Assembly: GCA_029942545.1 (NCBI GenBank)
Contig: GCA_029942545.1_4114.3
DNA from: a phage
Direction: 5' to 3' (one strand)
Length of the DNA: 32,788 bases
In this document: piece by piece, positions 1-32,788 of the stretch
Layout of the letters: every line of letters starts with the position of its first letter
Numbering within the stretch: the first letter of the stretch is position 1
Notes under the pieces: generated by a model
Databases searched by the model: none
Told to the model about the DNA's origin: nothing
The model's input: the letters and a program-made list of their open reading frames with translations, nothing else
Position numbers and translations under genes: made by a program

Positions 1-8141: not shown

Positions 8142-9317
8142 TTATTCAGGTAGTACCAATTTCTTCATTGTAACTTGTTGTGTACCTGGACTCTGTTCCT
8201 GAAACATAGACCCGTTACCACACCAGTACACCTCATTAGTCCCCACTAACGCGTATAACACACCAGAACCACCTTGTACTGAAAATGCATTAACATCTGG
8301 TGCAACATCCATATCCTCATATTGTACCTGGTGGTAATAAGATCTTTCTGATGCAGTAGTAACAGGCCAACCAAGAGGAACACCACTACCACATGTATAA
8401 AGTTTACCATTCTGTGTCATTGCCATTATAAAATAATTCAAACTGTGATTGTTCATCGACCCAGCATCTGGTATAATACCACTAATTTCGGGAGTAGCAC
8501 TAAATGGACTCATTGTAACCTTCGTGTCTCCATACCCAATTCCTAAACAATAATCAGTGTTTATCCCAGCAGTATATACTCTAATATTACCCTTATTCGA
8601 TGTAAGTACTGAAGTCGTCAAATTAGTACATGAAATACCAATAACTGTTCCAGATATATCAGTACTTACTGTAAATGTGGATAGTTTAGATGCACTTGTA
8701 CCTAGGTTATAACTTGCGTTATTACCACATCTGTAATATTGACCATTTTTAACATAATGTAAAGCACCACCAAAGTGTGTACCAGCAATCATAGTAACAC
8801 CAGTATCAATCTTAATCGGTGTCGCTTTTGCACCAGAAACACCCAGTTCACCTCCAGTATTACTACCTATCCCGTATAAATCACCATTGCTTAACATAAT
8901 TAATAAAGTACCATTTGAAGCGACAGTCTCAGTAGAAGCTATATCTTGAACTGTAGTAAGGCTTGGTATTGTAGACAATATTGATGTAATATTTGTCCAT
9001 CCTGGAACAGGCGATTTGACCACACCAAGGTATCCCATTTGTCCTGCTAAGTAAAATTCTCCTTCAGTCGTAAGTATAATGGTCCCTGCGGATAAACACC
9101 AAACATTAGCAACTTTATATGGACACTGTATCCATCCATTTTGTAAATACGCAGTACTATCATTTCCTAGCCTATATTGTGCACCATTACCACGTAGATA
9201 TAAATTACCACTATCGAACAACATACCCACATGTGTTGTAGATGTAGCAATCTTCAGTACACCCGAAGGTGCTGGTTTAACATTCCCGTACTTAACCATT
9301 CTTGCAAAAGGTAACAT
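8142..9317 (-). CDS. RCC1-like beta-propeller repeat protein with MLPFARMVKYGN leader
   Basis: ORF track; RCC1-type Gly-rich blades; own upstream cassette. Confidence 0.85.
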   Translation of the reverse strand: MLPFARMVKYGNVKPAPSGVLKIATSTTHVGMLFDSGNLYLRGNGAQYRLGNDSTAYLQNGWIQCPYKVANVWCLSAGTIILTTEGEFYLAGQMGYLGVVKSPVPGWTNITSILSTIPSLTTVQDIASTETVASNGTLLIMLSNGDLYGIGSNTGGELGVSGAKATPIKIDTGVTMIAGTHFGGALHYVKNGQYYRCGNNASYNLGTSASKLSTFTVSTDISGTVIGISCTNLTTSVLTSNKGNIRVYTAGINTDYCLGIGYGDTKVTMSPFSATPEISGIIPDAGSMNNHSLNYFIMAMTQNGKLYTCGSGVPLGWPVTTASERSYYHQVQYEDMDVAPDVNAFSVQGGSGVLYALVGTNEVYWCGNGSMFQEQSPGTQQVTMKKLVLPE

Positions 9318-9383
9318 AAATTCCTCCTTTATTCATTATACTATATTTAATACAAAAAGAAATGCCAGTACTTGAGTACTGGC
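9318..9383 (-). promoter_or_regulatory. terminator-promoter-RBS cassette
   Basis: GCCAGTACT-caag-AGTACTGGC hairpin plus T-run, TATAAT, AAGGAGG, ATG; near-identical to the other cassettes. Confidence 0.65.
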
Positions 9384-9389
9384 TTTATG

Positions 9390-10541
9390 TCAATAAACAT
9401 CCCAAGGTAATGGTGTCTTTCTAAACCCATACCTAGTTGCGTTCTGCCCATCTCCGGCAATGTATCTACCGGTCCCACACTGATATAATTCAGTACTGCT
9501 ACATATCGCACCACCAATAGTACCACTACACCACTGTGTTATATTAGAATATAATATTGGTAAATCACTACATTTGGTATATAATGCAACAGTGGCAGCC
9601 CCGCTCGGACCACCAAACACACTTCGGTTCGAACCCGTGTAATATATGCCATCTGGACTCATAAATGCAGATGTATAAGTTGTACTGCAATCCACTGGAC
9701 TTCTTATATTATTAAGATCGCTTGGGTATGCTCTAGCACCATATGTGTATACATTACCAGCAGTAGTAATACCATTACCTAACTGACCATCATTTTGTCC
9801 ACCACATGTAACCAACGATGCAGTACCGGAAACAATTGCAGTAGCATTATACGAAGTACCTATAGCAATAGAAGCACCCGCCCTTTGGGATGGGGTAGGA
9901 ACTGCGGCTGCGTTCCCCTGACCTAATTCACCATTGACATTTCTTCCCCATCCATATACCGAGGTGGTATCTAATTGACATAGTATTGTACCATAACTAA
10001 ACGTATATCGTATATCTTTCACAGCCGATGGTAAACCACTAACTTTAGTTGCAACACTAATAACTCCAGAAACACCAGTAACTCCAGCGTTTGCGTTCAT
10101 ATTACGTCCATATGCGTATAAAGAACCATCAGCAGTTTTAATATGCATCATGCCATCTGTGCAATATAATGCATCGATGCTATCCACTACAACCGCTCCC
10201 ATACTAGACGTTATATCGTTCCACCCAAGCGTTGTAGTACTAGAAATTAAGTTATTTCCGGCGTAAAGTATTCTATTATCATTTGTAACAACTACAGTAT
10301 AATTGGTAGTAACGCCAATTAATCTAACATTCTCATGTATCTTAGACCACATTCCTATTGAATTTGTGTTAGCGTCCAGAAATCCCAACTGACCAGCGGT
10401 ATTATATCCAATACCCCACACATCACCTTCACTGTCCAATAACACTTCATGTGAAAAGCCAATCTTAAAATCTTTTATTGTAGGAACTACCGGAACTGGT
10501 GCAATATTCCCGTACTTAACCATTCTTCCAAAAGGTAACAT
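9390..10541 (-). CDS. RCC1-like beta-propeller repeat protein with MLPFGRMVKYGNIAP leader
   Basis: ORF track 9390..10607; start moved to the MLPF ATG (10541), which has AAGGAGGG SD; the longer ORF begins at an in-frame ATG inside the TATAATGAATAAGGAGG promoter/RBS; motifs WGWGRNVNGELGQGN, CGGQNDGQLGNG. Confidence 0.85.
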   Translation of the reverse strand: MLPFGRMVKYGNIAPVPVVPTIKDFKIGFSHEVLLDSEGDVWGIGYNTAGQLGFLDANTNSIGMWSKIHENVRLIGVTTNYTVVVTNDNRILYAGNNLISSTTTLGWNDITSSMGAVVVDSIDALYCTDGMMHIKTADGSLYAYGRNMNANAGVTGVSGVISVATKVSGLPSAVKDIRYTFSYGTILCQLDTTSVYGWGRNVNGELGQGNAAAVPTPSQRAGASIAIGTSYNATAIVSGTASLVTCGGQNDGQLGNGITTAGNVYTYGARAYPSDLNNIRSPVDCSTTYTSAFMSPDGIYYTGSNRSVFGGPSGAATVALYTKCSDLPILYSNITQWCSGTIGGAICSSTELYQCGTGRYIAGDGQNATRYGFRKTPLPWDVY

Positions 10542-10605
10542 AATTCCCTCCTTATTCATTATACTATATTTAATACAAATAAGAAAGCCAGTATCAAGTA
10601 CTGGC
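10542..10605 (-). promoter_or_regulatory. terminator-promoter-RBS cassette
   Basis: Same cassette; hairpin begins a few nt after the stop of 10613..11776. Confidence 0.65.
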
Positions 10606-10612
10606 ATTCTTT

Positions 10613-11776
10613 TTAAAATGGTGAATCTATTACAAATACTAAGCTATTAATACCACCATATGTGACATCAGCCCCAGTACTATATACAAAATTACCATCA
10701 GTTATATAAGTACGGTTATACCCACCTGACATTTGTGATTTACTATAATCAAAACCATCAGGTACGATTGCTTTGGTATATACTAATGCGTTAGTAGATG
10801 TACCAACACCTAACATACCAGCTTGTGTTGATTGGTTGTAGCCACAACAATATATACCATCTGTTGTAGCAATAACTTGGTTATAATATGAAGTATTATG
10901 GGCCATACTGAGTACATCACCTGGTGGCATTAGGGAAGCAGTTTGAACAGCAAATGCTCTTATATCAGTACTATTCACTCCATCTGCCTGTGCACCAAAT
11001 CTTTTCGCCCCACCATTGGCAATTATGGTTTTTCCATTTGGATCAGTACCAATAGCCATCGCCATTGAATTGTTATTATTTACATAGTACTCGATATTAA
11101 TTACACTCCTTAGACTCGTAGGAGCACTAGTGTATACTGTATATAGAGAAGTACCACTAGTGCTAATTGCATTGACACGGCCTGTATAGTATAACCAACC
11201 GTTAGCAGTAACATAACCATGCATTAGATTACTTGCAAACAATTTAAATGGTAATTGGTCTTCTTCAGTAGAGACTGTGCTCTGGACGAATTTAGTATTA
11301 ACGTTGTTAGTTGTTGTCCCATTACCTAACTGACCTTCTGCCCCTGCCCCAGTACTCCATATTGTTCGATCTGAAAGTAATACACTTGTAGTCTGATTAC
11401 TAACTGCCATATCTAATATTGGTAATGTTAATGTATTGAATGTTGGCATAGCAGAAGTCCACACTGATACGGCTGCCCCTGTCATACCAACAGTAGTTGA
11501 CGAACCACTGTACCATATTTCATTGTTGAATTTCTTAATAACCAAAGAAGTGGTACTTAACCAAAAATCTTCAACACCAGAAGTACTTAACGTCCATGTA
11601 GTAACGGTTTCTTTGTGACCTAAACCCAAAAGACCATTTGAATTCTGACCACGTACATATAAATCCCCACTGCTTGTTAAAACTGCAACGTTGTAGTTAT
11701 TGGCGAGTATTTTTTTAAATTTCGGTGGTGCTGGTGCTATATTCCCGTACTTAACCATTCTTGCAAAAGGTAACAT
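10613..11776 (-). CDS. RCC1-like beta-propeller repeat protein with MLPFARMVKYGNIAP leader
   Basis: ORF track; motif GAGAEGQLGNGTT. Confidence 0.85.
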   Translation of the reverse strand: MLPFARMVKYGNIAPAPPKFKKILANNYNVAVLTSSGDLYVRGQNSNGLLGLGHKETVTTWTLSTSGVEDFWLSTTSLVIKKFNNEIWYSGSSTTVGMTGAAVSVWTSAMPTFNTLTLPILDMAVSNQTTSVLLSDRTIWSTGAGAEGQLGNGTTTNNVNTKFVQSTVSTEEDQLPFKLFASNLMHGYVTANGWLYYTGRVNAISTSGTSLYTVYTSAPTSLRSVINIEYYVNNNNSMAMAIGTDPNGKTIIANGGAKRFGAQADGVNSTDIRAFAVQTASLMPPGDVLSMAHNTSYYNQVIATTDGIYCCGYNQSTQAGMLGVGTSTNALVYTKAIVPDGFDYSKSQMSGGYNRTYITDGNFVYSTGADVTYGGINSLVFVIDSPF

Positions 11777-11841
11777 AATTCCCTCCTTTATTCATTATAC
11801 TATATTTAATACAAAAAGAAATGCCAGTATCAAGTACTGGC
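11777..11841 (-). promoter_or_regulatory. terminator-promoter-RBS cassette
   Basis: Same cassette (hairpin GCCAGTACTTGATACTGGC, TATAATGAATAAAGGAGGG). Confidence 0.65.
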
Positions 11842-11847
11842 TTTAAT

Positions 11848-12996
11848 TCATTGTATAAATGACATATCAACTTCGGTATATCTTGTAGTGTACTGCCCAG
11901 AACTTCCACCCATTACTAGATTGGAAAAACCAGTATAAAATAACTTACCTTCATCTGTGAGAATCAAACTACCGATGTTATTCAGTACTAAACTGTAAGA
12001 ACTATTAAAATTTTCATAAGACTTGGTATAATAGAACTGATTTGTAAGATTACCAACACCCAATTGCCCACCAGTGTTAACCCCAGTTGCAAATATTGTA
12101 GTCCCAAATCTGAGAATATGTGAAGCCATATTACCAACACAACAGTATATATTCTGTACATCCGAATTCAATAAAGTTGGTGTTGTGTATTGCTTAAGTG
12201 TTGTGCCTGTGCCGAATTCATTACCATATGATAGTCCATATTGTGTACCACAAGCGTACAATTTATTATCATCTTTAATAAAAAATGTACTCTGATAACT
12301 TACATCGACATCTATAACATTAGTCTGTATTCTAACAACTCCAGTACTAGCAGTTTGATTGCCTGTCCCTAACTGATAGTAAGTGTTAATACCACAACCC
12401 CATAATGTATTATCTTCTTTTAGGTATATGTTACCAACAGCTTTTTTTACCGATGATATGGCTTCAATCTTAACAAAGGCGTTAAATGAATTTGTATTTG
12501 TGCCATTACCAAAAGATGATCTGGTTGATGTGCTGTTTGTTCCGCAGCAATATAAAGTACCATCAGTTGTTATCAAATTCACTTTAAGATCACTGTAACT
12601 ACTCATGTATTTTATATCAGAAACATTAATACCACTGGATGTTATCCATGAAGTACAATCTGTCCACGTGTTATAATATGCACCTGAACCAGAAAACGCA
12701 CTCGGACTTCCAGTTATAAACACTTTTCCAGTACCGTCTTCTTCATATAATTGACAACCACTACTGTTATTTTCCAAAAGGACTCTTTTAACATTAGTCG
12801 CACTAAGAATAAATTTACTCGACGAAACACCAGTTCCAGTACCCTGACTGACTGCCGCTGATGCATACAAATTTTTCGTGTATGTATCATGAAAATACAT
12901 AGCACTACCGCCGGAATATATTTTAAAACGTGTACTAGGATCAGGCGGGTTAGGTGCAATATTCCCGTACTTAATCATTCTAACAAAAGGTAACAT
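11848..12996 (-). CDS. RCC1-like beta-propeller repeat protein with MLPFVRMIKYGNIAP leader
   Basis: ORF track 11848..13014, start moved to MLPF ATG; motifs CGINTYYQLGTGNQT, GVNTGGQLGVGN; close paralog of 15137..16285. Confidence 0.85.
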   Translation of the reverse strand: MLPFVRMIKYGNIAPNPPDPSTRFKIYSGGSAMYFHDTYTKNLYASAAVSQGTGTGVSSSKFILSATNVKRVLLENNSSGCQLYEEDGTGKVFITGSPSAFSGSGAYYNTWTDCTSWITSSGINVSDIKYMSSYSDLKVNLITTDGTLYCCGTNSTSTRSSFGNGTNTNSFNAFVKIEAISSVKKAVGNIYLKEDNTLWGCGINTYYQLGTGNQTASTGVVRIQTNVIDVDVSYQSTFFIKDDNKLYACGTQYGLSYGNEFGTGTTLKQYTTPTLLNSDVQNIYCCVGNMASHILRFGTTIFATGVNTGGQLGVGNLTNQFYYTKSYENFNSSYSLVLNNIGSLILTDEGKLFYTGFSNLVMGGSSGQYTTRYTEVDMSFIQ

Positions 12997-13060
12997 ATTT
13001 CCCTCCTTATTCATTATACTATATTTAATACAAATAAGAATGCTAGTATCAAGTACTGGC
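12997..13060 (-). promoter_or_regulatory. terminator-promoter-RBS cassette
   Basis: Same cassette; hairpin variant GCCAGTACTTGATACTAGC. Confidence 0.6.
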
Positions 13061-13067
13061 CTATATT

Positions 13068-13805
13068 TTAGACTGAATTGTTAGGATAATATCTCCCACG
13101 TCCCCATATTATTCGCACAGCACCACCACCAGCAGCCGTATAAGAAAAATTATCCCATATACTACCACCACCACCATACATCTTACCAGCACCACCACTA
13201 CCAGCACCACCATTATATGAACCATCGTATCTACCGCCAATACCATTAGCACCTTGAACAATGATACCAGTACCACCACCCGTACCAATGAACGAGGTAT
13301 TATAGAATGCACCACCACCACCGCCGCCGCCAGCACCATTTTCACCAGTGATTGCATCTCCGTTACCACCTTTACCAGTGTAGCCACCAGCACCACCACC
13401 AATGACTGCACCACCACTTACACCAGCGTTGCCCCCATTACCACCACCATCATTAATAGCGTTAGCAGCTTTCCCACCTAGTCCACCAACCCTATATTCA
13501 CCAGTGAAGCTAACACATAGTTTTTCAGTTCCACGATATAAACCGTTTTCAACTGCTGTAGTAGTGTTGGGATGTGTAAGAGAAACACTTAAGTACTCAC
13601 CACTAGTAACCGGAATATTATTACGCCACGATAAGCCGCCGCCAGCACCACGTTGACCACCCGGCGAAATAACACATACTGATATTTCGGTAACGCCAGC
13701 AGGAACTGTAAATTGTGTTGTTCCTATTGTCGTGATTAATTGTTCACCATGTGGCTTATATTCAATTTCATTCCCGTACTTAATCATTCTTCCAAAAGGT
13801 AACAT
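13068..13805 (-). CDS. glycine-rich protein carrying the same MLPFGRMIKYGN leader
   Basis: ORF track; same N-terminal tag and upstream cassette as the RCC1 genes, but the body is FTVPAGVTEISVCVISPGG followed by long GGxGG low-complexity tracts; not RCC1. Confidence 0.8.
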   Translation of the reverse strand: MLPFGRMIKYGNEIEYKPHGEQLITTIGTTQFTVPAGVTEISVCVISPGGQRGAGGGLSWRNNIPVTSGEYLSVSLTHPNTTTAVENGLYRGTEKLCVSFTGEYRVGGLGGKAANAINDGGGNGGNAGVSGGAVIGGGAGGYTGKGGNGDAITGENGAGGGGGGGAFYNTSFIGTGGGTGIIVQGANGIGGRYDGSYNGGAGSGGAGKMYGGGGSIWDNFSYTAAGGGAVRIIWGRGRYYPNNSV

Positions 13806-13870
13806 AATTCCCTCCTTTATTCATTATAATATATTTAATACAAAAAGAAAAGCCAGTACTCAGTACTGGC
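13806..13870 (-). promoter_or_regulatory. terminator-promoter-RBS cassette
   Basis: Same cassette; perfect palindrome GCCAGTACT-g-AGTACTGGC. Confidence 0.65.
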
Positions 13871-13877
13871 TATTATA

Positions 13878-15065
13878 TTATAATTGTCGGGGTGTATCTA
13901 GTACATATCTAGTTGTACTAGGACCACCATCATCATAAGTTCCGGTTGAATATATATTTTTCATATCAGTTAGAAATGTACGATATGAACCTCTATATAT
14001 TTTTATTTTATCATACATAGAATATGTTATTTGTGTAGGCATTGGACATGCAGTAAACTTACCAACAGTTGCACTAGTACCAATACCCAATGAACCAGCA
14101 TAACTACTGGCATTTAAACCAGTTGCATATACACCAGTACTCGTAATTAGTATACTAGATTGTGGTGGGTATCCAGTATGAATTGAATACAAAGTACCGG
14201 GTGGTAACGTAGTACTGTTATTTCCTAAAACTCCATTAACAGAGCTAGATGTAGTGTTATTTCCCCATGCCCCATTATTAGCTAACCCACCGACAAGGAA
14301 CTGACGTGCTCCTGTATTTGGATTTTCAACTAAAGCACTTACTGCACCAGTTGAGCATCCTGTGTATTGTAACGTTTTTGTGTATGTTGTATTTGGTTGA
14401 TATAAAGTATATTCATTATATGAAGTCCATGTAGTCGCGGAACTTATACCGGATGTAACACCACCAATATATAAATTATTTTGTTTATCAAACAACAATA
14501 CACAGTTATTTGTTGACTGTATTTGTGCAATATCAACATTAGGTGTGACCGCTTTTACAAATGAACCATCGGTTATTTCATAAGTAGTTCCTGTACCATC
14601 TGCGAATTGTCTAGCACTGTTCCACCCTGTACTCCATATTGTATTATTATCCATTAACACAGTAAACCACGTAGTACCTCCATACATCTGTTTAATTGAA
14701 GTACTTGAACTTTGTGTGTACAAATTTTGAATATATTGGTTATAACTTAAAAACGTAGTAGTACTAGTTGATAAACCAATATGACTACCATATCCACAGT
14801 AATAATAATTTGAGTCATTGTCTTTTACTAATAAAGTTCCTTGTGTAAGCCAGCAATCGTTAACGTTTTCTCTAATTAATGTCCATGATTTTAATGCAGT
14901 GTTGTTTCCTCTACCGAATTTCCCAAAACTATTATTCCCACGTGCATATAGTTGACCATCCGTATACAGAACCACAACATCTAAATCAGTTGGGATTATT
15001 TTCTTAATTTGAAGTGGTACTGGGGCAATATTCCCATAATTCATCATTCTTGCAAAAGGTAACAT
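13878..15065 (-). CDS. RCC1-like beta-propeller repeat protein with MLPFARMMNYGNIAP leader
   Basis: ORF track; Gly/Ser/Thr/Asn-rich blades. Confidence 0.8.
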   Translation of the reverse strand: MLPFARMMNYGNIAPVPLQIKKIIPTDLDVVVLYTDGQLYARGNNSFGKFGRGNNTALKSWTLIRENVNDCWLTQGTLLVKDNDSNYYYCGYGSHIGLSTSTTTFLSYNQYIQNLYTQSSSTSIKQMYGGTTWFTVLMDNNTIWSTGWNSARQFADGTGTTYEITDGSFVKAVTPNVDIAQIQSTNNCVLLFDKQNNLYIGGVTSGISSATTWTSYNEYTLYQPNTTYTKTLQYTGCSTGAVSALVENPNTGARQFLVGGLANNGAWGNNTTSSSVNGVLGNNSTTLPPGTLYSIHTGYPPQSSILITSTGVYATGLNASSYAGSLGIGTSATVGKFTACPMPTQITYSMYDKIKIYRGSYRTFLTDMKNIYSTGTYDDGGPSTTRYVLDTPRQL

Positions 15066-15130
15066 AAATTCCTCCTTTATTCATTATACTATATTTAATA
15101 CAAATAAGAAAGCCAGTACAGAGTACTGGC
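15066..15130 (-). promoter_or_regulatory. terminator-promoter-RBS cassette
   Basis: Same cassette; hairpin GCCAGTACTCTGTACTGGC. Confidence 0.65.
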
Positions 15131-15136
15131 ATTAAA

Positions 15137-16285
15137 TCATTGTATAAATGACATATCAACTTCTGTATAACTAAGAATGTTTTGTCCAGCAATTCCCCCC
15201 ATTACTACCATAGCATACCCACAATAATATAATTGCTCAGTGTCCGTAAGTATAAGTGAACCAGATGGAGTGCGTACCAAATTACACGAACTATTAAACG
15301 AAGTATACGAAGGAGTATATGAGTACTGATTAATATTATTACCAACACCTAATTGACCAAATCCATTCGACCCAGATGCGTATAGAACTTCATCACCTTT
15401 AGCTATATGTGATGCCATGTTACTAACACACGTATATAGAGTATAAACTCCTGAACTCAATAATGTCGGAGTTTTGTATTGTATATCGGTAGATGAAGAA
15501 GTACCACCTGTGCCAAATTCGTTCCCGTATTGTGCACCGAACTGTTTACCACAAGCGTACAAATTATTATCCGATTTAATAAAAAATGTACTCTGATAAC
15601 TTACATCAAAATCTATAACATCTGAAGCAATCATCGTCACCCCAGTAATAGAAGTTTGATTACCTGTACCTAACTGATAGTAATAGTTAAAACCACAACC
15701 CCATAAAGTATTATCTTCTTTTAGGTATATGTTACCAACTGCCTTTTTAACCGAAGTTATAGTATCTACCCTTTTGAATGTGTTAAAAGAATTAATGTTT
15801 GTACCATCACCAAATGATGATAGGTTCGAGTTATTGTTAACTCCACAACAATACAACGTACCATCGTTTGTTATCAAATTCACCTTCATATCATTAAAAC
15901 TACTCATGTATTTTATATCAGAAACATTAATACCACCTGATGTTATCCACGTAGTACAGTCCGTCCACAAAGTTTTTGTATCAGTTACACCAGTGAATGC
16001 CTTCGTGTTACCAGTGATAAAAACTTTTCCAGTACCTTTCTCTTCATACATTTGACAACTACTACTGTTATCTTCCAATAGAACTCGTTTAACATTCTCT
16101 GCACAAAGAATAAATTTACTCGATGCTACACCTGTACCAGTACCCCAATTCGTCGCAGAAGATGCATACAACTTATTAGTATAAGTATCATGGAGATACA
16201 TAGAATCACTTGAATATATTTTAAAACGCCTATCCTTACCAGGGGCAATATTCCCATAATTCATCATTCTTGCAAAAGGTAACAT
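15137..16285 (-). CDS. RCC1-like beta-propeller repeat protein with MLPFARMMNYGNIAP leader
   Basis: ORF track; motif SGSNGFGQLGVGNN; long stretches near-identical to 11848..12996. Confidence 0.85.
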   Translation of the reverse strand: MLPFARMMNYGNIAPGKDRRFKIYSSDSMYLHDTYTNKLYASSATNWGTGTGVASSKFILCAENVKRVLLEDNSSSCQMYEEKGTGKVFITGNTKAFTGVTDTKTLWTDCTTWITSGGINVSDIKYMSSFNDMKVNLITNDGTLYCCGVNNNSNLSSFGDGTNINSFNTFKRVDTITSVKKAVGNIYLKEDNTLWGCGFNYYYQLGTGNQTSITGVTMIASDVIDFDVSYQSTFFIKSDNNLYACGKQFGAQYGNEFGTGGTSSSTDIQYKTPTLLSSGVYTLYTCVSNMASHIAKGDEVLYASGSNGFGQLGVGNNINQYSYTPSYTSFNSSCNLVRTPSGSLILTDTEQLYYCGYAMVVMGGIAGQNILSYTEVDMSFIQ

Positions 16286-16350
16286 ATTTCCCTCCTTTAT
16301 TCATTATACTATATTTAATACAAATAAGAAAGCCAGTACAGTGTACTGGC
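16286..16350 (-). promoter_or_regulatory. terminator-promoter-RBS cassette
   Basis: Same cassette; hairpin GCCAGTACACTGTACTGGC. Confidence 0.65.
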
Positions 16351-16356
16351 ATTATA

Positions 16357-17496
16357 TTATTTCCACGGTAGAAGTGAATCAGGAACCCTTGTTGGTACAG
16401 TAGTTGAAGACATTCCAGTAAGATTGGGTACACCACATGTGTATAAATTATTATATTCGTCAACTAACATCGTATAAGAATAGCTCTTACAAAAACTACT
16501 AAGATTACTACCTTCTAATGCAGTAAGATCCATTTCAGCGAATGATGTTATATACATATCAGTTGTACCAATACCACATTGACCATTTGAATTAAGGCCA
16601 CATGAAAATAACTTATTATTATTATTAATTATACAGGATGGTCCGGTAAGGTTTGTCCCAAGCTCACCCACCAACTCCACTTCTCCTTGGAATGATAAAT
16701 TTGGAATTAATGTACTCATTGGGGCTACTGACCTATTTCCTGTACCTGCTTGTCCATAGTCGTTAATAGATGCAACTTTAACATTACCATCATTAAGAAA
16801 TATATAAGAAGTTTCATTTGTATTGACTGCTTTAATTGCATTACTAATCGAAGTATCTTGTGTAAATGTGAGCAAGTTTTGTGTCGTCGTTCCTGATACA
16901 AACGTTCTACCTGCATACCAATATGAACCATCATTTAGTACTAATCCAGTACTATATATTGCACAACCAGCACTGATAACATTTTCTATTGTACTATAGG
17001 TGAATCGTGAAACGCTTGAAGTTGATCCATTCCCAAAAACACCACCAGTACCAGCACCACAGTAGAACCACTTTCCATTTTTTAAAAATACACGCATACA
17101 CGAAGATATCACAACACTATCAATATCATCTGCACTGACACCGAAATCAGTAAAGTTCTGTGTTATATCAACCCAAACGCCGTTAGTGTTTGAAGATAGT
17201 ATTGGAATAACAGTACGTCTACCAGTGTACCAAATAGTACCATCTTTCTTTATAGCAATTGTTCCTTGTACCCCACCCCAATATCGTGTAACATTTGAGT
17301 TGACAAGAGTCCATTCAGTTGAAGAGTCCAATGAACCATTACCACTTTGTCCATATGCTGAAGAACCAAACCAATATAGATTGCCATTTGTGTGTAAATA
17401 AAATTTGGCATCAGCAGAACATTGTAACCTGTTTTTAGGTAGAATCAGTTCAGGTGCGATATTCCCGTACTTAACCATTCTTGCAAAAGGTAACAT
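16357..17496 (-). CDS. RCC1-like beta-propeller repeat protein with MLPFARMVKYGNIAP leader
   Basis: ORF track; motifs SSAYGQSGNGS, GLNSNGQCGIGTT. Confidence 0.85.
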   Translation of the reverse strand: MLPFARMVKYGNIAPELILPKNRLQCSADAKFYLHTNGNLYWFGSSAYGQSGNGSLDSSTEWTLVNSNVTRYWGGVQGTIAIKKDGTIWYTGRRTVIPILSSNTNGVWVDITQNFTDFGVSADDIDSVVISSCMRVFLKNGKWFYCGAGTGGVFGNGSTSSVSRFTYSTIENVISAGCAIYSTGLVLNDGSYWYAGRTFVSGTTTQNLLTFTQDTSISNAIKAVNTNETSYIFLNDGNVKVASINDYGQAGTGNRSVAPMSTLIPNLSFQGEVELVGELGTNLTGPSCIINNNNKLFSCGLNSNGQCGIGTTDMYITSFAEMDLTALEGSNLSSFCKSYSYTMLVDEYNNLYTCGVPNLTGMSSTTVPTRVPDSLLPWK

Positions 17497-17561
17497 ATTT
17501 CCCTCCTTTATTCATTATACTATATTTAATACAAATAAGAAAGCCAGTACTCTGTACTGGC
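17497..17561 (-). promoter_or_regulatory. terminator-promoter-RBS cassette
   Basis: Same cassette; hairpin GCCAGTACAGAGTACTGGC. Confidence 0.65.
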
Positions 17562-17567
17562 ATTATG

Positions 17568-18677
17568 TTATTTTGGTAAATCAATTTTAGTAAAGACTGC
17601 AACATCCTCGATTGCACCTGGAATGGCGTAATACGATCCAGTACTATACACATCTCCATTTTTGGTTAATATCGATGTCAAACCATCACTAAAAAGAACA
17701 TCCCTAATCTCACTAACTTCAACGGGTAATTGTAAATTGGTAGCACTATATATAGCACCAGTTTGAGAATTGTTTAATCCCAAACCACGGTTCGCCCCAA
17801 CACCCTTCTGATATGTACTAGTAATTACCATTTGTGTAGCAGTATTTAAGGCAGGTGAATTCGTCATAAACAACGGAGAACTATTAGGCAAAGTACTTAC
17901 AGGAACGGCACGGAATGTAGTCGTGCCTGAACTAAGAAAGTTTGGAGTTTGACCACATACGAAATATGATGTACCATTATAGTAATTTAATGCATTACCA
18001 CCAATGGCTGCATCGATTACACCAGAACTACGCAATCCCCAAGTGTTAATTTGTGTTTGGTTCCCCGTACCATGCTGCCCACTACTATTCCATCCAGAAC
18101 TATATAGCTTATTATCTAATGTAAGATACATACTATCATTCGCATTGGTCATTACTTTACGAACGTTCGTAGCACATTGAGTTAATGTGTAAATTGATGA
18201 GGAACCAATACCCAAAGAACCACGATATCCATTATCTCCTGCACCATAGAGTACTGAATTAGTGCTAAGTACAAATATTAAACCATTTGTACATACAATA
18301 TTAGCAATTTCACTTACTGGTATAGCATTGGTAAACCAATTAGTTCTTTCAACTAATACAGTACTGTAAGAAGTAGTTGTAGAAGATGAGAACCAGTACG
18401 TTTGACCTGATGTCCATATCGTATTATCATTTTTAATAATAACAAGTGTACGATCACCCACGAAAAAATTAGAAACATCTGCACTTACTAATGTCCACGA
18501 AGACACCGTGTTGGTATTACCATTTCCAGATTCACCACCTTGATTTCTACCTATGTAATATAAATCATGTGAATCAGTCAATAAGAATTGGCCTTGGGTA
18601 GAAGCACCAACTTTAATTATTTTTTTAGGACCAGGGACAATATTTCCATACCTAATCATTCTTCCAAAAGGTAACAT
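17568..18677 (-). CDS. RCC1-like repeat protein with MLPFGRMIRYGNIVP leader
   Basis: ORF track 17568..18698, start moved to MLPF ATG; GGAGGG SD overlaps stop of upstream gene (coupled); motif GWNSSGQHGTGNQT. Confidence 0.8.
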   Translation of the reverse strand: MLPFGRMIRYGNIVPGPKKIIKVGASTQGQFLLTDSHDLYYIGRNQGGESGNGNTNTVSSWTLVSADVSNFFVGDRTLVIIKNDNTIWTSGQTYWFSSSTTTSYSTVLVERTNWFTNAIPVSEIANIVCTNGLIFVLSTNSVLYGAGDNGYRGSLGIGSSSIYTLTQCATNVRKVMTNANDSMYLTLDNKLYSSGWNSSGQHGTGNQTQINTWGLRSSGVIDAAIGGNALNYYNGTSYFVCGQTPNFLSSGTTTFRAVPVSTLPNSSPLFMTNSPALNTATQMVITSTYQKGVGANRGLGLNNSQTGAIYSATNLQLPVEVSEIRDVLFSDGLTSILTKNGDVYSTGSYYAIPGAIEDVAVFTKIDLPK

Positions 18678-18685
18678 ATTCCCTC

Positions 18686-19888
18686 CTATTGTTGCCATAA
18701 CTGCGTTGGCATTAATGTTAGTGTAGTAATACTATAAGTACCATTAGGTAATCTACCACCATTTCCATTCCAGCCACCACATGCATATAATTTATAATCT
18801 TTAGTAATTATTATGGTTCTGCTCCAATCTTTAGATGCCATAAGAACATTGTCATAACCACCACTTATTGCACTAAGATTAAAAATATTCCAAGTTCTAA
18901 CTAATGTATTAGTTCCATTACCTTCTTGACCATATGAGTTAGCACCACTACTTCTAACATATGGTGCGTATTGTGCCATAGGTGCACCAATTGATGCATT
19001 TCCCATATTACTTGGACAAATAAAAGTACTGTACTTACTTACATCAACCGTGACCGATGTGTTCCTAATTGGTGTTAGCTGATTTACCGATGTAGTCGTA
19101 CCATTACCAGCTTGTCCAGTACTGTTAACCCCGCTATAATATACAGACCCACCAGTAGTAAACCACCAAGTAACATCGTATGTAGTACTAATATGTTCTA
19201 CATTACTAATCACGAATTTGTTCAAATATACAACAGAACTACCACCACATCCACTTTCACCAAAGTTATCCTTACCACAAAACCATGCATCTTTATTTGA
19301 TTTGATATAGTGCGTTCCTTGTAATGAACATGCCATATGTGTAACTTCACCCATATTAGTCATAACTGTGAGTGTAGGGATGGAATTTTTATTACCAGAG
19401 CCACATTCACCATTAGTATTTCTTCCACACGCAATTACTCTACCATCGGTTAATAATATTCTAGTACTTTCACCTATATATACACTCTTGATCATATTAG
19501 CCATAACACCTATTTTATTAAATGCAACAGTAACATCAGTCCATGTTGTCAAATAACCATTAACAGGTGTTGCATCTCCATAATCAGAAAATGCAGCCAC
19601 AGACCCAGTGTAGTATATTTTATTATCCAAATCAATCATCAATGAACCTTGAACACCAAGCCAAAAGGCTGCACAGTTCCTTGCAAGTACTGTAAATGAC
19701 GAAACTGCTGCTGAATTCCCAAGACCAAATTGGTAAAAGTTATTACTACCATAACCATATAAAGTATTAGTTGGGTTATGGAGATACATACAGTTTGTAT
19801 AATGTTGTTGTAAAACATCTGAGAACTCTACAGGTTCTGGACCTGGTGCAATATTTGCGTACTTAACCATTCTTCCAAAAGGTAACAT
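18686..19888 (-). CDS. RCC1-like repeat protein with MLPFGRMVKYANIAP leader (first gene of array)
   Basis: ORF track 18686..19906, start moved to MLPF ATG; motifs CGRNTNGECGSGN, SGVNSTGQAGNGTT. Confidence 0.8.
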   Translation of the reverse strand: MLPFGRMVKYANIAPGPEPVEFSDVLQQHYTNCMYLHNPTNTLYGYGSNNFYQFGLGNSAAVSSFTVLARNCAAFWLGVQGSLMIDLDNKIYYTGSVAAFSDYGDATPVNGYLTTWTDVTVAFNKIGVMANMIKSVYIGESTRILLTDGRVIACGRNTNGECGSGNKNSIPTLTVMTNMGEVTHMACSLQGTHYIKSNKDAWFCGKDNFGESGCGGSSVVYLNKFVISNVEHISTTYDVTWWFTTGGSVYYSGVNSTGQAGNGTTTSVNQLTPIRNTSVTVDVSKYSTFICPSNMGNASIGAPMAQYAPYVRSSGANSYGQEGNGTNTLVRTWNIFNLSAISGGYDNVLMASKDWSRTIIITKDYKLYACGGWNGNGGRLPNGTYSITTLTLMPTQLWQQ

Positions 19889-19936
19889 ATTTCCCTCCTT
19901 ATTCATTATATCATATTTACCCCATAAAGAAAACCC
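19889..19936 (-). promoter_or_regulatory. promoter/RBS of first array gene (variant, no hairpin)
   Basis: Minus strand GATATAATGAATAAGGAGGGAAAT then ATG; shares a divergent intergenic region with the plus-strand promoter at 19937. Confidence 0.5.
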
Positions 19937-19965
19937 TTGACATCCTTTCAGTACTGGTGTACTAT
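19937..19965 (+). promoter_or_regulatory. sigma70-like promoter for the small-ORF array
   Basis: TTGACA (19937-19942), 17 nt, TACTAT (19960-19965); AAGGAG SD then ATG 19991; same TTGACA-17-TACTAT class as promoter at 1267. Confidence 0.6.
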
Positions 19966-19990
19966 AGAAGGAATATAAGGAGAACTACAC

Positions 19991-20218
19991 ATGACAAATA
20001 CTCTTAAGTACTACCTCAATACTCTAAATGAACTAGAGTACGGGGAATTTCTCTCGGATAGTTCGTGGCTAATTGAGCTAAAAAATTATAATAGTCCAGG
20101 ATGCACCCTTATGATGAACAATGCAATTGATACCCTCATTGTGAGTATTTTACACAGCAACATCTGCGGGGATAGCAATAAACAATTATCAAAAATCTTA
20201 GTACTGCTATCTATATGA
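19991..20218 (+). CDS. small protein, ~60-aa paralog family member
   Basis: ORF track; AAGGAG SD; family features (N-terminal YY, central C-rich motif, hydrophobic C-terminus). Confidence 0.7.
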   Translation: MTNTLKYYLNTLNELEYGEFLSDSSWLIELKNYNSPGCTLMMNNAIDTLIVSILHSNICGDSNKQLSKILVLLSI

Positions 20219-20418
20219 ACATTGAACAGTACTACATCGATGCACTACCAACAAAAGGTCTACGAGAAAGCCTACTGTATACACAAAATACTTTTATACA
20301 CTACAAACGTTGTCCTAAACTCCTGAACTCGTACAGGAGTAATATCATAAGAAATGCTTTACAAGGGGCAGAAAGTATGCAATACTATTATATCCTTGCC
20401 CTTTTAATCGAGTACTAA
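20215..20418 (+). CDS. small protein, paralog family member
   Basis: ORF track; 4-nt overlap with upstream gene; motifs MNIEQYYID, ends LALLIEY. Confidence 0.7.
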   Translation: MNIEQYYIDALPTKGLRESLLYTQNTFIHYKRCPKLLNSYRSNIIRNALQGAESMQYYYILALLIEY

Positions 20419-20419
20419 T

Positions 20420-20629
20420 ATGAATACTGAACATAAAGAATTCTACACCAAATACCTTAGCAACGAAGAACAATTGTTTCTAAGGAGTGTATCACCTGTA
20501 AGTACCAATACTCACTTCGGTAGAGATTGCTTTAATAATTGTATACGTAGTACTCTAGAAGCAATCGAATGCAATAACAAAAATATTATGTACTCAGGTT
20601 TAATAGGACTAATCTACTTCTATGAATAA
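20420..20629 (+). CDS. small protein, paralog family member
   Basis: ORF track; starts MNTEHKEFYTKYL; central FNNCIRS. Confidence 0.7.
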   Translation: MNTEHKEFYTKYLSNEEQLFLRSVSPVSTNTHFGRDCFNNCIRSTLEAIECNNKNIMYSGLIGLIYFYE

Positions 20630-20816
20630 TCATAAAGATTTCTATGGTAGTAAACTACACAAGCAAGACCAGCTATCATTCTCTTTAGCACCACCTATGA
20701 GAAAGGATAATCTATATTACAATTACGATTTCAGGATGGCGACACGTTATGCAATAGAACATCAGTTCCCTGAAACTAAGTACCGCTCTATCCTGAACCT
20801 CATCTTTAAGTTCTAA
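20622..20816 (+). CDS. small protein, paralog family member
   Basis: ORF track; starts MNNHKDFY; 8-nt overlap with upstream gene. Confidence 0.65.
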   Translation: MNNHKDFYGSKLHKQDQLSFSLAPPMRKDNLYYNYDFRMATRYAIEHQFPETKYRSILNLIFKF

Positions 20817-20826
20817 AAGGTGCTAT

Positions 20827-21036
20827 ATGAAAACTACAAACATTCATCAGTACTACATAGATATTCTCCCTAAAGATGTACAGTTCATACTTAAACAAGA
20901 ATTCAGTACTTTAAAAAAACTAAAAAGAACCGCACCTTCAGCAATCATCCAGCACCAAAAAAATGTCGTGCGTAATATACTACAAGGTACACCAGGGACC
21001 GAGTACTTTAATATAGTAAGGCTAATTACATTATAA
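20827..21036 (+). CDS. small protein, paralog family member
   Basis: ORF track; starts MKTTNIHQYYIDILP; resembles 20215..20418. Confidence 0.7.
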   Translation: MKTTNIHQYYIDILPKDVQFILKQEFSTLKKLKRTAPSAIIQHQKNVVRNILQGTPGTEYFNIVRLITL

Positions 21037-21221
21037 TGAATCATATAAGCTACTACTACCAACAACTATCCGACAGAGACAAGTACAGTCACAACTCCCA
21101 TGTGTGGTACTACAAACGCGGCAGTATAAGAGACAAACAACATTACTTCTGTATTTCTATTAAAGAAGCACTGACAACTAAGTACACGTACCGAGCAGTA
21201 ATTAAACTTATTGAAATGTAA
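21036..21221 (+). CDS. small protein, paralog family member
   Basis: ORF track; ends KYTYRAVIKLIEM, matching the next gene's KYTYREVMKLIAI. Confidence 0.7.
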   Translation: MNHISYYYQQLSDRDKYSHNSHVWYYKRGSIRDKQHYFCISIKEALTTKYTYRAVIKLIEM

Positions 21222-21229
21222 GGAAGAAA

Positions 21230-21412
21230 ATGAACATAGAATTCTATTTAACTAAACTACAACACGCCGAAAGATTCAACTTCAATAAGTTCAATATTTT
21301 CTACAATTGCGGGAACAAAAAAGATAAACACACCTTCCTATATGTCGTCACAAGAGATGCACAAAACGAAAAGTACACATACAGAGAAGTAATGAAACTA
21401 ATCGCTATTTAA
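21230..21412 (+). CDS. small protein, paralog family member
   Basis: ORF track; close paralog of 21036..21221. Confidence 0.7.
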   Translation: MNIEFYLTKLQHAERFNFNKFNIFYNCGNKKDKHTFLYVVTRDAQNEKYTYREVMKLIAI

Positions 21413-21420
21413 GGAATACT

Positions 21421-21600
21421 ATGCAACAATTCTATAGAGAACGTATAACCATAAAAGACCGTTTCATGTACGACACCTTCGTGAAGTACTACAAACTAGG
21501 AACAAAAAGTACTAAAAATATTAATCTCAATAGCTGCATTTATGCTGTACTAACACAAGATAATCCCTACAGGGAAATCCTCGCCCTGGCATCTATATAA
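21421..21600 (+). CDS. small protein (59 aa), probable paralog family member
   Basis: Not in ORF track (below 60 aa); hand-called ATG about 21421 after AAGGA SD, stop TAA about 21598-21600; fills the only gap in the array; starts MQQFYRERI. Confidence 0.5.
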   Translation: MQQFYRERITIKDRFMYDTFVKYYKLGTKSTKNINLNSCIYAVLTQDNPYREILALASI

Positions 21601-21610
21601 AGGAAACCAA

Positions 21611-22282
21611 ATGAAACTTAATGCACACAGCAAACAATACCTTAAGCACTTTAAGTACCTCAATAGTATTCAGGCAGAATCAGTTACATCTGCATATACG
21701 TATCACCCGAATGTACTAAAGAAACGAAATAAAAAGGAAAAATCCAGTACAAATGGAGTTAACGTATCAAAGAACCTTGAATTGTACATGAAGAAAAATA
21801 ATATAGCTGTTCATTATATGAATATCTATAATACTGATTTAAAAGTATTGAGTACTAATACGAGCACAAAGGTACTAAAGAACGCATCCTTCATCATCAA
21901 TATGCAGTTGGATAATACCCCGTGCACTTTAATGCTATACTTCGGGAATACATACTTCTTCGGGAATTGTAACACCTCCCACGATGTCAATACAGCACAA
22001 TTCCAAATGGGTGGCATATACTCTACTGATGCAGAAAAAGTACACGAGAATATGCACTTCTGGCAAGCACAACGTACAGAAGAAACTGATACAGTACTAC
22101 AATTCCTCAAAGAACTAGAACACAAAGAACTACAGGAAGAAGAACTATTCATGTACAGTACTGTAATCGATAATCCAGTACTCTATAAAAACGCGTACAA
22201 TCTGACAAAACATGTACAGGAACTTATCAGTACTAATAAGAAAATGCATCACCTCATTACGTATATTACAAACTATGTATAA
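21611..22282 (+). CDS. hypothetical protein (223 aa) embedded in the small-ORF array
   Basis: ORF track; AAGGAAACC SD-like; no family motifs. Confidence 0.7.
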   Translation: MKLNAHSKQYLKHFKYLNSIQAESVTSAYTYHPNVLKKRNKKEKSSTNGVNVSKNLELYMKKNNIAVHYMNIYNTDLKVLSTNTSTKVLKNASFIINMQLDNTPCTLMLYFGNTYFFGNCNTSHDVNTAQFQMGGIYSTDAEKVHENMHFWQAQRTEETDTVLQFLKELEHKELQEEELFMYSTVIDNPVLYKNAYNLTKHVQELISTNKKMHHLITYITNYV

Positions 22283-22457
22283 AGAATACTACAGGGAACA
22301 TCTCCCAATGCATCTCCAGCACCATATACCAACAGAACCAATAGGAATAAAAGATCACGCAAAGATAATGTTTCAACAATGTACTAAGTACACGCTCATA
22401 TACGATGATAATCCATATATGCTGTACTACGTAGTAATGTTAACATTCAGGTACTAA
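22275..22457 (+). CDS. small protein, paralog family member
   Basis: ORF track 22212..22457; start moved to internal ATG (MYKEYYREHLP) that matches family N-termini and overlaps the upstream stop. Confidence 0.7.
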   Translation: MYKEYYREHLPMHLQHHIPTEPIGIKDHAKIMFQQCTKYTLIYDDNPYMLYYVVMLTFRY

Positions 22458-22458
22458 C

Positions 22459-22644
22459 ATGTATAAAGAATACTACATAGAGAAACTCCCAATGTATCTC
22501 CAACACCTTGTACCAACAGAACCATTGGGTATAGAAAAAAACTACGAAAAAGACTACTTCATTCAGTGCACTAAATCCTCGATATATATTGAAGACTATA
22601 ATCGAGTACTGTATCACATCCTTTTACTAATATATAGGTACTAA
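22459..22644 (+). CDS. small protein, paralog family member
   Basis: ORF track; MYKEYYIEKLP ... LLLIYRY; 1-nt intergenic gap. Confidence 0.75.
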   Translation: MYKEYYIEKLPMYLQHLVPTEPLGIEKNYEKDYFIQCTKSSIYIEDYNRVLYHILLLIYRY

Positions 22645-22645
22645 T

Positions 22646-22828
22646 ATGCACAAAGAATACTACACACAATTTCTCCCCAGCATTTTTGAACACTACGCCA
22701 GATACAAAGTCCCCCTGGATAACGATTTGGCAGTACTGGGATTCAATAACTGCATAGAACGAAGTATAGAAAATAGTAGTAGTTATGACCAGCTATATAA
22801 CACTATCCTACTTATATTCAGGTACTAA
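22646..22828 (+). CDS. small protein, paralog family member
   Basis: ORF track; MHKEYYTQFLP ... ILLIFRY. Confidence 0.75.
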   Translation: MHKEYYTQFLPSIFEHYARYKVPLDNDLAVLGFNNCIERSIENSSSYDQLYNTILLIFRY

Positions 22829-22829
22829 C

Positions 22830-23018
22830 ATGCATAAAGAATACTACACAAAATATTTCCCAATGTACCTCAGAACTAATCTATTAGATAAACCTCGCGG
22901 TATCAATGCACAAAATGATAAAGTGTATTTTACTATGTGCACTAAAGCATGTATACTAGATTTTGACAGCTATCATCGAGTACTGTATCATACCCTGTAC
23001 CTAGCTTTCGTATTCTAA
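22830..23018 (+). CDS. small protein, paralog family member
   Basis: ORF track 22785..23018; start moved to ATG 22830 (MHKEYYTKYFP) matching family. Confidence 0.7.
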   Translation: MHKEYYTKYFPMYLRTNLLDKPRGINAQNDKVYFTMCTKACILDFDSYHRVLYHTLYLAFVF

Positions 23019-23027
23019 GAGAACAAT

Positions 23028-23213
23028 ATGCATAAAGAATTCTACTTAAGCCATCTGGATCTAAACTCCCAAATGCTTATACCACTAATCCCAATAGATA
23101 TCAAGGATAAGAAAAATACCGAACAATTCATTTACCATACACAGTGTGCGATCACCCCAAATTACATTCCATATGAATTGTACTACATTCTCGCCCTAAT
23201 ATATAGGTACTAA
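23028..23213 (+). CDS. small protein, paralog family member
   Basis: ORF track; MHKEFYLSHL ... LALIYRY. Confidence 0.75.
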   Translation: MHKEFYLSHLDLNSQMLIPLIPIDIKDKKNTEQFIYHTQCAITPNYIPYELYYILALIYRY

Positions 23214-23214
23214 T

Positions 23215-23400
23215 ATGCATAGAGAATACTACACACAATTTGTTAAAGGGAACTACAAACATGCCGTACCCAGAACCCCTTTAAATTCTCATGACCCAAG
23301 TACTATATTCTTGTTTAATGACGCAATACGTACAGTACTCAATACTAAAGATGAAGATGTGCAGTACGTATTCTTACTATTACTTATATACAGACACTAA
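23215..23400 (+). CDS. small protein, paralog family member
   Basis: ORF track; MHREYYTQFV ... LLLIYRH. Confidence 0.75.
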   Translation: MHREYYTQFVKGNYKHAVPRTPLNSHDPSTIFLFNDAIRTVLNTKDEDVQYVFLLLLIYRH

Positions 23401-23405
23401 CTAAT

Positions 23406-23588
23406 ATGAATAAAGAACATAAAGAATTCTATATAAGAAAACTAACATTCGTCCCCGTAAGAATATATAAAGAATGCGACCCAAGATTATACCTATGGCA
23501 CTTCAATGAGTGCATAAAAGATTCTATATACCCTAAGAACTATAAAGAACAATTGTGCTCAGTACTAACACTAGTACTATCATATTAA
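23406..23588 (+). CDS. small protein, paralog family member
   Basis: ORF track; MNKEHKEFYIRKL; central FNECIKDSIY. Confidence 0.7.
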   Translation: MNKEHKEFYIRKLTFVPVRIYKECDPRLYLWHFNECIKDSIYPKNYKEQLCSVLTLVLSY

Positions 23589-23603
23589 TTAATAGAGAAT
23601 ACT

Positions 23604-23795
23604 ATGTATAAAAACTTCTATATAAGTAAACTAAAAGAAAATGAACAAGTATGGATTAGATCTATAATTCCACTGGCATTTAATAGATATGCATTTAACA
23701 GATGTACCGAGATTGCTATAGACCCTTATAATATTAAAGAGAATGTACAGTATAATCAGTACTACTATATCTTAATGCTTATATATAGGAAGTAA
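23604..23795 (+). CDS. small protein, paralog family member (last of array)
   Basis: ORF track; MYKNFYISKL ... ILMLIYRK. Confidence 0.7.
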   Translation: MYKNFYISKLKENEQVWIRSIIPLAFNRYAFNRCTEIAIDPYNIKENVQYNQYYYILMLIYRK

Positions 23796-23909
23796 TTAAA
23801 CACAAGTAGACAGGGGAAGCTCCTAGTGAACAACCTTTATGTACAGGCGAATTGTTAAAATTCAGCCTGGACAAATGCGATCACTAGGATTCTCCCCAGG
23901 CTAAACCCC

Positions 23910-24000
23910 GTAATCATAGGTAGTCATAAGTAATCATATATAAACATTTAAGTAATCATTTATAATCACTGTAGTGATCAGTAGTGATCAGTAGTGAGTA
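23910..24000. repeat. direct repeats: GTAATCA-type heptamers and three tandem 10-bp units
   Basis: GTAATCAT occurs at least 3 times with a related TAATCAC, followed by AGTAGTGATC x3 in tandem (about 23970-24000). Confidence 0.6.
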
Positions 24001-24129
24001 CTAGAGTACAGGAATGTTCACGTTTAATCAAGAACGTAGCAGTACTGATATGTCACTAAGTAGGCAGAGGAAGTCTGCCGTACTTTTTAGTTTCCAAGCT
24101 CCTTTTCCATTTTTCAAATTACATCAAAT

Positions 24130-24164
24130 GTAATCAAAAGTAATCACGCAATGATTAGTACTGA
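24130..24164. repeat. GTAATCA repeats including an inverted pair
   Basis: GTAATCAAAAGTAATCACGCAATGATTAG: two direct copies plus inverted TAATCA/TGATTA around CGCAA. Confidence 0.55.
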
Positions 24165-24423
24165 ATTATTACTTTCACCTTAATTACAATTACCCTTTTA
24201 CCCGTCGGGGTAAAATTCCATTACCCCTTGAGGCTCCAGCAAAAAGTTGGTTAGTACTCCATCCTAAATCTCGATCCTAAAAATTTTGGAGTACCTATGA
24301 AATAAAAGTTGGATCTTCGAAAGTTGAAATTTACGTTGGGACGTTTATGATTTGTGGGATATAATGATGTTTGTAGACGGGTAGTTCTCAAGAATATCAG
24401 TACTGAATAATGAAAGAAAGTTA

Positions 24424-24451
24424 TTGACATTATGATTCAGTACTGTATAAT
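24424..24451 (+). promoter_or_regulatory. strong sigma70-like promoter in ORF-free region
   Basis: TTGACA (24424-24429), 16 nt containing CAGTACTG, TATAAT (24446-24451); no ORF of meaningful length downstream. Confidence 0.55.
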
Positions 24452-24457
24452 GTTCTA

Positions 24458-24656
24458 CATAGAGAGATGAGTTGCTGCCAACAATTCATTTACTCTACCT
24501 CCTGTCGTGAGACAGTACAGAAAAGATAGTTCCTCCTGTGGTGGTACATCTTTTTGAACCTCATATGAAAATCGTAATAACAGTACTGATATTAACAGAA
24601 TGGTGTCAGTACTGATTTTAATCTAAAGCATTATGCCACCAGCTTGTGCTGGTGGA
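24458..24656 (+). ncRNA. candidate small non-coding RNA (about 200 nt)
   Basis: Downstream of promoter 24424-24451; longest ORF about 20 aa; two CCTCCTGT(C/G)GTG copies (anti-SD-like CCUCCU); ends at 8-bp hairpin CCACCAGC-ttgt-GCTGGTGG (24636-24655) without a clear U-tract. Confidence 0.25.
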
Positions 24657-24796
24657 TTCCCTCTAACAGTATTCAGTACTACATGATAGTCTTCATCCTC
24701 CTAGGGTAACATAGTGAGGGCTATGATGGCAGTACTGAATACTCCTTTCACAAGATAGATCTATGGTATAGTACTGACGGATTTTGGGCGTAGTTA

Positions 24797-24968
24797 CCCT
24801 GGATGGATTTTGGACGTAGATATGTCTAGCCCTCCAGAAGTCTGGAAGTAAAGATGGCTATCCATCTAGACGGCTAGACGGCTAGATTTCTGGATGGCTG
24901 GATGGCTAGACGTTTGGACGGCTAAACGGCTAGATGGTTACACGTCTGGAAGTATAGACGGCTAAATC
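24797..24968. repeat. iteron-like array of short direct repeats
   Basis: Repeated 7-11 bp words: ACGGCTA(G/A)A x5, TGGATGG x3, TTGGACG x2, GTCTGGAAGTA x2, mostly in one orientation at roughly 9-11 bp spacing. Confidence 0.6.
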
Positions 24969-25130
24969 AAAATTTTATTTTGTTTTTTCCAATAGTTCCC
25001 CTACCGCGTGGGGATAGTTTCCCCGCAGTATCTGGAGTTAGATTTTTCTGAATCTGGAATCATTATCTTATAAACTGGGGGCAATGTCAACGGCCTGGAC
25101 GGATATTTTTAAAAATTTTTTCAGTACTGA

Positions 25131-25182
25131 ATTTTGGGCGTAACTATGCACCCGGTGGGCTTGAGTCTTTCTCGACTTGATG
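25131..25182 (+). repeat. ~50-nt repeated element, copy A
   Basis: ATTTTGGGCGTAACTATGCACCCGGTGGGCTTGAGTCTTTCTCGACTTGATG; shares ATTTTGGGCGTAA, GCACCC and CTTTCTCG..T.ATG blocks with copies at 25347 and 28955. Confidence 0.5.
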
Positions 25183-25245
25183 AAAATATTATAGCAGTAC
25201 TGAAAAAATAAAGCAATACCCTAAACGCAAAAAGTTTTAATTAAT

Positions 25246-25274
25246 TTGCTTGCCATCCTGGGGCGTACTATGAT
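25246..25274 (+). promoter_or_regulatory. possible promoter (TTGCTT -35-like, TATGAT -10)
   Basis: TTGCTT, 17 nt, TATGAT, upstream of repeated element copy B; weak match. Confidence 0.25.
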
Positions 25275-25346
25275 ACTATTATTCAGTACTGAGAAAGTGC
25301 TATGACCTGCTAAGGTGCGGGAGTGTATCCTTTTTAAATTATATGA

Positions 25347-25399
25347 ATTTTGGGCGTAATTCCGCACCCCCCAGGGGTATCCGCTTTCTCGCGTCTATG
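25347..25399 (+). repeat. ~50-nt repeated element, copy B
   Basis: ATTTTGGGCGTAATTCCGCACCCCCCAGGGGTATCCGCTTTCTCGCGTCTATG. Confidence 0.5.
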
Positions 25400-25657
25400 T
25401 AGTAATTATACGCTTTTTCGGTGCTGAGTCAATAGCTAAAAACAAAATAATTGAAAATAATTTAACGCGTTTAAACGGCCCGTAAAGCCCTGGTTAGCTG
25501 GTGGCGGTGCAAATGTATAGCTTAGGTGTATTAATGCGTTAGAAAGCGGCTGAGGCCGTTTTATGGGGTGTATAGTAGTGATTTGGTTGATTCAGTACTG
25601 AAAGATAGTTCCCCTATATAGAAAGAAAACTATTTTAAAAGTATTTGTAGAAAGTAC

Positions 25658-25720
25658 TTGCAAAGTATTGGGAAAGGTGTAGAATGTTTTACATCGAGAC
25701 GGGGGATACGCTCCCGACTC
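25658..25720 (+). promoter_or_regulatory. early-type promoter plus downstream stem-loop (PeSL-like)
   Basis: AGTACTTGCAA, 16 nt, TAGAAT, GTTTTACATC, then GGGGGATACGCTCCC hairpin; gene 25743 follows. Confidence 0.55.
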
Positions 25721-25742
25721 ACTTTTAAAAGAGATTAAAACG

Positions 25743-26105
25743 ATGGCGACTCAAATCAATACTATCATGCTTAACCTGGTTTCTTTCCGTGAAGAGATGA
25801 AAGATCTTCCCGCTGAGACTGTACGGATTCACATTGCAGCTTATCGGGAATTGATTGCAATGTTACCGCTTAAGCGTGAACAGTATGCAGCTACTGCAAT
25901 GCTGGACGCAATGATACATAAGATGATCCAGACTGATTTAACGATGGCTTATCAGTACATGGGCGAAATGTTTGCAGTGTATAGCAAGCCAGTACCAGGA
26001 ATGGAAAGTACAGAAGTATTGCACGGCTTAAACTTAAAACAAGATGCATGGGATAATATGCCTCGTTTCCTGGTATGGGCTGATAGTGGAAAGATTTACG
26101 AATAA
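25743..26105 (+). CDS. hypothetical protein (120 aa)
   Basis: ORF track; downstream of promoter/stem-loop; GC-richer codon choice. Confidence 0.7.
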   Translation: MATQINTIMLNLVSFREEMKDLPAETVRIHIAAYRELIAMLPLKREQYAATAMLDAMIHKMIQTDLTMAYQYMGEMFAVYSKPVPGMESTEVLHGLNLKQDAWDNMPRFLVWADSGKIYE

Positions 26106-26119
26106 GTTTAATAAAGTAC

Positions 26120-26178
26120 TTGCAAACTAAGTTTAAAAGCGTATAATGTTTTACATCAGGTGGGGAATAGTTCCCCAC
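26120..26178 (+). promoter_or_regulatory. early-type promoter plus stem-loop (PeSL-like)
   Basis: TTGCAA (26120-26125), 16 nt, TATAAT (26142-26147), GTTTTACATC, hairpin GTGGGGAATAGTTCCCCAC. Confidence 0.6.
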
Positions 26179-26198
26179 TATATAAGAGGATTAAAAAA

Positions 26199-26438
26199 AT
26201 GGCTAAATCAAAAATGTTCTTAGGTCACAAAAACAAAACTCAATGGAATGTAAGCCTTTGGATTAATAACGACGAATCATTATACCGGTTGGCCCAGGAC
26301 TTTATTGCCGCTAACACTAATCGTAATGATGCGGCCCGTCATATGATGCTATTTTTAGAACAGACTGGACAAGATAAAACACCGGACGGCTTTAAGTATA
26401 GCACTACTGCGATCCGTGCGGCGATGGTTGGAATGTAA
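26199..26438 (+). CDS. hypothetical protein (79 aa)
   Basis: ORF track 26160..26438; start moved to ATG 26199 (MAKSKMF) after AGAGGA SD; the longer ORF would begin inside the 5' stem-loop. Confidence 0.7.
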   Translation: MAKSKMFLGHKNKTQWNVSLWINNDESLYRLAQDFIAANTNRNDAARHMMLFLEQTGQDKTPDGFKYSTTAIRAAMVGM

Positions 26439-26459
26439 GAGAATAGATTAAAAGTACTA

Positions 26460-26484
26460 TTGCACGGTGATAGTACTTTATAAT
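26460..26484 (+). promoter_or_regulatory. possible promoter
   Basis: AGTACTATTGCAC ... TTTATAAT upstream of gene 26521; spacer about 13 nt for TTGCAC, so register is uncertain. Confidence 0.3.
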
Positions 26485-26520
26485 AGATTTCTTTTATACA
26501 ACAACGATAGGGGTAACAGC

Positions 26521-26787
26521 ATGAATATTATATACTTTGCAACGCGTGAACTTGCTCGGATTGCCGCACGCCAGGACGGGGCGACGTTTAAAGATATGGG
26601 CGTACAATCTGAACGTGGTAAACGTTGGGCCGTAGTAAAGCAAAGTACAGCCCGATCAATTCAGTACTGGCTATCTGCTTTAAAGCGTCCTGATAGTGTA
26701 TCGCGTCGCGTGGTAGAAATAAAGCACGACCGCAAGGGCAACCGCGTTACAGTGTACAGTACTAAAAAGATTGCAGTACTTGAATAA
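26521..26787 (+). CDS. hypothetical protein (88 aa), basic
   Basis: ORF track 26467..26787 (GTG start); start moved to ATG 26521 (MNIIYFATREL) after AGGGGT SD. Confidence 0.65.
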   Translation: MNIIYFATRELARIAARQDGATFKDMGVQSERGKRWAVVKQSTARSIQYWLSALKRPDSVSRRVVEIKHDRKGNRVTVYSTKKIAVLE

Positions 26788-26908
26788 AAGTACTTGACCG
26801 TTATCCGGCTTAGTGAGATAATACTTACAAGCCGGACACAAGGCGATAGCCCATAGGGTGCGGGAGTGTATCTATAGGAAAGTACTAAAAACTATTTTCA
26901 AAAAGTAC

Positions 26909-26936
26909 TTGCAAACTATGTTTAAAGGCGTATAAT
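26909..26936 (+). promoter_or_regulatory. early-type promoter
   Basis: TTGCAA, 16 nt, TATAAT, GTTTTACATC; followed by a ~90-nt leader with a 9-codon mini-ORF (MKNSPDKIV). Confidence 0.55.
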
Positions 26937-27026
26937 GTTTTACATCAGGACGGGGAATGAAATAAGTAACTCCCTGTTAAGTAGTCCAGGAGTAAGACGT
27001 ATGAAAAACTCCCCTGATAAAATAGT

Positions 27027-27054
27027 TTGACAATAGAAAGTAAAAGCGTATAAT
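27027..27054 (+). promoter_or_regulatory. early-type promoter
   Basis: TTGACA (27027-27032), 16 nt, TATAAT (27049-27054), ACTTACATC. Confidence 0.6.
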
Positions 27055-27086
27055 ACTTACATCAACTAATGAATGAGGGTTACAAA

Positions 27087-27698
27087 ATGAAAACTATCAC
27101 TACTACTACTTTTGTTATGGCTTTTTCTGAACTGAACGCAGAACAACAAACGGCGGCTATCGAACTGGTTCGGGATCGGGAACGTGCAAGTGAGGATAAT
27201 TTCTTTGCTGAATCAGTACTGGAATACTATAAAGAAACAGTACTACCAGAATACGGCATAGATGAAGCTGAATTGCAATACAGTGGTTTTTGGTCGCAAG
27301 GTGACGGTGCATCAATCAGTACTGACCACGTTGACGCTGAGAAGTTTTTACGCAAGGTTAAGGCGTTAACGAAATATCGTTCCATCCGTCACCTGTTGAA
27401 CGAAGATGATTTGGAAATGAGTGTAGAACGTTCCCAATCGCGTTATGCACACGAAAACACGGTAGGCGGTTGCGTTGATACTCGCTACACTGATTTAACT
27501 GTAAAACAGGCTGCATTAGCTGAGGATCTGGAAAACTTACTGACTGATACTATCCGAGAATTATCTTGTAAGCTGTACCGTGATTTAGAAAATGCTTATG
27601 AAGACCAGTTTACTACTGAAAACATTGTAGCACTGATCGAGGGTAACGAATATCAATTTAACGTTATCGACGATGTAGTAGAATCTATCGCATATTAA
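27087..27698 (+). CDS. hypothetical protein (203 aa), acidic
   Basis: ORF track 27069..27698; start moved to ATG 27087 (MKTITTT) after GAGGGT SD; the 27069 ATG has no SD. Confidence 0.7.
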   Translation: MKTITTTTFVMAFSELNAEQQTAAIELVRDRERASEDNFFAESVLEYYKETVLPEYGIDEAELQYSGFWSQGDGASISTDHVDAEKFLRKVKALTKYRSIRHLLNEDDLEMSVERSQSRYAHENTVGGCVDTRYTDLTVKQAALAEDLENLLTDTIRELSCKLYRDLENAYEDQFTTENIVALIEGNEYQFNVIDDVVESIAY

Positions 27699-27715
27699 TT
27701 CAGTACTGAATCAAT

Positions 27716-27735
27716 GGCGGGGAATGGTTCCCGCC
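27716..27735 (+). promoter_or_regulatory. solo stem-loop of the PeSL type (no promoter)
   Basis: GGCGGGGAATGGTTCCCGCC between genes 27087 and 27757, preceded by TTCAGTACTGAA palindrome. Confidence 0.5.
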
Positions 27736-27756
27736 TATATCCCAGGAGTAAGAGAA

Positions 27757-27993
27757 ATGATCGAACAAATCAAAACTACAACACCAAACGTAACGGGTAC
27801 AGTATCACACTTCATTGGTGACGATTCGCGGGGCGTTCCCTATTGTGCGGTACATGTAAACCAAAATGGCGACTACTGGCTAACGGTTTACGGTTCTTAT
27901 TCTTTCGGGCGTAGTGCACACCAAAAGATCCTGGATAAAGTACAACCAACGGGTAAAAATATCACCGCTGAGATGTTTTATAAAAAGCACTAA
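27757..27993 (+). CDS. hypothetical protein (78 aa)
   Basis: ORF track 27724..27993; start moved to ATG 27757 (MIEQIKTT) after AGGAG SD; the longer ORF would start inside the stem-loop. Confidence 0.65.
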   Translation: MIEQIKTTTPNVTGTVSHFIGDDSRGVPYCAVHVNQNGDYWLTVYGSYSFGRSAHQKILDKVQPTGKNITAEMFYKKH

Positions 27994-28000
27994 AAAGTAC

Positions 28001-28059
28001 TTGCAAAGTAATTAGATTAACGTATAATACTTTATATCGAGAGCGGGAATAGTTCCCGC
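28001..28059 (+). promoter_or_regulatory. early-type promoter plus stem-loop (PeSL-like)
   Basis: TTGCAA (28001-28006), 16 nt, TATAAT (28023-28028), hairpin GCGGGAATAGTTCCCGC. Confidence 0.6.
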
Positions 28060-28078
28060 CTTTACTGAGGATTATCTA

Positions 28079-28363
28079 ATGAGTAAAGTAATAAAGTACA
28101 ATGTGTTAAGCAAGTCATTGTCTATAAGTGAGTGCACCGATGGTTTTTGGCTGTACGATGAAACGCGTGGCATGAATTTAGCTATGCAGGAGAAAACTAC
28201 TGATGCGGCATATCTTAAAGCACTGGAATACTACCAGAAGCGTTTAAAGGAAGTAGAAAACGATTATAATAACCTGAAAGCGAAAGTAGATCATTTCATC
28301 GGGCAAGTGGTAGAAGATGACGAGGACGGGCACTACTGCGACCGTTGCGGATCTTACAATTGA
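28079..28363 (+). CDS. hypothetical protein (94 aa) with C-terminal CxxC
   Basis: ORF track; TGAGGA SD; C-terminus HYCDRCGSYN. Confidence 0.7.
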   Translation: MSKVIKYNVLSKSLSISECTDGFWLYDETRGMNLAMQEKTTDAAYLKALEYYQKRLKEVENDYNNLKAKVDHFIGQVVEDDEDGHYCDRCGSYN

Positions 28364-28380
28364 GTACTGAGGATTATCTA

Positions 28381-28584
28381 ATGAGTGATTTAATTAAACG
28401 TATCAAAGAGCTTGAAGAAAAAGAATTGCAGTTGATCGGGTTACGGAATAAAGTATTCCATGATTTAGGTGGCTTCATTAATGCCTGGGATAGTGGCGAT
28501 CCTGATGCGTTACCTGCTAACCGCCAGGCGATGATCAATGATGTGCGTGGTGTCTTTGATTATGTTTTAAAGCAATTAAATTAA
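28381..28584 (+). CDS. hypothetical protein (67 aa)
   Basis: ORF track 28345..28584; start moved to ATG 28381 (MSDLIKRIKEL); its 5' leader CTGAGGATTATCTAATGAGT duplicates that of gene 28079. Confidence 0.65.
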   Translation: MSDLIKRIKELEEKELQLIGLRNKVFHDLGGFINAWDSGDPDALPANRQAMINDVRGVFDYVLKQLN

Positions 28585-28592
28585 AAAAGTAC

Positions 28593-28652
28593 TTGCAATT
28601 AGTTTCCAGTACTGTATAATAGTTTACATCAAGGGGAGAAATGGTTCTCCCC
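28593..28652 (+). promoter_or_regulatory. early-type promoter plus stem-loop (PeSL-like)
   Basis: TTGCAA (28593-28598), 16 nt containing CAGTACTG, TATAAT (28615-28620), hairpin GGGGAGAAATGGTTCTCCCC. Confidence 0.6.
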
Positions 28653-28671
28653 ACTAATAAGGAGTTTTACA

Positions 28672-28893
28672 ATGGCTAATATCACTACTCTTTCCCAGCT
28701 TGAAGCACTGGTTAAATCTATGCGGGCACATGCTGACAATATTGGCGTAGAAGATCCCGCAGTATGTTTTTGCGACGAAATAAATGATGATACGCTCGTC
28801 ATTGCAGAAGTGCAAGACGTTTCTAACTATTCATCGCGTTACACTGGCGGCGTAGCAAAGAAAGGTGATTTTTGTTTATATCTTACTAAGTAA
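28672..28893 (+). CDS. hypothetical protein (73 aa)
   Basis: ORF track; AAGGAG SD; followed by terminator. Confidence 0.7.
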   Translation: MANITTLSQLEALVKSMRAHADNIGVEDPAVCFCDEINDDTLVIAEVQDVSNYSSRYTGGVAKKGDFCLYLTK

Positions 28894-28897
28894 TACA

Positions 28898-28926
28898 GAG
28901 GGGATCAAACGATCCCCTTTATTTTG
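28898..28926 (+). terminator. intrinsic terminator
   Basis: AGGGGATC-aaac-GATCCCCT stem then TTTATTTT. Confidence 0.7.
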
Positions 28927-28954
28927 CAGTACTGAATCATTTAATAGACGGATC

Positions 28955-28992
28955 TATGCACCCTGTGGGTTAGTGACTATCTCGTCTTTATG
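28955..28992 (+). repeat. ~50-nt repeated element, copy D (3' blocks only)
   Basis: TATGCACCCTGTGGGTTAGTGACTATCTCGTCTTTATG, located between terminator 28898-28926 and promoter 29061. Confidence 0.4.
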
Positions 28993-29060
28993 TAAGTATT
29001 ATGCCAGTACTGGATGCAGTTGTCAAGACTTTTTTTTCAAATACTTTTATATTAAAGTAC

Positions 29061-29117
29061 TTGATAATAGTTTTTAAATGCGTATAATGTTTTACATCTA
29101 ATCGGGAATACTCCCTA
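29061..29117 (+). promoter_or_regulatory. early-type promoter with weak downstream hairpin
   Basis: TTGATA, 16 nt, TATAAT (29083-29088), GTTTTACATC, GGGAATACTCCC. Confidence 0.5.
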
Positions 29118-29138
29118 GTACTAACAAAGGATATACAA

Positions 29139-29438
29139 ATGAAAACTGCAATCATCGCCCTGGCTTTATCTGTTTCCTCTTTCGCTGTTAACGCTTCCGT
29201 TGATGTACCGAAAGAAAAATTCATTCAGTGCACTGTTGCAATGACTAACGAGGAAACGGCTGAGATCGTTACCAAATCCCTGGAACTGGCCCCTGCAATG
29301 TTTGCTAATGGCCCGTACCATGAAGAAGATGATCAGGGTAGCACGACCATCTATTACGATGCAAAAAGTAAACGCGGTTCTGTCACTGTAATGGATACAG
29401 AGAAAGTTACATTCACTGGCGTAATTAATTGTTTATAA
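29139..29438 (+). CDS. small secreted/periplasmic protein (Sec-type signal peptide)
   Basis: ORF track; N-terminus MKTAIIALALSVSSFAVNA then SVD: basic n-region, hydrophobic core, AxA-type cleavage site; AAAGGA SD. Confidence 0.75.
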   Translation: MKTAIIALALSVSSFAVNASVDVPKEKFIQCTVAMTNEETAEIVTKSLELAPAMFANGPYHEEDDQGSTTIYYDAKSKRGSVTVMDTEKVTFTGVINCL

Positions 29439-29454
29439 TATAGTACTGAATCAC

Positions 29455-29487
29455 TAGCCCACTTATACAGTGGGCTTTTTTGTTTTT
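29455..29487 (+). terminator. intrinsic terminator
   Basis: AGCCCACT-tataca-GTGGGCT then TTTTTTGTTTTTG; preceded by TAGTACTGAATCACT. Confidence 0.75.
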
Positions 29488-29535
29488 GTAGTATCGTAGT
29501 ACTGGTATACTTTGAAAATAGTTTTAAAAAAGTAG

Positions 29536-29563
29536 TTGACATTACCAGGGAAAAGCGTAGAAT
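29536..29563 (+). promoter_or_regulatory. early-type promoter
   Basis: TTGACA (29536-29541), 16 nt, TAGAAT, GTATTACATC; followed by ~100-nt leader with mini-ORF MKNWTRQTNFDKLT. Confidence 0.55.
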
Positions 29564-29677
29564 GTATTACATCAAGACGGGGAACATTAAGTAGACCGCC
29601 AGTAAGTCGAATGAAAAACTGGACACGTCAAACAAACTTTGATAAACTAACTTAAACTTTAATTGAGGATTTATAAA

Positions 29678-30160
29678 ATGGCTAATGTAAAATCATTTCT
29701 GAAAGCACTGATTTCTAACGATACTGTTATTGCTGCTGAATTGCTGGCTGACCTGGATAATGATACCATGAAAGCAGTACGCAACAATTTTAACATTGCT
29801 TACAGTGAAGCGAAAGAACTACAAGCCAAAAAGGTAGCAGAACTGGAAGAACAGAAAAAAGCCCGTGAAGCAGAACTGCAAGCAACAATAGAAAGTATTC
29901 AGGCGGCGGTGTCTGGTTTAGATCTGGAAGTGGTTATTGAAATGGCTCATAAAGCCCTGGCGGTTAAGTACGGTGAAGATAAGCCGGAATCTAAGCCTAA
30001 AAAATGGATTCAAGAACGTGTTACTGTTGTCCTTGATAACGGGGAAGAACATTTGATTCCTGTACGCGGTAACTGCATTGCGGTAGTACTGGATGCTATT
30101 AAAGAAAGCGGTATGACTCGCGAGGAATGGATCGAAGCTCACCGCAAAATTGAAGCATAA
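29678..30160 (+). CDS. hypothetical protein (160 aa), Ala/Glu/Lys-rich, helical
   Basis: ORF track 29663..30160; start moved to ATG 29678 (MANVKSF) after GAGGAT SD. Confidence 0.7.
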   Translation: MANVKSFLKALISNDTVIAAELLADLDNDTMKAVRNNFNIAYSEAKELQAKKVAELEEQKKAREAELQATIESIQAAVSGLDLEVVIEMAHKALAVKYGEDKPESKPKKWIQERVTVVLDNGEEHLIPVRGNCIAVVLDAIKESGMTREEWIEAHRKIEA

Positions 30161-30180
30161 CAATTAAAGTACTGAATCAC

Positions 30181-30208
30181 TAGCCCACTGTATAAGTGGG
30201 CTTTTTTG
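30181..30208 (+). terminator. intrinsic terminator (near-duplicate of 29455-29487)
   Basis: AGCCCACT-gtataa-GTGGGCT then TTTTTTGTG; same TACTGAATCACTAGCCCACT context. Confidence 0.75.
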
Positions 30209-30361
30209 TGTCTATAGTATTCCAGTCCACTAGCACCGCCTAGAATCGATTCTAACGCATTAAACTGATTATCTGATGCATCGCCCTAGCTGGTGGCGTT
30301 AAGGTCGTTAGAATGCGATTGAGAGCGTTTAAAGTATTTTGCAAAAAGTAATAAAAAGTAC

Positions 30362-30389
30362 TTGCACGATTAAGAGAAAGGCGTATAAT
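30362..30389 (+). promoter_or_regulatory. early-type promoter
   Basis: TTGCAC, 16 nt, TATAAT (30384-30389), TAGTTACATC. Confidence 0.5.
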
Positions 30390-30434
30390 TAGTTACATCA
30401 AGGCAAGACACCTTAACTAACTGAGGATTTAAAG

Positions 30435-30575
30435 ATGAATACTTATGAACTGGATTGTTTCACTATGCAAGTAATGTTAGTATGCAGTAAAAAAGAATGG
30501 TCATCAAAGGAATTTAAAGCAGTTATTGCATGTTCAAAAAAAGGTAAGTCTATTATTGAAACGGCAGCTATCGTA
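30435..30575 (+). CDS. possible small protein (about 46 aa)
   Basis: Not in ORF track; hand-called ATG about 30435 after TGAGGA SD downstream of promoter 30362; end coordinate approximate. Confidence 0.35.
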
Positions 30576-30595
30576 GATAGTCTTTAAAAAAATAG

Positions 30596-30623
30596 TTTGA
30601 CAATAGTTTTAAGTACTGTATAA
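30596..30623 (+). promoter_or_regulatory. early-type promoter
   Basis: TTGACA (30596-30601), 16 nt containing AGTACTG, TATAAT (30618-30623), ATTTTACATC. Confidence 0.6.
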
Positions 30624-30658
30624 TATTTTACATCAACTACTGAGAAGGAATCAAAACA

Positions 30659-30886
30659 ATGGCTATCATCATCACTTACGTATCTGGCACTACTGGCACT
30701 TCTAGCACTGTTGCAGTACTGACCAACAAGAAAGGTGCGGAACTTCATTCTGCAATGAATACCTGGGCGGTGAATGAGTTCGGTCAGTGGGCTAGTGTAG
30801 AATACATTGAAACCTATCAAGTGCCGTCTATTAGCTTAACTGATTTAGGTGTAGATCGTATCCTTTGCCTGGATGAATTAAATTAA
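30659..30886 (+). CDS. hypothetical protein (75 aa)
   Basis: ORF track; GAAGGA SD. Confidence 0.7.
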   Translation: MAIIITYVSGTTGTSSTVAVLTNKKGAELHSAMNTWAVNEFGQWASVEYIETYQVPSISLTDLGVDRILCLDELN

Positions 30887-30895
30887 AAAAAGTAC

Positions 30896-30953
30896 TTGCA
30901 AAGTAAATCAGATAAAGTATAATACATTACATCAAGGGGAGAATAGTTCTCCC
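30896..30953 (+). promoter_or_regulatory. early-type promoter plus stem-loop (PeSL-like)
   Basis: TTGCAA (30896-30901), 16 nt, TATAAT (30918-30923), hairpin GGGGAGAATAGTTCTCCCC. Confidence 0.6.
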
Positions 30954-30972
30954 CCACTAAAAGGAAACTAAA

Positions 30973-31116
30973 ATGAAAACTTGTCAATGTGGTAAAAAAT
31001 CTATTACTGGTTTGAAGCGGGGCGTTGCCCTCTGTCAGTATCACTATAACGCTCAAGTATGGGGTAAAGAGTGGGCTGACCAGGTTGAAGCAGCAAAGAA
31101 AGCAAAAAGTAAGTAA
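30973..31116 (+). CDS. possible small Cys-rich protein (47 aa)
   Basis: Not in ORF track; ATG about 30973 after AAAGGAAAC downstream of promoter/stem-loop; MKTCQCGKK...ALCQYHY has a CxC...C..H.H pattern. Confidence 0.5.
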   Translation: MKTCQCGKKSITGLKRGVALCQYHYNAQVWGKEWADQVEAAKKAKSK

Positions 31117-31135
31117 AATTATTATCACAGTACTA

Positions 31136-31164
31136 TTGACATAGTTTGATAGTACTGGCATAAT
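31136..31164 (+). promoter_or_regulatory. sigma70-like promoter
   Basis: TTGACA (31136-31141), 17 nt containing AGTACTGG, CATAAT (31159-31164). Confidence 0.5.
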
Positions 31165-31197
31165 AGATTTTATCAAGACAACTAAGAGGAAATTAAA

Positions 31198-31542
31198 ATG
31201 GCTAACATCAACACTATCTCAGCACAAAATATCAACCTGTCTTCTGTTGAAGTTGTACATATTGCCGCTCGGCGTTGGTTCCAGGCTTCATATGGTAACA
31301 CTTATTTCTCTTTAAGTGTAGACGTAGAAATTGATGGTAATTTTATTGAAGTAGTAAACGTGCCGTTCCAATATGGATACGGGGATCACTTTGACACGGT
31401 AGCAATGGAAGAATTTAGCAAGGTTATTAATATGGAAGGTAAAGAGTTTTTACGCGGTTCTTATCTTTCTCGTTTTTGCCGTGACAATAATATCACTGTT
31501 TACAGTTCGGTAACTGATGTTAAACGCAAAAAAGATCTTTAA
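31198..31542 (+). CDS. hypothetical protein (114 aa)
   Basis: ORF track; AGAGGA SD. Confidence 0.7.
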   Translation: MANINTISAQNINLSSVEVVHIAARRWFQASYGNTYFSLSVDVEIDGNFIEVVNVPFQYGYGDHFDTVAMEEFSKVINMEGKEFLRGSYLSRFCRDNNITVYSSVTDVKRKKDL

Positions 31543-31622
31543 TTAGCTTTACTTTATGCAGATACTTTGATATAGTGTCTGCATAGGGGAAAGAAATTAA
31601 ATCAAATTAAGAGGATAGTATA

Positions 31623-31892
31623 ATGAAAAATATCAGTACTTTAATCGATGCAGGTACTCATGTTCGTCGGTCTATGGTTGCAACCAGTACTACAAAACAA
31701 GTAGCAAGCGGTTATCTTGTATTTGTACACGAAGGAAAGCTATTGGAACGTTCAATCAATTTTGATGTTAAAAACAATTGCCGTTTTATTATTTTTAAGC
31801 GTGAACAATATAAAATTGATTTACCAGCAAAGCCCATTAGCGGGGCGTACAACGTGCAATCATTGTTTGAGCGTCAACCATACACCTATTAA
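31623..31892 (+). CDS. hypothetical protein (89 aa)
   Basis: ORF track; AGAGGA SD; upstream inverted repeat ATGCAGA-N15-TCTGCAT. Confidence 0.7.
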   Translation: MKNISTLIDAGTHVRRSMVATSTTKQVASGYLVFVHEGKLLERSINFDVKNNCRFIIFKREQYKIDLPAKPISGAYNVQSLFERQPYTY

Positions 31893-31943
31893 TCAAAACA
31901 TCGTTAGCGGTCGATTTAGGCCGCTTATATTGGGGATTATACC

Positions 31944-32114
31944 ATGAACGTTAATCAAGTACTGAATGAAGTTGAAAGCATCATTAAACCAATGAAACGT
32001 ATTGATGCTGTTCCTACACCGGAAGAATGCCGCCTTTATGAGCGTTACAGTGTGGAACAAGCCCAGGAAATGGCCCGTATCCGTCCGGTTGCCAGTACTG
32101 ATAAGGCGGCGTAA
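31944..32114 (+). CDS. possible small protein (56 aa)
   Basis: Not in ORF track; ATG about 31944 (MNVNQVLNEV...), stop TAA about 32112-32114, 1 nt before the next ATG; GC-rich codons (CCG, GCG, CGT) like neighbouring genes. Confidence 0.45.
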   Translation: MNVNQVLNEVESIIKPMKRIDAVPTPEECRLYERYSVEQAQEMARIRPVASTDKAA

Positions 32115-32115
32115 T

Positions 32116-32322
32116 ATGCTTACTGTACAGGATAAGATCGACATCTTAAAGGTTAATATGTATGTGATTGATGCAGATCCTGAAAAAGTATTTGCATACG
32201 ATGATTCTAATCGTAGTCCTTTTTATTGTAGTCATGTAGTTGGATACGTGCCGTTAGCGTATGTTATCGAAAGAGTGGTTGATTCAGCTTATAAACATTA
32301 CTTAGAAAGTACTTGCAATTAG
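32116..32322 (+). CDS. hypothetical protein (68 aa)
   Basis: ORF track 32002..32322; start moved to ATG 32116 (MLTVQDKIDIL) directly after the stop of the upstream small ORF. Confidence 0.6.
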   Translation: MLTVQDKIDILKVNMYVIDADPEKVFAYDDSNRSPFYCSHVVGYVPLAYVIERVVDSAYKHYLESTCN

Positions 32323-32370
32323 TTTTTAGTACTGTATAATTGTTTACATCGAGAGCGGGAATAGTTCCCG
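32313..32370 (+). promoter_or_regulatory. early-type promoter plus stem-loop (PeSL-like)
   Basis: TTGCAA (32313-32318), 16 nt containing TAGTACTG, TATAAT (32335-32340), hairpin GCGGGAATAGTTCCCGC identical to the one at 28043. Confidence 0.6.
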
Positions 32371-32390
32371 CCTATAACGAGGAAAGAATA

Positions 32391-32788: not shown

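Follow-up and report, generated by a model that had tools for sequence, protein, structure and literature searches.

A tagged glycine-rich protein in the RCC1-like propeller array of an Asteriusvirus-type jumbo phage as a probable virion protein with an adhesin-type head

Main finding

We propose, with a probability of roughly 60%, that the glycine-rich (Gly-rich) ORF described here encodes a small virion protein, in which a short N-terminal tag would act as docking module and the rest as an adhesin-type head, and that the gene is one interchangeable unit of an array of tagged genes. The gene is real and conserved, and its fold and family are known and already described. In Pectobacterium phage CBB, proteins with the same tag are present in virions and retain the tag residues.

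Identity and conservation of the glycine-rich gene

The window, meaning the whole stretch of 32,788 nucleotides that was analysed, carries the following features of the array.

4449..19906, minus strand: the whole array, 12 tag-bearing ORFs and one tagless RCC1-like fragment
4449..5345, minus strand: the tagless RCC1-like fragment, an array member
11848..12996, minus strand: downstream RCC1-like propeller gene; its body differs between phages, and inter-phage homology stops about 43 nt inside it, at the tag end
12997..13067, minus strand: downstream cassette with hairpin at 13042-13060; it closes the Gly-rich gene and belongs to the RCC1 gene that follows
13068..13805, minus strand: Gly-rich ORF, 245 aa, ortholog of 121Q gp243, phrog_4474
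13770..13805, minus strand: N-terminal tag MLPFGRMIKYGN, codons 1-12; found in 12 window ORFs, and the same tag in 11 CBB proteins
13806..13877, minus strand: upstream cassette with terminator-like hairpin at 13851-13871 and T-run, TATAAT-containing A/T box, and ribosome-binding site (RBS) AAGGAGGG at 13810-13817
13878..15065, minus strand: upstream RCC1-like propeller gene, 395 aa, with RCC1-like Pfam match; co-inherited with the Gly-rich gene

The region around the Gly-rich ORF has 89-99% nucleotide identity to Asteriusvirus jumbo myoviruses of Escherichia (121Q, SP27, G17, phAPEC6 and PBECO4). The ortholog is gp243 of Escherichia phage 121Q (Asteriusvirus), annotated as 'hypothetical protein', with 98.8% amino-acid identity, and the PHROGs match is phrog_4474 (E 2e-69, function unknown). 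The ORF was found by tblastn in 18 phage records with 84-99% identity, as a single copy each time. The 3.5-kb region including the neighbour genes had matches in 37 records, about half of which, PBECO4 among them, are without the Gly-rich gene. The dN/dS among orthologs was 0.3-0.6, but the 5-25 substitutions behind it carry too little information; variable residues were unclustered. Scans of the window for tRNA genes and Rfam families gave nothing. The label 'DNA condensation' for the array is still used in recent genome papers.

A search of 5.8 billion proteins returned 196 homologs, mostly of 240-300 aa and on phage-like contigs. With the family profile, 7,239 members were found at E<=1e-3 among 1.84 billion cluster representatives, many of them multidomain proteins of 500-5,500 aa with 2-13 domain copies. 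The homologs often start with MLE[ML]L, which was checked as a second shared tag. These were single genes beside muramidase or terminase genes, with no arrays, and in a 216-kb contig only the Gly-rich gene had that start; MLE[ML]L was rejected as a second array tag.

Family membership

Glycine makes up 70 of the 245 residues (28.6%), and 35-55% per 20-aa window over residues ~111-215. Pfam and NCBIfam gave no match to the ORF, and at E<=1 Pfam still did not report any model, including PF21722 itself, so the direct match to a Pfam glycine-rich family that one might expect from the preliminary description was absent. The relation appeared through the homologs. PF21722 (Gly_rich_2) is present in 37 of 109 aligned homologs, and an HMM made from 30 PF21722-positive proteins only gave the ORF 157.8 bits over residues 15-243. 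As 200 shuffles of the ORF reached at most -15.3 bits against this HMM, the match is not a composition effect. By phmmer, the ORF matched the PF21722-annotated proteins P0037 and P0038 with E values of 3.9e-17 and 1.5e-16. Judged by profile, the ORF belongs with PF21722 proteins though Pfam's own model misses it, and the 'FTVPAGV...poly-Gly' domain named in the preliminary description is a real family.

The homolog alignment has a fixed series of motifs, VPxGVT, GGGLxWxNNIxVxPGE, DGGGNGG, GGGAGGYxGxGG and GAVRIIWGxxRxxP. Invariant or nearly invariant columns of the family include G120, G137, A138, G140, Y141, G145, G227, R230, I232, W233, G234 and P240. The peptides quoted in the preliminary description (MLPFGRMIKYGN, FTVPAGVTEISVCVISPGGQRGAGGGL, GGGGGGGAF and GGNGGNAGVSGGAVIGGGAGGYTGKGGNGDAITG) are all in the ORF. 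PF21722 proteins of phages and bacteria, named 'glycine-rich domain-containing', have this motif series in common with the ORF, are of similar length, and show strong profile and pairwise similarity to it. The subgroup of our ORF differs in that the domain stands alone, as a minimal protein with a 12-aa tag; many members of the PF21722 family are large and multidomain.

Predicted structure of the head

Three parts were distinguished behind the tag.

13506..13751, minus strand: beta-sandwich (TNF-like) part, residues 19-100
13116..13505, minus strand: glycine-rich region, residues 101-230, with ~10-12 Gly-rich motifs, read as a polyglycine-II (PGII) bundle
13071..13130, minus strand: C-terminal strand GGGAVRIIWGRGRYYP, residues 226-245, with nearly invariant columns; strand at 228-233 in the AlphaFold2 model

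AlphaFold2 (AF2) on the 109-sequence alignment gave a mean pLDDT of 94.7 and a pTM of 0.90. Residues 19-100 were modelled as a beta-sandwich. Residues ~100-230 had pLDDT of 94-99, yet almost no regular structure by DSSP, a combination which, as far as the model goes, is taken to fit polyglycine-II bundles. The only helix was of four residues (110-113), with none before residue 110.

Foldseek against predicted viral structures (BFVD) gave 80 matches at E<=1e-3, mostly 'Glycine-rich domain-containing protein'. At the fold level the head matches external tail-fibre and tail-tip proteins. The sandwich followed by a glycine-rich lattice in the tail fibre gp24 of cyanophage Pam3 (PDB 7YPX/7YFW) is present in the model of the ORF too. 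In Pam3 gp24 these two domains, TNF-like sandwich and glycine-rich lattice, form the fibre tip and are assigned to host recognition, an N-terminal alpha-helical bundle to trimerisation and baseplate docking, and the chaperone gp25 is needed for assembly (PMC9608196). The Gly-rich ORF differs from gp24 in that it is without the helical bundle, with a 12-18-aa tag standing ahead of the sandwich instead, and in that no chaperone gene adjoins it, both neighbours being RCC1-like propellers. Glycine-rich PPII/PGII bundles like that of the ORF are also found on the tail exterior in the tail-tip proteins gp33 ('wing brush') and gp29 of mycobacteriophage Bxb1 (PDB 9D93) and in the PGII adhesin gp38 of Salmonella phage S16. 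The domains of Pam3, Bxb1 gp33/gp29, S16 gp38 and ALK have been grouped as PPII/PGII helical bundles (PMC13243192). Foldseek put the same targets on top, with low TM-scores of ~0.29. PDB sequence searches gave no match with the single ORF sequence and none with the family profile, and therefore the relation to Pam3 gp24 is at the fold level only. ALK/LTK, which has an extracellular TNF-like plus glycine-rich domain, is an animal receptor kinase with only 16-19% identity to the ORF, and its glycine-rich domain PF12810 had no Pfam match in the ORF.

The N-terminal tag

There were 12 array ORFs starting with MLPF[GAV]RM..Y[GA]N, 11 of them RCC1-like propellers and one the Gly-rich ORF. Since all other array ORFs match RCC1-like Pfam models, the Gly-rich ORF is the only non-propeller member in the window, as the preliminary description had said. 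The tag residues M1, L2, P3, F4, R6, M7, Y10 and N12 recur in all 11 propeller paralogs, against a body identity of only 19-30%, so the sharing of tag and cassette is not chance. Between paralogs the 36 tag nucleotides are 91% identical on average, and the 36 nt that follow are 42% identical. The N-terminus of the Gly-rich ORF fits M-[LI]-P-F-x-x-x-x-x-Y-[GA]-N at the start codon. Longer ORFs starting with MNKEGNMLPF use an in-frame ATG inside the A/T box, and the RBS position favours the MLPF methionine as start codon.

The AF2 model of the upstream propeller is all-beta (pTM 0.79), and its tag residues 1-12 have pLDDT below 50 and lie outside the fold. For residues 1-10 of the Gly-rich protein, the model has a mean pLDDT of 65. 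Tag and bodies are separate modules.

We aligned 23 tags and propose to group their carriers as MLPF-tagged virion proteins of Rak2-like jumbo phages. The profile of these 23 tags gave one chance-level match only (E 0.38) against PDB sequences, so there is no structure that shows docking by the tag. Position 9 of the tag is occupied by E, Q, K, N, R, A or V, and no Glu is conserved within the tag. A protease site is thus not conserved, and we rejected one of the T4 type for this reason. Our literature search found no description of the tag system or of its link to virion incorporation, and the literature on Sharanji and fEgEco12 and the jumbo-phage reviews mention neither the tag nor the Gly-rich protein.

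The cassette as recombination unit

The cassette flanks the Gly-rich ORF on both sides and is common to it and the propeller genes, in agreement with the preliminary description. Its order is a GCCAGTAC-loop-GTACTGGC hairpin, a T-run, GTATTAAATATA[GT]TATAATGAATAAAGGAGGGAATT, and then ATG. A full copy stands ahead of nine of the 12 tagged genes, including the Gly-rich gene, with AAGGAGG a few bases before ATG, and in a tenth (18686..19906) the copy is degenerate. The record of phage G17 lists these hairpins as terminators, and our terminator scan called hairpin plus T-run six times against 1.4 expected. The sigma-70 consensus scan did not call the cassette; the TATAAT box is present, and no -35 element was called. 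The cassette may act as a late promoter.

By blastn, a unit of ~120 nt, which begins at the stop codon and reaches ~43 nt into the following ORF, is repeated between array genes with 85-95% identity. In seven comparisons the inter-phage breakpoints were at window positions 12952/3, 13770 and 15130-15141. Five phages (phAPEC6, CMSTMSU, G17, fEgEco12 and SP27) are collinear with the window from 12952/3 to 15130-15141 at 90-99% identity; this shared block contains the Gly-rich gene and the upstream propeller gene, with a different propeller body downstream. PBECO4 has homology down to 13770, where the tag codons of the Gly-rich gene end, and then a different RCC1 body. The breakpoints thus fall at the tag end, and from these sequence comparisons cassette and tag appear to be one recombination unit in Asteriusvirus.

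PeSL (promoter-early stem-loop) cassettes of T4-type phages are small terminator and promoter repeats which flank accessory genes and are recombination points for indels and replacements (PMC2839356, PMC4122927). The likeness is that inter-phage breakpoints here are also at the cassette/tag unit. The differences are that the Asteriusvirus repeat runs ~40 nt into coding sequence and carries a protein tag, that the genes served are structural, and that no sigma-70 -35 element is seen, the promoter being putative.

Tagged proteins in the virions of other phages

The nearest homolog outside the genus is gp144 (CBB_144) of Pectobacterium phage CBB (Mimasvirus), with 36% identity over the N-terminal 128 residues (E 2e-16). 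It starts with MLPFSPLIVYGN and lies between nrdD and nrdG, outside any propeller array. With this homolog as query, tblastn gave few matches, and low-complexity masking is the probable cause. There were 11 ORFs in CBB starting with MLPF....Y[GA]N, CBB_144 and ten more, with coordinates that agree with the published gene table.

CBB_144: tagged, Gly-rich homolog; in the virion list with 5 peptides and 34% coverage
CBB_247: tagged, ConA-like; in the virion list
CBB_536 and CBB_537: tagged; both in the virion list
CBB_548 and CBB_551: tagged, Laminin_G_3; both in the virion list
CBB_549 and CBB_553: tagged; both in the virion list
CBB_550, CBB_552 and CBB_554: tagged, Kelch; only CBB_552 in the virion list

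The ESI-MS/MS virion list of CBB includes CBB_144, 247, 536, 537, 548, 549, 551, 552 and 553 (PMC5259590), that is, nine of the 11 tagged ORFs against 46 of the ~543 others (Fisher p ~2e-8). Among the published virion peptides, LFEYANVIIPPNYK corresponds to residues 7-20 of CBB_536, YANVIVEYATK to residues 10-20 of CBB_548 and IAPYQILYEMK to residues 14-24 of CBB_144, and three further peptides of CBB_144 come from the Gly-rich core (PMC5259590). Peptides that span tag residues mean that the tag is kept in the mature protein and not cleaved, and the CBB_144 peptides place the Gly-rich homolog in the CBB particle. For this homolog, virion proteomics, which the preliminary description had named as a check, was positive in published mass spectrometry.

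Six structural proteins of CBB have no counterpart in its close relative GAP32, and for this reason the authors of the CBB study considered them candidates for tail hairs (PMC5259590). These six are CBB_144, 247, 536, 537, 551 and 552, and all six are tagged. In addition, gp001 of GAP32, which is RCC1-like and a virion protein by mass spectrometry, starts with MLPFSRIIQYGN, and the virion proteome of phAPEC6 (Asteriusvirus) includes six RCC1 paralogs (gp003, 005, 006, 007, 009 and 010). The phAPEC6 annotation is without the Gly-rich gene, gp004 being an overlapping ORF in another frame, so the mass-spectrometry study of phAPEC6 was unable to find its protein. For the phage of the window, these results point to the Gly-rich protein being in the virion.

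A degenerate DNA (IUPAC) pattern of the tag was searched against 2.9 million IMG/VR contigs and matched 14 stretches. Eleven were on six contigs of ~350-380 kb (121Q, CBB, GAP32 and three uncultured relatives). The other three were on contigs of 20-24 kb; one was 12 codons long, and two were the same 548-aa protein, which has no Pfam match. The ORFs at the matches on the jumbo contigs were RCC1-like, Kelch, one RCC1+Kelch fusion, Laminin_G_3/ConA-like, and several of ~170-240 aa with no Pfam match. RCC1, Kelch, RCC1+Kelch fusion and ConA-like heads are ligand-binding folds.

The tag genes of CBB use different, synonymous codons and are packed without the hairpin-promoter cassette. It means that the peptide is conserved at the protein level and that the DNA cassette is specific to Asteriusvirus. 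The preliminary view that the array is defined by tag and cassette and not by fold was right for the tag, which in CBB heads Kelch, Laminin_G_3/ConA-like, Gly-rich and unassigned proteins, and too wide for the cassette.

Alternative explanations

The main rival is that the tag is a capsid-targeting signal, here an uncleaved one, and that tagged proteins, the Gly-rich one among them, are packaged inside the head or ejected, like the internal proteins of T4, or form the inner body proposed for phAPEC6. A short peptide on unrelated proteins of a plastic array in which each gene has its own cassette does resemble the T4 internal-protein locus, presence in virion mass spectrometry fits an internal location equally well, and the phAPEC6 authors suggested that RCC1-like proteins could organise packaged DNA. 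However, the targeting signal of T4 internal proteins is cleaved, being removed by the prohead protease at a conserved Glu, and the tag here has neither feature: its residues are retained in mature CBB virion proteins (the peptides spanning residues 7-20 and 10-20), and it has no conserved protease site, with a varying position 9 and no conserved Glu. The heads, moreover, have lectin- or adhesin-type folds, and the Gly-rich one matches external tail-fibre and tail-tip proteins. We disfavour an internal location and regard it as unlikely. The tag might also serve assembly, folding or expression, as a chaperone motif or a gene-converted translation-initiation region, with each head attaching itself. 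The Asteriusvirus tag is uniform even at synonymous sites (TTA CCT TTT AGA AAT) and lies inside the ~120-nt recombining repeat, so DNA-level homogenisation explains part of its conservation. Against this, the CBB tag is kept at the protein level with other codons and without the DNA cassette, and it is hard to picture that at least five unrelated folds each evolved their own virion attachment, with nine of 11 tagged proteins in particles. Such a role in place of docking seems improbable to us.

According to the GenBank annotation, the array proteins would be cytoplasmic 'DNA condensation' regulators and the Gly-rich ORF a passenger of unknown role. The annotation comes from RCC1-type Pfam and PHROG matches and is based on fold similarity alone, whereas the proteins are virion components in three phages, and the tag is also on Kelch, ConA-like and Gly-rich heads, which have no chromatin link; this explanation is very improbable. 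A last explanation would make the ORF a low-complexity frame that is spurious or degenerate, or a calcium-binding repeat protein of the RTX type. The high glycine content and the missing direct Pfam and NCBIfam matches speak for it. The results refute it and leave it practically no chance: the family motifs are conserved, the fold is predicted with high confidence, the profile score is far above the shuffles, and the CBB homolog has mass-spectrometry peptides from the Gly-rich core. The preliminary description had called the protein low-complexity, and the AF2 model and the alignment indicate a confidently folded, motif-conserved domain instead. It had also likened a few segments to degenerate RTX-like GGxGxD repeats. 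We found 0 matches to GGxGxD and no RTX or HemolysinCabind Pfam match, and the fold matches are PGII-bundle proteins, not beta-rolls, so the RTX reading was rejected.

Proposed role of the glycine-rich protein

In the reading that we prefer, a small tagged virion protein with an adhesin-type head, two modules would work together. Residues 1-12(-18), with the tag MLPFGRMIKYGN, would be a docking peptide to a particle site common to Rak2-like jumbo phages, and residues ~19-245, a TNF-like sandwich extending into a polyglycine-II type bundle, would be the ligand-binding adhesin-type head. The ligand is most plausibly a host-surface molecule. The array would then be a set of alternative tagged heads, otherwise RCC1-like propellers, with the Gly-rich gene as one exchangeable unit. 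Homologous recombination at the ~120-nt repeat (terminator hairpin, promoter-like box, RBS and tag codons) could add, remove or swap heads, and such exchange would explain why only about half of the related phage records have the Gly-rich head.

In phage tail fibres and tailspikes, which are receptor-binding proteins, the N-terminal anchor is conserved and the head varies. The logic here is the same, a constant attachment part and exchangeable binding parts. The difference from usual receptor-binding proteins is that the constant part has only ~12 residues, that it would carry at least five unrelated small globular folds, and that there are up to 12 such genes per genome. Points against the proposal are that twelve residues are very short for an anchor, that Pam3 gp24 has a helical docking domain and a chaperone while the ORF has neither, that the likeness to Pam3 gp24 does not go beyond the fold, that Pfam's own PF21722 model misses the protein, and that presence in virions fits an internal as well as an external location.

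A wider idea, which we offer tentatively and at somewhat less than even odds, is that the 12-residue peptide MLPF...YGN is a universal plug for multi-head display on Rak2-like jumbo phages. A single docking site or stalk, for which the hair or whisker fibres of 121Q, phAPEC6 and CBB are candidates, would take at least five unrelated ligand-binding folds (RCC1, Kelch, ConA-like, TNF-like/PGII Gly-rich and others), and tag codons and cassette would shuffle the heads in Asteriusvirus. That six of six CBB hair candidates absent from GAP32 carry the tag speaks for a plug. What speaks against hairs in particular is that tagged virion proteins occur in GAP32 as well, a phage for which the CBB authors leave the presence of whiskers open.

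Already known were the Gly-rich domain with its fold, the modular build of receptor-binding proteins, and regulatory cassettes that recombine. The literature searched has no description of a shared tag that marks virion proteins, and a repeat that reaches into coding sequence is a feature added to the PeSL type of cassette. If the proposal is true, about a dozen genes in each of more than 35 jumbo-phage records would be re-annotated from 'DNA condensation' or 'hypothetical' to virion surface or adhesin modules, and the hair-like appendages of hairy jumbo phages would have a concrete set of candidate proteins. The tag plus cassette repeat would show how binding heads are exchanged by homologous recombination within coding sequence. 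If the tag is sufficient for docking, it would be a natural 12-residue handle for the display of foreign domains on the phage particle.

Atypical members and surroundings of the propeller array

The last member of the propeller array, an RCC1-like protein of 298 aa (window 4449..5345, minus strand), carried no tag, and a degenerate cassette was present upstream of it. Phage 121Q annotates the locus corresponding to window 4449-5673 (minus strand) as two pieces, gp235 and gp234, and this two-piece annotation suggests a split or decaying paralog. One tagged propeller paralog (window 7224-8033, minus strand) was short, with 269 aa compared with about 380-400 aa in the other paralogs; about 190 nt of noncoding sequence followed it, without a hairpin directly past the stop codon.

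A second tandem array was found beside the propeller array and oriented divergently from it, with the following features:

Window 19991-23795, plus strand: about 18 small ORFs, each encoding 59-81 aa
Window 21611-22282, plus strand: one ORF of 223 aa, among the small ORFs

Many of the small ORFs shared the start M.KE[FY]Y and the end ..L[IL]Y[RK]. The counterparts of this second array in 121Q are gp249-265, each annotated as "hypothetical". There was also a stretch of about 1.9 kb (window 23800-25740) where no ORF reached 60 aa; a tRNA scan detected no tRNA genes there, and an Rfam scan gave no matches at the gathering threshold.

The tag pattern in IMG/VR contigs

An uncultured 355-kb phage (IMG/VR UViG_3300031417_000002) encoded a tagged protein of 667 aa (record L019, 6413-8416, minus strand), in which residues 29-269 were RCC1-like and residues about 380-590 corresponded to a Kelch propeller, and four further tagged ORFs were located within the same 7 kb. 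A 548-aa protein starting with MLPFYSVKDYAN, which fits the tag pattern, was encoded on two IMG/VR contigs of 20-23 kb and unknown type (L016, 893-2539; L021, 4385-6031). A Pfam search with this protein gave no matches, and it may either match the pattern by chance or represent distant use of the tag.

Glycine-rich genes in other phages

In phage phAPEC6 (MK817115.1) the Gly-rich gene is intact (record L003, 7325-8059) and lacks annotation; the ORF annotated there as gp004 (7716-8018) overlaps it in a different frame, so that the Gly-rich protein could not have appeared in the published virion proteome. A variant identified on metagenome contig SRR12907740_527 (L009, 1238-1858) has 206 aa, 39 fewer than the window protein. 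Window 13319-13403 had no blastn counterpart in this variant; either a deletion that arose naturally between Gly-codon repeats or an artefact of assembly could explain this.

Many members of the Gly-rich family, including Seoulvirus PVP-SE1 gp19, have MLE[ML]L or MIELL at the N-terminus in place of MLPF. Genes of this type are single and not in arrays (records L005, 216 kb, and L006, 150 kb), and they adjoin a muramidase gene or stand just upstream of the terminase and portal genes.

The tag-gene cluster of Pectobacterium phage CBB is headed by an unannotated relic at 355473-355562 (L004, 20474-20563, minus strand), with a TAGTATAAT box and an RBS in front of it. In it, ATGTTACCTTTTCCGCAATT (MLPFPQ..) is fused out of frame to the final 22 codons of a gene from the Gly-rich family (GGAVRIIYGDDRSFPNTLTNNQ, then the stop codon), and the whole looks like a deleted Gly-rich paralog.

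What the first reader, a model, noticed from the sequence alone, without database searches (positions are those of the whole stretch)
19991..23795. Operon-like array of 16 paralogous ~60-aa proteins with conserved gene junctions
Sixteen ORFs of 59-75 aa share an N-terminal M-x-(K/N)-E-(Y/F)-Y start, a central (F/G)-N-x-C-(I/T)-x-x-(S/T)-I-type motif and a hydrophobic C-terminus ending L-(I/L)-(Y/F)-R-Y. Several junctions are conserved at the nucleotide level (ATATAGGTACTAATATGCA(C/T)AAAGAATACTACAC), which suggests expansion by unequal crossing-over, and the internal regions are highly variable. Tandem arrays of diversified small proteins in phages are typical of host-takeover or anti-defence functions, but the family is unassigned here.
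Basis: partly seen in the sequence, partly recalled or inferred. Interest (0 to 1): 0.7.

Follow-up and report, generated by a model that had tools for sequence, protein, structure and literature searches.

The report
Small-protein gene array in jumbo coliphage
A jumbo E. coli phage (genus Asteriusvirus) carries one operon of 16 small, related helical proteins of unknown function beside its terminal repeat; the set gains and loses genes by recombination and is probably an early host-interaction toolkit, but nothing here shows what it does.

Summary
The array is real, but less uniform than described. The window comes from a 121Q/PBECO4/G17-like jumbo coliphage (Asteriusvirus).

- **Family membership:** Only 10 small ORFs are one family by pairwise and HMM tests (PHROG 11711, unknown function). 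Five more, in two subfamilies, join only by profile-profile comparison (HH probability 93-95%). The first ORF is a tentative member.
- **Fold:** AlphaFold gives a confident four-helix mini-fold (pLDDT 91.5) with no relative in PDB, Pfam, NCBIfam or PADLOC.
- **Distribution:** The family is found only in Asteriusvirus.
- **Expression signals:** There is one conserved sigma70-like promoter, Shine-Dalgarno-like sites and coupled stop/start junctions. dN/dS is 0.3-0.5. The array ends 263 bp before the 20.7-kb direct terminal repeat, and no member is listed among phAPEC6 virion proteins.
- **Turnover:** Copy number varies from 15 to 22 small ORFs across seven related phages. One window gene is a chimera of two adjacent 121Q genes, joined inside the conserved 5' junction. 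This is direct evidence of unequal recombination.

An early host-takeover or anti-defence role is plausible but untested. This is a new member of a known kind, of moderate interest.

The parts
19937..19965 (+). Sigma70-like promoter of the array: TTGACA, a 17-nt spacer containing CAGTACTG, then TACTAT.
   Evidence: Found by the consensus scan. The -35, CAGTACTG, -10 and downstream AAGGAG are invariant in 8 Asteriusvirus genomes, although the coding DNA differs by up to ~12%. JNE01 keeps TTGACA-N17-TACAAT.
19991..20218 (+). ORF m01, 75 aa, subfamily A. First cistron, with a strong AAGGAG Shine-Dalgarno site. Tentative distant member of the superfamily.
   Evidence: A to B hhalign score is 22.6 over 58 columns against a shuffle maximum of 13.6, with HH probability 27%. 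There are no pairwise hits.
20215..20418 (+). ORF m02, 67 aa, subfamily B. Its start overlaps the m01 stop (ATGA).
   Evidence: Pairs with m05 at about 1e-9. B to core hhalign probability is 92.6%.
20420..20629 (+). ORF m03, 69 aa, core family (phrog_11711).
20622..20816 (+). ORF m04, 64 aa, core family (phrog_11711). It overlaps m03 by 8 nt.
20827..21036 (+). ORF m05, 69 aa, subfamily B. This cassette is absent from 121Q, E9.1 and TH47.
21036..21221 (+). ORF m06, 61 aa, subfamily C.
   Evidence: C to core hhalign probability is 94.8%.
21230..21412 (+). ORF m07, 60 aa, subfamily C.
21421..21600 (+). ORF m08, 59 aa, subfamily C.
21611..22282 (+). ORF m09, 223 aa, called D here. Unrelated to the family but a fixed part of the operon in every relative. 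Function unknown.
   Evidence: Matches phrog_29152 at 1.5e-155. Its only homologues are in Asteriusvirus. No Pfam, NCBIfam or PADLOC match. Not related to the family, C-terminal part included. The AF2 model has pLDDT 45 and is unusable.
22275..22457 (+). ORF m10, 60 aa, core family. Recombinant: 5' end of the 121Q gene 257 type joined to the body of the gene 258 type.
   Evidence: for the chimera. for family membership.
22459..22644 (+). ORF m11, 61 aa, core family. This is the protein that was modelled.
   Evidence: AF2 pLDDT 91.5, with helices at 3-7, 12-15, 28-43 and 47-60. Family membership.
22646..22828 (+). ORF m12, 60 aa, core family. The most conserved paralogue.
   Evidence: 93-100% amino-acid identity in 33 of the 34 phage records that hold a match, and at least 98% in 28 of the 30 listed. 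pN/pS is 0.05 against BF17.
22830..23018 (+). ORF m13, 62 aa, core family. It contains a promoter-like site, TTGACA-N17-TATCAT, at 22963-22991.
23028..23213 (+). ORF m14, 61 aa, core family.
23215..23400 (+). ORF m15, 61 aa, core family.
23406..23588 (+). ORF m16, 60 aa, core family.
23604..23795 (+). ORF m17, 63 aa, core family. Last cistron.
24059..24085 (+). Inner edge of the ~20.7-kb direct terminal repeat (starts at 24059), with a terminator-like hairpin GGCAGAGGAAGTCTGCC plus a T-run at 24063-24085.
   Evidence: The right physical end of G17 and the left end of E9.1 both map to window position 24059. The hairpin comes from the scan.

Best explanation
The locus is one polycistronic, probably early, operon of an Asteriusvirus jumbo coliphage.

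**Proposed mechanism**
- Host sigma70 RNA polymerase starts at the promoter at 19937-19965 and reads about 4.1 kb towards the inner edge of the direct terminal repeat.
- The transcript carries 17 translationally coupled cistrons. Fifteen, and probably sixteen, belong to one genus-specific superfamily of ~60-aa soluble cytoplasmic proteins.
- These proteins share a small four-helix scaffold. Its buried positions are conserved: the N-terminal K-E-(Y/F)-Y clasp, F34, C37, (T/I)38 and (I/L)42 in helix 3, and an aliphatic/aromatic C-terminal helix. The loop and exposed helix faces differ from paralogue to paralogue.
- Inferred: each paralogue binds a different partner in the infected cell, such as host takeover targets or defence proteins, very early in infection.

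**How the array evolves**
- It evolves by birth and death. Homologous recombination between the conserved junctions deletes, duplicates and moves whole gene cassettes. A junction comprises the last codons (which carry the next gene's AGG Shine-Dalgarno site), the stop, the ATG and the first six codons.
- Related phages therefore carry different subsets of a larger repertoire.

**Shown:** the ORFs, the family structure, the scaffold model, the conserved promoter sequence (not its activity), the ribosome-binding signals, purifying selection, genus restriction, the position next to the repeat, and the recombination.

**Inferred:** early timing, cytoplasmic binding function, and the nature of the targets.
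For: - **Identity and context:** The window is 98.9% identical to G17 and Sharanji over the array. The same A-B-core-C-D-core layout occurs in 121Q, G17, slurp01, E9.1, BF17, TH47 and the diverged JNE01.
- **Family:** Supported.
- **Coding signals:**
  - ORFs are intact in all verified relatives. TH47, an UNVERIFIED record, has a broken unit, and CMSTMSU, also unverified, was left out.
  - dN/dS is 0.29-0.54 against six phages, and substitutions are most frequent at third codon positions.
  - m12 is 98-100% identical in nearly all of the 34 records.
  - Shine-Dalgarno-like sites are enriched, p = 5e-4, and the three starts without one have overlapping or adjacent stop/start junctions.
- **Promoter:**
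  - It is invariant across 8 phages.
  - It resembles the AGTACTG/-10 promoter-like class (AGTACTGTATAAT) found five times, in the same orientation, in the adjacent repeat.
- **Early-region analogy:**
  - In the related phage CBB, RpoD-like promoters and short ORFs cluster beside and inside the terminal repeat and were proposed to be early genes (PMC5259590).
  - In PA5oct, RNA-seq shows that the repeat genes are early and made by host RNA polymerase (PMC7318152).
- **Position:** The repeat edge is at 24059, 263 bp after the last stop codon.
- **Not virion-associated:** The phAPEC6 virion table lists the neighbouring RCC1-like gp549 and gp551 but no array member.
- **Soluble:** No 19-residue window exceeds a Kyte-Doolittle mean of 1.18, the N-termini are polar, and pI ranges from 4.7 to 10.
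- **Scaffold and surface:** AF2 pLDDT is 91.5. The per-column entropy pattern supports a conserved core with a variable surface.
- **Recombination and turnover:** Chimera. 31 orthogroups in 7 phages with cassette presence/absence and one moved unit.
Against: - No expression, timing or protein data exist for any Asteriusvirus in the searchable literature.
- The consensus promoter scan as a whole is not enriched over shuffles: 21 sites found against 29.6 expected. The promoter call therefore rests on conservation and on its shared architecture.
- The -10 hexamer TACTAT matches the consensus at only 4 of 6 positions.
- Small proteins are easily missed by virion mass spectrometry, so their absence there is weak evidence.
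- dN/dS of 0.3-0.5 is relaxed, and some units may be nearly dispensable.
- Subfamily A membership is uncertain.
Confidence: 0.55

Rival explanations
1. The small proteins work with the neighbouring, divergently oriented array of ~12 RCC1-like beta-propeller paralogues (5674-19906, minus strand). They would act as cognate chaperones, adaptors or inhibitors, with the two multigene families diversifying together.
For: - The two arrays sit head to head and share an 84-nt intergenic region.
- Both are multi-copy and variable among relatives.
- The RCC1-like identity is confirmed by Pfam RCC1/WD40_RLD.
Against: - The regulatory architecture differs. Most RCC1-like units have their own hairpin terminator and their own promoter-like cassette. 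Two of them are virion proteins in phAPEC6. The small ORFs share one sigma70-like promoter and are not in the virion list.
- Salmonella phage Munch has the RCC1-like array running up to the end of the record with no small-ORF array, so the RCC1-like proteins do not need these partners.
Confidence: 0.1
2. The array is largely evolutionary by-product. Recombination-prone duplicated cassettes would be tolerated in a genome with spare packaging capacity, with weak or no individual function. This matches the tandem-duplication growth proposed for jumbo phages.
For: - Copy number varies freely among close relatives.
- dN/dS is relaxed at 0.3-0.5, with single-gene ratios above 1 for m16 and m17 against BF17 on few substitutions.
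- Jumbo-phage genome growth by tandem duplication is proposed in PMC7247149.
Against: - ORFs remain intact across phages with dS up to 0.23, and even in JNE01, where members are only 25-60% identical.
- Several paralogues are under strong constraint. m12 has pN/pS 0.05 and m13 has 0.13, and m12 is 98-100% identical in nearly all of the 34 records.
- The collinear backbone A1-B1...C1...C3-D1-k3...k9-k10 is kept in nearly all of the phages compared; TH47 lacks C3.
- The promoter and ribosome-binding sites are conserved.
Confidence: 0.15
3. The 223-aa ORF (m09) is an effector or toxin, and the small paralogues that follow it are an immunity-type or antidote-type array, as in bacterial polymorphic-toxin loci.
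For: - m09 is fixed in the middle of the array in all relatives and is always followed by 8-12 core-family genes.
- Arrays of small helical immunity paralogues downstream of a toxin gene are a known arrangement (own knowledge).
Against: - m09 matches no toxin, enzyme or other family in Pfam, NCBIfam or PADLOC.
- Its AF2 model is uninformative, at pLDDT 45.
- Family members also lie upstream of m09 (m02-m08).
- Nothing ties repertoire changes to changes in m09.
Confidence: 0.05

Closest known systems
PHROG family phrog_11711 (unknown function) and the 'hypothetical protein' genes 249-265 of Escherichia phage 121Q (orthologues in PBECO4, G17, phAPEC6, slurp01)
   Same: - Ten window ORFs match phrog_11711 end to end, with E-values from 1.6e-6 to 5e-28.
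- The window array is 98-99% identical to the G17, Sharanji and phAPEC6 arrays, and the genes are annotated there.
   Different: - The PHROG covers only the core subfamily. Subfamilies A, B and C have no PHROG at E <= 0.01.
- I found no paper describing the array, its subfamily structure, its position at the repeat edge or its recombination.
Terminal-repeat and repeat-adjacent early gene blocks of large virulent phages. Examples: T5 pre-early genes, the SPO1 host-takeover module and the Kayvirus Tre genes (own knowledge), plus the CBB and PA5oct repeat regions (PMC5259590, PMC7318152).
   Same: - Many short ORFs of unknown function lie at or in the long direct terminal repeat.
- They sit behind host sigma70-type promoters and all read in one direction.
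   Different: - Those blocks are mostly unrelated genes, not a 16-member paralogous family.
- The array here lies just outside the repeat, not in it.
- Early timing has not been measured for this phage.
Multigene families near the genome ends of large eukaryotic DNA viruses. Examples: ASFV MGF100/110/360/505 and poxvirus 'genomic accordions' (own knowledge).
   Same: - Tandem paralogues lie next to the terminal repeats.
- Copy number changes between strains by unequal recombination.
- Related viruses carry different subsets of a larger repertoire.
   Different: - There is no sequence or fold relationship, and the host domain is different.
- The members are much smaller, at ~60 aa.
- An immune-evasion role is established for the eukaryotic families and only conjectured here.
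Lineage-specific expansions in other jumbo phages, for example ~35 zinc-ribbon copies in Bacillus phage G (PMC7824862), and the RCC1-like array of phAPEC6 (PMC7247149).
   Same: A single small domain expanded in tandem within one phage lineage.
   Different: - The fold is different: four helices, with one conserved Cys and no metal-binding pattern.
- This family is confined to one genus.

Membership tests
phrog_11711 (PHROGs v4, unknown function) | Significant full-length match to the family HMM (62 positions) | tested here: met
   Ten ORFs match (20420, 20622, 22275, 22459, 22646, 22830, 23028, 23215, 23406, 23604), with E-values from 1.6e-6 to 5e-28 covering the whole profile. The other six small ORFs have no hit at E <= 0.01.
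   - C to core: hhalign probability 94.8%, E 5e-8.
- B to core: probability 92.6%, E 4e-7. Both are far above 60 column shuffles.
- A (ORF 19991) links only to B: score 22.6, shuffle maximum 13.6, probability 27%.
- So 15 of 16 are met and the 16th is tentative.
Early (host-RNAP-transcribed) phage genes | Sigma70-type promoter upstream, conserved among relatives | tested here: met
   TTGACA-N17-TACTAT at 19937-19965 is invariant in 8 phages. It shares the AGTACTG element with promoter-like sites in the repeat.
Early (host-RNAP-transcribed) phage genes | Transcripts present in the first minutes of infection | not testable with these tools
   No Asteriusvirus transcriptome was found. The only evidence is by analogy with CBB and PA5oct.
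Known anti-defence or host-takeover proteins with solved structures (for example Ocr, Acr proteins, Tad, Gad, Acb) | Sequence or fold similarity to a characterised member | tested here: not met
   - PDB profile search: best E-value 0.065, to a designed repeat protein.
- Foldseek against PDB: no hit with E <= 0.001.
- BFVD: only members of the same family.
- No dedicated anti-defence HMM library was available.
Membrane or secreted small phage proteins (superinfection exclusion, holin-like) | Transmembrane segment or signal peptide | tested here: not met
   The highest 19-residue Kyte-Doolittle mean is 1.18, in m01, and at most 1.02 in the others. The N-termini are polar (MHKEYY). The hydrophobic C-terminus is a 14-residue helix packed in the model.
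Virion structural or ejected proteins | Detection in purified virions | tested here: not met
   The phAPEC6 ESI-MS/MS table lists gp347 and then gp549 and gp551, with no array member such as gp542c. This negative is weak for 7-kDa proteins.
Terminal multigene family evolving by unequal recombination (works-like comparison with ASFV MGFs and poxvirus accordions) | Unit-level gain or loss between strains, with breakpoints in the inter-unit homology | tested here: met
   The m10 chimera has its crossover in AAAGAATACTA. The orthogroup map shows cassette presence/absence. The array lies 263 bp from the repeat edge.

The most novel reading that the evidence does not exclude
The array is a combinatorial library of single-scaffold binders. 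In this reading it is a previously unrecognised superfamily of ~60-aa early proteins in which each paralogue neutralises a different E. coli or Salmonella defence system or host factor. Cassette turnover by junction recombination would then tune host range. It would be a phage counterpart of the terminal multigene families of poxviruses and ASFV.
Probability: 0.25. Interest if true: 0.8.

Novelty: new member of a known kind. Interest (0 to 1): 0.45.

Why it matters
If the paralogues are early binders with distinct targets, one 4-kb locus would supply 16-22 compact, well-folded candidate inhibitors per phage. Seven genomes already hold 31 orthogroups, and the natural presence/absence variants could be correlated with host range. 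Asteriusviruses are being proposed for therapy against pathogenic E. coli, yet more than 80% of their genes have no assigned function. The locus also gives a clean example of how jumbo-phage genomes grow and shrink by recombination between conserved gene junctions. If the array proves dispensable, it is simply one more lineage-specific expansion.

Tried and rejected
- **Family libraries:** Pfam, NCBIfam and PADLOC scans of representatives and of all 58 aligned members gave only sub-threshold noise.
- **m09 C-terminus as a fused family domain:** Rejected. The hhalign scores fall within the shuffle range.
- **m09 structure:** pLDDT 45, so it was not used for fold search.
- **Exhaustive profile search of 1.84 billion representatives:** It returned 36 hits. 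Two long repetitive proteins, P0083 and P0085, are spurious. The rest are ~60-aa proteins, and those I traced come from Asteriusvirus.
- **Other copies in the window:** A six-frame HMM scan found no further member outside the array.
- **tRNA and Rfam scans:** Nothing found.
- **RCC1-like neighbour as a dN/dS control:** Failed, because the flanking genes compared were not orthologous at ~30% identity.
- **Tandem Repeats Finder:** It does not detect the gene-length period.
- **Literature:** Searches found no description of the array and no transcriptome for the genus.

Full report
**Source and context**

The window is a piece of an Asteriusvirus, a ~350-kb jumbo myovirus of E. coli and Salmonella of the 121Q/PBECO4/G17 type. 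The array region is 98.9% identical to G17 and Sharanji, and it is present in 34 phage records. In those records the genes are annotated 'hypothetical protein'.

Upstream, on the minus strand, lie about 12 RCC1-like paralogues (5674-19906). Downstream is an ORF-poor stretch and then small + strand ORFs that all belong to PHROGs of unknown function. There are no tRNA or Rfam matches.

**The observation**

Positions 19991-23795 are filled by 17 + strand ORFs, separated by overlaps (ATGA, 8 nt, 1 nt) or gaps of at most about 15 nt. Sixteen are 59-75 aa.

Two mechanical ORFs (22212, 22785) are better started at 22275 and 22830, where the family-type MYKEYY/MHKEYY start lies.

Looser junction repeats recur every 184-198 nt.

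**Is it one family?**

All-against-all phmmer links ten ORFs into one network. It also gives a separate pair (20215, 20827) and a separate triplet (21036, 21230, 21421). ORFs 19991 and 21611 have no partner.

A core HMM scores its ten members at 59-94 bits, while 3,400 shuffled decoys reach at most 16 bits. The other ORFs do not rise above the decoys. PHROGs picks out exactly the same ten, as phrog_11711, unknown function.

I then collected the arrays of seven relatives and later of JNE01. With subfamily profiles, hhalign gave these results:

| Comparison | Score | HH probability | Column-shuffle maximum |
|---|---|---|---|
| C to core | 37.6 | 94.8% (E 5e-8) | 12.0 |
| B to core | 34.3 | 92.6% (E 4e-7) | 19.7 |
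| A (ORF 19991) to B | 22.6 over 58 collinear columns | 27% | 13.6 |

ORF 21611 is unrelated, and so is its C-terminal third. So 15 of the 16 small ORFs are supported as one superfamily with three clear subfamilies. The sixteenth is tentative, and the motif description fits strictly only the core ten.

**Are they genes?**

- **ORF integrity.** The ORFs are intact in all verified relatives. This includes JNE01, whose members are only 25-60% identical to the window's. TH47, an UNVERIFIED record, shows a frameshifted C unit, and CMSTMSU, also unverified, was excluded as frameshift-rich.
- **Selection.** Summed over orthologous pairs, dN/dS is 0.29-0.54, with more substitutions at third codon positions.
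- **Differences between paralogues.** m12 has pN/pS 0.05 and is 98-100% identical in protein in nearly all of the 34 records. m16 and m17 show ratios above 1, on few substitutions.
- **Ribosome-binding sites.** Anti-Shine-Dalgarno pairing upstream of the 17 starts averages -3.5 kcal/mol, against -0.9 for the other 66 ATGs in the region (p = 5e-4). The first cistron has AAGGAG. The three starts without a Shine-Dalgarno site have overlapping or adjacent stop/start junctions.
- **Dual-use codons.** In the best-conserved junctions, the AGG that serves the next gene is the Arg codon of the C-terminal ...Y-R-Y. Part of the C-terminal and junction conservation may therefore be a dual coding and ribosome-binding constraint (read from the sequences).

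**Transcription signals and position**

One sigma70-like promoter lies between the RCC1-like gene and ORF 1: TTGACA, a 17-nt spacer containing CAGTACTG, then TACTAT, at 19937-19965. The 100-nt intergenic region is 96% identical in eight phages, and every promoter element is invariant. JNE01 keeps TTGACA-N17-TACAAT.

The consensus scan as a whole is not enriched over shuffles. The argument therefore rests on conservation and on shared architecture. AGTACTGTATAAT, an extended -10-like element, occurs five times exactly where 0.29 is expected. All five are on the + strand in the stretch downstream of the array. A one-mismatch copy with a perfect TTGACA 17 nt upstream lies inside m13 and could be an internal promoter.

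The right physical end of G17 and the left end of E9.1 both map to window position 24059. This is therefore the inner edge of the ~20.7-kb direct terminal repeat, 263 bp after the last stop codon of the array. A terminator-like hairpin sits at 24063-24079. Repeat lengths of 20,668 and 20,993 bp are reported for Sharanji and fEgEco12, the latter confirmed by restriction digestion (PMC11895373; PMC13070987).

In the related phage CBB, RpoD-like promoters and short ORFs beside and within the repeat were proposed to be the early region (PMC5259590). In PA5oct, RNA-seq shows that the repeat genes are early and transcribed by host polymerase (PMC7318152). No transcriptome exists for Asteriusvirus, so early timing is an inference.

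**The proteins**

AlphaFold2 on m11 with a 58-sequence family alignment gives pLDDT 91.5 and pTM 0.75. The model has two short N-terminal helices (3-7, 12-15), a loop, and a helical hairpin (28-43, 47-60).

The conserved columns are K3, E4, Y/F5, Y6, L10, P22, F34, C37, T/I38, I/L42, Y/L51, L55, L57, I58 and F/Y59, with helical periodicity. The loop and the other helix faces are highly variable.

The proteins have no transmembrane segment or signal peptide. They are aromatic-rich (15-21% Y+F+W in most) and range in pI from 4.7 to 10.

No family or structure library gives a lead:
- Pfam, NCBIfam and PADLOC: nothing.
- PDB profile search: best E-value 0.065.
- Foldseek against PDB: nothing.
- BFVD: only the family itself.

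The 223-aa protein has homologues only in this genus and folds poorly, at pLDDT 45. The phAPEC6 virion proteome lists two neighbouring RCC1-like proteins but none of the array.

**Distribution**

- A word-indexed profile search of 5.8 billion clusters gave 69 clusters. All the named ones are from Asteriusvirus or from ~350-kb 'E. coli' contigs.
- An exhaustive HMMER search of 1.84 billion representatives gave 34 genuine ~60-aa hits and two spurious repeat proteins.
- The most divergent members map to JNE01 and Turkey5.
- Salmonella phage Munch, of a related genus, has the RCC1-like array running to within 331 bp of the record end, with no small-ORF array.

The array is therefore a genus-level innovation between the RCC1-like genes and the repeat.

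**Evolution of the array**

All relatives share the order A-B-(core)-(B)-C(n)-D-core(n). The unit numbers differ, however: core 9-13, C 3-6, B 1-2.

Clustering at 70% identity gives 31 orthogroups in seven phages: 18 core, 9 C, 2 B, 1 A and 1 D. There is a collinear backbone, cassette presence/absence, and one unit (k1) at a different position in BF17 and TH47.

Window ORF m10 is identical to the upstream region and first ~20 nt of 121Q gene 257, and from there on to the body of gene 258. The switch lies inside the shared AAAGAATACTA. One unit was therefore removed by recombination between adjacent junctions.

**Interpretation**

The best-supported reading is an early, host-RNAP-transcribed polycistronic operon. 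It encodes a genus-specific multigene family of small soluble helical proteins with a conserved core and variable surfaces, evolving by junction-mediated birth and death next to the terminal repeat.

That they bind different targets in the infected cell (host takeover or anti-defence) is an inference from position, promoter type, size, surface variability and turnover. No homology supports it.

Three rivals remain:
- **Partnership with the RCC1-like paralogues.** Weakened by the different regulatory design and by Munch.
- **Near-neutral duplication.** Weakened by ORF maintenance and by strongly constrained members.
- **A toxin/immunity-like arrangement around m09.** No evidence supports it.

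**Novelty and verdict**

The genes are already deposited, and the core subfamily is a PHROG of unknown function. I found no paper that describes the array.

Tandem lineage-specific expansions and early gene blocks beside terminal repeats are known kinds of feature. This is a new, well-delimited member of that kind, with an unassigned fold. Interest is moderate and would be high if distinct targets per paralogue were shown.

Noticed in passing
whole window; dense at 24040-25600: The palindrome CAGTACTG occurs 33 times where 0.55 is expected. It lies in promoter spacers, in the hairpins between RCC1-like genes, and as free-standing TCAGTACTGA sites in the ORF-poor stretch at the repeat edge. It may be a binding site for a phage or host protein.
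   Followed up: partly
24439, 28608, 30612, 32328, 32652 (+ strand): AGTACTGTATAAT, an extended -10-like element, occurs five times exactly where 0.29 is expected. All copies are on the + strand inside the terminal-repeat part and ahead of small ORFs. This looks like a promoter class for the repeat genes.
   Followed up: partly
24059: The inner boundary of the ~20.7-kb direct terminal repeat maps here. The physical ends of G17 and E9.1 both align to this base. Window 24059-32788 therefore lies inside the repeat.
   Followed up: yes
23910-23997 and 24865-24964: Short tandem repeats flank the repeat edge: GTAATCATAA x4.8, GTAGTGATCA x2.7 and CTAGACGG x12 (iteron-like). GC skew changes sign near 24000. 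These could be packaging or replication signals.
   Followed up: no
5674-19906 (- strand): About 12 RCC1-like beta-propeller paralogues of ~245-406 aa lie here. Most units carry the same intergenic cassette: hairpin GCCAGTACTnnnGTACTGGC plus a T-run, then GTATTAAATATAGTATAATGAATAAAGGAGG. Each unit therefore looks like its own transcription unit. Two orthologues are virion proteins in phAPEC6.
   Followed up: partly
22963-22991 (+ strand), inside ORF m13: A promoter-like site, TTGACA-N17-TATCAT with AGTACTG in the spacer, matches the consensus at 11 of 12 positions. It could drive the last four cistrons separately. It also encodes the family's conserved ...RVLYH... segment.
   Followed up: no
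21611-22282 (+ strand): A 223-aa protein (phrog_29152) is fixed in the middle of the array in every relative. It is found only in this genus, has no family match, and gives a poor AF2 model (pLDDT 45).
   Followed up: partly
L011 (Salmonella phage Munch, 341000-350103): In this related genus the RCC1-like genes run to within 331 bp of the record end. No small-ORF array precedes the repeat-homologous region.
   Followed up: partly
25743-32788 (+ strand): All ten repeat-encoded ORFs tested belong to PHROGs of unknown function. One matches DUF7249. This is a block of uncharacterised small genes reading in the same direction as the array.
   Followed up: partly

Follow-up and report, generated by a model that had tools for sequence, protein, structure and literature searches.

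Probable non-coding control region around a genome end of Asteriusvirus phages carries an array resembling the operators of the host repressor MetJ

Phages such as T5 and SPO1, as well as several jumbo phages, have long terminal repeats with non-coding regions at their boundaries. The left end of T7 comprises a 160-bp terminal repeat, a short-repeat array (SRL) whose units are not met boxes, and the strong host promoters A1–A3, and transcription-driven DNA entry has been shown for this phage. Lambda cos, with IHF, is a packaging site assisted by a host factor. In T5, Repeat Region 3, a putative injection-stop locus, overruns the inner repeat boundary by 270 bp (Davison, bioRxiv 10.1101/866236; annotation in Wang et al., AY587007). 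We analyzed a window of 32,788 nucleotides (GenBank assembly GCA_029942545.1, contig GCA_029942545.1_4114.3) from an Asteriusvirus, a PBECO4/121Q/G17-like jumbo phage of E. coli of about 350 kb, in which positions 23796–25742 form an ORF-free stretch. This stretch is, in our judgment, probably a control region, non-coding and conserved, that surrounds one physical end of the Asteriusvirus genome, and T5 Repeat Region 3 appears to be its closest known analogue. Both are untranslated over 1.2–1.9 kb, extremely dense in repeats and palindromes, and lie across the inner edge of a long direct terminal repeat, with an overrun into unique DNA of 263 bp in the window against the 270 bp of T5. Both are also better conserved than the neighboring early genes and rich in predicted host-protein sites, and T5 relatives of Vibrio and Aeromonas carry met-box arrays in the counterpart of Repeat Region 3. 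However, met boxes are missing from T5 itself, which has DnaA boxes and Fur-box-like palindromes, whereas the region in the window lacks DnaA boxes, and the two phages are unrelated (a 122-kb siphovirus and a T4-like jumbo myovirus of 350 kb). With the T7 left end the locus shares the order of its elements, namely the end, short-repeat arrays, strong inward-facing sigma-70 promoters in the first few hundred bp and inward early genes, but the T7 repeat of 160 bp contrasts with one of 21 kb, and transcription-driven entry is conjectured for the phage of the window. Lambda cos is similar in that sites for host DNA-binding proteins adjoin the terminase cut, but we saw no IHF consensus in the region by eye.

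As the initial annotation had proposed, the stretch is repeat-dense and has no ORF of 60 aa or longer on either strand. The resulting gap of 1,947 bp is the largest ORF-free one in the window, the runner-up measuring 420 bp. The homologous junction is also the largest gap in the genome of the complete relative fEgEco12 (1,320 bp, followed by 797 and 661 bp), its smaller size being due to an ORF annotated in just one of the two repeat copies. Inside 23796–25742 the longest ORF has 59 aa (minus strand, 24251–24430) and no Shine-Dalgarno sequence, and a comparison of small ORFs among relatives identified no conserved coding across the region. Among eight Asteriusviruses, positions 24059–25249 are 88–98% invariant, with mean identities to the window of 0.965–0.987 as opposed to 0.73–0.85 for the first genes. 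The other features proposed initially could be located as well. The hairpin TTTTACCC-GTCG-GGGTAAAA (loop TTCG in G17) lies at 24196–24215, one base from the reported 24195–24214; the palindrome TCAGTACTGA occurs in five exact copies; several families of direct or tandem repeats were detected; and the presumed ~50-nt elements correspond to a ~65-nt repeat (25128–25193 vs 25344–25410) and to a 78-nt early-promoter cassette at 25626, 26088 and 26877. The promoter, hairpin, palindromes and repeat families are all well in excess of chance, and the motif CAGTACTG has 10 copies in the region and 33 in the window against 0.55 expected. What the earlier reading had missed is the boundary of a terminal repeat and the match of an 8-bp array to a host repressor operator.

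By comparison with relatives, the boundary, at 24058/24059, is the left physical end of the virion DNA, the first base of a ~21-kb direct terminal repeat (DTR) and the inferred terminase cut. Seven related records with assigned ends share window base 24059, and the region therefore straddles the DTR start: fEgEco12, vB_Ec-M-J, ELP-22, CRJP21, E9.1 and BF17 begin at AGTAGGCAGAGGAAGTCTGCC, and G17, in reverse complement, ends there. These records are not fully independent, because the orientation of some may follow that of earlier entries, and the position was transferred from relatives 92–95% identical to the window, whose own sequence is continuous across the junction. The ends of fEgEco12 were assigned by PhageTerm and backed by restriction digests (PMC13070987), and repeats of ~20 kb are listed for four other records (PMC13070987; PMC6563267). 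DTR lengths range from 20.7 to 21.5 kb, and the end divides the region into 263 bp on the unique side and 1,684 bp on the repeat side. The two DTR copies of G17 (1–20668 and 350150–370817) are identical over 20,668 bp, the identity stopping at the end base, and fEgEco12 reads the same from position 353741 as from position 1. Three further jumbo genera, represented by fENko-Kae01 (PhageTerm), XbC2 and pEa47, start at a homologous TATCT..CTGAAGTC site, behind which each has 1.3–1.8 kb of gene-free DNA with the elements in the same order as in the window.

Phased repeats of the GTAATCA type, with a period of 10 bp, flank the end on both sides. The last 263 bp of unique genome (23796–24058) contain an imperfect 23-nt inverted repeat (23807–23829/23881–23903), about five copies of GTAATCAT (23910–23968), 2.7 copies of GTAGTGATCA (23971–23997), both with the 10-bp period, and the conserved CAGTACTGATATGYCACTA immediately ahead of the cut. 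This side varies among Asteriusviruses (positions -40 to -130 differ between G17 and the window), with the last 19 nt conserved, and at the homologous place of GAP32 the cut is preceded by CAGTACTG-N14-CACTA. On the DTR side, 3.3 copies of the 10-bp-period repeat GTAATCAAAA (24114–24146) are candidate terminase or end-binding sites, and vB_Ec-M-J has exactly one 10-bp unit more. A search for a motif common to both DTR boundaries gave no obvious candidate, the far boundary in G17 having ATGCGTA-type repeats. A scan for terminator-like structures also revealed, 4 nt inside the end, the plus-strand hairpin GGCAGA-ggaag-TCTGCC followed by GTACTTTTTA (24063–24079), which looks like a terminator for upstream plus-strand read-through in replicative (joined) DNA. 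Further in, the element GTACTCCATCCTAAATCTCGATCCTAAAAATTTTGGAGTAC (24254–24294), a 7-bp inverted repeat around an A/T tract, is retained near the end in the fENko-Kae01 group, Mimasvirus and Eneladusvirus, and the 50-nt bin that contains it is 100% invariant in the eight Asteriusviruses.

The strong promoter of the initial annotation matches the sigma-70 consensus perfectly (TTGACA-16-TATAAT, 12/12, with CAGTACTG in the spacer; plus strand, 24424–24451). It faces inward 366 bp from the end and is the first of a DTR early class that comprises a dozen promoters in the window, all directed away from the end. Its ORF-less transcript (24457–24668, plus strand) could be a leader or small RNA and is predicted to fold into five hairpins, one made by two CAGTACTG motifs (24581–24614) and another coinciding with a Chi hairpin; the folding energy was -66.6 kcal/mol compared with -44.8 ± 4.1 in shuffled sequences (z = -5.27). 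Four copies of GGATTTTGGGCGTA follow, two at 24776–24822 (plus strand) and the others at 25126–25146 and 25342–25362, and similar ATTTTGGG motifs are found near the repeat end of T5-like phages. Leftward, a promoter at 25062–25090 (TTGACA-17-GATAAT, minus strand) reads into the 8-bp array from about 100 bp away. Another minus-strand promoter, TTGCTT-17-TATAAT with CAGTACTG in the spacer (25188–25216), is inferred from reading the sequence; it lies where the ~65-nt repeat first occurs, shares the start region TATAAT-N5-TCATC with the early class and is weaker than the others of the region. Element C (25250–25432) consists of convergent promoters, TTGCCA...TACTAT (25250–25279, plus strand) and TTGACT-16-TATAAT (25405–25432, minus strand), around a conserved long-range stem (GGTGCGG/CCGCACC) whose loop differs between genera; its alignment in eight phages of five genera gave a stem of 12–13 bp with compensatory change in three pairs. 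The region closes at 25658–25742 (plus strand) with the early-class promoter AAGTACTTGCAA-16-TAGAAT-gtttTACATC, the UTR and the ribosome-binding site of the first DTR gene, whose 5' UTR forms a hairpin (25700–25716) and whose ATG is at 25743.

Exact Chi octamers (GCTGGTGG) number three in the region and six in the window against 0.38 expected. Two of them form the palindromic pair CCACCAGC-ttgt-GCTGGTGG at 24636–24655, 578 bp inside the end, where the minus-strand Chi faces RecBCD entering at the left end. The G17 record annotates this pair as a terminator; the same palindrome recurs at 484–503 of the fENko-Kae01 DTR, and XbC2 has a minus-strand Chi at 216. The third site (25497–25504, plus strand) has no counterpart at the same place in fEgEco12 or G17. 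In fEgEco12, 12 of the 36 Chi sites fall in the repeat, which makes up 5.9% of the genome (P = 6e-7), and the 24 outside it are also over-represented relative to the approximately 2 expected. The clustering of Chi near a free DNA end is that of RecBCD hotspots, but differs from them in that Chi is enriched throughout the terminal repeat and, less so, in the whole genome. The argument that Chi faces the nearest end is weak because Chi orientation tracks gene orientation genome-wide in fEgEco12, and the whole-genome count led us to drop orientation as proof of end protection. Recombination genes of the T4 type (UvsX/RecA-like, gp32 and gp46/47-like) are annotated in fEgEco12. The initial annotation had offered a replication origin, a packaging or recombination site, and a small-RNA cluster as candidates; with a genome end and three Chi sites inside the region, the packaging or recombination site is the best supported of the three.

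MetJ operators usually contain two to five met boxes. At 24812–24963, 754–905 bp inside the end, the DTR carries 19 in-register tandem 8-bp units (consensus RGAYGKCT; period 8 in TRF) that constitute a predicted MetJ operator array. When a matrix built from the window units only was run against 2 x 20 kb of E. coli K-12, the metJ/metB, metF and metA operators ranked first. Conversely, a matrix from nine E. coli units scored 51.0 at 24868, with 9.0 for the next site in the window and a maximum of 22 in 200 shuffles, and only one such array exists in the fEgEco12 genome of 353.7 kb (49.5 vs 15.4). The E. coli operators are tandem met boxes of consensus AGACGTCT (PMC4239095). They have in common with the array the contiguous 8-bp units, the T|A step at unit junctions and the preferred bases at positions 1–5, 7 and 8, and per-unit quality in the array is equal or better (mean match 5.84/8 vs 5.54/8 for 13 E. 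coli units). They differ in having four or five units, in the three that we examined, rather than 19 (9–29 in other phages), and T at position 6, where G is about as frequent in the array. In addition, the array does not overlap a promoter, lies 90–350 bp downstream of convergent promoters and sits in a phage genome beside a DNA end. Its register is kept between phages because indels are multiples of 8 bp. By sequence tests, the array cannot be told apart from a MetJ operator, save that it is four or more times longer. E. coli has metJ (NC_000913.3, 4128078–4128395), and tblastn found no MetJ homologue encoded by the phage (nothing better than E = 1). A search of the library available to us returned no papers linking MetJ sites to phage genomes. 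The fEgEco12 gene g271, annotated as a 'SAM hydrolase', was not used as a tie to MetJ and SAM, as it has no Pfam match and belongs to a PHROG family of unknown function.

Similar arrays are present in 86 phage records, with hosts in Escherichia, Vibrio, Erwinia, Aeromonas, Salmonella, Yersinia, Serratia, Cronobacter, Klebsiella and Providencia, plus one Xanthomonas. The orders that have MetJ include those of the hosts of these phages, Xanthomonas excepted (PMC4239095); the phage concerned, XbC2, has a 16-unit array. Arrays near genome ends also occur in unrelated phages, among them T5-like phages, other jumbo genera and phiKT-like relatives of T7, which have theirs 40–130 bp from the end. The array is not essential to the module, because met boxes are missing from that slot in T5 and in the Klebsiella relatives Muenster and fENko-Kae01. 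Fur-box-like sites are present in the homologous slot of all three, and none was found in the region of the window at 14/19 or better. An earlier equation of the T5 'DRD' repeats with the 8-mer array was wrong: DRD is GTGCAAATCCGACA, and T5 has no met-box array.

Could the region be something other than a control region around a genome end? Overlooked protein-coding genes are a very improbable answer. Automated annotation of some relatives calls six to nine tiny 'hypothetical proteins' here, and the 59-aa ORF is intact in six of eight relatives, but this ORF has no ribosome-binding site and overlaps the perfect promoter, all ORFs right of 25121 are frameshifted in relatives, the curated annotations of PBECO4, 121Q, G17 and the left copy of fEgEco12 have none here, and the fEgEco12 annotation places g614 in one repeat copy but not in the other, identical one. 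A region devoted mainly to small regulatory RNAs, expressed from seven promoter-like sites, would agree with the unusual structure of the 24457–24668 transcript, with the promoter-flanked stem of element C and its three compensatory pairs in five genera, and with three leftward promoter-like sites that have no ORF downstream. Yet the covariance-model and tRNA scans suggested in the initial annotation turned up neither a tRNA or tmRNA gene nor an Rfam match at gathering score in the window, the region giving just four chance-level matches (E = 2.9–4.9); the covariation is thin, at one sequence per pair; the inverted repeats could work as DNA; and the genome end, the Chi sites and the met boxes would be left unexplained. 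We consider this reading unlikely. A replication origin is quite unlikely. Its promoter could provide a primer or R-loop transcript, as at T4 oriF and oriG or the primary origins of T7, with the repeats organizing initiation, and several features would suit it: the 1.3-kb untranslated, structured transcript of the perfect promoter, the A/T-rich tracts behind the array, a cumulative GC-skew minimum of the whole genome at the repeat start, and a change of skew sign near 24,000, even though genes ahead of it, at 19,991–23,795, already lie on the plus strand. However, DnaA boxes (TTWTNCACA) are absent from 23500–26000 and from the homologous parts of relatives, the would-be iterons match MetJ operators, no initiator gene adjoins the region, and the skew, positive over ~330 kb and negative over just ~24 kb, is unlike the profile of an origin firing in both directions and mostly follows gene orientation.

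Two alternatives involve the array. Its units and the other repeats could serve phage proteins, such as a small terminase, an initiator or a ribbon-helix-helix regulator, and resemble MetJ operators by coincidence or mimicry. We give this some weight but hold it to be improbable. XbC2 retains its array despite a listed host without MetJ, position 6 departs systematically from the consensus, the location of arrays 10–900 bp from DNA ends would suit packaging proteins, and our search of the phage covered MetJ itself and not every ribbon-helix-helix protein. Against this, the array type, including an identical 19-mer, is found in phages whose packaging and replication machineries are unrelated (phiKT-like podoviruses, T5-like siphoviruses and T4-like jumbo myoviruses), the MetJ-bearing host clade is the sole thing that these phages have in common, all three E. 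coli met operators are top matrix matches, and the Klebsiella relatives fill the slot with Fur-box-like sites, the operator of another host repressor. By analogy with T5, the region could alternatively act as a first-step-transfer stop: the far end of the repeat would enter first, ~20 kb of early genes would be expressed, and the repeat-dense inner edge, coated with host proteins (here MetJ), would halt transfer until early proteins release it. In the T5 model the coating host protein is DnaA (Davison, 10.1101/866236). The untranslated repeat region at the inner boundary with its near-identical overrun (10.1101/866236), the 18- and 29-unit met-box arrays beside DnaA boxes in the same region of T5-like Vibrio and Aeromonas phages, and the shared ATTTTGGG-type repeats are consistent with such a stop. 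Still, we find it decidedly doubtful. There are no DnaA boxes here and hence none paired in inverted repeats, A1/A2 homologues are not annotated in the repeat, no report describes two-step transfer in these phages, and even in T5 no defined element has been assigned as the stop signal; moreover, early promoters that all point away from the near end fit T7-like entry with this end leading.

We therefore return to the control region at the genome end, for which the sequence supplies the parts directly (the end, phased repeats, perfect promoter, Chi pair, array, convergent promoters with their hairpin and first early-gene promoter) and a proposed working model links terminase, Chi, early promoters and MetJ. 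In this model, the phased repeats and the conserved CAGTACTG-N-CACTA context would guide terminase to cut at 24058/24059 as terminal repeats are generated. After entry, Chi would make RecBCD loaded at the free end act as a RecA loader instead of a nuclease, and the genome ends could then recombine via their terminal repeats with the help of phage-encoded, T4-like recombination proteins. Host RNA polymerase would begin early transcription at the inward-facing promoters, and host MetJ with its co-repressor SAM may coat the putative binding sites of the met-box array. The main effect would come upon DNA replication, with two arrays per genome: MetJ would be soaked up and methionine and SAM synthesis de-repressed. 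Recruitment of MetJ chiefly for titration is the reading that we prefer. A MetJ filament acting as a local SAM-dependent roadblock or anchor between convergent promoters is a close second, and titration does not explain why the arrays of unrelated phages are close to DNA ends. More generally, though with rather less than even confidence, we suggest that phages of MetJ-bearing gamma-proteobacteria in at least three unrelated lineages (T4-like jumbo myoviruses, T5-like siphoviruses and phiKT-like podoviruses) place giant operator arrays of a host repressor by their DNA ends, with 9–29 met boxes or, in some Klebsiella phages and T5, Fur-box-like sites. Such arrays may recruit the repressor either as a sponge, de-repressing methionine/SAM (or iron) supply upon genome replication, or as a SAM-dependent filament acting as a gate for early transcription, DNA entry or the processing of ends.

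The exact end position and the non-coding status of the region correct inconsistent annotations in many Asteriusvirus records, and a vaguely defined 'repeat-dense hub' becomes testable with existing reagents. The boundary region also gains an identity at the sequence level, as the predicted operator array of a known host repressor with SAM as co-repressor, unique in a 354-kb genome and recurring near the DNA ends of unrelated phages. If MetJ is recruited, the array would amount to a DNA-encoded rewiring of host methionine and SAM metabolism or to a metabolite-gated checkpoint at the genome end, and would bear on the T5-like stop and restart of DNA transfer. If true, such host-takeover elements, acting in cis and made of DNA instead of protein, would form a new class.

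The initial annotation had described 23796-25742 as an ORF-free, repeat-dense region in DNA that is otherwise almost gap-free, and our analyses bore this out: no ORF of at least 60 aa is present on either strand, and the 1,947-bp gap is the largest in the window (runner-up, 420 bp). The same junction is also the largest ORF-free stretch of the complete genome of the relative fEgEco12. The promoter, hairpin, palindromes and repeats that had been pointed out in the region were all recovered: a sigma-70 promoter matching the consensus at 12 of 12 positions (24424-24451), the hairpin TTTTACCC-GTCG-GGGTAAAA (24196-24215), five exact copies of TCAGTACTGA and ten of CAGTACTG (33 in the whole window vs. 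0.55 expected), and many tandem and dispersed repeat families. Searches of the region for tRNAs and Rfam families returned none. More than 35 genomes of Asteriusvirus (PBECO4, 121Q, G17, fEgEco12 and others), which are ~350-kb jumbo myophages of E. coli and Salmonella, carry the region at 92-95% identity, in records that leave it without annotation or dot it with tiny automatic ORF calls (6-9 within the non-coding region in several records). In fEgEco12, the two identical copies of the direct terminal repeat (DTR) are annotated differently: the right one has a call for a 99-aa minus-strand 'hypothetical protein' (g614, 354759-355058), and the left one has none at the matching 1019-1318. Protein coding was rejected because relatives carry frameshifts in the ORFs rightward of 25121; a 59-aa ORF was rejected as a gene because it shares sequence with the perfect promoter and lacks a ribosome-binding site. 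In eight Asteriusviruses, 24059-25249 is invariant at 88-98% and averages 0.965-0.987 in identity to the window, compared to 0.73-0.85 for the first DTR genes. Thus, the non-coding DNA is more constrained than the adjoining genes, as reported for the repeat regions of T5 (Davison, 10.1101/866236).

The region straddles a physical end of the genome, which we placed at 24058/24059 by transfer from relatives. Six records (fEgEco12, vB_Ec-M-J, ELP-22, CRJP21, E9.1 and BF17) start with AGTAGGCAGAGGAAGTCTGCCGTACTTT, the sequence from 24059 onward in the window, and the reverse complement of G17 ends in it. Furthermore, the two copies of the G17 repeat (1-20668 and 350150-370817) are identical, and their identity breaks off exactly at the base matching 24059. 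From the record starts and this limit we infer that the last stretch of the unique genome is 23796-24058 and that the DTR opens with the 1,684 bp of 24059-25742. Records longer than ~365 kb carry the region twice because they include the long DTR. The small plus-strand 'early cassettes' come after the region, and the second DTR boundary lies ~20.7 kb rightward, beyond the window. In G17, this far boundary (...GGGCGGGTAACCT/TAGCGACTTCG) falls within a 250-bp intergenic gap with ATGCGTA-type repeats; comparison of the two G17 boundaries revealed no obvious common motif. A homologous TATCT..CTGAAGTC site is the record start of fENko-Kae01 (by PhageTerm), XbC2 (Mimasvirus) and pEa_SNUABM_47 (Eneladusvirus), and GAP32 carries CACTA/TATCTGTTCCTGAAGTC internally in its record, the counterpart of CACTA/AGTAGGCAGAGGAAGTC in the window. 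In each of these distant jumbo genera, a gene-free 1.3-1.8 kb follows the end and the order of elements is kept.

Read from left to right, the unique side carries 10-bp-period repeats (GTAATCAT, ~5 copies; GTAGTGATCA, 2.7 copies) that vary between phages, and it is closed by a conserved CAGTACTGATATGYCACTA directly before the end. Past the end come a terminator-like hairpin (24063-24079), three more 10-bp-phased GTAATCA units (24114-24146; vB_Ec-M-J has one extra), the hairpin at 24196-24215, an inverted repeat about an A/T tract that is kept across genera (24254-24294) and the perfect promoter, which faces inward. The predicted ORF-less transcript of this promoter (24457-24668) folds at -66.6 kcal/mol, compared to -44.8 +/- 4.1 in shuffles (z = -5.27), and contains a palindromic Chi pair (24636-24655). 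Repeats of GGATTTTGGGCGTA come next, then an 8-bp array (24812-24963), beyond which lie three leftward (minus-strand) promoters (25062-25090, 25188-25216 and 25405-25432) and a rightward (plus-strand) one (25250-25279). The promoters at 25250-25279 and 25405-25432 bracket element C, a 12-13-bp long-range stem that is kept in eight phages of five genera, with compensatory change in three of its pairs. A third Chi site (25497) comes next, and at the right edge the first gene has its early-class promoter, a UTR hairpin and a ribosome-binding site. Promoters of this early class, (AAAGTAC)TTGCAA/TTGACA-N16-TATAAT-N4-5-TACATC, number 12, all on the plus strand between 24446 and the window end and none left of the genome end. 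The DTR early genes (25680-32659) are single-gene cassettes. Each one has its own copy of the same promoter (AAAGTACTTGCAA-N16-TATAAT plus a TACATC start region) and a CGGGG-loop-CCCCG type hairpin in its 5' UTR, and many have their own terminator. On the minus strand (5674-19906), eleven paralogous genes of ~380-405 aa, annotated in relatives as RCC1-like or 'DNA condensation', are mostly followed by their own terminator hairpin; the hairpins seen have a GCCAGTA...AGTACTGGC stem.

Genome-wide in fEgEco12, no palindromic hexamer is over-represented nearly as strongly as AGTACT (977 vs. 119 expected; the next is 2.3-fold); CAGTACTG occurs 221 times vs. 3.8 expected and TCAGTACTGA 55 times vs. 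0.4 expected. The AGTACT motif is ~4 times denser in the terminal repeat. It lies within promoter spacers and terminator stems, upstream of both -35 boxes (AAAGTACTTGCAA) and terminators (AGTACTGAATCACTAGCCC), and also 12-16 bp ahead of the genome end. The whole 354-kb sequence lacks five palindromic hexamers (CCCGGG, CCATGG, AGGCCT, AGCGCT and ACCGGT), suggesting that restriction sites are strongly avoided.

The 8-bp array matches an operator of MetJ, the host methionine repressor; MetJ operators are built from tandem 8-bp met boxes of consensus AGACGTCT (PMC4239095). In register, units 1-10 read GGACGTAG ATATGTCT AGCCCTCC AGAAGTCT GGAAGTAA AGATGGCT ATCCATCT AGACGGCT AGACGGCT AGATTTCT, and units 11-19 read GGATGGCT GGATGGCT AGACGTTT GGACGGCT AAACGGCT AGATGGTT ACACGTCT GGAAGTAT AGACGGCT. 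A tandem scan of two 20-kb E. coli K-12 stretches with a matrix made only from the phage units recovered all three met operators there, well clear of background: its top matches were the metJ/metB intergenic operator, a site directly upstream of metF and a site 20 nt upstream of metA. Conversely, a matrix of nine E. coli units gave an 8-unit score of 51.0 at 24868, compared to 9.0 for the next site in the window and a maximum of 22 in 200 shuffles. The array is likewise unique in complete fEgEco12 (353,740 bp; score of 49.5 vs. 15.4 for the runner-up). Its units average 5.84 of 8 matches, vs. 5.54 in 13 genuine E. coli units, and the register is kept, as array lengths differ between phages by 8 or 16 bp. 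No MetJ homologue was detectable in the phage by tblastn. The array is thus of operator grade. We read it as recruiting MetJ, and binding of MetJ to it is, on balance, probable.

Such arrays recur close to DNA ends across unrelated phages. Using the E. coli-derived matrix, we found arrays in the records of XbC2 (16 units, 648-775), pEa_SNUABM_47 (19 units, 665-816), Serratia BF (18 units, 665-808), GAP32 (16 units, 3466-3593), fHe-Yen9-04 (14 units, 5-116), the phiKT-like podovirus PGT2 (9-12 units, 38-133) and two T5-like phages, Vibrio phage Pontus (18 units near the record start) and Aeromonas phage AhSzq-1 (29 units in the non-coding stretch adjoining A1/A2). With the array alone as query, blastn matched 86 phage records, with many of the hits lying 10-900 nt or less from a record end; the records are from hosts of Escherichia (37), Vibrio (20), Erwinia (7), Aeromonas (5), Salmonella and Yersinia (4 each), Serratia, Cronobacter, Klebsiella and Providencia (2 each) and Xanthomonas (1). 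The exact 19-mer AGACGTTTAGACGGCTAAA is also present in IMG/VR contigs of 36, 42, 64, 109-118 and 357-378 kb, at both ends of several. MetJ is confined to Enterobacterales, Pasteurellales, Vibrionales, Aeromonadales and Alteromonadales (PMC4239095), and the Xanthomonas record, XbC2, is the single exception to MetJ-bearing hosts and a caveat; its host assignment or host range may be inaccurate, or its array may function without MetJ.

Met boxes were absent from T5 and the Klebsiella phages Muenster and fENko-Kae01. Their met-box slot holds clusters of GAGAATGATAATGATTCTCATT-type palindromes (Muenster 785-910 and 1073-1320; fENko-Kae01 695-800; T5 record 9468-9637), in which 14-17 of 19 positions agree with the Fur-box consensus. 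Hence, the operator array of one host repressor seems replaceable by that of another. The T5 repeats named 'DRC/palindrome E-I' are possible Fur boxes. In Pontus (2330-2640) and AhSzq-1 (3820-4182), the array falls in the equivalent of the T5 injection-stop locus, adjoined by DnaA boxes (TGTGGATAA). The closest known system is T5 Repeat Region 3, a candidate injection stop signal: an untranslated 1.2-kb stretch that crosses the repeat boundary, overrunning it by 270 bp, is crowded with repeats and host-protein sites, and is more conserved than the surrounding genes. Assignment to the same family fails, however, because the DnaA-box pairs that define the T5 region are missing here. In possible mode of action, the closest likeness is to the left end of T7, with its end, short repeats and strong inward host promoters.

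Chi sites (GCTGGTGG) are enriched as well, with six in the window vs. 0.38 expected, three of them within the region. The fEgEco12 genome has 36 vs. ~2.3 expected, a ~15-fold excess, and its DTR (1-20993) is another 8-fold denser, holding 12 of the 36 in 5.9% of the genome (P = 6e-7). All but two of the DTR sites are on the plus strand. We dropped orientation as an argument because it otherwise tracks gene strand genome-wide. The Chi closest to the end is the palindromic pair, 578 bp inside; it is kept in fENko-Kae01 (484/496). In XbC2, a Chi in the correct orientation lies at 216.

A replication origin, one of the functions initially proposed, may lie here. The GC skew changes sign at ~24,000, although plus-strand genes begin further left, with those at 19,991-23,795, and the whole-genome cumulative skew has its minimum at the DTR start. 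Against an origin, DnaA boxes are absent from the region, what look like iterons are met boxes, and positive skew extends over ~330 kb, negative skew over only ~24 kb. Transcription or unidirectional replication from the 24059 end fits this pattern better than a bidirectional origin. The ~17 tandem small plus-strand ORFs (60-80 aa) at 19991-23795 have a negative GC skew and a strongly positive AT skew, unlike the plus-strand genes of the DTR; the sign flips at the genome end rather than where gene orientation flips.

The DTR and its coordinates were already known from GenBank and two papers (PMC13070987, PMC6563267), whereas the literature that we searched did not describe the anatomy of the boundary region (met-box array, cross-family recurrence, Fur-like swap and Chi clustering in the DTR). 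The analysis shows where the end lies (transferred from relatives), that the region is strongly constrained, that its promoters match the consensus, that Chi is enriched and that the met-box array is of operator grade. Beyond this, we propose a working model. During DTR generation, the terminase would cut here, recognizing the site by its phased repeats and CAGTACTG-N-CACTA context. On the entering end, RecBCD would reach Chi after 578 bp and load RecA, and the Chi-switched enzyme would favor recombination between DTR copies; the phage also carries UvsX/RecA-like, gp32 and gp46/47-like genes. Host RNA polymerase would fire the inward early promoters, and MetJ bound to its co-repressor SAM would coat the array. 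The SAM/MetJ axis is a known target of phages: SAM lyases encoded by phages induce expression of the met regulon (PMC7877911). The annotation of fEgEco12 g271 (116992-117336) as 'SAM hydrolase' would bear on MetJ and SAM; however, Pfam gives no match for it, and PHROG places it in a family (phrog_4848) of unknown function.

What MetJ on the array would do can be read in several ways. It may form a filament that works, between the convergent promoters at 24424 and 25090, as an anchor or a SAM-gated roadblock, or there may be a T5-like pause of DNA transfer. Both readings account for the position of the array near DNA ends better than titration of the repressor, which leaves it unexplained. We still favor MetJ titration as the main consequence of the array, by analogy with multicopy Fur boxes, which titrate Fur. 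Once replicated, the arrays, at two per genome, would titrate MetJ and thereby de-repress the synthesis of methionine and SAM.

Follow-up and report, generated by a model that had tools for sequence, protein, structure and literature searches.

Phased short repeats on both sides of the inferred left chromosome end of an Asteriusvirus jumbo coliphage

The GTAATCA-type repeats described here form a real, non-random array whose significance is positional, as they bracket the left end of a jumbo phage chromosome. In the window, by which we mean the whole 32,788-nucleotide stretch of phage DNA that was analysed, this end is placed by homology within the repeat region, at the left boundary of a direct terminal repeat (DTR) of about 20 kb. 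We interpret the repeats as candidate phased sites for protein binding or DNA bending that may help to position end formation and packaging, a reading that draws on comparison of related genomes and to which we would assign a probability of roughly 45%. Directly supported are the location of the end (by homology to nine database records), the clustering, phasing and conservation pattern of the repeats, and their restriction to the left end. An earlier note on this DNA had singled out the heptamers and a tandem 10-mer as candidate protein-binding sites, which is a reasonable reading of such repeats, and had missed their context, namely that they flank the left physical end of the chromosome.

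The repeat array and the end that it brackets

The window derives from an Asteriusvirus-type jumbo coliphage of the 121Q/PBECO4 group, whose host is E. coli. A 2.1-kb segment around the repeats matched 42 phage records; in 35 the match covered 80% or more of the segment at 90–95% identity. With few exceptions these records are Asteriusvirus jumbo coliphages such as PBECO4, 121Q and G17, their genomes measuring 348–386 kb, and the closest relative over 23796–24330 is 121Q (98.7% identity). The repeat region is AT-rich (GC 0.32–0.33) and stands at the start of a ~1.95-kb stretch (23796–25742) that holds no ORF of 60 aa or more. Upstream of them lie tandem plus-strand ORFs of about 60 aa each and, farther upstream, a minus-strand array of paralogs of 245–406 aa, with RCC1-like repeats in both of the two paralogs scanned, while the left ~1.7 kb of the DTR is without a conserved ORF and dense in promoter-type sites. 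A coding role was considered for the only sizeable ORF near the end (59 aa, minus strand, 24251–24430, overlapping the 43-nt element of Table 1) and rejected, as this ORF is broken or frame-shifted in 121Q, UE-S1, ph0011, Turkey5 and CMSTMSU. Likewise, a search of 23500–26000 against Rfam (both strands, E ≤ 1) returned zero matches, such that no known structured RNA family explains the region.

The position of the end comes from nine DTR-bearing records (CRJP21, G17, BF17, vB_Ec-M-J, E9.1, fEgEco12, ELP-22, WPEC3 and WPEC5), separately deposited by laboratories in at least six countries, which start at AGTAGGCAGAGG or end in its reverse complement and which all align from window position 24059 exactly. 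Because the records of these relatives start or end there, the repeats straddle the left chromosome end as inferred by homology in this window (Table 1). At least four of the nine termini have published PhageTerm analyses, and one was also examined by restriction digests: fEgEco12, with a DTR of 20,993 bp, by both methods (PMC13070987), and ELP-22, E9.1 and BF17 by PhageTerm, with the G17 termini taken from read coverage (PMC6563267). PhageTerm also gives a DTR of 20,668 bp for phage Sharanji. In CRJP21, whose record starts agtaggcagaggaagtctgcc, gp_1 (1738–2100) recurs as gp_584 (347887–348249), yielding a DTR of 20,152 bp. The bases flanking the cut in the window are those of 121Q at 24 of 25 positions on each side.

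Table 1. Features around the inferred left chromosome end. Coordinates are those of the window; signed positions are relative to the cut.
Feature	Position	Strand	Remarks
Inverted repeat AGCCTGG...CCAGGCT (7-bp arms, 25-nt spacer)	23864–23902	+	Kept in most of 13 genomes; just upstream of the heptamer array
Upstream heptamer array: GTAATCA 23910, GTAGTCA 23920, GTAATCA 23930, GTAATCA 23952, ATAATCA 23962	23910–23968	+	-149 to -97; spacing 10 or 22 bp
TGAT-decamer array: GTAGTGATCA twice, then GTAGTGAGTA	23971–24000	+	-88 to -59; strain-variable continuation of the 10-bp-phased array
CAGTACTG palindrome	24040–24047		Copy of the genome-wide promoter-associated motif; 12–19 nt upstream of the cut
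Inferred left chromosome end, left boundary of the ~20–21 kb DTR	24058–24059		...CACTA/AGTAGGCAGAGG..., by homology to nine records
Terminal palindrome AGTAGGCAG-aggaagt-CTGCCGTACT	24059–24084	+	+1 to +26; palindrome base 1 is chromosome base 1
Downstream heptamers in the DTR: GTAATCA +72, GTAATCA +82, inverted TGATTA +94	24130–24157	+	Last two form TAATCA-N5-TGATTA
TAGTACTG	24156–24163		Variant of the promoter-associated motif; overlaps the inverted TGATTA arm
43-nt element AGTACTCC ATCCTAAATCTCGATCCTAAAAATTTT GGAGTACC	24253–24295	+	Only near-end sequence recognisable in other genera

Exact GTAATCA is present in five plus-strand copies within 237 bp (23910, 23930, 23952, 24130 and 24140), four of which are followed by T or C and one (24130) by A. 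The earlier count of at least six copies of GTAATCA(T/C) was thus too high, and six is reached only by way of the TAATCA core or by admitting copies with one mismatch. The core itself has seven direct copies (23911, 23931, 23953, 23963, 24025, 24131 and 24141) and the inverted TGATTA at 24152, or eight in all; the inverted pair TAATCA-cgcaa-TGATTA that had been reported is real, at 24141–24157. Copies with one mismatch, GTAGTCA (23920) and ATAATCA (23962), fill gaps in a 10-bp register.

Motif enrichment, named in the earlier note as a check, is absent at the scale of the window, where GTAATCA occurs 7 times versus 7.5 expected, with two copies outside the repeat region, while the clustering exceeds anything seen in 500 Markov-1 simulations of the window. 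In these simulations the largest GTAATCA cluster comprised one or two copies in 497 runs, three in two runs and four in one, and never five; none of the 500 gave a cluster of more than five copies of the TAATCA/TGATTA core, as compared with eight within 260 bp in the actual sequence. No further GTAATCA clusters were found elsewhere in the 32.8-kb window or in 56 kb of CRJP21.

The repeats are also phased. Self-identity at a lag of 10 across 23905–24005 is 0.60 versus 0.28 ± 0.044 in 2000 shuffles, and Tandem Repeats Finder calls period-10 arrays at 23910–23959 and 23971–23997. The second of these is the tandem 10-mer previously given as threefold; the tandem array is present, at 2.7 copies rather than three and with 100% matches, and reads as two exact copies of GTAGTGATCA (23971 and 23981) followed by GTAGTGAGTA or, in the register first chosen for it, as TGTAGTGATC, AGTAGTGATC and AGTAGTGAGT. 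Since the GTGATCA contained in the decamers differs from GTAATCA by one base and the two share a common 10-bp register, the heptamers and the tandem 10-mer, initially listed as separate items, are a single array with a 10-bp period. The separation of these repeats from a second family was well founded, the latter being an 8-bp array of CTAGACGG type at 24866–24964.

Conservation among 13 genomes and other readings of the repeats

An alignment of the window with 12 relatives reveals a conserved core in all 13 genomes. Inside the DTR, the sequence from +1 to about +130 is almost invariant, the terminal palindrome is invariant in 13 of 13, and the trio at +72, +82 and +94 is at fixed positions in 11, the exceptions being CMSTMSU, where a 5-nt deletion shifts it, and UE-S1, with one substitution in the first copy. 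Within TAATCA-N5-TGATTA the arms are constant but the 5 nt between them are not (cgcaa, cgtaa, cataa, cacaa). The terminal palindrome folds as DNA at -6.9 kcal/mol (z -4.3), with nucleotide 1 paired to nucleotide 26, and is terminator-like in that a T run comes next; it was also called by a terminator scan.

Upstream of the cut, the triplet GTAATCA/GTAGTCA/GTAATCA is conserved, and the best-conserved stretch, TCATAAGTAATCATATATAAACATTT (26 nt, 23923–23948), is centred on the GTAATCA at 23930 and has a single variable column. Indels make the distance from this upstream array to the cut vary between -129 and -279; among them are a ~60-nt unit that is triplicated upstream of the cut in slurp01 and a 29-nt insertion in four genomes. 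An inserted 30-nt hairpin interrupts the first GTAATCA in UE-S1 and ph0011. Beyond the triplet, towards the cut, two alleles exist. Type A (the window, 121Q, UE-S1, ph0011, Turkey5 and CMSTMSU) continues with GTAATCA, ATAATCA and (TGATCAGTAG)n, and only this allele carries the fourth and fifth heptamers (23952 and 23962); type B (CRJP21, PBECO4, UB, SHEFM2K, G17, slurp01 and fEgEco12) continues with AGAATCA and then TGATTATATA, TGATTCAGTAC and TGATTAGTATAG at about -84, -74 and -63. Decamers starting with TGAT are found at about -85, -75 and -65 in both alleles. A third decamer unit is confined to the window and 121Q, with two units in UE-S1, ph0011, Turkey5 and CMSTMSU, such that the comparison bears out the core of the array and not the third copy of the 10-mer: the repeat number of the 10-mer varies, in a phased array that is itself conserved. 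Individual copies are dispensable, given that two viable phages have an interrupted first GTAATCA and that the copy number of the 10-mer varies.

Such variation raises the possibility that slippage or recombination in a hypervariable junction beside the DTR produced the repeats and that they have no function, amounting to a minisatellite-like 10-bp array. The change from two to three decamers between close relatives is of this kind, as are the two very different alleles, the triplicated unit of slurp01, the 30-nt insertion that splits one copy, and the expansion of an unrelated decamer at the equivalent place in the IMG/VR contig L031 (see below). If the array were neutral, however, neither the near-invariant 26 nt around 23930 nor the fixed trio at +72/+82/+94 would be expected, the TGAT decamers keep the same register in both alleles, and the motif is found to either side of the cut and at no other place. 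We therefore regard slippage as an unlikely explanation of the array as a whole.

A second alternative is that the heptamers act in early transcription from the left end, as operators or activator sites. A phage or host factor would bind GTAATCA/TGATTA and thereby control the first promoter-type AGTACTG motifs (24040 and 24156), and the proximity of the heptamers to the chromosome end would be incidental. The motif in question is abundant, with 33 copies of CAGTACTG in the window versus 0.55 expected and 143 of AGTACT versus about 11, and AGTACTG is carried in the spacer of consensus sigma-70 promoters such as the perfect TTGACA-N16-TATAAT at 24424–24451 (TTGACA-N9-AGTACTG-TATAAT). At 24156, TAGTACTG adjoins the inverted TGATTA arm, AGTACTG is followed by AATCA at 27702, 28928, 29442 and 30168, and CAGTACTG has TGATTC in front of it at 24431 and 25590. 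Because AATCA and TGATTC recur in this way beside AGTACTG and CAGTACTG sites, AATCA/TGATT may be read as the outer flank of a promoter palindrome, and constant arms around a variable spacer are typical of a site for a dimeric regulator. Nonetheless, none of the other ~60 AGTACTG sites in the window has a GTAATCA cluster beside it, the upstream array is located outside the DTR and ~40–130 nt from the nearest AGTACTG, and a -35/-10 pair was called at neither repeat group. Nor does the AGTACTG motif keep its place relative to the array among the relatives: in SHEFM2K, UE-S1, fEgEco12 and Turkey5 the CAGTACTG palindrome is 29 nt farther upstream, and in CMSTMSU the copy near the cut is absent, such that its distance to the cut is not fixed. 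On balance, a transcriptional role for the heptamers seems improbable to us.

Finally, the repeats might belong to a replication origin or serve a function at the end itself; they could be bound by an initiator or by a protein that shields or tethers the end injected first, or be involved in a hairpin-primed duplication of the DTR. A terminal palindrome that begins at nucleotide 1 and the AT-richness of the region would suit such roles, as would the sign change of the GC skew near 24,000, which is also the cumulative-skew minimum, and the 8-bp-period array at 24866–24964, which lies ~800 bp inside the end with a match to the IHF consensus at 24965. This IHF match is the only one and falls outside the repeat region, and the skew switches where gene content and strand also change, and so is not specific evidence for an origin. 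DnaA boxes number 0 in 23000–26500, the flanking ORFs have no family match of initiator type, and the units of 7–10 nt are not iteron-sized. A classical iteron origin, with repeats of ~17–22 bp, an initiator gene, and DnaA boxes or an AT-rich element, was accordingly rejected, AT-richness being the only one of these attributes present. We consider this group of functions quite improbable.

Right ends and the left ends of sister genera

The motif is a property of one end only. The right DTR boundary reads ...GGGTAACCT/TAGCGACTTCG in CRJP21 and ...GGGTAACCT/TTAGCGAC in vB_Ec-M-J, where the slash marks the cut; the two are the same up to the cut, with one T different just after it, and within 300 bp on either side of this boundary neither genome has a copy of TAATCA or TGATTA. 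A search at the right DTR end of fENko-Kae01, a Klebsiella phage, found the core once, at +143.

Left ends of sister Rak2-like phages (fENko-Kae01, the Salmonella phage Munch, and L031) resemble that of the window in having a DTR of ~20 kb, a palindrome from nucleotide 1 and, inside the end, two direct copies of a short motif 10 bp apart followed by the AGTACTCC...GGAGTACC element. They differ from it in sequence, as AAAGTACT and GCTACGGTAA replace GTAATCA and GTAGTGATCA. In fENko-Kae01, with a PhageTerm-annotated DTR of 19,736 bp, the end reads ...CCGCTA/TATCTTCT-ctgtata-AGAAGATA, with the palindrome starting at nucleotide 1; both this phage and Munch have such a palindrome, of a different sequence from that in the window, followed by AAAGTACT twice at 10-bp spacing, and neither has a TAATCA/TGATTA cluster at its left end. 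The 43-nt element was found by distant blastn at 86–128 of both genomes (93% identity), adjoining their left ends, and in XbC2 at 54–120 (82% identity), again adjoining the left end. Analogous palindromes are present at the predicted ends of Hallingskeid and L031. The latter is the one sister member that, like the window, carries tandem decamers upstream of its end, (GCTACGGTAA)x3 at ~40–75 nt from the predicted end. As an aside, the AGTAGTGATC decamer of the window and the first five bases of its chromosome have AGTAG in common, a relationship that the L031 decamer does not have. Scans of IMG/VR for the terminal palindrome and for the 43-nt element returned only 121Q, L031 and two seemingly coincidental matches in coding-looking sequence.

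Thus, a layout of phased repeats, cut, terminal palindrome, paired short repeats and 43-nt element recurs with other sequences. Such a recurrence would be expected of recognition sites that co-evolve with a genus-specific protein, although a slippage hotspot could also yield decamers.

A candidate role in end formation and packaging

In replicating concatemeric DNA, the left virion end arises by a cut that homology places at 24058|24059, to the right of which the ~20-kb DTR, full of small early genes, starts. Under the packaging interpretation, the phased repeats would serve as binding or bending sites through which one or more proteins recognise the phage DNA and bring the end-forming nuclease into position, the binder being perhaps terminase or an accessory DNA-recognition subunit, and the tandem 10-mer would be the slippage-expanded, strain-variable portion of the candidate binding array. 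That a protein binds at the repeats, that it belongs to the packaging apparatus and that cutting depends in some way on the repeats is what we infer from the clustering and 10-bp phasing, the specificity for the left end, the fixed trio and the parallel layout in sister phages, all of which support this interpretation. Several observations weigh against it or leave it where it was. The variable distance from the array to the cut argues against the array positioning the cut precisely, and the right end is cut equally precisely without the motif. The dispensability of single copies also counts against the interpretation, as does the fact that a small terminase gene was not recognised in the genus. 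Furthermore, the region from +1 to +130 is near-invariant throughout, such that conservation of the trio does not single the trio out, and the trio overlaps a promoter-type AGTACTG motif, which makes a transcriptional role equally compatible with its sequence.

Well-studied packaging systems offer partial parallels. In lambda cosB, with its R sites and IHF site, and in the pacL, pacC and pacR of SPP1, the small terminase binds phased short sites next to or surrounding the position of the nick, and bending of the DNA helps to place the nuclease. Those phages have an identified small terminase and make cohesive ends (lambda) or a headful series (SPP1), whereas the window has a long, exact DTR and a motif at one end. 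Phage T7 has an exact direct terminal repeat of 160 bp, both cuts being made in one junction, with arrays of ~7-bp repeats near the boundaries and strong host-RNA-polymerase promoters at the left end; models of the T7 type invoke a boundary palindrome in hairpin-primed duplication of the repeat. In the phage studied here, an exact DTR and arrays at its left boundary are present, the right boundary is without an array, and the two cuts are ~20 kb apart in different flanking sequences.

The pac site of P1 spans 161 bp with seven TGATCA/G hexamers (PMC10028697). Both P1 and the window place short repeats on both sides of a packaging cut within ~160–250 bp, and TGATCA itself occurs twice in the decamers (23975 and 23985). 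In contrast to P1, which packages by the headful with permuted, imprecise downstream ends and has Dam-regulated GATC hexamers, the window has an end that is exact to the base, a 20-kb DTR and a main unit, GTAATCA, without GATC. We rejected a P1-type Dam-hexamer pac: there are three GATC sites between 23879 and 24272, and both copies of TGATCA lie on the upstream side of the cut and are missing from type B relatives. A headful mechanism with permuted ends likewise does not fit, as nine records share one left end and PhageTerm assigns the DTR class.

Like a terminase recognition and cleavage site, the region holds the point at which the virion end is formed, with short repeats flanking the cut at -149 to -59, the extent of the phased array as a whole on the upstream side, and at +72 to +99. 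The repeat region is thus probably a packaging recognition region of the pac/cos kind, its role being a candidate one, and is unusual for that kind in its long exact DTR, its terminal palindrome and the lack of a known small terminase, for which no gene was recognised in Asteriusvirus (BF17 paper). It is conceivable, though we put this forward as speculation that is on the doubtful side, that Rak2-like jumbo phages have an undescribed left-end module which specifies exact ends with ~20-kb DTRs without a recognisable small terminase. Such a module would consist of phased genus-specific repeats on both sides of the cut, the palindrome from nucleotide 1 and the 43-nt element, in which the palindrome would set the cut, perhaps by way of a structure-specific or fold-back-primed step, and genus-specific recognition would come from the repeats.

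The termini of these phages were already available in databases and their ~20-kb DTRs are published; the literature that we found on Asteriusvirus and its relatives gives termini as coordinates only and describes no sequence features of the ends. To our knowledge, the signals that specify long-DTR ends are poorly understood in general, T5 and SPO1 included. If the repeats are merely promoter operators or slippage products, they amount to a local curiosity. If instead the repeats and the palindrome direct end formation, then a segment of ~350 bp would be a compact packaging signal for a 350-kb phage, which would help to explain how 20-kb repeats come to be duplicated, would allow the correct orientation and annotation of many Asteriusvirus assemblies that are collapsed or circularly permuted, and would be useful for transducing or engineered jumbo-phage vectors.

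Sequences shared at the left chromosome end

Close to the left end of the chromosome, the sole sequence conserved across genera is a 43-nt element, which is 93% conserved in the sister jumbo phages fENko-Kae01 (Klebsiella) and Munch (Salmonella), more weakly (82%) conserved in XbC2, a phage of another genus, and always lies within ~50–240 nt of the left end. In both fENko-Kae01 and Munch the element recurs 69 nt downstream as a weaker copy (75%).

The terminal palindrome has counterparts elsewhere: fENko-Kae01 and Munch have an equivalent palindrome of different sequence from nt 1, and in the IMG/VR contig L031 and in Hallingskeid equivalents, again different in sequence, start at the predicted ends, but XbC2 has none. 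This palindrome may determine where the cut falls or serve to prime direct terminal repeat (DTR) duplication. It also resembles an intrinsic terminator.

Coordinates of features at and around the chromosome end (window positions unless another genome is named)
Feature	Position	Remarks
Array of paralogous ORFs, ~12, 245–406 aa each	5674–19906	minus strand
Tandem ORFs, ~60 aa each	20827–23795	plus strand
Terminal palindrome	24059–24084	first base is the chromosome's first base
43-nt element, AGTACTCC-N27-GGAGTACC	24253–24295 (with 24234–24250)	
AGTACT motif, example sites	24424–24451, 28608, 30612, 32328, 32652	
(G/T)GA(A/T)TTTTGG(G/A)CGTA, four copies	24776–24822, 25126–25146, 25342–25362	
8-bp-period array, CTAGACGG/CTGGATGG, ~12 copies	24866–24964	~800 bp inside DTR; 'iterons' of the earlier note
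Right DTR boundary	CRJP21 (L001) 20152; vB_Ec-M-J (L032) 426; fENko-Kae01 (L033) 437	

The right DTR boundary and deposited genomes

The context of the right DTR boundary, ...CCT|TAGC..., is common across genera (CRJP21, vB_Ec-M-J, fENko-Kae01); it is preceded by a conserved GATTGGACTATG and an inverted repeat (GTCAAG...CTTGAC) and followed by a sigma-70-like promoter, and the junctions of the two Asteriusvirus records, CRJP21 and vB_Ec-M-J, differ by one T. Many Asteriusvirus genomes were deposited as collapsed or permuted assemblies and carry the true left end internally, including UE-S1 (ON568341), PBECO4, 121Q (where it falls at ~135.4 kb) and other records of 348–358 kb. Going by the fEgEco12 paper, the annotated 8.3-kb DTR of UE-S1 appears to be mis-assigned (PMC13070987).

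The region left of the end

The segment directly upstream of the left end shows structural instability. There, slurp01 carries three copies of a ~60-nt unit with CAGTACTGATTAG, a 30-nt hairpin insertion interrupts the first GTAATCA heptamer in UE-S1 and ph0011, and L031 contains (GCTACGGTAA)x3.

In a profile over 1–32000, GC skew is approximately -0.13 to -0.22 across 5000–24000 and +0.07 to +0.17 from 24001 on; because it turns from negative to positive at ~24000, the cumulative minimum falls at the chromosome end. Between 20000 and 24000 the AT skew is strongly positive. Of the paralogous minus-strand ORFs, two were scanned, and both contain RCC1-like repeats (phrog_4219, with the annotation 'regulator of chromosome condensation'); a near-identical terminator cassette (ATACTATATTTAATACAAAAAGAAATGCCAGTATCAAGTACTGGC as read on the plus strand) follows most members of this family. 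The run of tandem short ORFs, the last of which matches phrog_11711 (unknown function), stops 265 nt short of the chromosome end; it differs in composition from the DTR genes to its right, being A-rich and having a negative GC skew.

Repeats inside the DTR and AGTACT motifs across the window

Directly after the 8-bp-period array comes AATCAAAATTTTA (24965–24977), the window's sole IHF-consensus match. Just ahead of that array, 26 nt apart, are the first two copies of the longer degenerate repeat, and its last two copies lie after or close to a AGTACTGA motif and are followed by a GC-rich hairpin; these are possibly repeated leader or small-RNA units of the ORF-free left end.

Across the whole window, AGTACT occurs 143 times (~11 expected) and the palindrome CAGTACTG 33 times (0.55 expected). 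At several sites AGTACTG occupies the spacer of a consensus sigma-70 promoter, in the layout TTGACA or CTTGCA, N9–11, AGTACTG, TATAAT, and other sites take the form TCAGTACTGA(A/T), without a clear -35. The AGTACT core may also be similar to the E. coli SlmA site GTGAGTACTCAC, and GTGAGTACT is present at 23994. The motif has the appearance of an early-promoter or operator element used throughout the genus.

Follow-up and report, generated by a model that had tools for sequence, protein, structure and literature searches.

The locus analyzed here raises the question of why a giant phage should carry, close to the end of its genome, a perfect promoter of the host type followed by about 200 nt in which no gene can be recognized. 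The window, i.e. the whole stretch of 32,788 nt that was analyzed, comes from an Asteriusvirus jumbo phage (PBECO4/121Q-like), a giant phage of Escherichia coli. Rak2-like jumbo phages (Asteriusvirus, Alcyoneusvirus and their relatives) are under development for therapy, and the locus bears on how a linear DNA of 350 kb survives its entry into the cell and starts its programme. Two mapped-terminus records, vB_Ec-M-J and fEgEco12, both begin with the sequence found at window position 24059, which identifies this position as the left physical terminus of the genome and the first base of a direct terminal repeat (DTR) of ~21 kb. The DTR is annotated as 1–21525 in the vB_Ec-M-J record, and a length of 20,993 bp has been obtained with PhageTerm and restriction digests (PMC13070987). 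Window positions 1–24058 are the right end of the unique region, joined to the repeat via a concatemer or a circular assembly. Since the records start at 24059, the promoter is located within the DTR, 366 bp from the left physical end, and reads inward; in four more records the promoter unit sits at 322–662.

The promoter, described as near-consensus in the preliminary description, is real and even matches the sigma-70 consensus TTGACA-N16-TATAAT in 12/12 positions (24424–24451, + strand), with the -35 hexamer at 24424–24429, a 16-nt spacer and the -10 hexamer at 24446–24451. Both hexamers, as well as the AGTACTG motif of the spacer, are unchanged in 12 Asteriusviruses. Exact 12/12 promoters occur three times in the window (24424, 27027 and 30597), always on the + strand, inside the DTR and with 16-nt spacers, compared with 0.068 expected from mononucleotide shuffles (a 44-fold excess; at least three were reached in 0/2000 shuffles). 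The spacer of the promoter at 24424 holds the palindrome TCAGTACTG (24437–24445), another palindrome, TCAGTACTGA, is located ~20 bp upstream of the -35 hexamer (24397–24406), and AGTACT occurs in the window 13-fold more often than expected. The palindrome TTCAGTACTGAA is a candidate protein-binding element. We also considered CAGTACTG as a piece of a novel promoter type and rejected it, as the sequence that follows this palindrome is not consistently -10-like.

Our analysis revealed that the promoter groups with 12 + strand promoters in the DTR, a family composed of a -35 hexamer (TTGACA or TTGCAA), a spacer of 16 nt in 11/12 members (17 nt in that at 31136), the -10 hexamer TATAAT, then "TTTACATC", a 5' stem-loop, and finally a Shine-Dalgarno (SD) sequence and an ATG, 20–150 nt past the -10 hexamer (~30–50 nt in most members). 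The promoter at 24424 is the leftmost member of the family and possesses only the first three elements, namely the promoter, the start region and the 5' stem-loop. Its start region reads CTACATAG, in agreement with the family pattern TATAAT-N5-ACAT, and leads directly into the stem-loop H1, while its "ACATAGAGAG...CTCTACCTCCT" arrangement parallels "ACATAGAGAGGGGGAAATGGTTCTCCCTCCT" of one ordinary early gene. By comparison with the members that read TATAAT-N5-ACATC, we infer that transcription starts at the A of ACATAG, which gives a predicted non-coding transcript at 24457–24622 (+ strand). Downstream of the -10 hexamer there is neither an SD sequence nor a conserved ORF or other real gene start, and the unit is therefore an orphan cassette. 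Consensus promoters followed by ORF-less sequence are found also ~333 bp from the terminus of the Klebsiella phage fENko-Kae01 and ~271 bp from that of Muenster, and the three clades have only ~29% ANI in common.

The absence of a meaningful ORF, proposed earlier for about 200 nt, is confirmed here and extends to every relative. The window contains only a 20-aa ATG ORF (24467–24529) and a 25-aa GTG ORF (24538–24615). A small protein encoded on the + strand was rejected, as the 20-aa ORF is not conserved: its ATG is gone in JNE01, Turkey5 and EJP2, and indels break the frame in G17 and CMSTMSU. We also rejected a small protein on the - strand, where the first CCTCCT, read in reverse, gives AGGAGG-N8-ATG and opens a 19-aa ORF, both the SD sequence and the ATG of which are gone in JNE01 and Turkey5; the remaining CCTCC sites read on the minus strand are followed by no start codon.

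What is retained in this region is RNA structure. The 205-nt RNA from 24458 to 24662 folds with -65.9 kcal/mol (z = -6.0 against dinucleotide shuffles), and in the alignment of relatives 39 pairs are paired in 95.6% of cells. Two-sided changes occur at 8 pairs, compared with 2.7 +/- 1.2 after shuffling (0/500) and with 0–5 in slid controls. Folding and covariation in relatives, suggested as a check in the preliminary description, thus yield hairpins with compensatory changes and favor the structured leader that it had named as an alternative. The covariation supports a structured RNA read from the plus strand, and the G-U pairs of H1 and H4 are compatible with the + strand only. H1 (24460–24497), the 5'-terminal stem-loop, corresponds to the G-rich stem-loops found at the 5' end of ordinary early mRNAs; three of its pairs change on both sides, and its pairing is kept by three different stems (the window type, that of JNE01/Turkey5 and that of EJP2). 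H2 (24502–24515), CUGUC-GUGA-GACAG, has a 5-bp stem and a GNRA loop and represents the most conserved island of the RNA, unchanged save for the closing pair, which in JNE01 and Turkey5 is A-U instead of C-G; it is single-copy in >100 kb of Asteriusvirus DNA. H3 (24520–24555) is a long hairpin, in the apex of which the second CCUCCURUG is paired to GGUGG, and its pairs 77/116 and 85/110 covary. The transcribed part otherwise evolves fast, and few stretches of non-coding DNA at the left end are as poorly conserved as its 5' domain (57–59% identity to JNE01, versus 84–100% further downstream), while 24650–25550 is better conserved than the first genes.

Relatives of this RNA were found only within the genus. 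Rfam 15 gave no match in the whole window at the gathering thresholds, and at E ≤5 only matches at chance level; tRNA and tmRNA scans were negative as well. The covariance model of H1–H3 (R1) retrieved Asteriusvirus copies only, with none in fENko-Kae01, in Muenster, or in the first 9 kb of the Pseudomonas jumbo phage PA5oct, a range that includes the abundant ncRNA001 of that phage (its ncRNA002, at 21951–22401, lies outside it). H2 was also tried as a widespread phage motif and rejected: exact-pattern scans of IMG/VR retrieved 21 contigs, 13 of them with the match inside a long open frame, and since 80% is found for random positions, the matches are close to chance level; the intergenic look-alikes (L021 and L027) reach only E ~0.03–0.08. 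Interpretations of H2 as a LexA box or as boxA/boxB, compared with the respective consensus sequences, were dismissed because of the spacing and the unconserved flanks.

The 3' end of the transcript could lie after H4, after the following hairpin (24656), or further downstream. H4 (24581–24614, + strand) consists of two CAGTACTG palindromes, 26 bp apart, that pair over 14 bp, and is followed by AUUUUAAU. Its pair 9 is A-U, U-G or U-A depending on the relative, and counterparts with other inner stems are present in fENko-Kae01 and Muenster. Only 4/14 of its pairs are G-C, the tail AUUUUAAU is weak, and the U-tract varies among relatives (AUAUUAAU in A4, JNE01 and EJP2); the hairpin after it, H5, is followed by AUUCCCUC. 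Neither of them combines a GC-rich stem with an immediate U-tract, whereas the real terminators of the DTR carry T6 runs after GC stems. We therefore rejected H4 and H5 as canonical terminators and suggest that the "terminator" annotated with ARNOLD in the record of phage G17, which rests on the stem alone, should be corrected. H4 could still act as a weak terminator and/or as a pair of protein-binding palindromes.

The CCUCCU motifs have to be considered separately, as they gave rise to the proposal that the transcript is a small RNA that masks ribosome-binding sites. The two copies of CCTCCTGT(C/G)GTG are present as described, within repeat copies CCTCCTGTCGTGAGACA (24498–24514) and CCTCCTGTGGTGGTACA (24532–24548) that are 82% identical (repeat family D16), and a third CCTCCT is located at 24697. 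In its general form this explanation holds that an RNA of ~165–200 nt acts in trans early in infection, with CCUCCU(RUG) or another exposed segment pairing to SD regions or other targets. An RNA that is structured, ORF-less and covarying would suit it, as would the invariance of CCUCCURUG (24532–24540) where its flanks have diverged, and the finding that the PA5oct ncRNA001, detected by RNA-seq, holds the sole top-strand CCTCCT of the first 45 kb, as CCTCCTATG. Top-strand GGAGG is also rare in the window (one site), so that the phage's own early genes are mostly without a full GGAGG. However, no C-rich seed is both conserved and accessible among the relatives. The first CCUCCU (24498–24503, + strand), in the single-stranded tail after H1, is accessible (probability of being unpaired 0.55–0.81) and is replaced by UAUCAU (TATCAT in the DNA) in JNE01 and Turkey5, whereas the second, invariant copy is mostly paired with GGUGG (0.19–0.43). 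Moreover, in the same phage group CCUCCU terminates the 3' arm of 5'-UTR hairpins in ordinary early genes, and it is therefore a feature of the leader family; the first copy is homologous to these leader elements. The poor conservation of the 5' domain, the restriction of the covariance model to one clade, the lack of an Rfam match, and the lack of a canonical terminator or U-tail also speak against a trans-acting regulator, which we regard as unlikely. The masking of ribosome-binding sites in particular is not supported.

The two islands that do not change in an otherwise fast-evolving RNA, H2 (UGUCGUGAGACA) and CCUCCURUG, together with the motif in the PA5oct ncRNA001, hint at a sequence-specific function of the RNA beyond that of a passive leader. 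A 13-mer in H2 is identical to positions 2592–2604 of 23S rRNA, which was equaled in 12/2000 shuffles; this identity is only a lead, as it was noticed post hoc and is not found in the PA5oct ncRNAs. One could speculate that transcription of the entering genome begins with a functional "pre-early" ncRNA that mimics rRNA by carrying both the 16S anti-SD core (CCUCCU, kept as CCUCCURUG and common to the PA5oct ncRNA001) and a 13-nt copy of the apex of 23S helix 93 (GUCGUGAGACAGU), and that it would, in the first minutes of infection, act on translation in trans or serve as a decoy for a ribosome-targeting host defence. We consider this highly improbable.

The "8-bp hairpin" of the preliminary description, CCACCAGC-ttgt-GCTGGTGG, is present, but its significance was misread: its arms are two inverted exact copies of the E. 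coli Chi octamer, one on the bottom strand (24636–24643; the top strand reads CCACCAGC) and one on the top strand (24648–24655; GCTGGTGG, active for RecBCD travelling leftward), and they belong to a cluster of Chi sites that spans the repeat. The analysis covered ~100 kb per genome, and Chi was found at 34 sites in the 61 kb of the DTRs of three related clades, compared with 2 in 79 kb of adjacent DNA. The DTR of fEgEco12 (21 kb) holds 12 sites and the next 29 kb none, where ~0.3 would be expected in 50 kb. The counts within the DTR and in 25 kb beyond it are 14 and 2 for fENko-Kae01, and 8 and 0 for Muenster. The sites are strongly biased towards top-strand GCTGGTGG (10:2, 12:2 and 7:1 in fEgEco12, fENko-Kae01 and Muenster), the last of which lies ~0.4–1.4 kb from the right edge of the DTR, while in two clades the opposite orientation adjoins the left end. 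In the window the bottom-strand Chi is 578 bp from the left terminus, in the orientation recognized by RecBCD that enters there (rule: PMC12315714), and fENko-Kae01 has the same left-end site at 484 bp. Muenster lacks the left-end pair, and its first left-active Chi is found at 6454. The orientations of the Chi sites fit entry of RecBCD at either end of the genome. In fEgEco12, 7/12 Chi sites of the DTR are intergenic, with unrelated flanks.

The pair itself is intact in 10/13 Asteriusvirus sequences, the window included. The loop of the hairpin alternates between TTGT and ACAA among close relatives, as expected of a DNA palindrome. In EJP2 the hairpin is lost, CCACCAGC is kept and a different hairpin is found beside the Chi site, and in A4 both octamers are lost and a weaker hairpin is retained at the same place; therefore, the hairpin as such may matter too. 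These phages possess a recombinase gene of their own (PMC11895373), and Chi may be dispensable if the ends are guarded by proteins or by DNA modification. A PHROG search with the first ten proteins of the DTR retrieved only families without an assigned function, and no recognizable RecBCD inhibitor. We found no report of Chi clustering in terminal repeats of jumbo phages in the literature.

Based on these results we propose, with a probability of roughly 0.55, that this locus forms the outermost module of the terminal repeat and is not a stand-alone gene for an anti-SD sRNA. The module would consist of the leftmost early promoter and its leader, both orphaned, and, downstream of them, of predicted end-protection signals that act at the level of DNA. 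The promoter would be one copy, without its gene, of the promoter/leader cassette found in front of each of the many small early genes in the DTR. Host RNA polymerase starting at ~24457 would produce a non-coding RNA that folds into H1, then the GNRA hairpin H2, and then H3. As this RNA carries no ribosome and has no canonical terminator, its 3' ends are probably heterogeneous, arising at the weak AGUACU hairpin H4, at the GC-rich hairpin, or by the action of Rho. Its promoter presumably fires first on the entering DNA and possibly aids the loading of polymerase there. The two inverted octamers would serve as a DNA signal: the CCACCAGC arm would be the Chi that RecBCD, after entry at the left end, encounters first in the proper orientation, and the top-strand GCTGGTGG sites of the DTR would fulfil this role for the right end. 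At Chi, RecBCD stops degrading DNA and begins to load RecA. If, as we infer, RecBCD responds to the Chi sites of the DTR during infection, these sites would spare the ends and favor recombination between the repeats, leading to circles or concatemers and to recombination-primed replication.

Other explanations were also considered. The promoter could provide an origin-activating or primer transcript that opens an origin or forms an R-loop, as in T4 oriE, oriF and oriG or in ColE1 RNA II. The unit is located in a gene-free region of 1.7 kb with an array of twelve 8-bp iterons (24866–24964) and an AT-rich tract (~24960–24990), some 400–500 bp downstream of the promoter, and faces a converging minus-strand promoter at 25090. 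The superior conservation of 24650–25550 would agree with an origin, and so would the different iterons found at the same place in the other clades, as expected of a co-evolving initiator, and the T4-like replication genes of these phages (PMC7247149). On the other hand, a period of 8 bp is atypical of initiator binding, the iterons may equally well be terminase or partition sites, skew data are uninformative on the initiation of replication here, and such a model has no need for the conserved hairpins of the RNA, so that we find it quite unlikely. Very unlikely, in our opinion, is a neutral relic, i.e. a decayed early gene that lost its coding part and kept the promoter and leader: the resemblance of the start region, H1 and CCUCCU to ordinary early leaders, the fast evolution of the transcribed part, and the two CCTCCTGT-GTG copies, which look like an internal duplication, would all be in line with decay, but the promoter is perfectly conserved, H1, H2 and H3 are maintained by compensatory changes, and a consensus promoter with ORF-less sequence recurs at the same place in three clades as distant as those compared above.

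Finally, a promoter-proximal terminated leader could be a loading site for antitermination, from which polymerases made resistant to terminators read through the repeat, in analogy to lambda PR'-6S RNA-tR' with Q or to the cis-acting nut and put RNAs. A strong promoter with ~200 nt of ORF-less RNA corresponds to the layout of lambda 6S, H2 as a 5-bp GNRA hairpin resembles boxB, and a palindrome between the -35 and -10 hexamers occupies the location of the Q-binding element of lambda. However, a lambda-type nut has boxA 8–12 nt upstream of the hairpin, and comparison with the boxA consensus revealed no conserved boxA-like sequence upstream of H2, where the sequence is not conserved among the relatives. 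There is also no convincing terminator to override, the downstream genes own their promoters, and opposing promoters intervene. This is the most improbable of the explanations considered.

An orphan promoter and leader with adjacent Chi signals thus remains our preferred interpretation. It places a perfect host promoter and a Chi pair <600 bp from the physical end of the genome, within terminal repeats of 20 kb that in three clades are packed with oriented Chi, nearly none being found in the neighbouring DNA. It leads to a testable model, in which the RecBCD-Chi system of the host is used to protect the ends of the phage DNA and to recombine its repeats. It also draws attention to early transcription units of the repeat that lack a gene, a class that matches the abundant ncRNAs seen by RNA-seq in PA5oct.

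Comparison with known systems helps to delimit this module. C-rich anti-SD sRNAs of the RsaE/RoxS type are likewise small structured RNAs with repeated C-rich motifs complementary to SD sequences; in those sRNAs conserved motifs lie exposed in loops or linkers, upstream of a canonical terminator, whereas the RNA described here has an exposed copy that varies among relatives, a conserved copy that is paired, and no canonical terminator. The early promoters A1–A3 of T7 are also strong promoters for host RNA polymerase, located within the first several hundred bp, directed inward and followed by an untranslated leader. In T7 they lie at the end that enters first, and their transcription pulls the genome into the cell; in contrast to T7, the next gene is 1.3 kb away here and has its own promoter, with opposing promoters in between. 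SPO1 and T5 carry their host-takeover modules in terminal redundancies, and the long repeat full of small early genes behind strong host-type promoters is similar, although the likeness concerns the setting only and not the ORF-less unit; we know of no Chi clustering in these phages. In PA5oct the DTR is strongly transcribed early and gives two abundant ORF-less RNAs (Lood et al. 2020, PMC7318152). Both ncRNA001 and ncRNA002 are, like the RNA predicted here from sequence alone, ORF-less, encoded on the + strand and located inside the DTR (PMC7318152); they differ in having been observed experimentally and in their location, which is 8 and 22 kb away from the record's end instead of at the terminus, and only the 9-mer CCUCCUAUG, carried by ncRNA001, is common to the RNA described here. 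The closest parallel to the Chi sites is provided by phages LLS and P1, in which exact Chi is strongly over-represented, concentrated near a genome end and strongly biased in orientation, and in P1 is tied to the recombination of terminal repeats that requires RecA and RecBCD (Zheng, Casjens, Davidson, Amundsen and Smith 2025, PMC12315714). Unlike LLS and P1, the phages analyzed here are virulent jumbo myoviruses of 350–375 kb with a recombinase of their own, and their Chi sites are confined to a 21-kb DTR. Since an identical copy of this repeat forms each end of the genome, Chi would be needed in both orientations, the left one being supplied by the inverted pair 0.5–0.6 kb inside.

Our comparison places the feature, a promoter followed by an ORF-less stretch and an 8-bp hairpin, close to one end of the phage chromosome. 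The window is 92–95% identical to Asteriusvirus jumbo coliphages (e.g. PBECO4, 121Q and G17), and from position 24059 onward it equals the first bases of vB_Ec-M-J (direct terminal repeat, DTR, annotated as 1–21525) and of fEgEco12; therefore, the virion DNA has its left physical end at 24059. The promoter reads inward from a position 366 bp inside this end, the feature occupies positions 322–672 in six records with determined termini, and it is contained in a gene-free stretch of 1.95 kb (23796–25742), the annotated genes of the repeat beginning at 25743. Among divergent Asteriusviruses the non-coding segment 24650–25550 is 84–100% identical, compared with 70–76% for the repeat's first protein genes.

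The surroundings of the terminus carry further elements. The motif CAGTACTGATATGTCACTAA directly precedes the cut position at 24059, and 4 nt inside the boundary starts a hairpin, GGCAGAGGAAGTCTGCC, with a T-run after it (24063–24079); it resembles a terminator and, in the right-hand copy of the repeat, would close the small-gene operon that lies upstream. An inverted repeat, AGTACTCCATCCTAAATCTCGATCCTAAAAATTTTGGAGTACC (24253–24295), located ~195 bp from the terminus, is a candidate terminase or end-recognition site; this region is 93% identical to positions 86–128 of fENko-Kae01, a Klebsiella phage of distant relationship, far exceeding the genome-wide similarity. Just before the boundary, a TTGACA promoter at ~19930 drives a tandem array of ~18 paralogous ~60-aa genes (MHKEYY...LIYRY; 19991–23795, plus strand). 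Twelve further paralogous genes (~245–406 aa, mostly ~380–400 aa) occupy 5674–19906 on the minus strand; their annotation in fEgEco12 is RCC1-like "chromosome condensation regulator". A CCTCC(T) Shine-Dalgarno complement accompanies every one of them, and for most a terminator with the stem GCCAGTACT..AGTACTGGC is present.

The near-consensus promoter of the preliminary description, TTGACA-N16-TATAAT at 24424–24451, proved to score 12/12 and to be invariant in an alignment of twelve Asteriusviruses; three such perfect promoters occur in the window, all on the plus strand and with 16-nt spacers (0.068 expected from shuffles). The repeat is rich in small genes, each preceded by its own promoter of a common layout: AAAAAGTAC-TTG(A/C)(C/A)A, a spacer usually of 16 nt and often with CAGTACTG, TATAAT, the start region TTTACATC, a G-rich 5' stem-loop GGGGAGAA-nnn-UUCUCCCC, and a Shine-Dalgarno sequence with ATG 20–150 nt past the -10 hexamer (~30–50 nt for most). 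Almost all early mRNAs of the repeat are predicted to start with ACAUC(A/G)AG and then to form a G-rich/C-rich stem-loop GGGGAGAAuagUUCUCCCC (e.g. 28633–28652, 26157–26175 and 32355–32373), whose C-rich arm sometimes ends in CCUCCU, before the Shine-Dalgarno sequence. The promoter at 24424 shares the family start region, CTACATAG, and the 5' hairpin, and the first CCUCCU of the feature matches the tails of the leader hairpins (cf. ACATAGAGAGGGGGAAATGGTTCTCCCTCCTAAATTAAGGAG..ATG in fEgEco12). Since neither a Shine-Dalgarno sequence nor a gene follows, the unit is an orphan early promoter/leader cassette; the claimed lack of a meaningful ORF holds, as only a 20-aa ATG ORF (24467–24529) and a 25-aa GTG ORF are present downstream.

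Other ORF-less promoters of this family lie on the minus strand at 25432, 29026 and ~25205 and on the plus strand at 26794, with gene-less units at 25432–25280 (minus), ~25245–25112 (minus), 29026–28895 (minus) and 26794–26900 (plus), several of them thus on the minus strand, though the protein genes of the repeat are all on the plus strand. They share an "X-box" CCCAnnGGGUGC and end in a CAGTACTG palindrome followed by an A-run, and possibly constitute a family of small RNAs; the block 25184–25464 is 71–76% identical to Muenster and fENko-Kae01. The palindrome AGTACT, often as (T)TCAGTACTGA(A), is the top hexamer of the whole window (143 sites against ~11 expected, a 13-fold excess), e.g. at 24397–24406, 24437–24446, 24581–24588, 24607–24614, 25122–25129, 25284–25291 and 25593–25600. 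It occurs just 5' of -35 hexamers (AAAGTACTTGCAA), in promoter spacers, ahead of terminators (CAGTACTGAATCAC, then a hairpin) and within terminator stems. The terminal repeats in three clades have 6–8 sites per kb, compared with ~2.3–2.5 per kb outside; it looks like a site for a dimeric DNA-binding protein.

The predicted RNA (24458–24662) folds with a z-score of -6.0, and its hairpins H1–H4 (24460–24497, 24502–24515, 24520–24555 and 24581–24614) are supported by RNAalifold and by explicit pair counting (39 pairs, 95.6% of cells paired). In the twelve aligned Asteriusviruses two-sided changes affect 8 pairs, compared with 2.7 +/- 1.2 in shuffles (0 of 500) and 0–5 in slid controls, which bears out the earlier alternative of a structured leader. 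H1 occurs in three sequence versions that keep the same pairing, the structure is specific to the plus strand because of G-U pairs, and five of the twelve genomes have a disrupted small ORF. The 5' domain is among the fastest-evolving non-coding parts of the left end (57–59% identity to JNE01), with two invariant islands, H2 (UGUCGUGAGACA) and CCUCCURUG (24532–24540, in the H3 apex). A covariance model of H1–H3 gave no match outside the genus, in fENko-Kae01, Muenster or the first 9 kb of PA5oct, and the RNA matched no Rfam family. The H2 apex GTCGTGAGACAGT (24504–24516) is identical to E. coli 23S rRNA 2592–2604 (helix 93 region), whereas shuffling the RNA 2000 times gave a 13-mer shared with 23S in just 12 cases; a second 10-mer, 24464–24473, matches 23S 2775–2784 and is not conserved in relatives.

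No intrinsic terminator was found in the feature. Real terminators of this phage are GC stems followed by T6 runs; H4 (14 bp, 4 of them G-C) consists of two CAGTACTG palindromes and has a weak, non-conserved tail, AUUUUAAU, while the final hairpin, H5 (24636–24655), lacks a U-tract and is what ARNOLD reports as a "terminator" in the G17 record. We infer that the untranslated RNA is plausibly a Rho substrate.

H5, described earlier as an 8-bp hairpin CCACCAGC-ttgt-GCTGGTGG, is indeed present and turned out to be an inverted pair of Chi, the octamer that switches RecBCD from degradation to RecA loading: GCTGGTGG is the E. coli Chi sequence and CCACCAGC its complement. The DTR of fEgEco12 (20,993 bp) contains 12 Chi, with a top-strand GCTGGTGG:CCACCAGC ratio of 10:2 (CCACCAGC at 578 and 6619), against none in the adjacent 29 kb and a composition expectation of ~0.3 per 50 kb; seven of the 12 are intergenic, and their flanks are unrelated. 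The DTR of fENko-Kae01 (19,736 bp; ANI to fEgEco12 ~29%) contains 14 (12:2, CCACCAGC at 484 and 7013) against two in the adjacent 25 kb, and that of the Alcyoneusvirus Muenster (20,030 bp) eight (7:1) against none in 25 kb. For the three clades (Asteriusvirus, Munch/fENko-Kae01 and Alcyoneusvirus) this amounts to 34 Chi in 61 kb of repeat versus 2 in 79 kb of adjacent DNA. Further Chi octamers of the window lie at 25497–25504, 30289–30296, 13126–13133 and 13384–13391, a second inverted pair occurs at 6619/6681 in fEgEco12 (the first arm of its window counterpart, at 30227, is mutated), and six more sites precede the right repeat, within the minus-strand RCC1-like genes.

RecBCD that enters from the right responds to GCTGGTGG on the top strand (PMC12315714). 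Since both ends carry one and the same repeat, its numerous top-strand sites, which extend to within 0.4–1.4 kb of the right edge of the DTR, would serve the right end. For the left end, a Chi in the reverse orientation would be required close to the edge; the 5' arm of H5 is such a site, at 578 bp; fENko-Kae01 has the same inverted pair at 484–503 (CCCACCAGC-TTAA-GCTGGTGG). Among close relatives the loop alternates between TTGT and ACAA, and EJP2 retains CCACCAGC without the hairpin; both observations suit a signal in the DNA better than a loop in the RNA. As caveats, a weak hairpin persists in A4 although both octamers are lost, and the left-end pair is absent from Muenster. Terminally clustered Chi is known from phages LLS and P1, and recombination of the P1 terminal repeats depends on RecA and RecBCD (PMC12315714); our literature search found no report of such clustering in jumbo phages.

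The best reading, to which we assign a probability of roughly 0.55, combines a host-promoter leader RNA at the left end with a RecBCD-converting Chi pair. As the left end enters, host RNA polymerase would bind its consensus promoter and produce a non-coding leader RNA stabilised at its 5' end; the Chi pair, ~180 bp 3' of the predicted transcription start, would convert left-entering RecBCD from a nuclease to a recombinase loader, protecting the end and promoting repeat–repeat recombination.

The preliminary description had instead pointed to the two copies of CCTCCTGT(C/G)GTG, which are present at 24498 and 24532, and proposed an RNA masking ribosome-binding sites. The first CCUCCU (24498–24503) is predicted to be accessible (P unpaired 0.55–0.81), yet in JNE01 and Turkey5 it reads UAUCAU; the second does not vary, though it is mostly base-paired with GGUGG (P unpaired 0.19–0.43), and CCUCCU also closes ordinary leader hairpins. 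In favor of a trans-acting sRNA, the DTR of the related phage PA5oct encodes two abundant ORF-less RNAs, as revealed by RNA-seq (PMC7318152), and the sole top-strand CCTCCT in its first 45 kb, CCTCCTATG, is near the 5' end of one of them, ncRNA001 (8263–8498), and repeats the 9-mer of the invariant island. Despite this match, the motif being non-conserved, paired or generic makes a trans-acting role unlikely, and the feature showed no C-rich seed that is both conserved and accessible, as an anti-Shine-Dalgarno sRNA would have.

The transcript could also activate an origin or serve as a primer, aimed at the iterons at 24866–24964, which we regard as quite unlikely. This array (with 24776–24860) comprises ~12 tandem 8-bp units, CTAGACGG / GGCTAGAC; an AT-rich tract and a conserved TTTTTCCAATAG block come next. 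The array is a possible origin, packaging site or titration site. Two Klebsiella/Salmonella clades have different iterons, GAGAATGATTCTCATT, at the equivalent place, resembling the Fur box at ~15 of 19 positions. That a cassette with such maintained pairing is a neutral relic of an early gene seems decidedly improbable, and a lambda-6S or nut-like antitermination leader, for which no nut site was found in the feature, very improbable indeed.

The reading as a leader RNA joined to a Chi pair has partial counterparts in known systems. The RNA is alike in kind to the DTR ncRNAs of PA5oct and unlike them in sequence, and the Chi arrangement represents a new variant of the LLS/P1 pattern. SPO1 and T5 carry takeover modules within their terminal repeats, and T7 has promoters A1–A3 at its left end; it is these modules and left-end promoters that the setting described here resembles.

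Follow-up and report, generated by a model that had tools for sequence, protein, structure and literature searches.

A repeated two-hairpin leader of sigma-70 promoters in the terminal repeat of RaK2-like jumbo phages, with a possible role in RNA polymerase pausing

We found that the dispersed element in the 32,788-nt stretch of DNA analyzed here (the window), which derives from an Asteriusvirus-type jumbo coliphage, constitutes the initial transcribed region (~+1 to +52) of a distinct set of very strong, host-type, near-consensus sigma-70 promoters, termed 'class B', and that, on comparative evidence, its promoter-sense strand forms two hairpins (H1 and H2). Rfam holds no family and gave no match of any kind for this two-hairpin leader, and the literature searched contains no earlier description. 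Tentatively, and with slightly less than even confidence, we interpret the element as a nascent-RNA signal that may pause the host RNA polymerase ~42 nt after the start and serve as a recognition site. Transcription starts, the pause and the transcript ends are sequence-based predictions.

Class B promoters follow the consensus TTGAC(A/T)-N16-18-(T/C)AT(A/T)AT-N5-CAT and, on either strand, are confined to the ~21-kb direct terminal repeat (DTR) that RaK2-like jumbo phages carry; its left physical end corresponds to window position 24059 (PMC13070987). The orientation of the element relative to its own promoter is invariant, and the promoter-to-GGGTGC distance is fixed at 27–28 or 31–35 nt on both strands (54 candidate instances in seven phage genomes, including two chance matches and one mis-assigned promoter). 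Nearly all units are flanked by AGTACT boxes, and in the distal copies a terminator hairpin overlaps the -35. A genome-wide search with a covariance model retrieved the element across the whole phage clade, at around 10 copies per genome, all of them within the DTR, with the other ~300 kb empty; one complete genome of 352 kb has matches at 30.8–49.6 kb only, the DTR equivalent. The carriers are RaK2-like phages of Escherichia, Klebsiella, Salmonella, Pectobacterium, Erwinia and Cronobacter, and multi-copy matches are restricted to phage contigs of 345–378 kb. The family is absent from bacterial genomes, and a stricter pattern returned three single matches in 596 Gb of cellular genomes vs. ~4 estimated by chance.

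The repeat was initially noticed in a sequence-only reading of this DNA, and it is real, as are all four sequence statements made there. The pattern GCACCC-N-GGG-N-CTNTCTCG has exactly three matches (25148–25174, 25364–25391 and 28958–28984) and none in 100 shuffles; copies 1 and 3 share 78% identity over a 64-nt ungapped alignment; ATTTTGGGCGTA occurs exactly at 24781, 25131 and 25347 and with one mismatch at 24807; and copy 3 is flanked by a terminator (28900–28917) and a promoter (29061–88). In the 8.8 kb searched with the covariance model, copies 3, 1 and 2 scored 62, 51 and 24 bits (E 7e-17 to 2e-5). Yet, the unit is longer than the ~50 nt first recognized, as it comprises a -35/-10 promoter and ~51 transcribed nt, usually followed by an AGTACTG box. 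The strand has to be reversed as well: the promoters and the G·U vs. A·C ratio orient the element on the minus strand. In the RNA sense, ATTTTGGGCGTA, taken for the 5' part, is the 3' end of the element, while CTTTCTCG, regarded as a family-wide block, is the complement of one variant of a variable hairpin loop (C-GAGAAA-G). The conserved ATG, which, as noted there, no ORF follows, corresponds on the other strand to the CAT of the predicted transcription start. The inventory of three copies and one fragment was correct but partial, with two plus-strand members overlooked (26828–26879, 32 bits; 25284–25336, 11 bits, E 0.26).

The RNA-sense order is start, variable H1, near-invariant H2, GC, and a block at fixed spacing. 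H1 has a stem of 3–4 bp, free in sequence but compensating, with an A-rich loop of 6–8 nt, and is missing from a short subtype; H2, (A/G)CCC-AYN-GGGU, is almost invariant, though it is kept by rare double changes (ACCU/AGGU and ACUC/GAGU). In the seed alignment, 95% of cells are paired vs. 71% in shuffles, and all four H1 pairs vary on both sides. Similar values were obtained for 51 distinct sequences (94.5 vs. 73.9%) and for 98 further distinct sequences from IMG/VR (94.1 vs. 72.0%), and for each of the three sets none of 500 shuffles was as high. RNAalifold independently predicted the same two helices, and an alignment-free test of long-type leaders detected a hairpin of at least 3 bp in 38 of 39 (mean of shuffles 22.6, maximum 31). 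Since G·U pairs outnumber A·C pairs (28:0 and 59:1 in two sequence sets), the RNA strand is fixed. Among the three options of the sequence-only reading, a small structured RNA is on these comparative grounds the best supported, with two hairpins and extensive compensatory changes in one, albeit as the complement of the strand that was read.

Copy 3 (28940–28990, minus strand; 62.4 bits, E 7e-17) follows a sigma-70 promoter at 28998–29026 (-), composed of TTGACA (29026–29021), a 17-nt spacer with CAGTACTG and TG-CATAAT (29003–28998); the promoter scan gave 11/12 matches with an extended TG, and the predicted start is A28991. H1 (28986–28975, GAC-GAGAUA-GUC) and H2 (28970–28960, ACCC-ACA-GGGU) are succeeded by GC and a spacer (28959–28950), the pyrimidine/purine step C28950/G28949 and a UCUAUU block. 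The tail (28900–28934, -) consists of a CAGTACTG box (28934–28927), an A-rich linker and the two-way terminator hairpin GGGGAUCGUUUGAUCCCC (28917–28900). Element and tail together form a predicted RNA of ~100 nt (MFE -27.1 kcal/mol, z = -3.1), and the ~22-nt distance to the terminator is repeated in paralogues and orthologues of this copy.

The promoter of copy 1 (25188–25216, -), read from sequence, comprises TTGCTT (25216–25211), a 17-nt spacer with CAGTACTG and TATAAT (25193–25188), with a predicted start at A25181. It is absent from the promoter scan, whose minus-strand hits are 29026–28998 (copy 3), 25432–25405 (copy 2) and 25090–25062 (without an element), because its -35 matches at only 3/6 positions. 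The element (25130–25180, -; 51.1 bits in the covariance model) contains H1 (25177–25164, AGUC-GAGAAA-GACU), H2 (25160–25150, GCCC-ACC-GGGU), GCAUAGUUAC (25149–25140), the step C25140/G25139 and the block ACGCCCAAAAU, beyond which lies CAGTACTG (25129–25122). Copy 2 (25346–25397, -; 24.4 bits, E 2e-5) is preceded by TTGACT (25432–25427), a 16-nt spacer and TATAAT (25410–25405), scoring 11/12 in the scan (promoter 25405–25432, predicted start A25398). Its H1 (25393–25382, CGC-GAGAAA-GCG) and H2 (25378–25366, ACCCC-UGG-GGGGU) precede GCGGAAUUAC (25365–25356), the step C25356/G25355 and ACGCCCAAAAU, and its core is 90–92% conserved in Salmonella phage 7t3 and Klebsiella phage fENko-Kae01.

Convergent with copy 2 is a divergent plus-strand member (25250–25336), a weak covariance-model match (10.9 bits, E 0.26) with a scan-predicted promoter TTGCCA-18-TACTAT (25250–25279), H1 (25285–25301, AGUAC-UGAGAAA-GUGCU), H2 (25305–25316, ACCU-GCUA-AGGU) and GCGGGAGUGU (25317–25326). 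Its orthologues in G17 and Muenster carry GGGUGC, and the C-G to U-A change in its H2 is compensatory. The other plus-strand member (26794–26886; 31.8 bits) has the scan-predicted promoter TTGACC-17-TG-GATAAT (26794–26822), a predicted start at A26829, H1 (26831–26844, GCC-GGACACAA-GGC), H2 (26849–26859, GCCC-AUA-GGGU), GCGGGAGUGU (26860–26869), the step U26869/A26870 and AGTACT (26881–26886). Synteny with G17 breaks at 26796/97 and 26880/81, i.e., at the edges of this module. The earlier idea of a relic mobile mini-element is weakly supported by the position of the promoter-leader module exactly at gene-cassette breakpoints between related phages; however, the module is no relic, since it is intact and conserved across genera. 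Solitary 3' blocks without promoter or hairpins are located at 24781–24818 (-), namely CUACGCCCAAAAUCC (24795–24781 region) and CUACGUCCAAAAUCC (24821–24807 region).

The geometry between H2 and the block is strict: the set of 51 sequences has no gap, and the set of 98 a single insertion. Position -10 is G in 51/51 and 96/98 sequences, position -3 is U in 48/51 and 91/98, and a pyrimidine at -1 and a purine at +1 are present in all 51 and all 98. Counted from this always-pyrimidine/always-purine step, H2 would end at -11. A pause hairpin takes effect when its stem extends to -11 to -13, and enrichment in the consensus is strongest at -10, -1 and +1 (PMC11077087). Based on the H2 geometry and the most-enriched positions (G -10, U -3, step -1/+1), we propose that the element would act on the host RNA polymerase during its own transcription, just after initiation, through a hairpin-stabilized (his-type) pause ~42 nt downstream of the start. 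A plain pause hairpin needs structure alone, yet the sequence of H2 is conserved; hence, H2 may also be a specific recognition site, recognized by RNA polymerase itself or by a phage or host factor. Pfam searches of the genes adjoining the elements gave nothing informative and no candidate factor. Conservation goes on beyond the proposed pause (U +2, C +3, A +5), which the pause model does not need and which suggests recognition of the block itself. A protein-binding site, another of the earlier suggestions, is possible for the invariant H2 and the fixed-distance block. The pause could represent a loading checkpoint, at which these very early transcripts would be committed either to read-through or to ending at whichever terminator or AGTACT site comes next.

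Several observations speak against the pause reading. At +1, around two thirds of copies have A, but the preference of the consensus pause, known from NET-seq studies, is for G; as a pause hairpin, moreover, H2 is short (a 4-bp stem and a loop of 3 nt). About 40% of copies face opposite to genes or stand in convergent pairs, with no obvious read-through product. The antisense copies, with a terminator at a constant ~22 nt, resemble self-contained small-RNA genes. The main rival explanation, which we consider rather unlikely though serious, is that each unit is a gene for an abundant non-coding RNA of only ~50–100 nt, made very early, whose conserved part works post-transcriptionally: H1 and the 5' end would protect the RNA, and H2 with the block would be a scaffold to bind, titrate or guide a conserved host or phage protein (sponge, decoy or chaperone-dependent small RNA). 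In antisense copies, a strong promoter is followed by the 51-nt element, then by AGUACUG, a linker rich in A and a U-tract terminator, the constant position of which (21–23 nt) implies an RNA of ~100 nt, and there is no ORF after the element. The copy-3 unit as a whole, with its terminator, is 76–78% conserved between Escherichia and Klebsiella phages, an invariant H2 beside a freely varying H1 fits a protein-binding site, and two non-coding RNAs are highly expressed from the DTR of PA5oct, a related jumbo phage (PMC7318152). However, same-sense copies have no terminator ahead of the next promoter and gene, convergent partners would yield mutually complementary RNAs, and the strict H2-to-block spacing with G-10/Y-1/R+1 is left unexplained.

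It is improbable, in our view, that the leader is a put- or nut-like processive antitermination site, whose two-hairpin nascent RNA would bind the polymerase, alone or with a factor, and confer resistance to early-region terminators. The layout recalls HK022 put, with two stem-loops, putL just after an early sigma-70 promoter and a pause at a fixed distance past stem II (PMC9378689); almost each small DTR gene has a terminator after it, and the purine-rich H1 loops (GAGAAA, GCGAAA, AGAUAA) loosely recall boxB loops. But the structured part, ~35 nt, is half the ~70 nt of put, just two of the 25 units have a boxA-like sequence, with one mismatch, and Rfam recognizes nothing. Read-through from antisense or leftward copies would yield nothing but antisense transcripts or continue past the end of the genome; to reach the nearest minus-strand genes, it would have to cross more than 4 kb with plus-strand genes in between. 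Least probable of all is conservation at the DNA level with incidental hairpins, i.e., a PeSL-like cassette whose copies recombination or gene conversion keeps alike, or a site where a DNA-binding protein acts as repressor or roadblock: the G17 breakpoints at the module edges, the terminator hairpin over the -35 as in PeSLs (PMC4122927), the AGTACT boxes and the two hairpin-less blocks at 24781 and 24807 would suit it, but neither gene conversion nor a protein operator yields an H1 that varies freely yet stays complementary, G·U vs. A·C is strand-specific at 87 to 1 overall, H2 with GC is not symmetric, and the orientation to the promoter never changes.

The proposed pausing leader shares features with several known systems. 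Like lambda PR'-qut-tR', it has a strong phage promoter, a promoter-proximal pause (predicted here) and a nearby terminator. In lambda (6S RNA), the promoter is strong and constitutive, the pause serves for factor loading, and an unmodified polymerase stops at the near terminator, which yields a short RNA; the pause, at +16/17, is sigma- and DNA-sequence-dependent, single-copy and devoid of RNA hairpins, whereas the leader is multi-copy with RNA hairpins and no Q-like factor has been identified for it. With the his/trp-leader pauses of E. coli (PMC6336406, PMC11077087) it shares the hairpin 3' base at -11 from a pyrimidine/purine step, an invariant G at -10, a frequent U at -3 and strictly fixed spacing. 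Those are, however, single leader sites coupled to translation or RNA folding, while the leaders here are multi-copy and ORF-less, with a hairpin conserved also in sequence and +1 more often A than G. The PA5oct RNAs likewise come from ORF-less units of a jumbo-phage terminal repeat and are highly transcribed, as is predicted for the leaders, but measure 236–451 nt, were reported without promoters or structure, and were described as dissimilar to other sequences (PMC7318152). As for the PeSL cassettes of T4-type phages (PMC2839356, PMC4122927), both are repeated composite cassettes on near-consensus sigma-70 early promoters, concentrated among small genes of unknown function and at insertion/deletion breakpoints, and, as in PeSLs, the distal copies here have a terminator stem-loop overlapping or abutting the promoter. 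Yet, in PeSLs the stem-loop precedes the promoter and functions as a terminator, whereas here the conserved part is transcribed, with two hairpins and a fixed-distance block; the copies are found only in the terminal repeat, on both strands, and no two-hairpin leader has been described for PeSLs. In turn, HK022 put RNA (putL/putR; PMC9378689) is larger (~70 nt vs. ~35 nt), adopts a complex tertiary fold instead of simple hairpins, is present twice per genome vs. ~10 times per repeat and has no detectable sequence relation to the leader. Nevertheless, in both an early sigma-70 promoter is directly followed by a conserved two-stem-loop RNA and, as predicted here, a pause at a fixed downstream distance, and put acts in cis on the host RNA polymerase, as the leader would by analogy.

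The three copies of the element perceived by the sequence-only reading are real: a composite pattern is matched exactly at 25148-74, 25364-91 and 28958-84 only and yielded 0 matches in 100 shuffles, and copies 1 and 3 are 78% identical across a 64-nt alignment. We also located ATTTTGGGCGTA exactly at 24781, 25131 and 25347, with a one-mismatch copy at 24807. Read on the minus strand, each copy directly follows a sigma-70 promoter: TTGCTT-17-TATAAT at 25216-25188 for copy 1 (25130-25180), TTGACT-16-TATAAT at 25432-25405 for copy 2 (25346-25397) and TTGACA-17-(TG)CATAAT at 29026-28998 for copy 3 (28940-28990). The "ATG" earlier placed at the 3' end of the plus-strand copies is conserved and is followed by no ORF, but its meaning changes with the strand: it is the complement of a start-site CAT, the A of which falls 7 nt past the -10 hexamer, the expected start position. 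A plus-strand ORF or peptide starting at this ATG was therefore rejected. Similarly, the reported block CTTTCTCG is present, but represents the complement of C-GAGAAA-G, i.e., a hairpin loop with its closing pair. Altogether, the window holds five members: the three minus-strand copies, a plus-strand unit at 26794-26886 and a divergent plus-strand member at 25250-25336, which faces copy 2.

The sequence CGAGANAG did not serve as a family marker, as a strict pattern search of IMG/VR gave just the same three copies of phage 121Q plus chance matches. For this reason, the block was not considered family-defining and the family was re-anchored on CC..GGGTGC with a promoter before it. Members were then found on both strands in the window and in six phages, namely G17 and EC22.5-2 (Escherichia), fENko-Kae01 (Klebsiella aerogenes), Muenster (Klebsiella pneumoniae), CBB (Pectobacterium) and Kaldavass (Erwinia); copies also occur in Salmonella phage 7t3. 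The common plan begins with a TTGAC(A/T)-N16-18-(T/C)AT(A/T)AT-N5-CAT promoter. The transcribed portion consists of a variable 5' part of 12-22 nt, the site of hairpin H1, then (A/G)CCC-A(Y)N-GGGU-GC, which forms the near-invariant hairpin H2, and finally a 3' block, R-N-A-R-N-U-S-Y-R-U-C-Y-A. ATTTTGGGCGTA is one form of this block (ACGCCCAAAAU), while UGUAUCUAU and CCGUCUAUU are others. A short subtype devoid of H1 accounts for 12 of 51 distinct sequences.

Over 24500-29400, the window shares 95.6% identity with Escherichia phage 121Q and 86-89% with other Asteriusvirus jumbo phages. Window position 24059 aligns with the first base of phage vB_Ec-M-J, the record of which lists direct terminal repeats (DTR) at 1-21525, and the relative fEgEco12 has a 20,993-bp DTR by PhageTerm, with restriction digests in agreement (PMC13070987); thus, the copies lie within the first 5 kb of a ~21-kb DTR. 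Several phage records begin near the element region of the window. An ORF search of the window detected no ORF of at least 60 aa in the initial ~1.7 kb of the repeat. GTAATCA-type repeats are present on both sides of the physical end at 24059 (23913-24160), a hairpin GGCAG-AGGAAGT-CTGCC lies 4 nt inside it and 8-nt iteron-like repeats GGCTAGAC / GGATGGCT are found at 24830-24970, ~800 bp inside; the end repeats, end hairpin and iteron-like block are candidate packaging or replication signals. In Klebsiella phage Muenster, PhageTerm predicts the left end 17 nt past the GGGUGC of a minus-strand hairpin similar to H2 GCCCACUGGGUGC (L027 1-30). The first 30 nt of fENko-Kae01 and of the repeat in the window also include a hairpin, different in sequence from that of Muenster.

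Just upstream of the terminal repeat, ~12 tandem paralogous genes with RCC1-like repeat domains occupy 4449-19906 on the minus strand; their products are mostly ~380-405 aa long, two being ~250-270 aa. All three array proteins tested matched Pfam WD40_RLD at E 1e-9 to 5e-30, under that model's curated cut-off, and two of the three passed RCC1-repeat cut-offs. It is unlikely that copies 1 and 2 serve this array as promoters, since its end at 19906 is separated from them by plus-strand genes and over 4 kb.

Genome-wide searching recovered further copies, in the DTR only: in the complete genome of EC22.5-2 (351,992 bp), a regular-expression scan and the covariance model placed members at 30.8-49.6 kb, the DTR equivalent, and neither found any in the other ~300 kb. 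Around 10-13 copies each are encoded within the annotated repeats of fENko-Kae01, Muenster and CBB. The multi-match contigs of IMG/VR are all 345-378 kb in size and include RaK2, GAP32, CBB and 121Q. Across 596 Gb of bacterial and archaeal genomes, a stricter pattern gave 3 single matches vs ~4 estimated by chance. No Rfam model matched anywhere in the window at gathering score; at E up to 5, the 24000-29400 region returned one unrelated snoRNA model (E 2.4) outside the element. ARAGORN detected no tRNA or tmRNA genes in the window; with these and the Rfam negatives, a tRNA, a tmRNA or a known RNA family was rejected. The proteins encoded nearby, with just DUF7249 and a weak DUF1033 match, gave no functional clue. 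Neither the papers on RaK2, CBB, Sharanji and fEgEco12 nor searches by keyword brought to light any reference to the element or a transcript map for these phages. The element belongs to no curated family. As a regulatory RNA motif, it is real, conserved and present across the clade, had not been annotated before and has a predicted function.

The folding of this motif is supported by covariation. A single MAFFT alignment of all long-type (H1-bearing) leaders placed the H1 stems in different registers; therefore, a register-consistent seed of 16 sequences was made and the remainder was aligned by the covariance model built from it (R1), which gave 56 matches in 480 kb. In the seed, the two helices are paired in 95% of cells vs 71% in shuffled alignments (0 of 500 shuffles as high), and both-sided changes occur at all four H1 pairs. 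Pairing counts, which alignment by seed and model biases towards structure, the bias being offset in part by two checks, reached 94.5% vs 73.9% in the first set (51 distinct sequences) and 94.1% vs 72.0% in the second (98 distinct IMG/VR sequences, mostly from the same phage genomes as the first, such as CBB and 121Q, with others added), again with 0 of 500 shuffles as high in either set. Examples of H1 pair types in the first set are GC 23 / CG 14 / GU 2 and CG 16 / GC 12 / AU 9 / UA 1. Because these alignments were fitted to the model, an alignment-free hairpin test and RNAalifold were applied as independent checks: among 39 long-type leaders, 38 have a hairpin with 3 bp or more (shuffled mean 22.6, maximum 31), and RNAalifold predicted the same two helices.

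The H2 stem is invariant in its CCC/GGG pairs save for a few double compensations (ACCU/AGGU and ACUC/GAGU), and one base pair alternates among sequences between A-U and G·U. The strand follows from the pair types in the two helices: G·U outnumbers A·C, which is how G·U on the opposite strand would appear, by 28 to 0 in the first set and by 59 to 1 in the second, so that pairing is a property of the promoter-sense strand. What is demonstrated is an RNA leader that is structured, strand-specific and promoter-proximal. Another conserved hairpin, within or beyond the 3' block, was rejected, as the AUAGA/UCUAU and GGGUG/CGCCC pairings occur in subsets only; the AGACG/CGUCU long-range stem of the copy-3 minimum-free-energy (MFE) fold was not observed in the other copies inspected by eye.

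The distance from H2 to the block is almost rigid: none of the 51 sequences has a gap, and a single insertion occurs among the 98. H2 ends at -11, its last base being 10 nt upstream of the conserved pyrimidine, in 51/51 and 97/98 sequences; this is a match of geometry only, with the pause site assumed. G occupies -10 in 51/51 and 96/98 and U occupies -3 in 48/51 and 91/98; -1 is a pyrimidine in 100%, and +1 is always a purine, A in 30/51 and 67/98. NET-seq studies reportedly define the bases of the pause consensus as G at -10, a pyrimidine at -1 and G at +1. Pause hairpins act with their stem reaching -11 to -13, and the most enriched positions of the pause consensus are -10, -1 and +1 (PMC11077087). 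We propose that H2, as a nascent RNA hairpin, would stabilise an RNA polymerase pause near +42. Some features fit a pause poorly: +1 is A in about two thirds of copies, H2 is short and conservation reaches +5. The alternative that a hexamer of the -10 type within the block causes a pause dependent on sigma is not supported, its key A2 and T6 positions being conserved in just 68% and 40% of sequences.

H2 is kept in sequence, while a plain pause hairpin would need structure alone; we therefore favour, short of an even chance, a reading in which H2 would double as a specific recognition site, and recognition plus pause would constitute a loading checkpoint. With somewhat greater reserve, we suggest that the element may represent an undescribed cis-acting class of nascent RNA, through which an entire jumbo phage clade would program the RNA polymerase of the host. 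In it, an invariant recognition hairpin and a hard-wired pause ~42 nt past the start, repeated at about ten of the strongest DTR promoters, would form a multi-copy checkpoint. By way of this checkpoint, a phage or host factor would turn the earliest transcription on or off or let it pass terminators, on DTR DNA, of which there are two copies and which presumably enters the cell first.

Members occur in three genomic contexts. In the first, the element has the same sense as the genes and an ordinary early promoter (AAAGTACTTGCAA...TATAAT) follows ~55-60 nt past it, then a gene. In the second, it lies antisense at a gene 3' end and is followed by AGUACUG, an A-rich linker and a two-way terminator at a constant 21-23 nt; an RNA of ~100 nt is predicted, and copy 3 belongs here (MFE -27.1 kcal/mol, z -3.1). 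In the third, convergent pairs start ~110-125 bp apart, as do 25250-25336 (+) and copy 2 in the window. That the element is the 5' module of terminated small RNAs is possible, albeit rather unlikely; this explanation is strongest for the antisense copies, and a promoter without an ORF but with a terminator within ~50-300 nt is true of those examined and false of same-sense and convergent copies.

An AGTACT box is present 0-18 nt after nearly every element. This palindrome, often in the form CAGTACTG, occurs 919 times in a 352-kb genome vs ~119 expected from base composition and 140 times in the 21-kb terminal repeat vs ~7 expected; in the window, it is densest at 20000-30000, and it was also found in EC22.5-2 loci L031-L038. 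Besides following almost every element, the sites lie inside promoter spacers and adjoin the -35 of ordinary early promoters (AAAGTACTTGCAA); AGTACT is likely the binding site of some regulator. These ordinary promoters constitute a second, distinct early class on the plus strand, AAAGTACTTGCAA-N-TATAATGTTTTACAT, at 25658-85, 26120-47, 26909-36, 28001-28, 28593-620 and 29061-88. Downstream of every one of them come, in order, a conserved leader hairpin whose loop is 3 nt long (GGGGAAUAGUUCCCC and variants), a ribosome-binding site and a small gene. At 26909-27027 (+), the promoter, leader hairpin and ribosome-binding site precede only an 8-codon ORF (27001-27027), behind which the next promoter follows immediately. 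Positions 24424-24620 (+) are a candidate for a separate small RNA: a perfect TTGACA-16-TATAAT promoter precedes ~165 nt without an ORF, and this stretch includes two CCUCCUGU motifs resembling anti-Shine-Dalgarno sequences and closes with a T-run and a long hairpin that is built from two CAGTACTG boxes (24581-24614).

A put- or nut-like antitermination site, suggested by a layout like that of HK022 putL (PMC9378689), is improbable: boxA (CGCUCUUA or GCUCUUUA), which adjoins the boxB hairpin in lambda-type nut, is absent, a one-mismatch boxA-like octamer being found in only 2 of 25 units (element plus 120 nt), and antisense copies would have no sensible product to extend. A boxA/nut-like site was thus rejected. 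More improbable still is a DNA-level cassette or operator, for although window-G17 collinearity breaks at 26796/97 and 26880/81, the edges of the plus-strand unit (one genome pair), H1 covariation and the G·U asymmetry speak against it. A further G17 break falls at ~29097, at an ordinary early promoter, and whole small-gene cassettes are inserted or moved at the break points.

RaK2-like jumbo phages (121Q, PBECO4, G17, RaK2, K64-1, GAP32, CBB and others) are widely isolated for therapy, and their regulatory logic is, to our knowledge, almost unknown. Nearly all of their ~21-kb terminal repeat consists of unannotated small genes. Our results define two promoter classes in this repeat and a conserved, covarying RNA motif with ~150 distinct examples from at least six host genera, which predicts a pause near +42, short RNAs and an H2-binding factor. 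Control of RNA polymerase by the element, if borne out, would add a new case to those in which nascent RNA regulates transcription, and synthetic biology would gain a compact, orthogonal and ready-made part. Should the units prove to be small RNAs, this phage group would have its first abundant early RNAs, with host take-over or anti-defence as candidate functions. The covariance model can be used now for annotating RaK2-like genomes and locating their terminal repeats.

Among known systems, the promoters resemble the PeSLs of T4-type phages in being near-consensus sigma-70 early promoters (TTGAC(A/T)-16/18-TATAAT-like) repeated amid small variable genes, ~10 per DTR, and in forming a repeated promoter cassette at gene-cassette boundaries (PMC4122927). 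They also share with PeSLs a link to breakpoints between close relatives, judged from the one pair compared, the window and G17. In PeSLs, however, the stem-loop is upstream of the promoter and there are no conserved transcribed hairpins. A terminator-like stem-loop GGGATTGACTCCGGTCAGTCCCTTT does precede the promoter in distal plus-strand copies of G17, EC22.5-2 and fENko-Kae01; an unsystematic look at the five promoters of the window noticed none. In distal plus-strand copies of EC22.5-2 (L031, 40050-49600) and G17 (L001, 15430-18780), the gene before the promoter has a terminator hairpin that contains the -35 hexamer (AAAGGGATTGACTCCGGTCAGTCCCTTT), and such overlapping terminators and promoters are like those of T4-type PeSLs. 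With HK022 put, the element shares two stem-loops just after an early sigma-70 promoter, here H1 and H2 at about +5 to +35, yet put is ~70 nt long (PMC9378689) vs ~35 nt for H1 plus H2; put RNA, for its part, suppresses termination and pausing via the beta-prime zinc-binding domain of RNA polymerase. In its layout as an RNA, the element comes nearest to put and to pause signals of the his type. The multi-copy checkpoint suggested here would have a logic like that of lambda N/nut, Q/qut or HK022 put, while being unrelated to them in sequence and organisation.

Follow-up and report, generated by a model that had tools for sequence, protein, structure and literature searches.

Genomic setting of the array

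The window, as we call the whole 32,788-nucleotide stretch of phage DNA analysed here, is 92–99% identical to Asteriusvirus genomes (121Q/PBECO4-like jumbo coliphages, ~350 kb) and contains a short array of tandem repeats within a 1.95-kb gap without credible ORFs (23796–25742). The features around the array are collected in Table 1. On the minus strand, twelve tandem paralogous ORFs of ~245–406 aa fill positions 5674–19906, and on the plus strand tandem ORFs of ~60 aa (phrog_11711 family) extend over 22459–23795, just ahead of the junction with the terminal repeat. No ORF of 30 aa or more covers the array. When ten flanking ORFs were compared with Pfam and PHROGs, the matches were to families of unknown function only; ribbon-helix-helix, Rep, Par and terminase families were all absent. 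A tRNA scan and an Rfam search at gathering thresholds over the whole window returned no tRNA and no family.

Table 1. Coordinates of the array and of the features around it, in window positions
Feature	Position	Strand	Remarks
Left boundary of the ~21-kb direct terminal repeat (DTR)	24059..24080	+	Physical left virion-DNA end, AGTAGGCAGAGGAAGTCTGCC...
Sigma-70-type promoter, TTGACA-16-TATAAT	24424..24451	+	Predicted; perfect, 12/12 consensus match
ATTTTGG(G/A)CGTA, two copies	24781..24819	+	At the 5' edge of the array
Array of contiguous 8-bp met-box-like units, n = 20	24812..24971	.	Consensus AGAYGKCT; last unit degenerate
T-rich tract and conserved 3' flank TTCCAATAGTTCCCCTACCGCG	24972..25008	+	Behind the array in all three jumbo-phage genera
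Sigma-70-like promoter, TTGACA-17-GATAAT	25062..25090	-	Predicted; 11/12 match; points leftward at the array

Base 1 of fEgEco12 and base 1 of vB_Ec-M-J both align to window position 24059, so that the window contains the point where the unique right arm meets the DTR. OQ718158 has a DTR annotation; the DTR annotated in vB_Ec-M-J is 21,525 bp long, those of fEgEco12 were determined as 20,993 bp by PhageTerm and confirmed by restriction digests (PMC13070987), and the DTR of Sharanji has 20,668 bp (PMC11895373). The array occupies the stretch 753–912 bp inside the left boundary. In records with determined ends the array region lies at ~640–1050 and occurs twice per record, and the right-hand DTR copy of fEgEco12 likewise holds the array. 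Because it lies inside the DTR, the array is present in two copies in every virion.

The terminal sequence AGTAGGCAGAGGAAGTCTGCC comprises a small GC-rich hairpin (24063–24079) followed by a T-run, and ...CCTGAAGTC... is common to the starts of XbC2 and pEa_SNUABM_12. Other short words are repeated on both sides of the physical end, 60–150 bp before and 55–90 bp after 24059: GTAATCA(T)A about five times and GTAGTGATCA 2.7 times at 23910–23997, then TCAAATGTAA / AAAGTAATCA at 24114–24146, with one extra AAAAGTAATCA in vB_Ec-M-J. The cumulative GC-skew minimum at ~24000 corresponds to the physical genome end and not to the change of gene orientation near 20000; the plus-strand block of small ORFs (20000–23800) has a negative GC skew and a strongly positive AT skew. 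No DnaA boxes were found in 23796–25742.

The array lies between two convergent predicted sigma-70-type promoters, 24424–24451 (+) and 25090–25062 (-), and overlaps no promoter in any lineage inspected by eye. The rightward promoter, 366–393 bp from the genome end, points at the array and is conserved in the divergent EJP2. The leftward promoter-like site belongs, together with one CAGTACTG, to a block of ~125 bp (25025–25150) that is identical between the window and EJP2; the DNA beside this block has diverged to ~72% identity. The palindrome CAGTACTG itself has 33 sites in the window against 0.55 expected (e.g. 24438, 28607, 32651 and 19949), 10 of them within 24040–25600, and it is also found inside ORFs. 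In at least four places it stands directly ahead of TATAAT or a similar -10 hexamer and behind TTGACA or TTGCAA. This suggests that the CAGTACTG sites form a phage-specific promoter or operator class. XaC1, XbC2 and GAP32 also have AGTACT-rich leaders.

The motif ATTTTGG(G/A)CGTA occurs four times in the window (24781, 24807, 25131 and 25347), is confined to the terminal leader and abuts the array with two of its copies; it also stands ahead of the arrays of GAP32, pEa_SNUABM_12 and EJP2. The DNA after the copies at 25131 and 25347 (25131–25190 and 25347–25400) resembles small structured RNAs starting with GGGCGUA, and neither ARAGORN nor Rfam gave a match for these two candidates. On the other side, the 3' flank of the array recurs behind the arrays of pEa_SNUABM_12, XbC2, GAP32 and fHe-Yen9-04.

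Architecture of the array

A previous sequence-only reading of this DNA had described several short words, repeated in the same orientation at roughly one helical turn. The words are present where they had been placed (TAGACGGCTA-type five times, CTGGATGG three times, TTGGACG and GTCTGGAAGTA twice each) and they share one orientation, but they are not independent: each is the same 8-bp unit read in another phase of one register. Laid out in blocks of eight, positions 24809–24971 form one tandem array of this unit in a single strict register and without spacers. Autocorrelation over the core (24841–24968) reaches 0.59–0.65 at lags of 8, 16, 24, 32 and 40, compared with 0.30–0.34 at lags of 4, 12, 20 and so on and ~0.15–0.22 at lags that are not multiples of 4. 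Tandem Repeats Finder reports a period of 8 and 12.4 copies of the consensus CTAGACGG, and the copies of the longest repeated word are spaced by 8, 40, 8 and 32 bp. By both methods the period is thus 8 bp, and the spacing of one helical turn (~10.5 bp) had to be abandoned.

Within the array, 14 consecutive units in phase agree with AGACGTCT in at least 5 of their 8 positions. This is far more than chance gives: by the same criterion, shuffling the array 2000 times produced runs of no more than 3, and the longest run in 150 kb of E. coli DNA was 4. There is no second such array within the window.

Correspondence to the operators of MetJ

The array unit AGAYGKCT differs at one position from AGACGTCT, the met box, tandem 8-bp repeats of which are bound by the methionine repressor MetJ (PMC4239095, PMC3413123). 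A weight matrix built from the 20 phage units alone was used to scan 150 kb of E. coli K-12 on both strands with two, three or four tandem units. At every setting the top four non-overlapping matches were the control regions of metJ/metB, metA, metF and metR/metE; these are the MetJ-controlled regions contained in the scanned chunks, and they rank 1–4 among ~300,000 positions. The identity to four tandem copies, (AGACGTCT)x4, is 25, 24 and 23 of 32 for the array and 24, 22, 22 and 21 for the E. coli operators, on a background of 8.0 ± 2.3 in which nothing else exceeds 19. Unit by unit, the mean identity to AGACGTCT is 5.65/8 in the array versus 5.56/8 in 16 E. coli operator boxes.

The published met-box information matrix (Augustus and Spicer, PMC3228920, Table 3; site threshold 12.58 bits) was applied as well. 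With it, 16 of the 20 units reach the single-box cut-off, 19 have positive scores, and the total over all units is 110 bits. The best four-box windows in the array score 32.5 and 31.9 bits; the four-box scores of the E. coli operators are 31.2 (metB/J), 27.1 (metA), 24.9 (metF) and 19.2 bits (metE/R), the background is -49 ± 15 bits, and the second-best place in the window reaches 4.5. The 8 × 4 base-frequency matrix of the window array correlates with that of the 16 E. coli operator boxes at r = 0.92, and at r ≤ 0.11 in shifted registers; for eight phage arrays the corresponding values are r = 0.82–0.94. The units also score on the reverse strand, which is expected because the met box is palindromic and would not be expected of ordinary iterons.

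In sequence, period and degeneracy, the array units are those of MetJ operators: the 8-bp unit resembles AGACGTCT, the boxes abut in register, and they are interchangeable with genuine operators. The setting is different, as the array lies in phage non-coding DNA and not at the promoter of a methionine or SAM gene. No met genes are near it, and it is ~90 and ~360 bp from the closest promoter-like sites. In half of the units G replaces T at box position 6. Among natural boxes this G ranks second in frequency at that position, but it can be expected to weaken one half-site and counts against an explanation by MetJ.

Conservation among jumbo phages

The array keeps its position in three jumbo-phage genera. 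The array is found 648–912 bp from the PhageTerm-defined left ends in Asteriusvirus and in XbC2 (Mimasvirus), the record start of the latter being its PhageTerm-defined terminus (PMC11273794). The arrays of Eneladusvirus show the same offset, there measured from the start of the records and not from a determined terminus.

The number of units is 20 in the window, JP4, vB_Ec-M-J and 121Q, 21 in fEgEco12, 14 in SHEFM2K, where the array has a clean 48-bp loss, and ~25 in EJP2. Where clean Asteriusvirus records differ in array length, they do so by whole units (+8 bp, -48 bp, ~+40 bp) and keep the register; one unverified Asteriusvirus record has an array with a 1-bp shift. In EJP2 the flanks are only ~72% identical, and the boxes still average 5.5/8. 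In Eneladusvirus (phages of Erwinia, Serratia and Yersinia) and Mimasvirus (GAP32, CBB, XbC2), blastn detects the array alone; these arrays have 14–19 good boxes and lie 648–816 bp from the record start, that of XbC2 comprising 16 boxes at 648–775. The first 35 kb of XaC1, a Xanthomonas jumbo relative whose DTR was defined by PhageTerm, contain no array. XbC2, with an array, and XaC1, with none, were reported on the same Xanthomonas vesicatoria strains.

Arrays in unrelated phages

Similar arrays are found in T5-like Demerecviridae, with 30 units in Aeromonas phage AhSzq-1, 18 in Vibrio phage Pontus (and arrays in relatives), and nine near-perfect boxes in Providencia phage PR1, at 9620–9691 inside the annotated 10,461-bp DTR. 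The T7-like phage PGT2 carries one at 38–117 of an exact 260-bp DTR. In all three lineages, the arrays thus lie inside the DTR, ~0.1–0.9 kb from one of its boundaries. The geometry of T5-like and jumbo phages is alike up to map orientation, one copy of the array being ~0.8 kb from the physical end and the other ~0.8 kb from the junction between DTR and unique DNA.

Comparison of the T5-like regions (PR1 9500–9720, Pontus 2840–3290, AhSzq-1 2820–3240 and T5 9500–9760) places the arrays of PR1, Pontus and AhSzq-1 in the slot where T5 has DRE1/DRE2. The PR1 array has a DnaA-box pair upstream of it and DRD-type repeats downstream. The elements of Pontus follow the same order, and AhSzq-1 has DnaA boxes and the array with no recognisable DRD-like repeat. 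The DRD-like repeats (GTGCAAATCCGACA) lie behind the array in Pontus and, as one copy, in PR1. The sequence CCCTC(C)TGCGC behind T5-like arrays resembles CCCCTNCCGCG behind the arrays of jumbo phages. In T5, the shear point of first-step transfer has been placed at ~9618. The first 12 kb of T5, whose host does have MetJ, are without an array, and the array is therefore not obligatory for a T5-type lifestyle.

A pattern scan of IMG/VR recovered further heterogeneous arrays alongside some perfect microsatellite-like runs. One contig has ~40 tandem AGATGTCC/T boxes (7241–7560), and in several others perfect (GGATGGCT)n or (GGAAGGCT)n runs stand at the ends of the contigs. Neither 72,556 plasmids nor 5,426 complete E. 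coli genomes yielded a similar array.

Candidate binding protein

MetJ acts as ribbon-helix-helix dimers and has SAM (S-adenosylmethionine) as its co-repressor. One dimer binds per box, at least two adjacent boxes are needed, and assembly is cooperative (PMC3413123, PMC3228920). The hosts of array-bearing phages are Escherichia, Salmonella, Klebsiella, Erwinia, Pectobacterium, Cronobacter, Serratia, Yersinia, Providencia, Vibrio and Aeromonas. In the orders to which they belong (Enterobacterales, Vibrionales and Aeromonadales) MetJ is universal and its motif conserved, whereas pseudomonads and Xanthomonadales are without MetJ (PMC4239095). E. coli has metJ. A tblastn search with E. coli MetJ against 50,697 phage records revealed no phage-encoded homologue, the matches being confined to three records, namely two bacterial contigs and one 1.4-kb fragment.

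Host MetJ would be the parsimonious binder of the array because phage records hold no MetJ homologue, the flanking ORFs are uninformative and the hosts come from MetJ-bearing orders. Host range alone is weak evidence here, as it comes from only about three independent phage lineages. XbC2 is an exception: it carries a good array, yet it was reported on Xanthomonas vesicatoria, which belongs to an order without MetJ. Either its array is left over from a recent enterobacterial host, or it speaks against an assignment to MetJ.

Possible roles of the array

On balance we lean towards the array being an oversized operator of host MetJ, of about 20 boxes, which would act in cis at the genome end. 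SAM-loaded MetJ would coat the ~160 bp of the array as a filament of roughly 20 dimers and, with lower certainty, this filament might serve as a protein block in cis or as an architectural mark at the genome end. The role that we favour would be in staged DNA entry, or in the handling of the terminal repeat during concatemer processing, in either case dependent on the SAM status of the host. A role in cis is favoured because the arrays of three lineages keep to the DTR at 0.1–0.9 kb from one boundary, because T5-like arrays are embedded in the counterpart of the injection-stop region, because the array lies between two convergent predicted sigma-70-type promoters, both conserved in EJP2, and because no promoter is overlapped in the lineages inspected by eye.

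The main rival has the same protein titrated in trans. The arrays, of which each genome has two and replication makes more, would act as a sponge for MetJ and derepress the methionine/SAM regulon (metK, metE, metF, metNIQ and others), feeding phage protein synthesis and SAM-dependent DNA methyltransferases, of which Asteriusviruses encode several (PMC11895373). The boxes are at least as good as those of chromosomal operators, the array is 4–5 times longer than the four-box stretches that were scored, placement in the DTR doubles the copy number, and the lack of promoter overlap would fit a decoy. We nevertheless consider such a sponge unlikely: a decoy could sit anywhere, yet the arrays are found ~0.1–0.9 kb from a DTR boundary in three lineages, and those of T5-like phages hold one specific slot of the injection-stop region. 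Moreover, phages of the T5 and T7 types are known for destroying or silencing the DNA of their hosts at an early stage, so that derepression of host genes would be of little use to them.

It is more improbable still that the units are iterons for a phage-encoded protein, such as an initiator, a partition/centromere-binding protein or a small terminase, whose word is merely similar to a met box. ParG-type ribbon-helix-helix partition proteins do coat arrays with an 8-bp period (PMC3413123), the genome end is close, a short T-rich tract lies behind the array, most flanking genes are of unknown function, and the cumulative GC skew has its minimum near 24000. However, a protein with exactly the specificity and spacing of MetJ would have to exist in each of three unrelated phage families, and neither a MetJ homologue in phage records nor a ribbon-helix-helix, Rep, Par or terminase family in the ten flanking ORFs offers such a protein. 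DnaA boxes and plasmid arrays (among 72,556 plasmids) are likewise lacking, the period is not helical, and the switch in GC skew coincides with the physical end itself. Thus, of the iteron reading put forward earlier, what has held is that short words of a protein-binding type lie in one orientation in non-coding DNA, close to the physical end as a landmark of the genome, whereas the word itself is a host MetJ box. An origin bound by an initiator is not supported, given the 8-bp period and the lack of a flanking initiator gene and of DnaA boxes, nor is a partition site, given the lack of a flanking partition gene and of similar arrays in plasmids.

Several known element types were compared with the locus and do not fit it. 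Replication-origin iterons have helix-phased repeats (~11 or 22 bp), an initiator gene, DnaA boxes and an AT-rich unwinding element, and the locus offers only a T-rich tract of ~30 bp. A partition centromere (parS, parC, parH) is not indicated, as there is no par-type or ribbon-helix-helix neighbour and no plasmid or E. coli match. A T5-type injection-stop region is not recognisable in the window, which has no DnaA boxes there. TrpR sites can be tandem, with CTAG at 8-bp spacing, but the half-site ACTAG is unmatched, and a CsrA-type RNA sponge of GGA motifs was discarded since GGA is not the conserved part of the unit.

With respect to terminase sites of the pac or cos type, the array lies 753 bp from the cut site, and direct recognition by terminase is disfavoured because the same word occurs in phages with unrelated packaging machinery. 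As sites for recognition by terminase, the GTAATCA/GTGATCA repeats flanking the cut site are more plausible than the met-box array. A role in packaging is possible only indirectly, with MetJ as an accessory factor.

A neutral minisatellite, in which replication slippage would have multiplied an 8-bp seed within terminal DNA that is dispensable, or an element acting at the RNA level is very improbable: the unit number differs among isolates (14, 20, 21, ~25), some IMG/VR matches are perfect microsatellite-like runs and transcripts of either strand fold better than shuffles (z-scores -4.3 and -3.2), but heterogeneous units keep their met-box identity across genera whose flanks do not align, indels in clean Asteriusvirus records keep the register, the predicted hairpin is lost with the 48-bp deletion in SHEFM2K, and searches for Rfam families and tRNAs gave no match. 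Excess folding energy is to be expected as a by-product of tandem quasi-palindromic boxes; these explain the negative z-scores, the fold is not kept by unit indels, and a reading as RNA structure was therefore rejected.

Implications of a proposed MetJ filament at genome ends

Returning to an operator for host MetJ that acts in cis, a broader and more doubtful proposal, drawn from sequence comparison, is that at least three unrelated virulent families (Rak2-like jumbo myoviruses, T5-like Demerecviridae and one T7-like member of the Autographiviridae) may have independently built arrays of 9–30 boxes in their DTRs and may use a SAM-dependent MetJ filament in the biology of their genome ends. 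If this is true, the filament could be the long-sought protein component of the T5-like injection stop or pause, and staged entry would be implied for jumbo phages; another possibility is that it acts as a roadblock and so sets how the terminal repeat is processed. In both cases the delivery of the genome, or its maturation, would be tied to the methionine/SAM state of the host.

The question of what acts at the injection-stop region of T5-like phages has been open since the 1970s–80s, and MetJ would offer a testable candidate for the actor in the T5-like phages of Providencia, Vibrio and Aeromonas. For the 121Q-like and Rak2-like jumbo phages, the array would give a first functional handle on the 1.7-kb non-coding leader. 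If MetJ coats the arrays, they would represent a widespread case of lytic phages recruiting a host metabolic repressor for their chromosome ends. This suggests that infection may read or rewire the SAM status of the cell, and mutations in metJ or the SAM pathway could alter susceptibility to therapeutic jumbo phages. In assemblies, the arrays also serve as marks of true genome termini.

A full-text literature search found no paper on met boxes in phage DNA; its coverage was incomplete, and the arrays may have been noticed earlier. A comparative study of the MetJ regulon mentions phage only for prophage-borne genes (PMC3228920), and a detailed published comparison of T5-like injection-stop regions makes no mention of MetJ or of these arrays.

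Comparison with known systems

The two-step injection of DNA is a feature of T5, and the likeness of the jumbo phages to it is one of sequence layout: a non-coding repeat cluster in a long DTR, several hundred bp from the boundary of the repeat. T5 differs in that it is without met boxes, and the jumbo-phage region is without DnaA boxes and DRD repeats. For repeat region 3 of T5, or injection stop signal (iss), an action through host DNA-binding proteins and DnaA boxes has been proposed (10.1101/866236).

Host-factor sites and short repeats are also known beside the termini of other phages that process concatemers. The IHF site in lambda cosB is a host-factor site within a DNA-end signal, and the SRL/SRR short repeat arrays adjoin the terminal repeat of T7; we know of no protein that binds SRL/SRR. 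Both are likewise beside the termini, but the proteins and words differ from those of the array described here.

Plasmid arrays for ribbon-helix-helix proteins, such as ParG and omega (the heptads of pSM19035), also consist of many short, regular boxes that are cooperatively coated by dimers. They differ in box sequence and in having an adjacent par operon, and the binder of the phage array, unlike theirs, would be encoded by the host. The ParG boxes of TP228, for instance, consist of ACTC and a 4-bp spacer with an 8-bp period (PMC3413123).

The closest relatives of the array are the MetJ operators of E. coli (metA, metBL/metJ, metF, metE/metR and others), which share the 8-bp unit, the contiguous head-to-tail layout, the degeneracy pattern R-R-A-Y-G-K-C-T and comparable scores per box. 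Chromosomal MetJ operators have 2–5 boxes. The array has 20 and those of other phages 9–30, and no in-phase run of more than 4 exists in the 150 kb of E. coli K-12 scanned. Chromosomal operators overlap promoters, whereas the phage array does not, is not upstream of a methionine gene and sits in a terminal repeat; a G at box position 6 is frequent in it, unlike in the E. coli operators. The DNA word and the logic of its binding are thus those known from MetJ operators, and what is new is the length of the array, its context in the terminal repeats of lytic phages and the use that this implies.

Follow-up and report, generated by a model that had tools for sequence, protein, structure and literature searches.

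The promoter cluster A1-A2-A3 of bacteriophage T7 is known from textbooks and serves as a standard template for in vitro transcription. The put RNAs of phage HK022 are cis-acting elements of about 70 nt, folded into two adjacent stem-loops, which bring about factor-independent antitermination. In the PeSL (promoter-early stem-loop) cassettes of T4-type phages, the stem-loop is described as terminating or attenuating transcription that arrives from upstream (Arbiol et al. 2010, PMC2839356; Comeau et al. 2014, PMC4122927). The window analysed here, a stretch of 32,788 nucleotides, belongs to a 121Q-like jumbo phage (Asteriusvirus) and shows 97.6% identity to phage 121Q, its closest relative. Its early region resembles PeSL regions in the strong sigma70-like early promoters with A/T-rich upstream sequence, coupled with a GGGG...CCCC-type stem-loop, in the repetition of such cassettes before small ORFan genes of a hyperplastic region, and in the insertions, deletions and swaps between relatives, which fall at the cassettes. 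However, the window phage is not a T4-type phage, its hairpins are located downstream of the promoter in the 5'UTR, about 10-15 nt past the -10 element, and most of them have no U-run. Moreover, in the two leaders studied here a conserved linker and a second hairpin are added, both of which the ordinary cassettes lack.

The two leaders and their early-gene array

Over 25.6-32.8 kb of the window, about 15 strong early promoters of sigma70-like type, each preceded by A/T-rich sequence, are predicted by match to the sigma70 -35/-10 consensus, and the genes behind them belong to PHROGs of unknown function. Both leaders belong to this array, which is part of the direct terminal repeat: phage vB_Ec-M-J, in whose record a repeat is annotated as 1-21525, has its position 1 at window position 24059. 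The window phage has three copies of the module per terminal repeat, two of which are within the window. The early region is a mosaic of promoter-plus-hairpin cassettes in which insertions and deletions are frequent (121Q genes 269/270, for example, are missing from the window), and the same leader is found ahead of at least five different genes, with junctions within promoter elements. The features of both leaders are collected in Table 1.

Table 1. Predicted features of the two leaders (window coordinates).
Feature	Position	Strand	Remarks
Leader 1, promoter P1	26909..26936	+	TTGCAA-N16-TATAAT; 10/12 consensus positions
Leader 1, A-rich stretch upstream in P1	given with P1	+	AAAAAGTAC
Leader 1, RNA module	26944..27018	+	three-helix fold; RNAfold MFE and centroid agree
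Leader 1, closing helix	26944-26949 with 27013-27018	+	AUCAGG with CCUGAU (RNAfold)
Leader 1, hairpin 1	26950-26956 with 26971-26977	+	ACGGGGA/UCCCUGU; adjoins the 5' side of the linker
Leader 1, linker	26978-26988	+	UAAGUAGUCCA
Leader 1, hairpin 2	26989-26993 with 27008-27012	+	GGAGU with ACUCC (RNAfold)
Mini-ORF 1	27001..27030	+	MKNSPDKIV and stop, 9 codons; read as incidental
Leader 1, tandem promoter P2	27027..27054	+	TTGACA-N16-TATAAT; 12/12 consensus positions
Gene after leader-1 P2	27087-27698	+	PHROG 5162 (unknown function)
Leader 2, promoter P1	29536..29563	+	TTGACA-N16-TAGAAT; 11/12 consensus positions
Leader 2, RNA module	29571..29629	+	short form without hairpin 1
Leader 2, possible closing helix	29576-29579 with 29626-29629	+	GACG with CGUC; only 4 bp
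Leader 2, linker	29587-29598	+	UUAAGUAGACCG
Leader 2, hairpin 2	29599-29603 with 29618-29622	+	CCAGU with ACUGG
Mini-ORF 2	29611..29655	+	MKNWTRQTNFDKLT and stop, 14 codons; read as incidental
Leader 2, remaining 5'UTR	29630..29677	+	ribosome-binding region ACUUUAAUUGAGGA
Gene after leader 2	29678-30160	+	PHROG 27871

The initial annotation had described two promoters without an immediate gene, each followed by a related leader carrying a short MKN ORF, and these observations were confirmed. Both promoters are present; leader 1 leads to a second promoter and then to a gene, and leader 2 to a long 5'UTR and a gene. Only two sites in the window fit the shared pattern TTAAGTAGNCCNGNAGTAAGNCGNATGAAAAACT, 26977-27010 without a mismatch and 29587-29620 with one; dinucleotide-preserving shuffles gave an expectation of 0.00 matches. 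The two mini-ORFs, of the lengths given in that annotation, also exist. The span 26937-29660 to which it referred takes in both leaders together with the four genes between them.

The P1 of leader 1 is 98-100% conserved in six relatives, and transcription would start from it at about 26942-26944. The TGA of mini-ORF 1 overlaps the -35 of P2 (27027-27032), and a short unstructured 5'UTR separates P2 from its gene. The 5'UTR that follows the module of leader 2 holds, in alignment with the P2 of other copies, the remnant of a decayed second promoter (TTGATA, no -10). The short form of leader 2 is also present in Erwinia phage Hallingskeid, and the centroid fold of the leader-2 orthologue in phage G17 shows the GACG/CGUC helix together with hairpin 2.

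RNA fold, covariation and the T7 A1-A2 segment

The conserved fold consists of hairpin 1, a single-stranded linker of the form (U)UAAGUAG-N-C-N-G, hairpin 2 and, often, a closing helix. From the constant position downstream of a promoter, it appears that the RNA is made from the + strand. Hairpin 2 is an interrupted stem, with a covarying lower helix of 4-5 bp, a conserved purine-rich internal loop (5' UAAG, 3' AAAAA) and a C-NNNN-G cap in which the C-G pair is invariant and the tetraloop varies freely. The lower stem occurs as GGAG/CUCC, GGUG/CACC, CCAG/CUGG and CCUG/CAGG. Among 22 close copies, both-side changes were found in 3/5 pairs and 95.5% of cells were paired; with 20 sequences representing every lineage, pairing was intact in 80/80 cells of the four-pair core (CG/GC, CG/GC, AU/UA and one invariant GC). 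The covariation score of hairpin 2 was 0.50, whereas shuffles gave 0.17 and slid controls did not exceed 0.15; the hairpin was also recovered independently by RNAalifold. Hairpin 1 adjoins UAAGUAG in 77 of the 91 copies, against 33% of shuffles, and is built from at least 20 different stem sequences. The closing helix also differs by lineage (AUCAGG/CCUGAU, GACG/CGUC, GCGGC/GUCGC, AUCAGGAC/GUCUUGAU and CCGAAGC/GGUUUCGG). The folding z-scores of single sequences were modest, from -0.2 to -3.0.

A covariance model of the motif (R1) matched T7 at nt ~550-592, between promoters A1 and A2, with 56.9 bits. The window copies reached 55.7 bits (26977-27018) and 55.8 bits (29587-29628), scores that are partly by construction, as both were in the seed alignment; T7-like copies outside the seed scored 49-59 bits. 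The model gave 37 matches of 39.7-59.4 bits in 622 kb, all of them expected elements, and the best unrelated match was 16.7 bits. The T7 core was matched by BLAST in 491 phage records. The T7 sequence was read directly, and the promoter positions were taken from the T7 record (A1 +1 at 498, A2 +1 at 626). Both window leaders contain the core of the family, the UAAGUAG linker and a hairpin 2 with UAAG / C-NNNN-G / GAA(A/C)AA. In the T7 record nothing is annotated over this segment and no function is named for it, Rfam has no family for it, and the literature searched yielded no paper on the element. An element present in T7 and in hundreds of other enterobacterial phages has apparently never been described before.

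The sequence of the module is also constrained. Divergence amounts to 0.10 in leader 1 and 0.055 in the core of leader 2, compared with 0.20-0.45 at the third codon positions of flanking genes, and the leader evolves about three times more slowly than the third codon positions of the adjacent gene. The linker and the internal loop are nearly invariant from T7 to the jumbo phages, while the flanks are unrelated. In 121Q-like phages, in Justusliebigvirus and in phage A7_1 (promoters TTGACA/TAAGAT at the module), the same core is flanked by different promoters and followed by different genes. In three different phage backgrounds, the limits of the module agree with where the transcript starts and the fold ends rather than with the promoters. 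This slow divergence, together with a structure kept across phage families, speaks against the null expectation attached to the initial annotation, namely that the leaders are simple tandem-promoter spacers. The reading that the two leaders represent a structured element which is conserved, non-coding and a homologue of the A1-A2 segment of T7, the mini-ORFs being incidental, is very probably correct; homology, covariation, sequence constraint, the lack of a conserved ORF and the lack of a terminator are all directly supported here.

Alternative explanations and the MKN mini-ORFs

The initial annotation had also suggested a small RNA. The conserved, covarying folded RNA is in agreement with this suggestion, but a terminator of its own is absent from either leader: no terminator-like site was found in 26937-27087 or in 29564-29678. 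The module therefore forms the 5' portion of a longer transcript and is not an independent sRNA of the classical type. A weak Trp_leader match at 29411-29483 corresponds in fact to the terminator of the upstream gene. A related explanation, which is considered unlikely, is that a trans-acting regulatory or decoy RNA is cut from the transcript and acts as a sponge for a host protein or as an anti-defence RNA; in T7 the leader is released by RNase III at R0.3. Such a role would fit an element which is transcribed from the strongest and earliest promoters, adjoins anti-defence genes such as T7 gene 0.3, fills a 'gene' position between two promoters, has been exchanged horizontally between unrelated phages with common hosts and carries recurrent purine-rich AGUA(A/G) motifs in its single-stranded parts. 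The absence of an intrinsic terminator or U-tail argues against it, as do the lack of any complement of at least 10 nt on the + strand of the window, except for one 11-nt chance match, and the lack of a BLAST match to the element in E. coli genomes. Moreover, no processing site is known in the jumbo phages.

Conservation could also act on double-stranded DNA, with the element serving as an UP-like, activating or protein-binding site for A2 or P2, or as an operator. The motif of T7-like phages adjoins the -35 of A2 with its 3' end, which is only 2-5 bp away, its A5 tract sits at the expected position of a proximal UP subsite, and a promoter nearly always follows the element. The A-tract could thus double as an UP element, and part of the sequence conservation in T7-like phages may be at the DNA level. 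As an explanation of the whole module, however, a DNA site is rather improbable. The distance to the next -35 changes from 2-5 bp in T7 and its relatives, through 14 bp in leader 1 and ~20 bp in Kayfunavirus, to ~50 bp in phages of the Munch, RaK2 and Hallingskeid types, and leader 2 is followed by no promoter at all. It is pairing and not sequence that is preserved, in the four stems of hairpin 2 and the many stems of hairpin 1, and substitutions that keep pairing are typical of a folded single strand but not of a duplex recognised by a protein. For a cruciform, the stems would also have to be longer and the loops shorter.

Alternatively, the leaders may be neutral relics, either decayed gene starts, as the initial annotation had proposed, or filler left between two promoter cassettes by recombination and deletion, which would persist because the flanking conserved promoters serve as recombination sites in PeSL-style shuffling. 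The mosaic nature of the region and the absence of 121Q genes 269/270 are consistent with such an origin, leader 1 is laid out as a normal cassette (promoter, hairpin, SD-like sequence and ATG position), and gene conversion can homogenise multi-copy elements and lower their apparent divergence. The decayed gene start was at first the favoured reading, on account of the 5' arm of the leader-1 hairpin, GGAG, 8 nt ahead of the ATG. In T7-like, RaK2-like and Munch-like phages, however, the same helix is CCUG or CCAG and the triplet is ACG. Relics would also hardly show independent compensatory changes in two helices in several phage families, nor the near-invariant linker and loop, the coincident module boundaries and the slow divergence described above. 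This explanation has little probability.

A last alternative is that the mini-ORFs are translated, as a leader peptide whose translation would control read-through into the next gene or as a micropeptide acting by itself. Both window ORFs start with MKN, and that of leader 1 has AGGAG 8 nt ahead of its ATG. However, in 91 distinct homologous contexts the 'start' triplet is ACG in 76, ATG in 11, AAG in 3 and GTG in 1, so that a start codon is missing in 80 of the 91 copies. At the locus of leader 1 it is ACG in 121Q, G17, PBECO4, UB, Turkey5 and SD-2_S15. The ATG of leader 2 is confined to the window and 121Q, with ACG in G17, PBECO4, CMSTMSU, SD-2_S15, UB, Turkey5 and three metagenome contigs, and leader 2 has CCAG in place of a Shine-Dalgarno sequence. 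The peptides of the ATG copies (MKNRY, MNIWC, MKNSPDKIV and others) are unrelated beyond MK/MN, that is, after residue 2-3, and the ORFs range from 5 to at least 19 codons. The ATG is formed by tetraloop nucleotides 3-4 and the closing G of hairpin 2, and the AAA-AAC by its conserved internal loop. RNAfold gave a single dominant fold, neither leader contains a terminator with a mutually exclusive antiterminator fold, and no Rfam leader family, or any other Rfam entry, matches either leader (gathering score, or E up to 5). On the basis of these sequence comparisons, the MKN mini-ORFs are accidental by-products and not peptide-coding, and a leader-peptide attenuator, also put forward in the initial annotation, is close to refuted.

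Possible role and comparison with known systems

In the preferred reading, a single conserved, structured and non-coding RNA module is present as a copy in each leader, at the 5' ends of transcripts that would start at a strong early promoter of the host RNA polymerase (sigma70), with a second tandem promoter normally following the module, as in T7. The RNA would fold co-transcriptionally and act in cis on its own transcript or on the polymerase. In several lineages the closing helix would form a three-way junction and bury the 5' end, and the module may seal the 5' end of the transcript against 5'-end-dependent decay. The conserved loop and linker may be presented to a factor common to all the hosts (Enterobacterales), either a host RNA-binding protein or RNA polymerase itself; a factor of the hosts is proposed because the module-bearing phages share little else. 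The complete statement, a structured non-coding module, homologous in T7 and acting as a cis-acting 5' leader with a host factor, is given a probability of roughly 0.6. The specific cis-acting, host-factor mechanism, taken separately, is tentative. It is possible, though doubtful, that the module is a hitherto unrecognised functional RNA of the immediate-early phase, shared horizontally by T7-like podoviruses, RaK2/121Q-like jumbo myoviruses and Stephanstirmvirinae, which binds a conserved host component. Its partner would be RNA polymerase, bound much as by put, or else a protein involved in RNA binding or defence, and the effect would be to condition the earliest of all transcripts or to disarm the host. 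If this were true, the A1-A3 region of T7, the most-studied early control region of a phage, would hide a structured RNA with a specific partner. T7 strains without parts of the A1-A2 region are reportedly viable in the laboratory, so any function of the module is likely accessory.

The clean covariation of the helices and their recurrence in jumbo phages otherwise unlike T7 make the A1-A2 'spacer' a candidate functional RNA, directly accessible to T7 genetics. For annotation, the MKN ORFs are to be regarded as artefacts, as are the short 'hypothetical proteins' that some records place over the element. The element also documents the exchange of an early regulatory module between very different phages of the same hosts.

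Summarizing the comparison with known systems, the trp, his and leu leader attenuators likewise have a short ORF in a promoter-proximal leader, but the window leaders are without a conserved start, regulatory codons or a terminator/antiterminator pair. Hfq-type sRNAs differ from the module in their Rho-independent terminator with a U-tail. With the put RNAs the module shares a nascent RNA of ~70 nt with two adjacent stem-loops downstream of an early promoter of the host polymerase, a structural resemblance that offers an analogy of mechanism without a claim of membership; terminator read-through, in contrast to put, is not evident for the module. The closest counterpart is the T7 A1-A2 segment (NC_001604 nt ~535-592), a homologue with counterparts in T3-like phages, Kayfunavirus and other Autographiviridae. 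In T7-like phages no clear closing helix is seen and an rrn-type boxA is located further downstream, whereas the window has none; T7 has one copy, which would be carried by A1 transcripts only. The tandem arrangement is complete in leader 1, with P1 and P2, and reduced to P1 in leader 2, whose P2 has decayed. The hairpin adjoining the linker is found in T7 and leader 1 and not in leader 2, and the stem of hairpin 2 is CCUG/CAGG in T7, GGAG/CUCC in leader 1 and CCAG/CUGG in leader 2. Common to T7 and the window are the UAAGUAG linker, the architecture of hairpin 2, the loop UAAGUC-NNNN-GAAAAA and the position on the sense strand, where the element follows the first early host promoter at a distance of tens of nucleotides and comes just ahead of the tandem promoter.

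The two leaders and their predicted RNA fold

The initial annotation described two promoters with no immediate gene, each followed by a related leader with a short reading frame starting MKN, and all of these features were confirmed. No gene directly follows either promoter, and the pattern of the shared leader occurs exactly twice in the 32.8 kb, against 0.00 expected occurrences. Both leaders can be aligned unambiguously with their orthologues in phages 121Q and G17. Leader 1 is followed by a second tandem promoter and then by a gene, and leader 2 forms the first part of a 5'UTR of about 108 nt. The ribosome-binding region of the gene after leader 2 is closely similar to the leader of T7 gene 10, which includes the 'epsilon' enhancer (UUAACUUUAAGAAGGAGA).

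Coordinates of the features (in the window unless another sequence is named)
Feature	Position	Detail
First promoter of leader 1	26909-26936	consensus 10/12
Leader 1, RNA module	26944-27018	
Mini-ORF of leader 1	27001-27030	MKNSPDKIV
Second promoter of leader 1	27027-27054	perfect consensus
Gene after leader 1	27087	
Promoter of leader 2	29536-29563	consensus 11/12
Leader 2, RNA module	29571-29629	
Mini-ORF of leader 2	29611-29655	MKNWTRQTNFDKLT
Ribosome-binding region	29645-29680	AACUUAAACUUUAAUUGAGGAUUUAUAAAAUG
Gene after leader 2	29678	
Terminator of upstream gene	29411-29483	AGCCCACTTATACAGTGGGCTTTTTTG
Early-gene array	25650-32788 (+)	small genes
T7-A1-like transcript start	32346	ACATCGAGAGCGGGA
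Region with no ORF of at least 60 aa	23795-25743	about 2 kb
Iteron-like repeats	~24840-24970	GGCTAGAC/GGATGGCT
Iteron-like repeats	~23900-24000	GTAATCAT and AGTAGTGATC
Deletion relative to 121Q	26787-26909; 121Q stretch (L001) 1590-2150	~450 bp
Repeated non-coding element	26840-26880, 28950-29015, 25100-25440 (-); L001 1900-2150	GCCCAYAGGGTGCGGGAGTGTATCTATAG, and GCACCCKGTGGGTTAG...TATTATGCCAGTAC
Minus-strand promoters	25432, 25216	
Paralogous genes	5674-19906 (-)	ten, ~380-400 aa each
Consecutive ORFs	19991-23795 (+)	about 20, 59-77 aa
T7 copy of the core	T7 (NC_001604) ~550-597	gaTAAGTAGACAGCCTGATAAGTCGCACGAAAAACAGGtaTTGACA
boxA, T7	nt 814-825 (L058 415-426)	GCTCTTTAACAA
boxA, LIMEzero	L059 ~523-535	GCTCTTTATACAA
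boxA, GAP227	L061 ~354-365	GCTCTTTAACAA
boxA, E. coli rrnH leader	L066 279-290	identical to phage boxA

RNAfold was used to predict the structure, and the copies of the leader 1 type gave one dominant fold. It comprises a closing helix from the inferred transcription start (AUCAGG/CCUGAU), hairpin 1 (ACGGGG(A)/(U)CCCCGU), an 11-nt linker with UAAGUAG at its 5' end, and hairpin 2 (GGAGU/ACUCC) with a 14-nt loop. In 22 close copies, three of the five pairs of hairpin 2 show changes on both sides, 95.5% of the cells are paired, and the stem varies to GGUGU/ACACC in one EJP2 copy and to CCAGU/ACUGG in all copies of leader 2; the same hairpin was chosen unprompted by RNAalifold. In a set of 20 representative sequences, all 80 cells of the four core pairs are paired, in four versions (GGAG/CUCC, GGUG/CACC, CCAG/CUGG and CCUG/CAGG). 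Their covariation score is 0.50; shuffles reach 0.17 and slid controls no more than 0.15. Above the stem lie a conserved internal loop (5' UAAG, 3' AAAAA or AACAA), an invariant C-G pair and a freely varying tetraloop in 13 versions.

Hairpin 1 adjoins the linker in 77 of 91 copies, compared with 33% of shuffles, and is built from at least 20 different stems, such as CCGG/CCGG, UCCAG/CUGGA, GCCAC/GUGGU, GCCGGG/CCCGGU, GCCUGG/CCAGGU, GGGA/UCCC and ACGGGG/CCCCGU; in the comparison of strands, G.U extends 15 stems and A.C extends 21. The predicted closing helix has a lineage-specific sequence, with GACG/CGUC in the leader 2 type and GCGGC/GUCGC in phages Munch and RaK2 beside that of leader 1, and it is also predicted in a 44-kb IMG/VR phage (AUCAGGAC/GUCUUGAU) and in LIMEzero. 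The conserved object is a covarying non-coding RNA fold. Moreover, the leaders change slowly. Compared with six relatives, the window differs at 0.10 of the sites in leader 1 and at 0.055 in the conserved part of leader 2, whereas the third codon positions of flanking genes are 0.20, 0.34 and 0.40-0.45 divergent.

Distribution of the motif among phages

The core of the module extends from the transcript start to shortly before the -35 element of the next promoter. Every Asteriusvirus genome has it at a third locus as well, EJP2 has it at two more, and Justusliebigvirus and related coliphages of about 140 kb carry a single copy. The core precedes at least five different genes, and the promoters around it have unrelated spacers; phage A7_1 has promoters of another flavour (TTGACA...TAAGAT) on both sides. 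As the surrounding genes and promoters differ, the conserved unit is the RNA and not the promoter pair.

A relaxed pattern scan of IMG/VR revealed a copy in a 366-kb contig, and BLAST with this copy led to Salmonella phage Munch and its relatives, Klebsiella phages RaK2, K64-1 and Muenster, Erwinia phage Hallingskeid and the T7-like Pantoea phage LIMEzero. In T7 itself the copy, read directly, is located between the annotated E. coli promoters A1 (+1 at 498) and A2 (+1 at 626). The T7 core matched 491 phage records and is found in 53 T7-like IMG/VR contigs, in most of them some 500-650 nt into the contig. The linker and hairpin 2 were turned into a covariance model, which was run against 622 kb of sequence, about 240 kb of it from unrelated viral contigs. 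The search returned 37 matches of 39.7-59.4 bits, all on expected elements, with the next best at 16.7 bits; exactly two fell in the window, whose copies belonged to the seed alignment. In all cases the module is on the sense strand, 10-55 nt 3' of a host-type early promoter, and in most cases another promoter comes next. It is carried by podoviruses, jumbo myoviruses and myoviruses of about 145 kb.

In T7, LIMEzero and GAP227, an rrn-type boxA followed by TCTGG is located 3' of the motif and the tandem promoters. In the window boxA is not in excess, with 36 matches at up to three mismatches versus 40 expected.

Proposed role of the module and competing explanations

The module would be a cis-acting RNA that affects the earliest transcripts. 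Its near-invariant single-stranded parts (UAAGUAG and UAAG/AAAAA) most plausibly contact a host component, since the carriers share little beyond Enterobacterales hosts and an early reliance on host RNA polymerase. The simplest role would be that of a 5' domain which buries the 5' end of the transcript and recruits a protective or processivity factor. Alternatively, the module may exert a put-like effect on RNA polymerase, or it may serve as a decoy after its release; in T7, RNase III acting at R0.3 would presumably cut the leader off. A search of the window for a target in trans gave no meaningful complement to the loop or the linker. A role at the DNA level alone, with the module serving as upstream element of the second promoter, agrees with the geometry in T7, but it fits neither the variable spacing outside T7 nor the substitutions, which preserve pairing.

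The mini-ORFs had suggested a leader-peptide attenuator. This reading is not supported, because neither the start triplet nor the peptides are conserved, no terminator-like site is present in either leader, and neither matches an Rfam leader family. The triplet of leader 1 is ACG in 121Q, the closest relative, and G17 has ACG in both leaders; in 37 copies from 17 sources ATG occurs only in leader 1 of the window, one EJP2 copy and leader 2 of the window and 121Q. In the whole family (91 distinct contexts) ACG is found in 76, ATG in 11, AAG in 3 and GTG in 1, and the ORFs of ATG-bearing copies, of 5 to at least 19 codons, are unrelated past MK/MN. The 'ATG' consists of nt 3-4 of the hairpin 2 tetraloop and the closing G, and the triplet therefore toggles between ACG, AUG and AAG; the following 'AAA AAC' is the internal loop, which is why the accidental ORFs start MKN. 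Short 'hypothetical proteins' are annotated over the element in several genomes (OR699181-OR699188, PV611058, PQ390715 and others), and these are probably over-calls, as the element contains no conserved ORF. A weak Rfam Trp_leader match upstream of leader 2 (26.2 bits, gathering score 41, E 0.031) was rejected as an attenuator, being the intrinsic terminator of the upstream gene.

A decayed gene start was favoured at first, given the SD-like GGAG, the well-spaced ATG and the normal cassette layout of leader 1, and was abandoned because the homologues in T7-like, RaK2-like and Munch-like phages have CCWG stems and ACG. Host mimicry was rejected, as a search of 5,426 E. coli genomes gave no match to the leader and the strict pattern had no copy in 185,579 bacterial genomes; a partial resemblance of the T7 loop (GUCGCACGAAAAA) to the rrnH leader (GUCGCAAGACGAAAAA) was treated as chance, since it is located on the variable tetraloop of the family. 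The module has no match in Rfam. Of the RfaH ops, sigma-dependent pause, k-turn and sarcin-ricin motifs, none fitted well when compared by eye, and none is claimed.

The early-gene array and known promoter cassettes

The window derives from a jumbo coliphage of the 121Q/PBECO4 type (Asteriusvirus), and its segment 26700-29900 is 97.6% identical to 121Q and 82-87% to about 20 further members of the genus. Pfam and PHROGs assign the array genes only to families of unknown function, so they give no functional clue. About 15 near-identical early cassettes are present, with one upstream of almost every array gene. Each comprises an A-rich stretch with a sigma70-type promoter (AAAAAGTAC-TTGCAA-N16-TATAAT), the initial transcribed sequence ACATC(A/G)AG, a GC-rich hairpin (e.g. 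GGGGAGAA..UUCUCCCC or GCGGGAAUAGUUCCCGC), and a Shine-Dalgarno sequence with ATG. In a second class (AAAATAGTTTGACAAT...TATAAT) the 5' hairpin is often missing, and one initial transcribed sequence is similar to the T7 A1 start ATCGAGAGGGACACGG. In the intergenic DNA of 24000-32788, gene ends and promoter spacers are very rich in the palindrome (C)AGTACTG(A) (CAGTACTGTATAAT).

The record of phage vB_Ec-M-J has a direct terminal repeat at 1-21525. Its position 1 aligns to window position 24059, and the whole early array therefore lies within the terminal repeat, with leader 1 about 2.9 kb and leader 2 about 5.5 kb from the left genome end. The ORF-poor region spans this boundary, and the iteron-like repeats in this region may be terminus, packaging or origin signals. 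The GCCCAYAGGGTGCGGGAGTGTATCTATAG element lies, in 121Q, between convergent sigma70-like promoters at the annotated 'gp270', and the minus-strand promoters of the window point into similar sequences; it may represent an antisense or small-RNA pair. The 121Q genes 269 and 270 are missing from the window, and this deletion, edged by promoter-cassette sequences, illustrates cassette-mediated gene loss. Outside the array, the ten consecutive paralogous minus-strand genes and the short plus-strand ORFs both resemble tandem gene families; for two of the former, the PBECO4 counterpart carries the annotation 'regulator of chromosome condensation RCC1'. The search for tRNA and tmRNA genes was negative.

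Summarizing, both leaders belong to the T7 A1-A2 motif family, as defined in this analysis, leader 1 in the full form and leader 2 in a short form without hairpin 1, and they lead to a widespread early-leader RNA motif common to T7 and apparently unannotated. The searchable literature (Asteriusvirus transcription, phAPEC6, T7 leader, boxA and the literal sequence) yielded no description of the element, which older papers on the T7 left end may mention. In T4-type phages, PeSL cassettes place strong early promoters with GGGG/CCCC stem-loops before ORFans and mark the boundaries of insertions, deletions and swaps (PMC2839356, PMC4122927). The array of the window resembles them in its combination of early promoter, GGGG/CCCC stem-loop and ORFan, and in marking such boundaries; unlike in the PeSL cassettes, however, its stem-loop is located 3' of the promoter.
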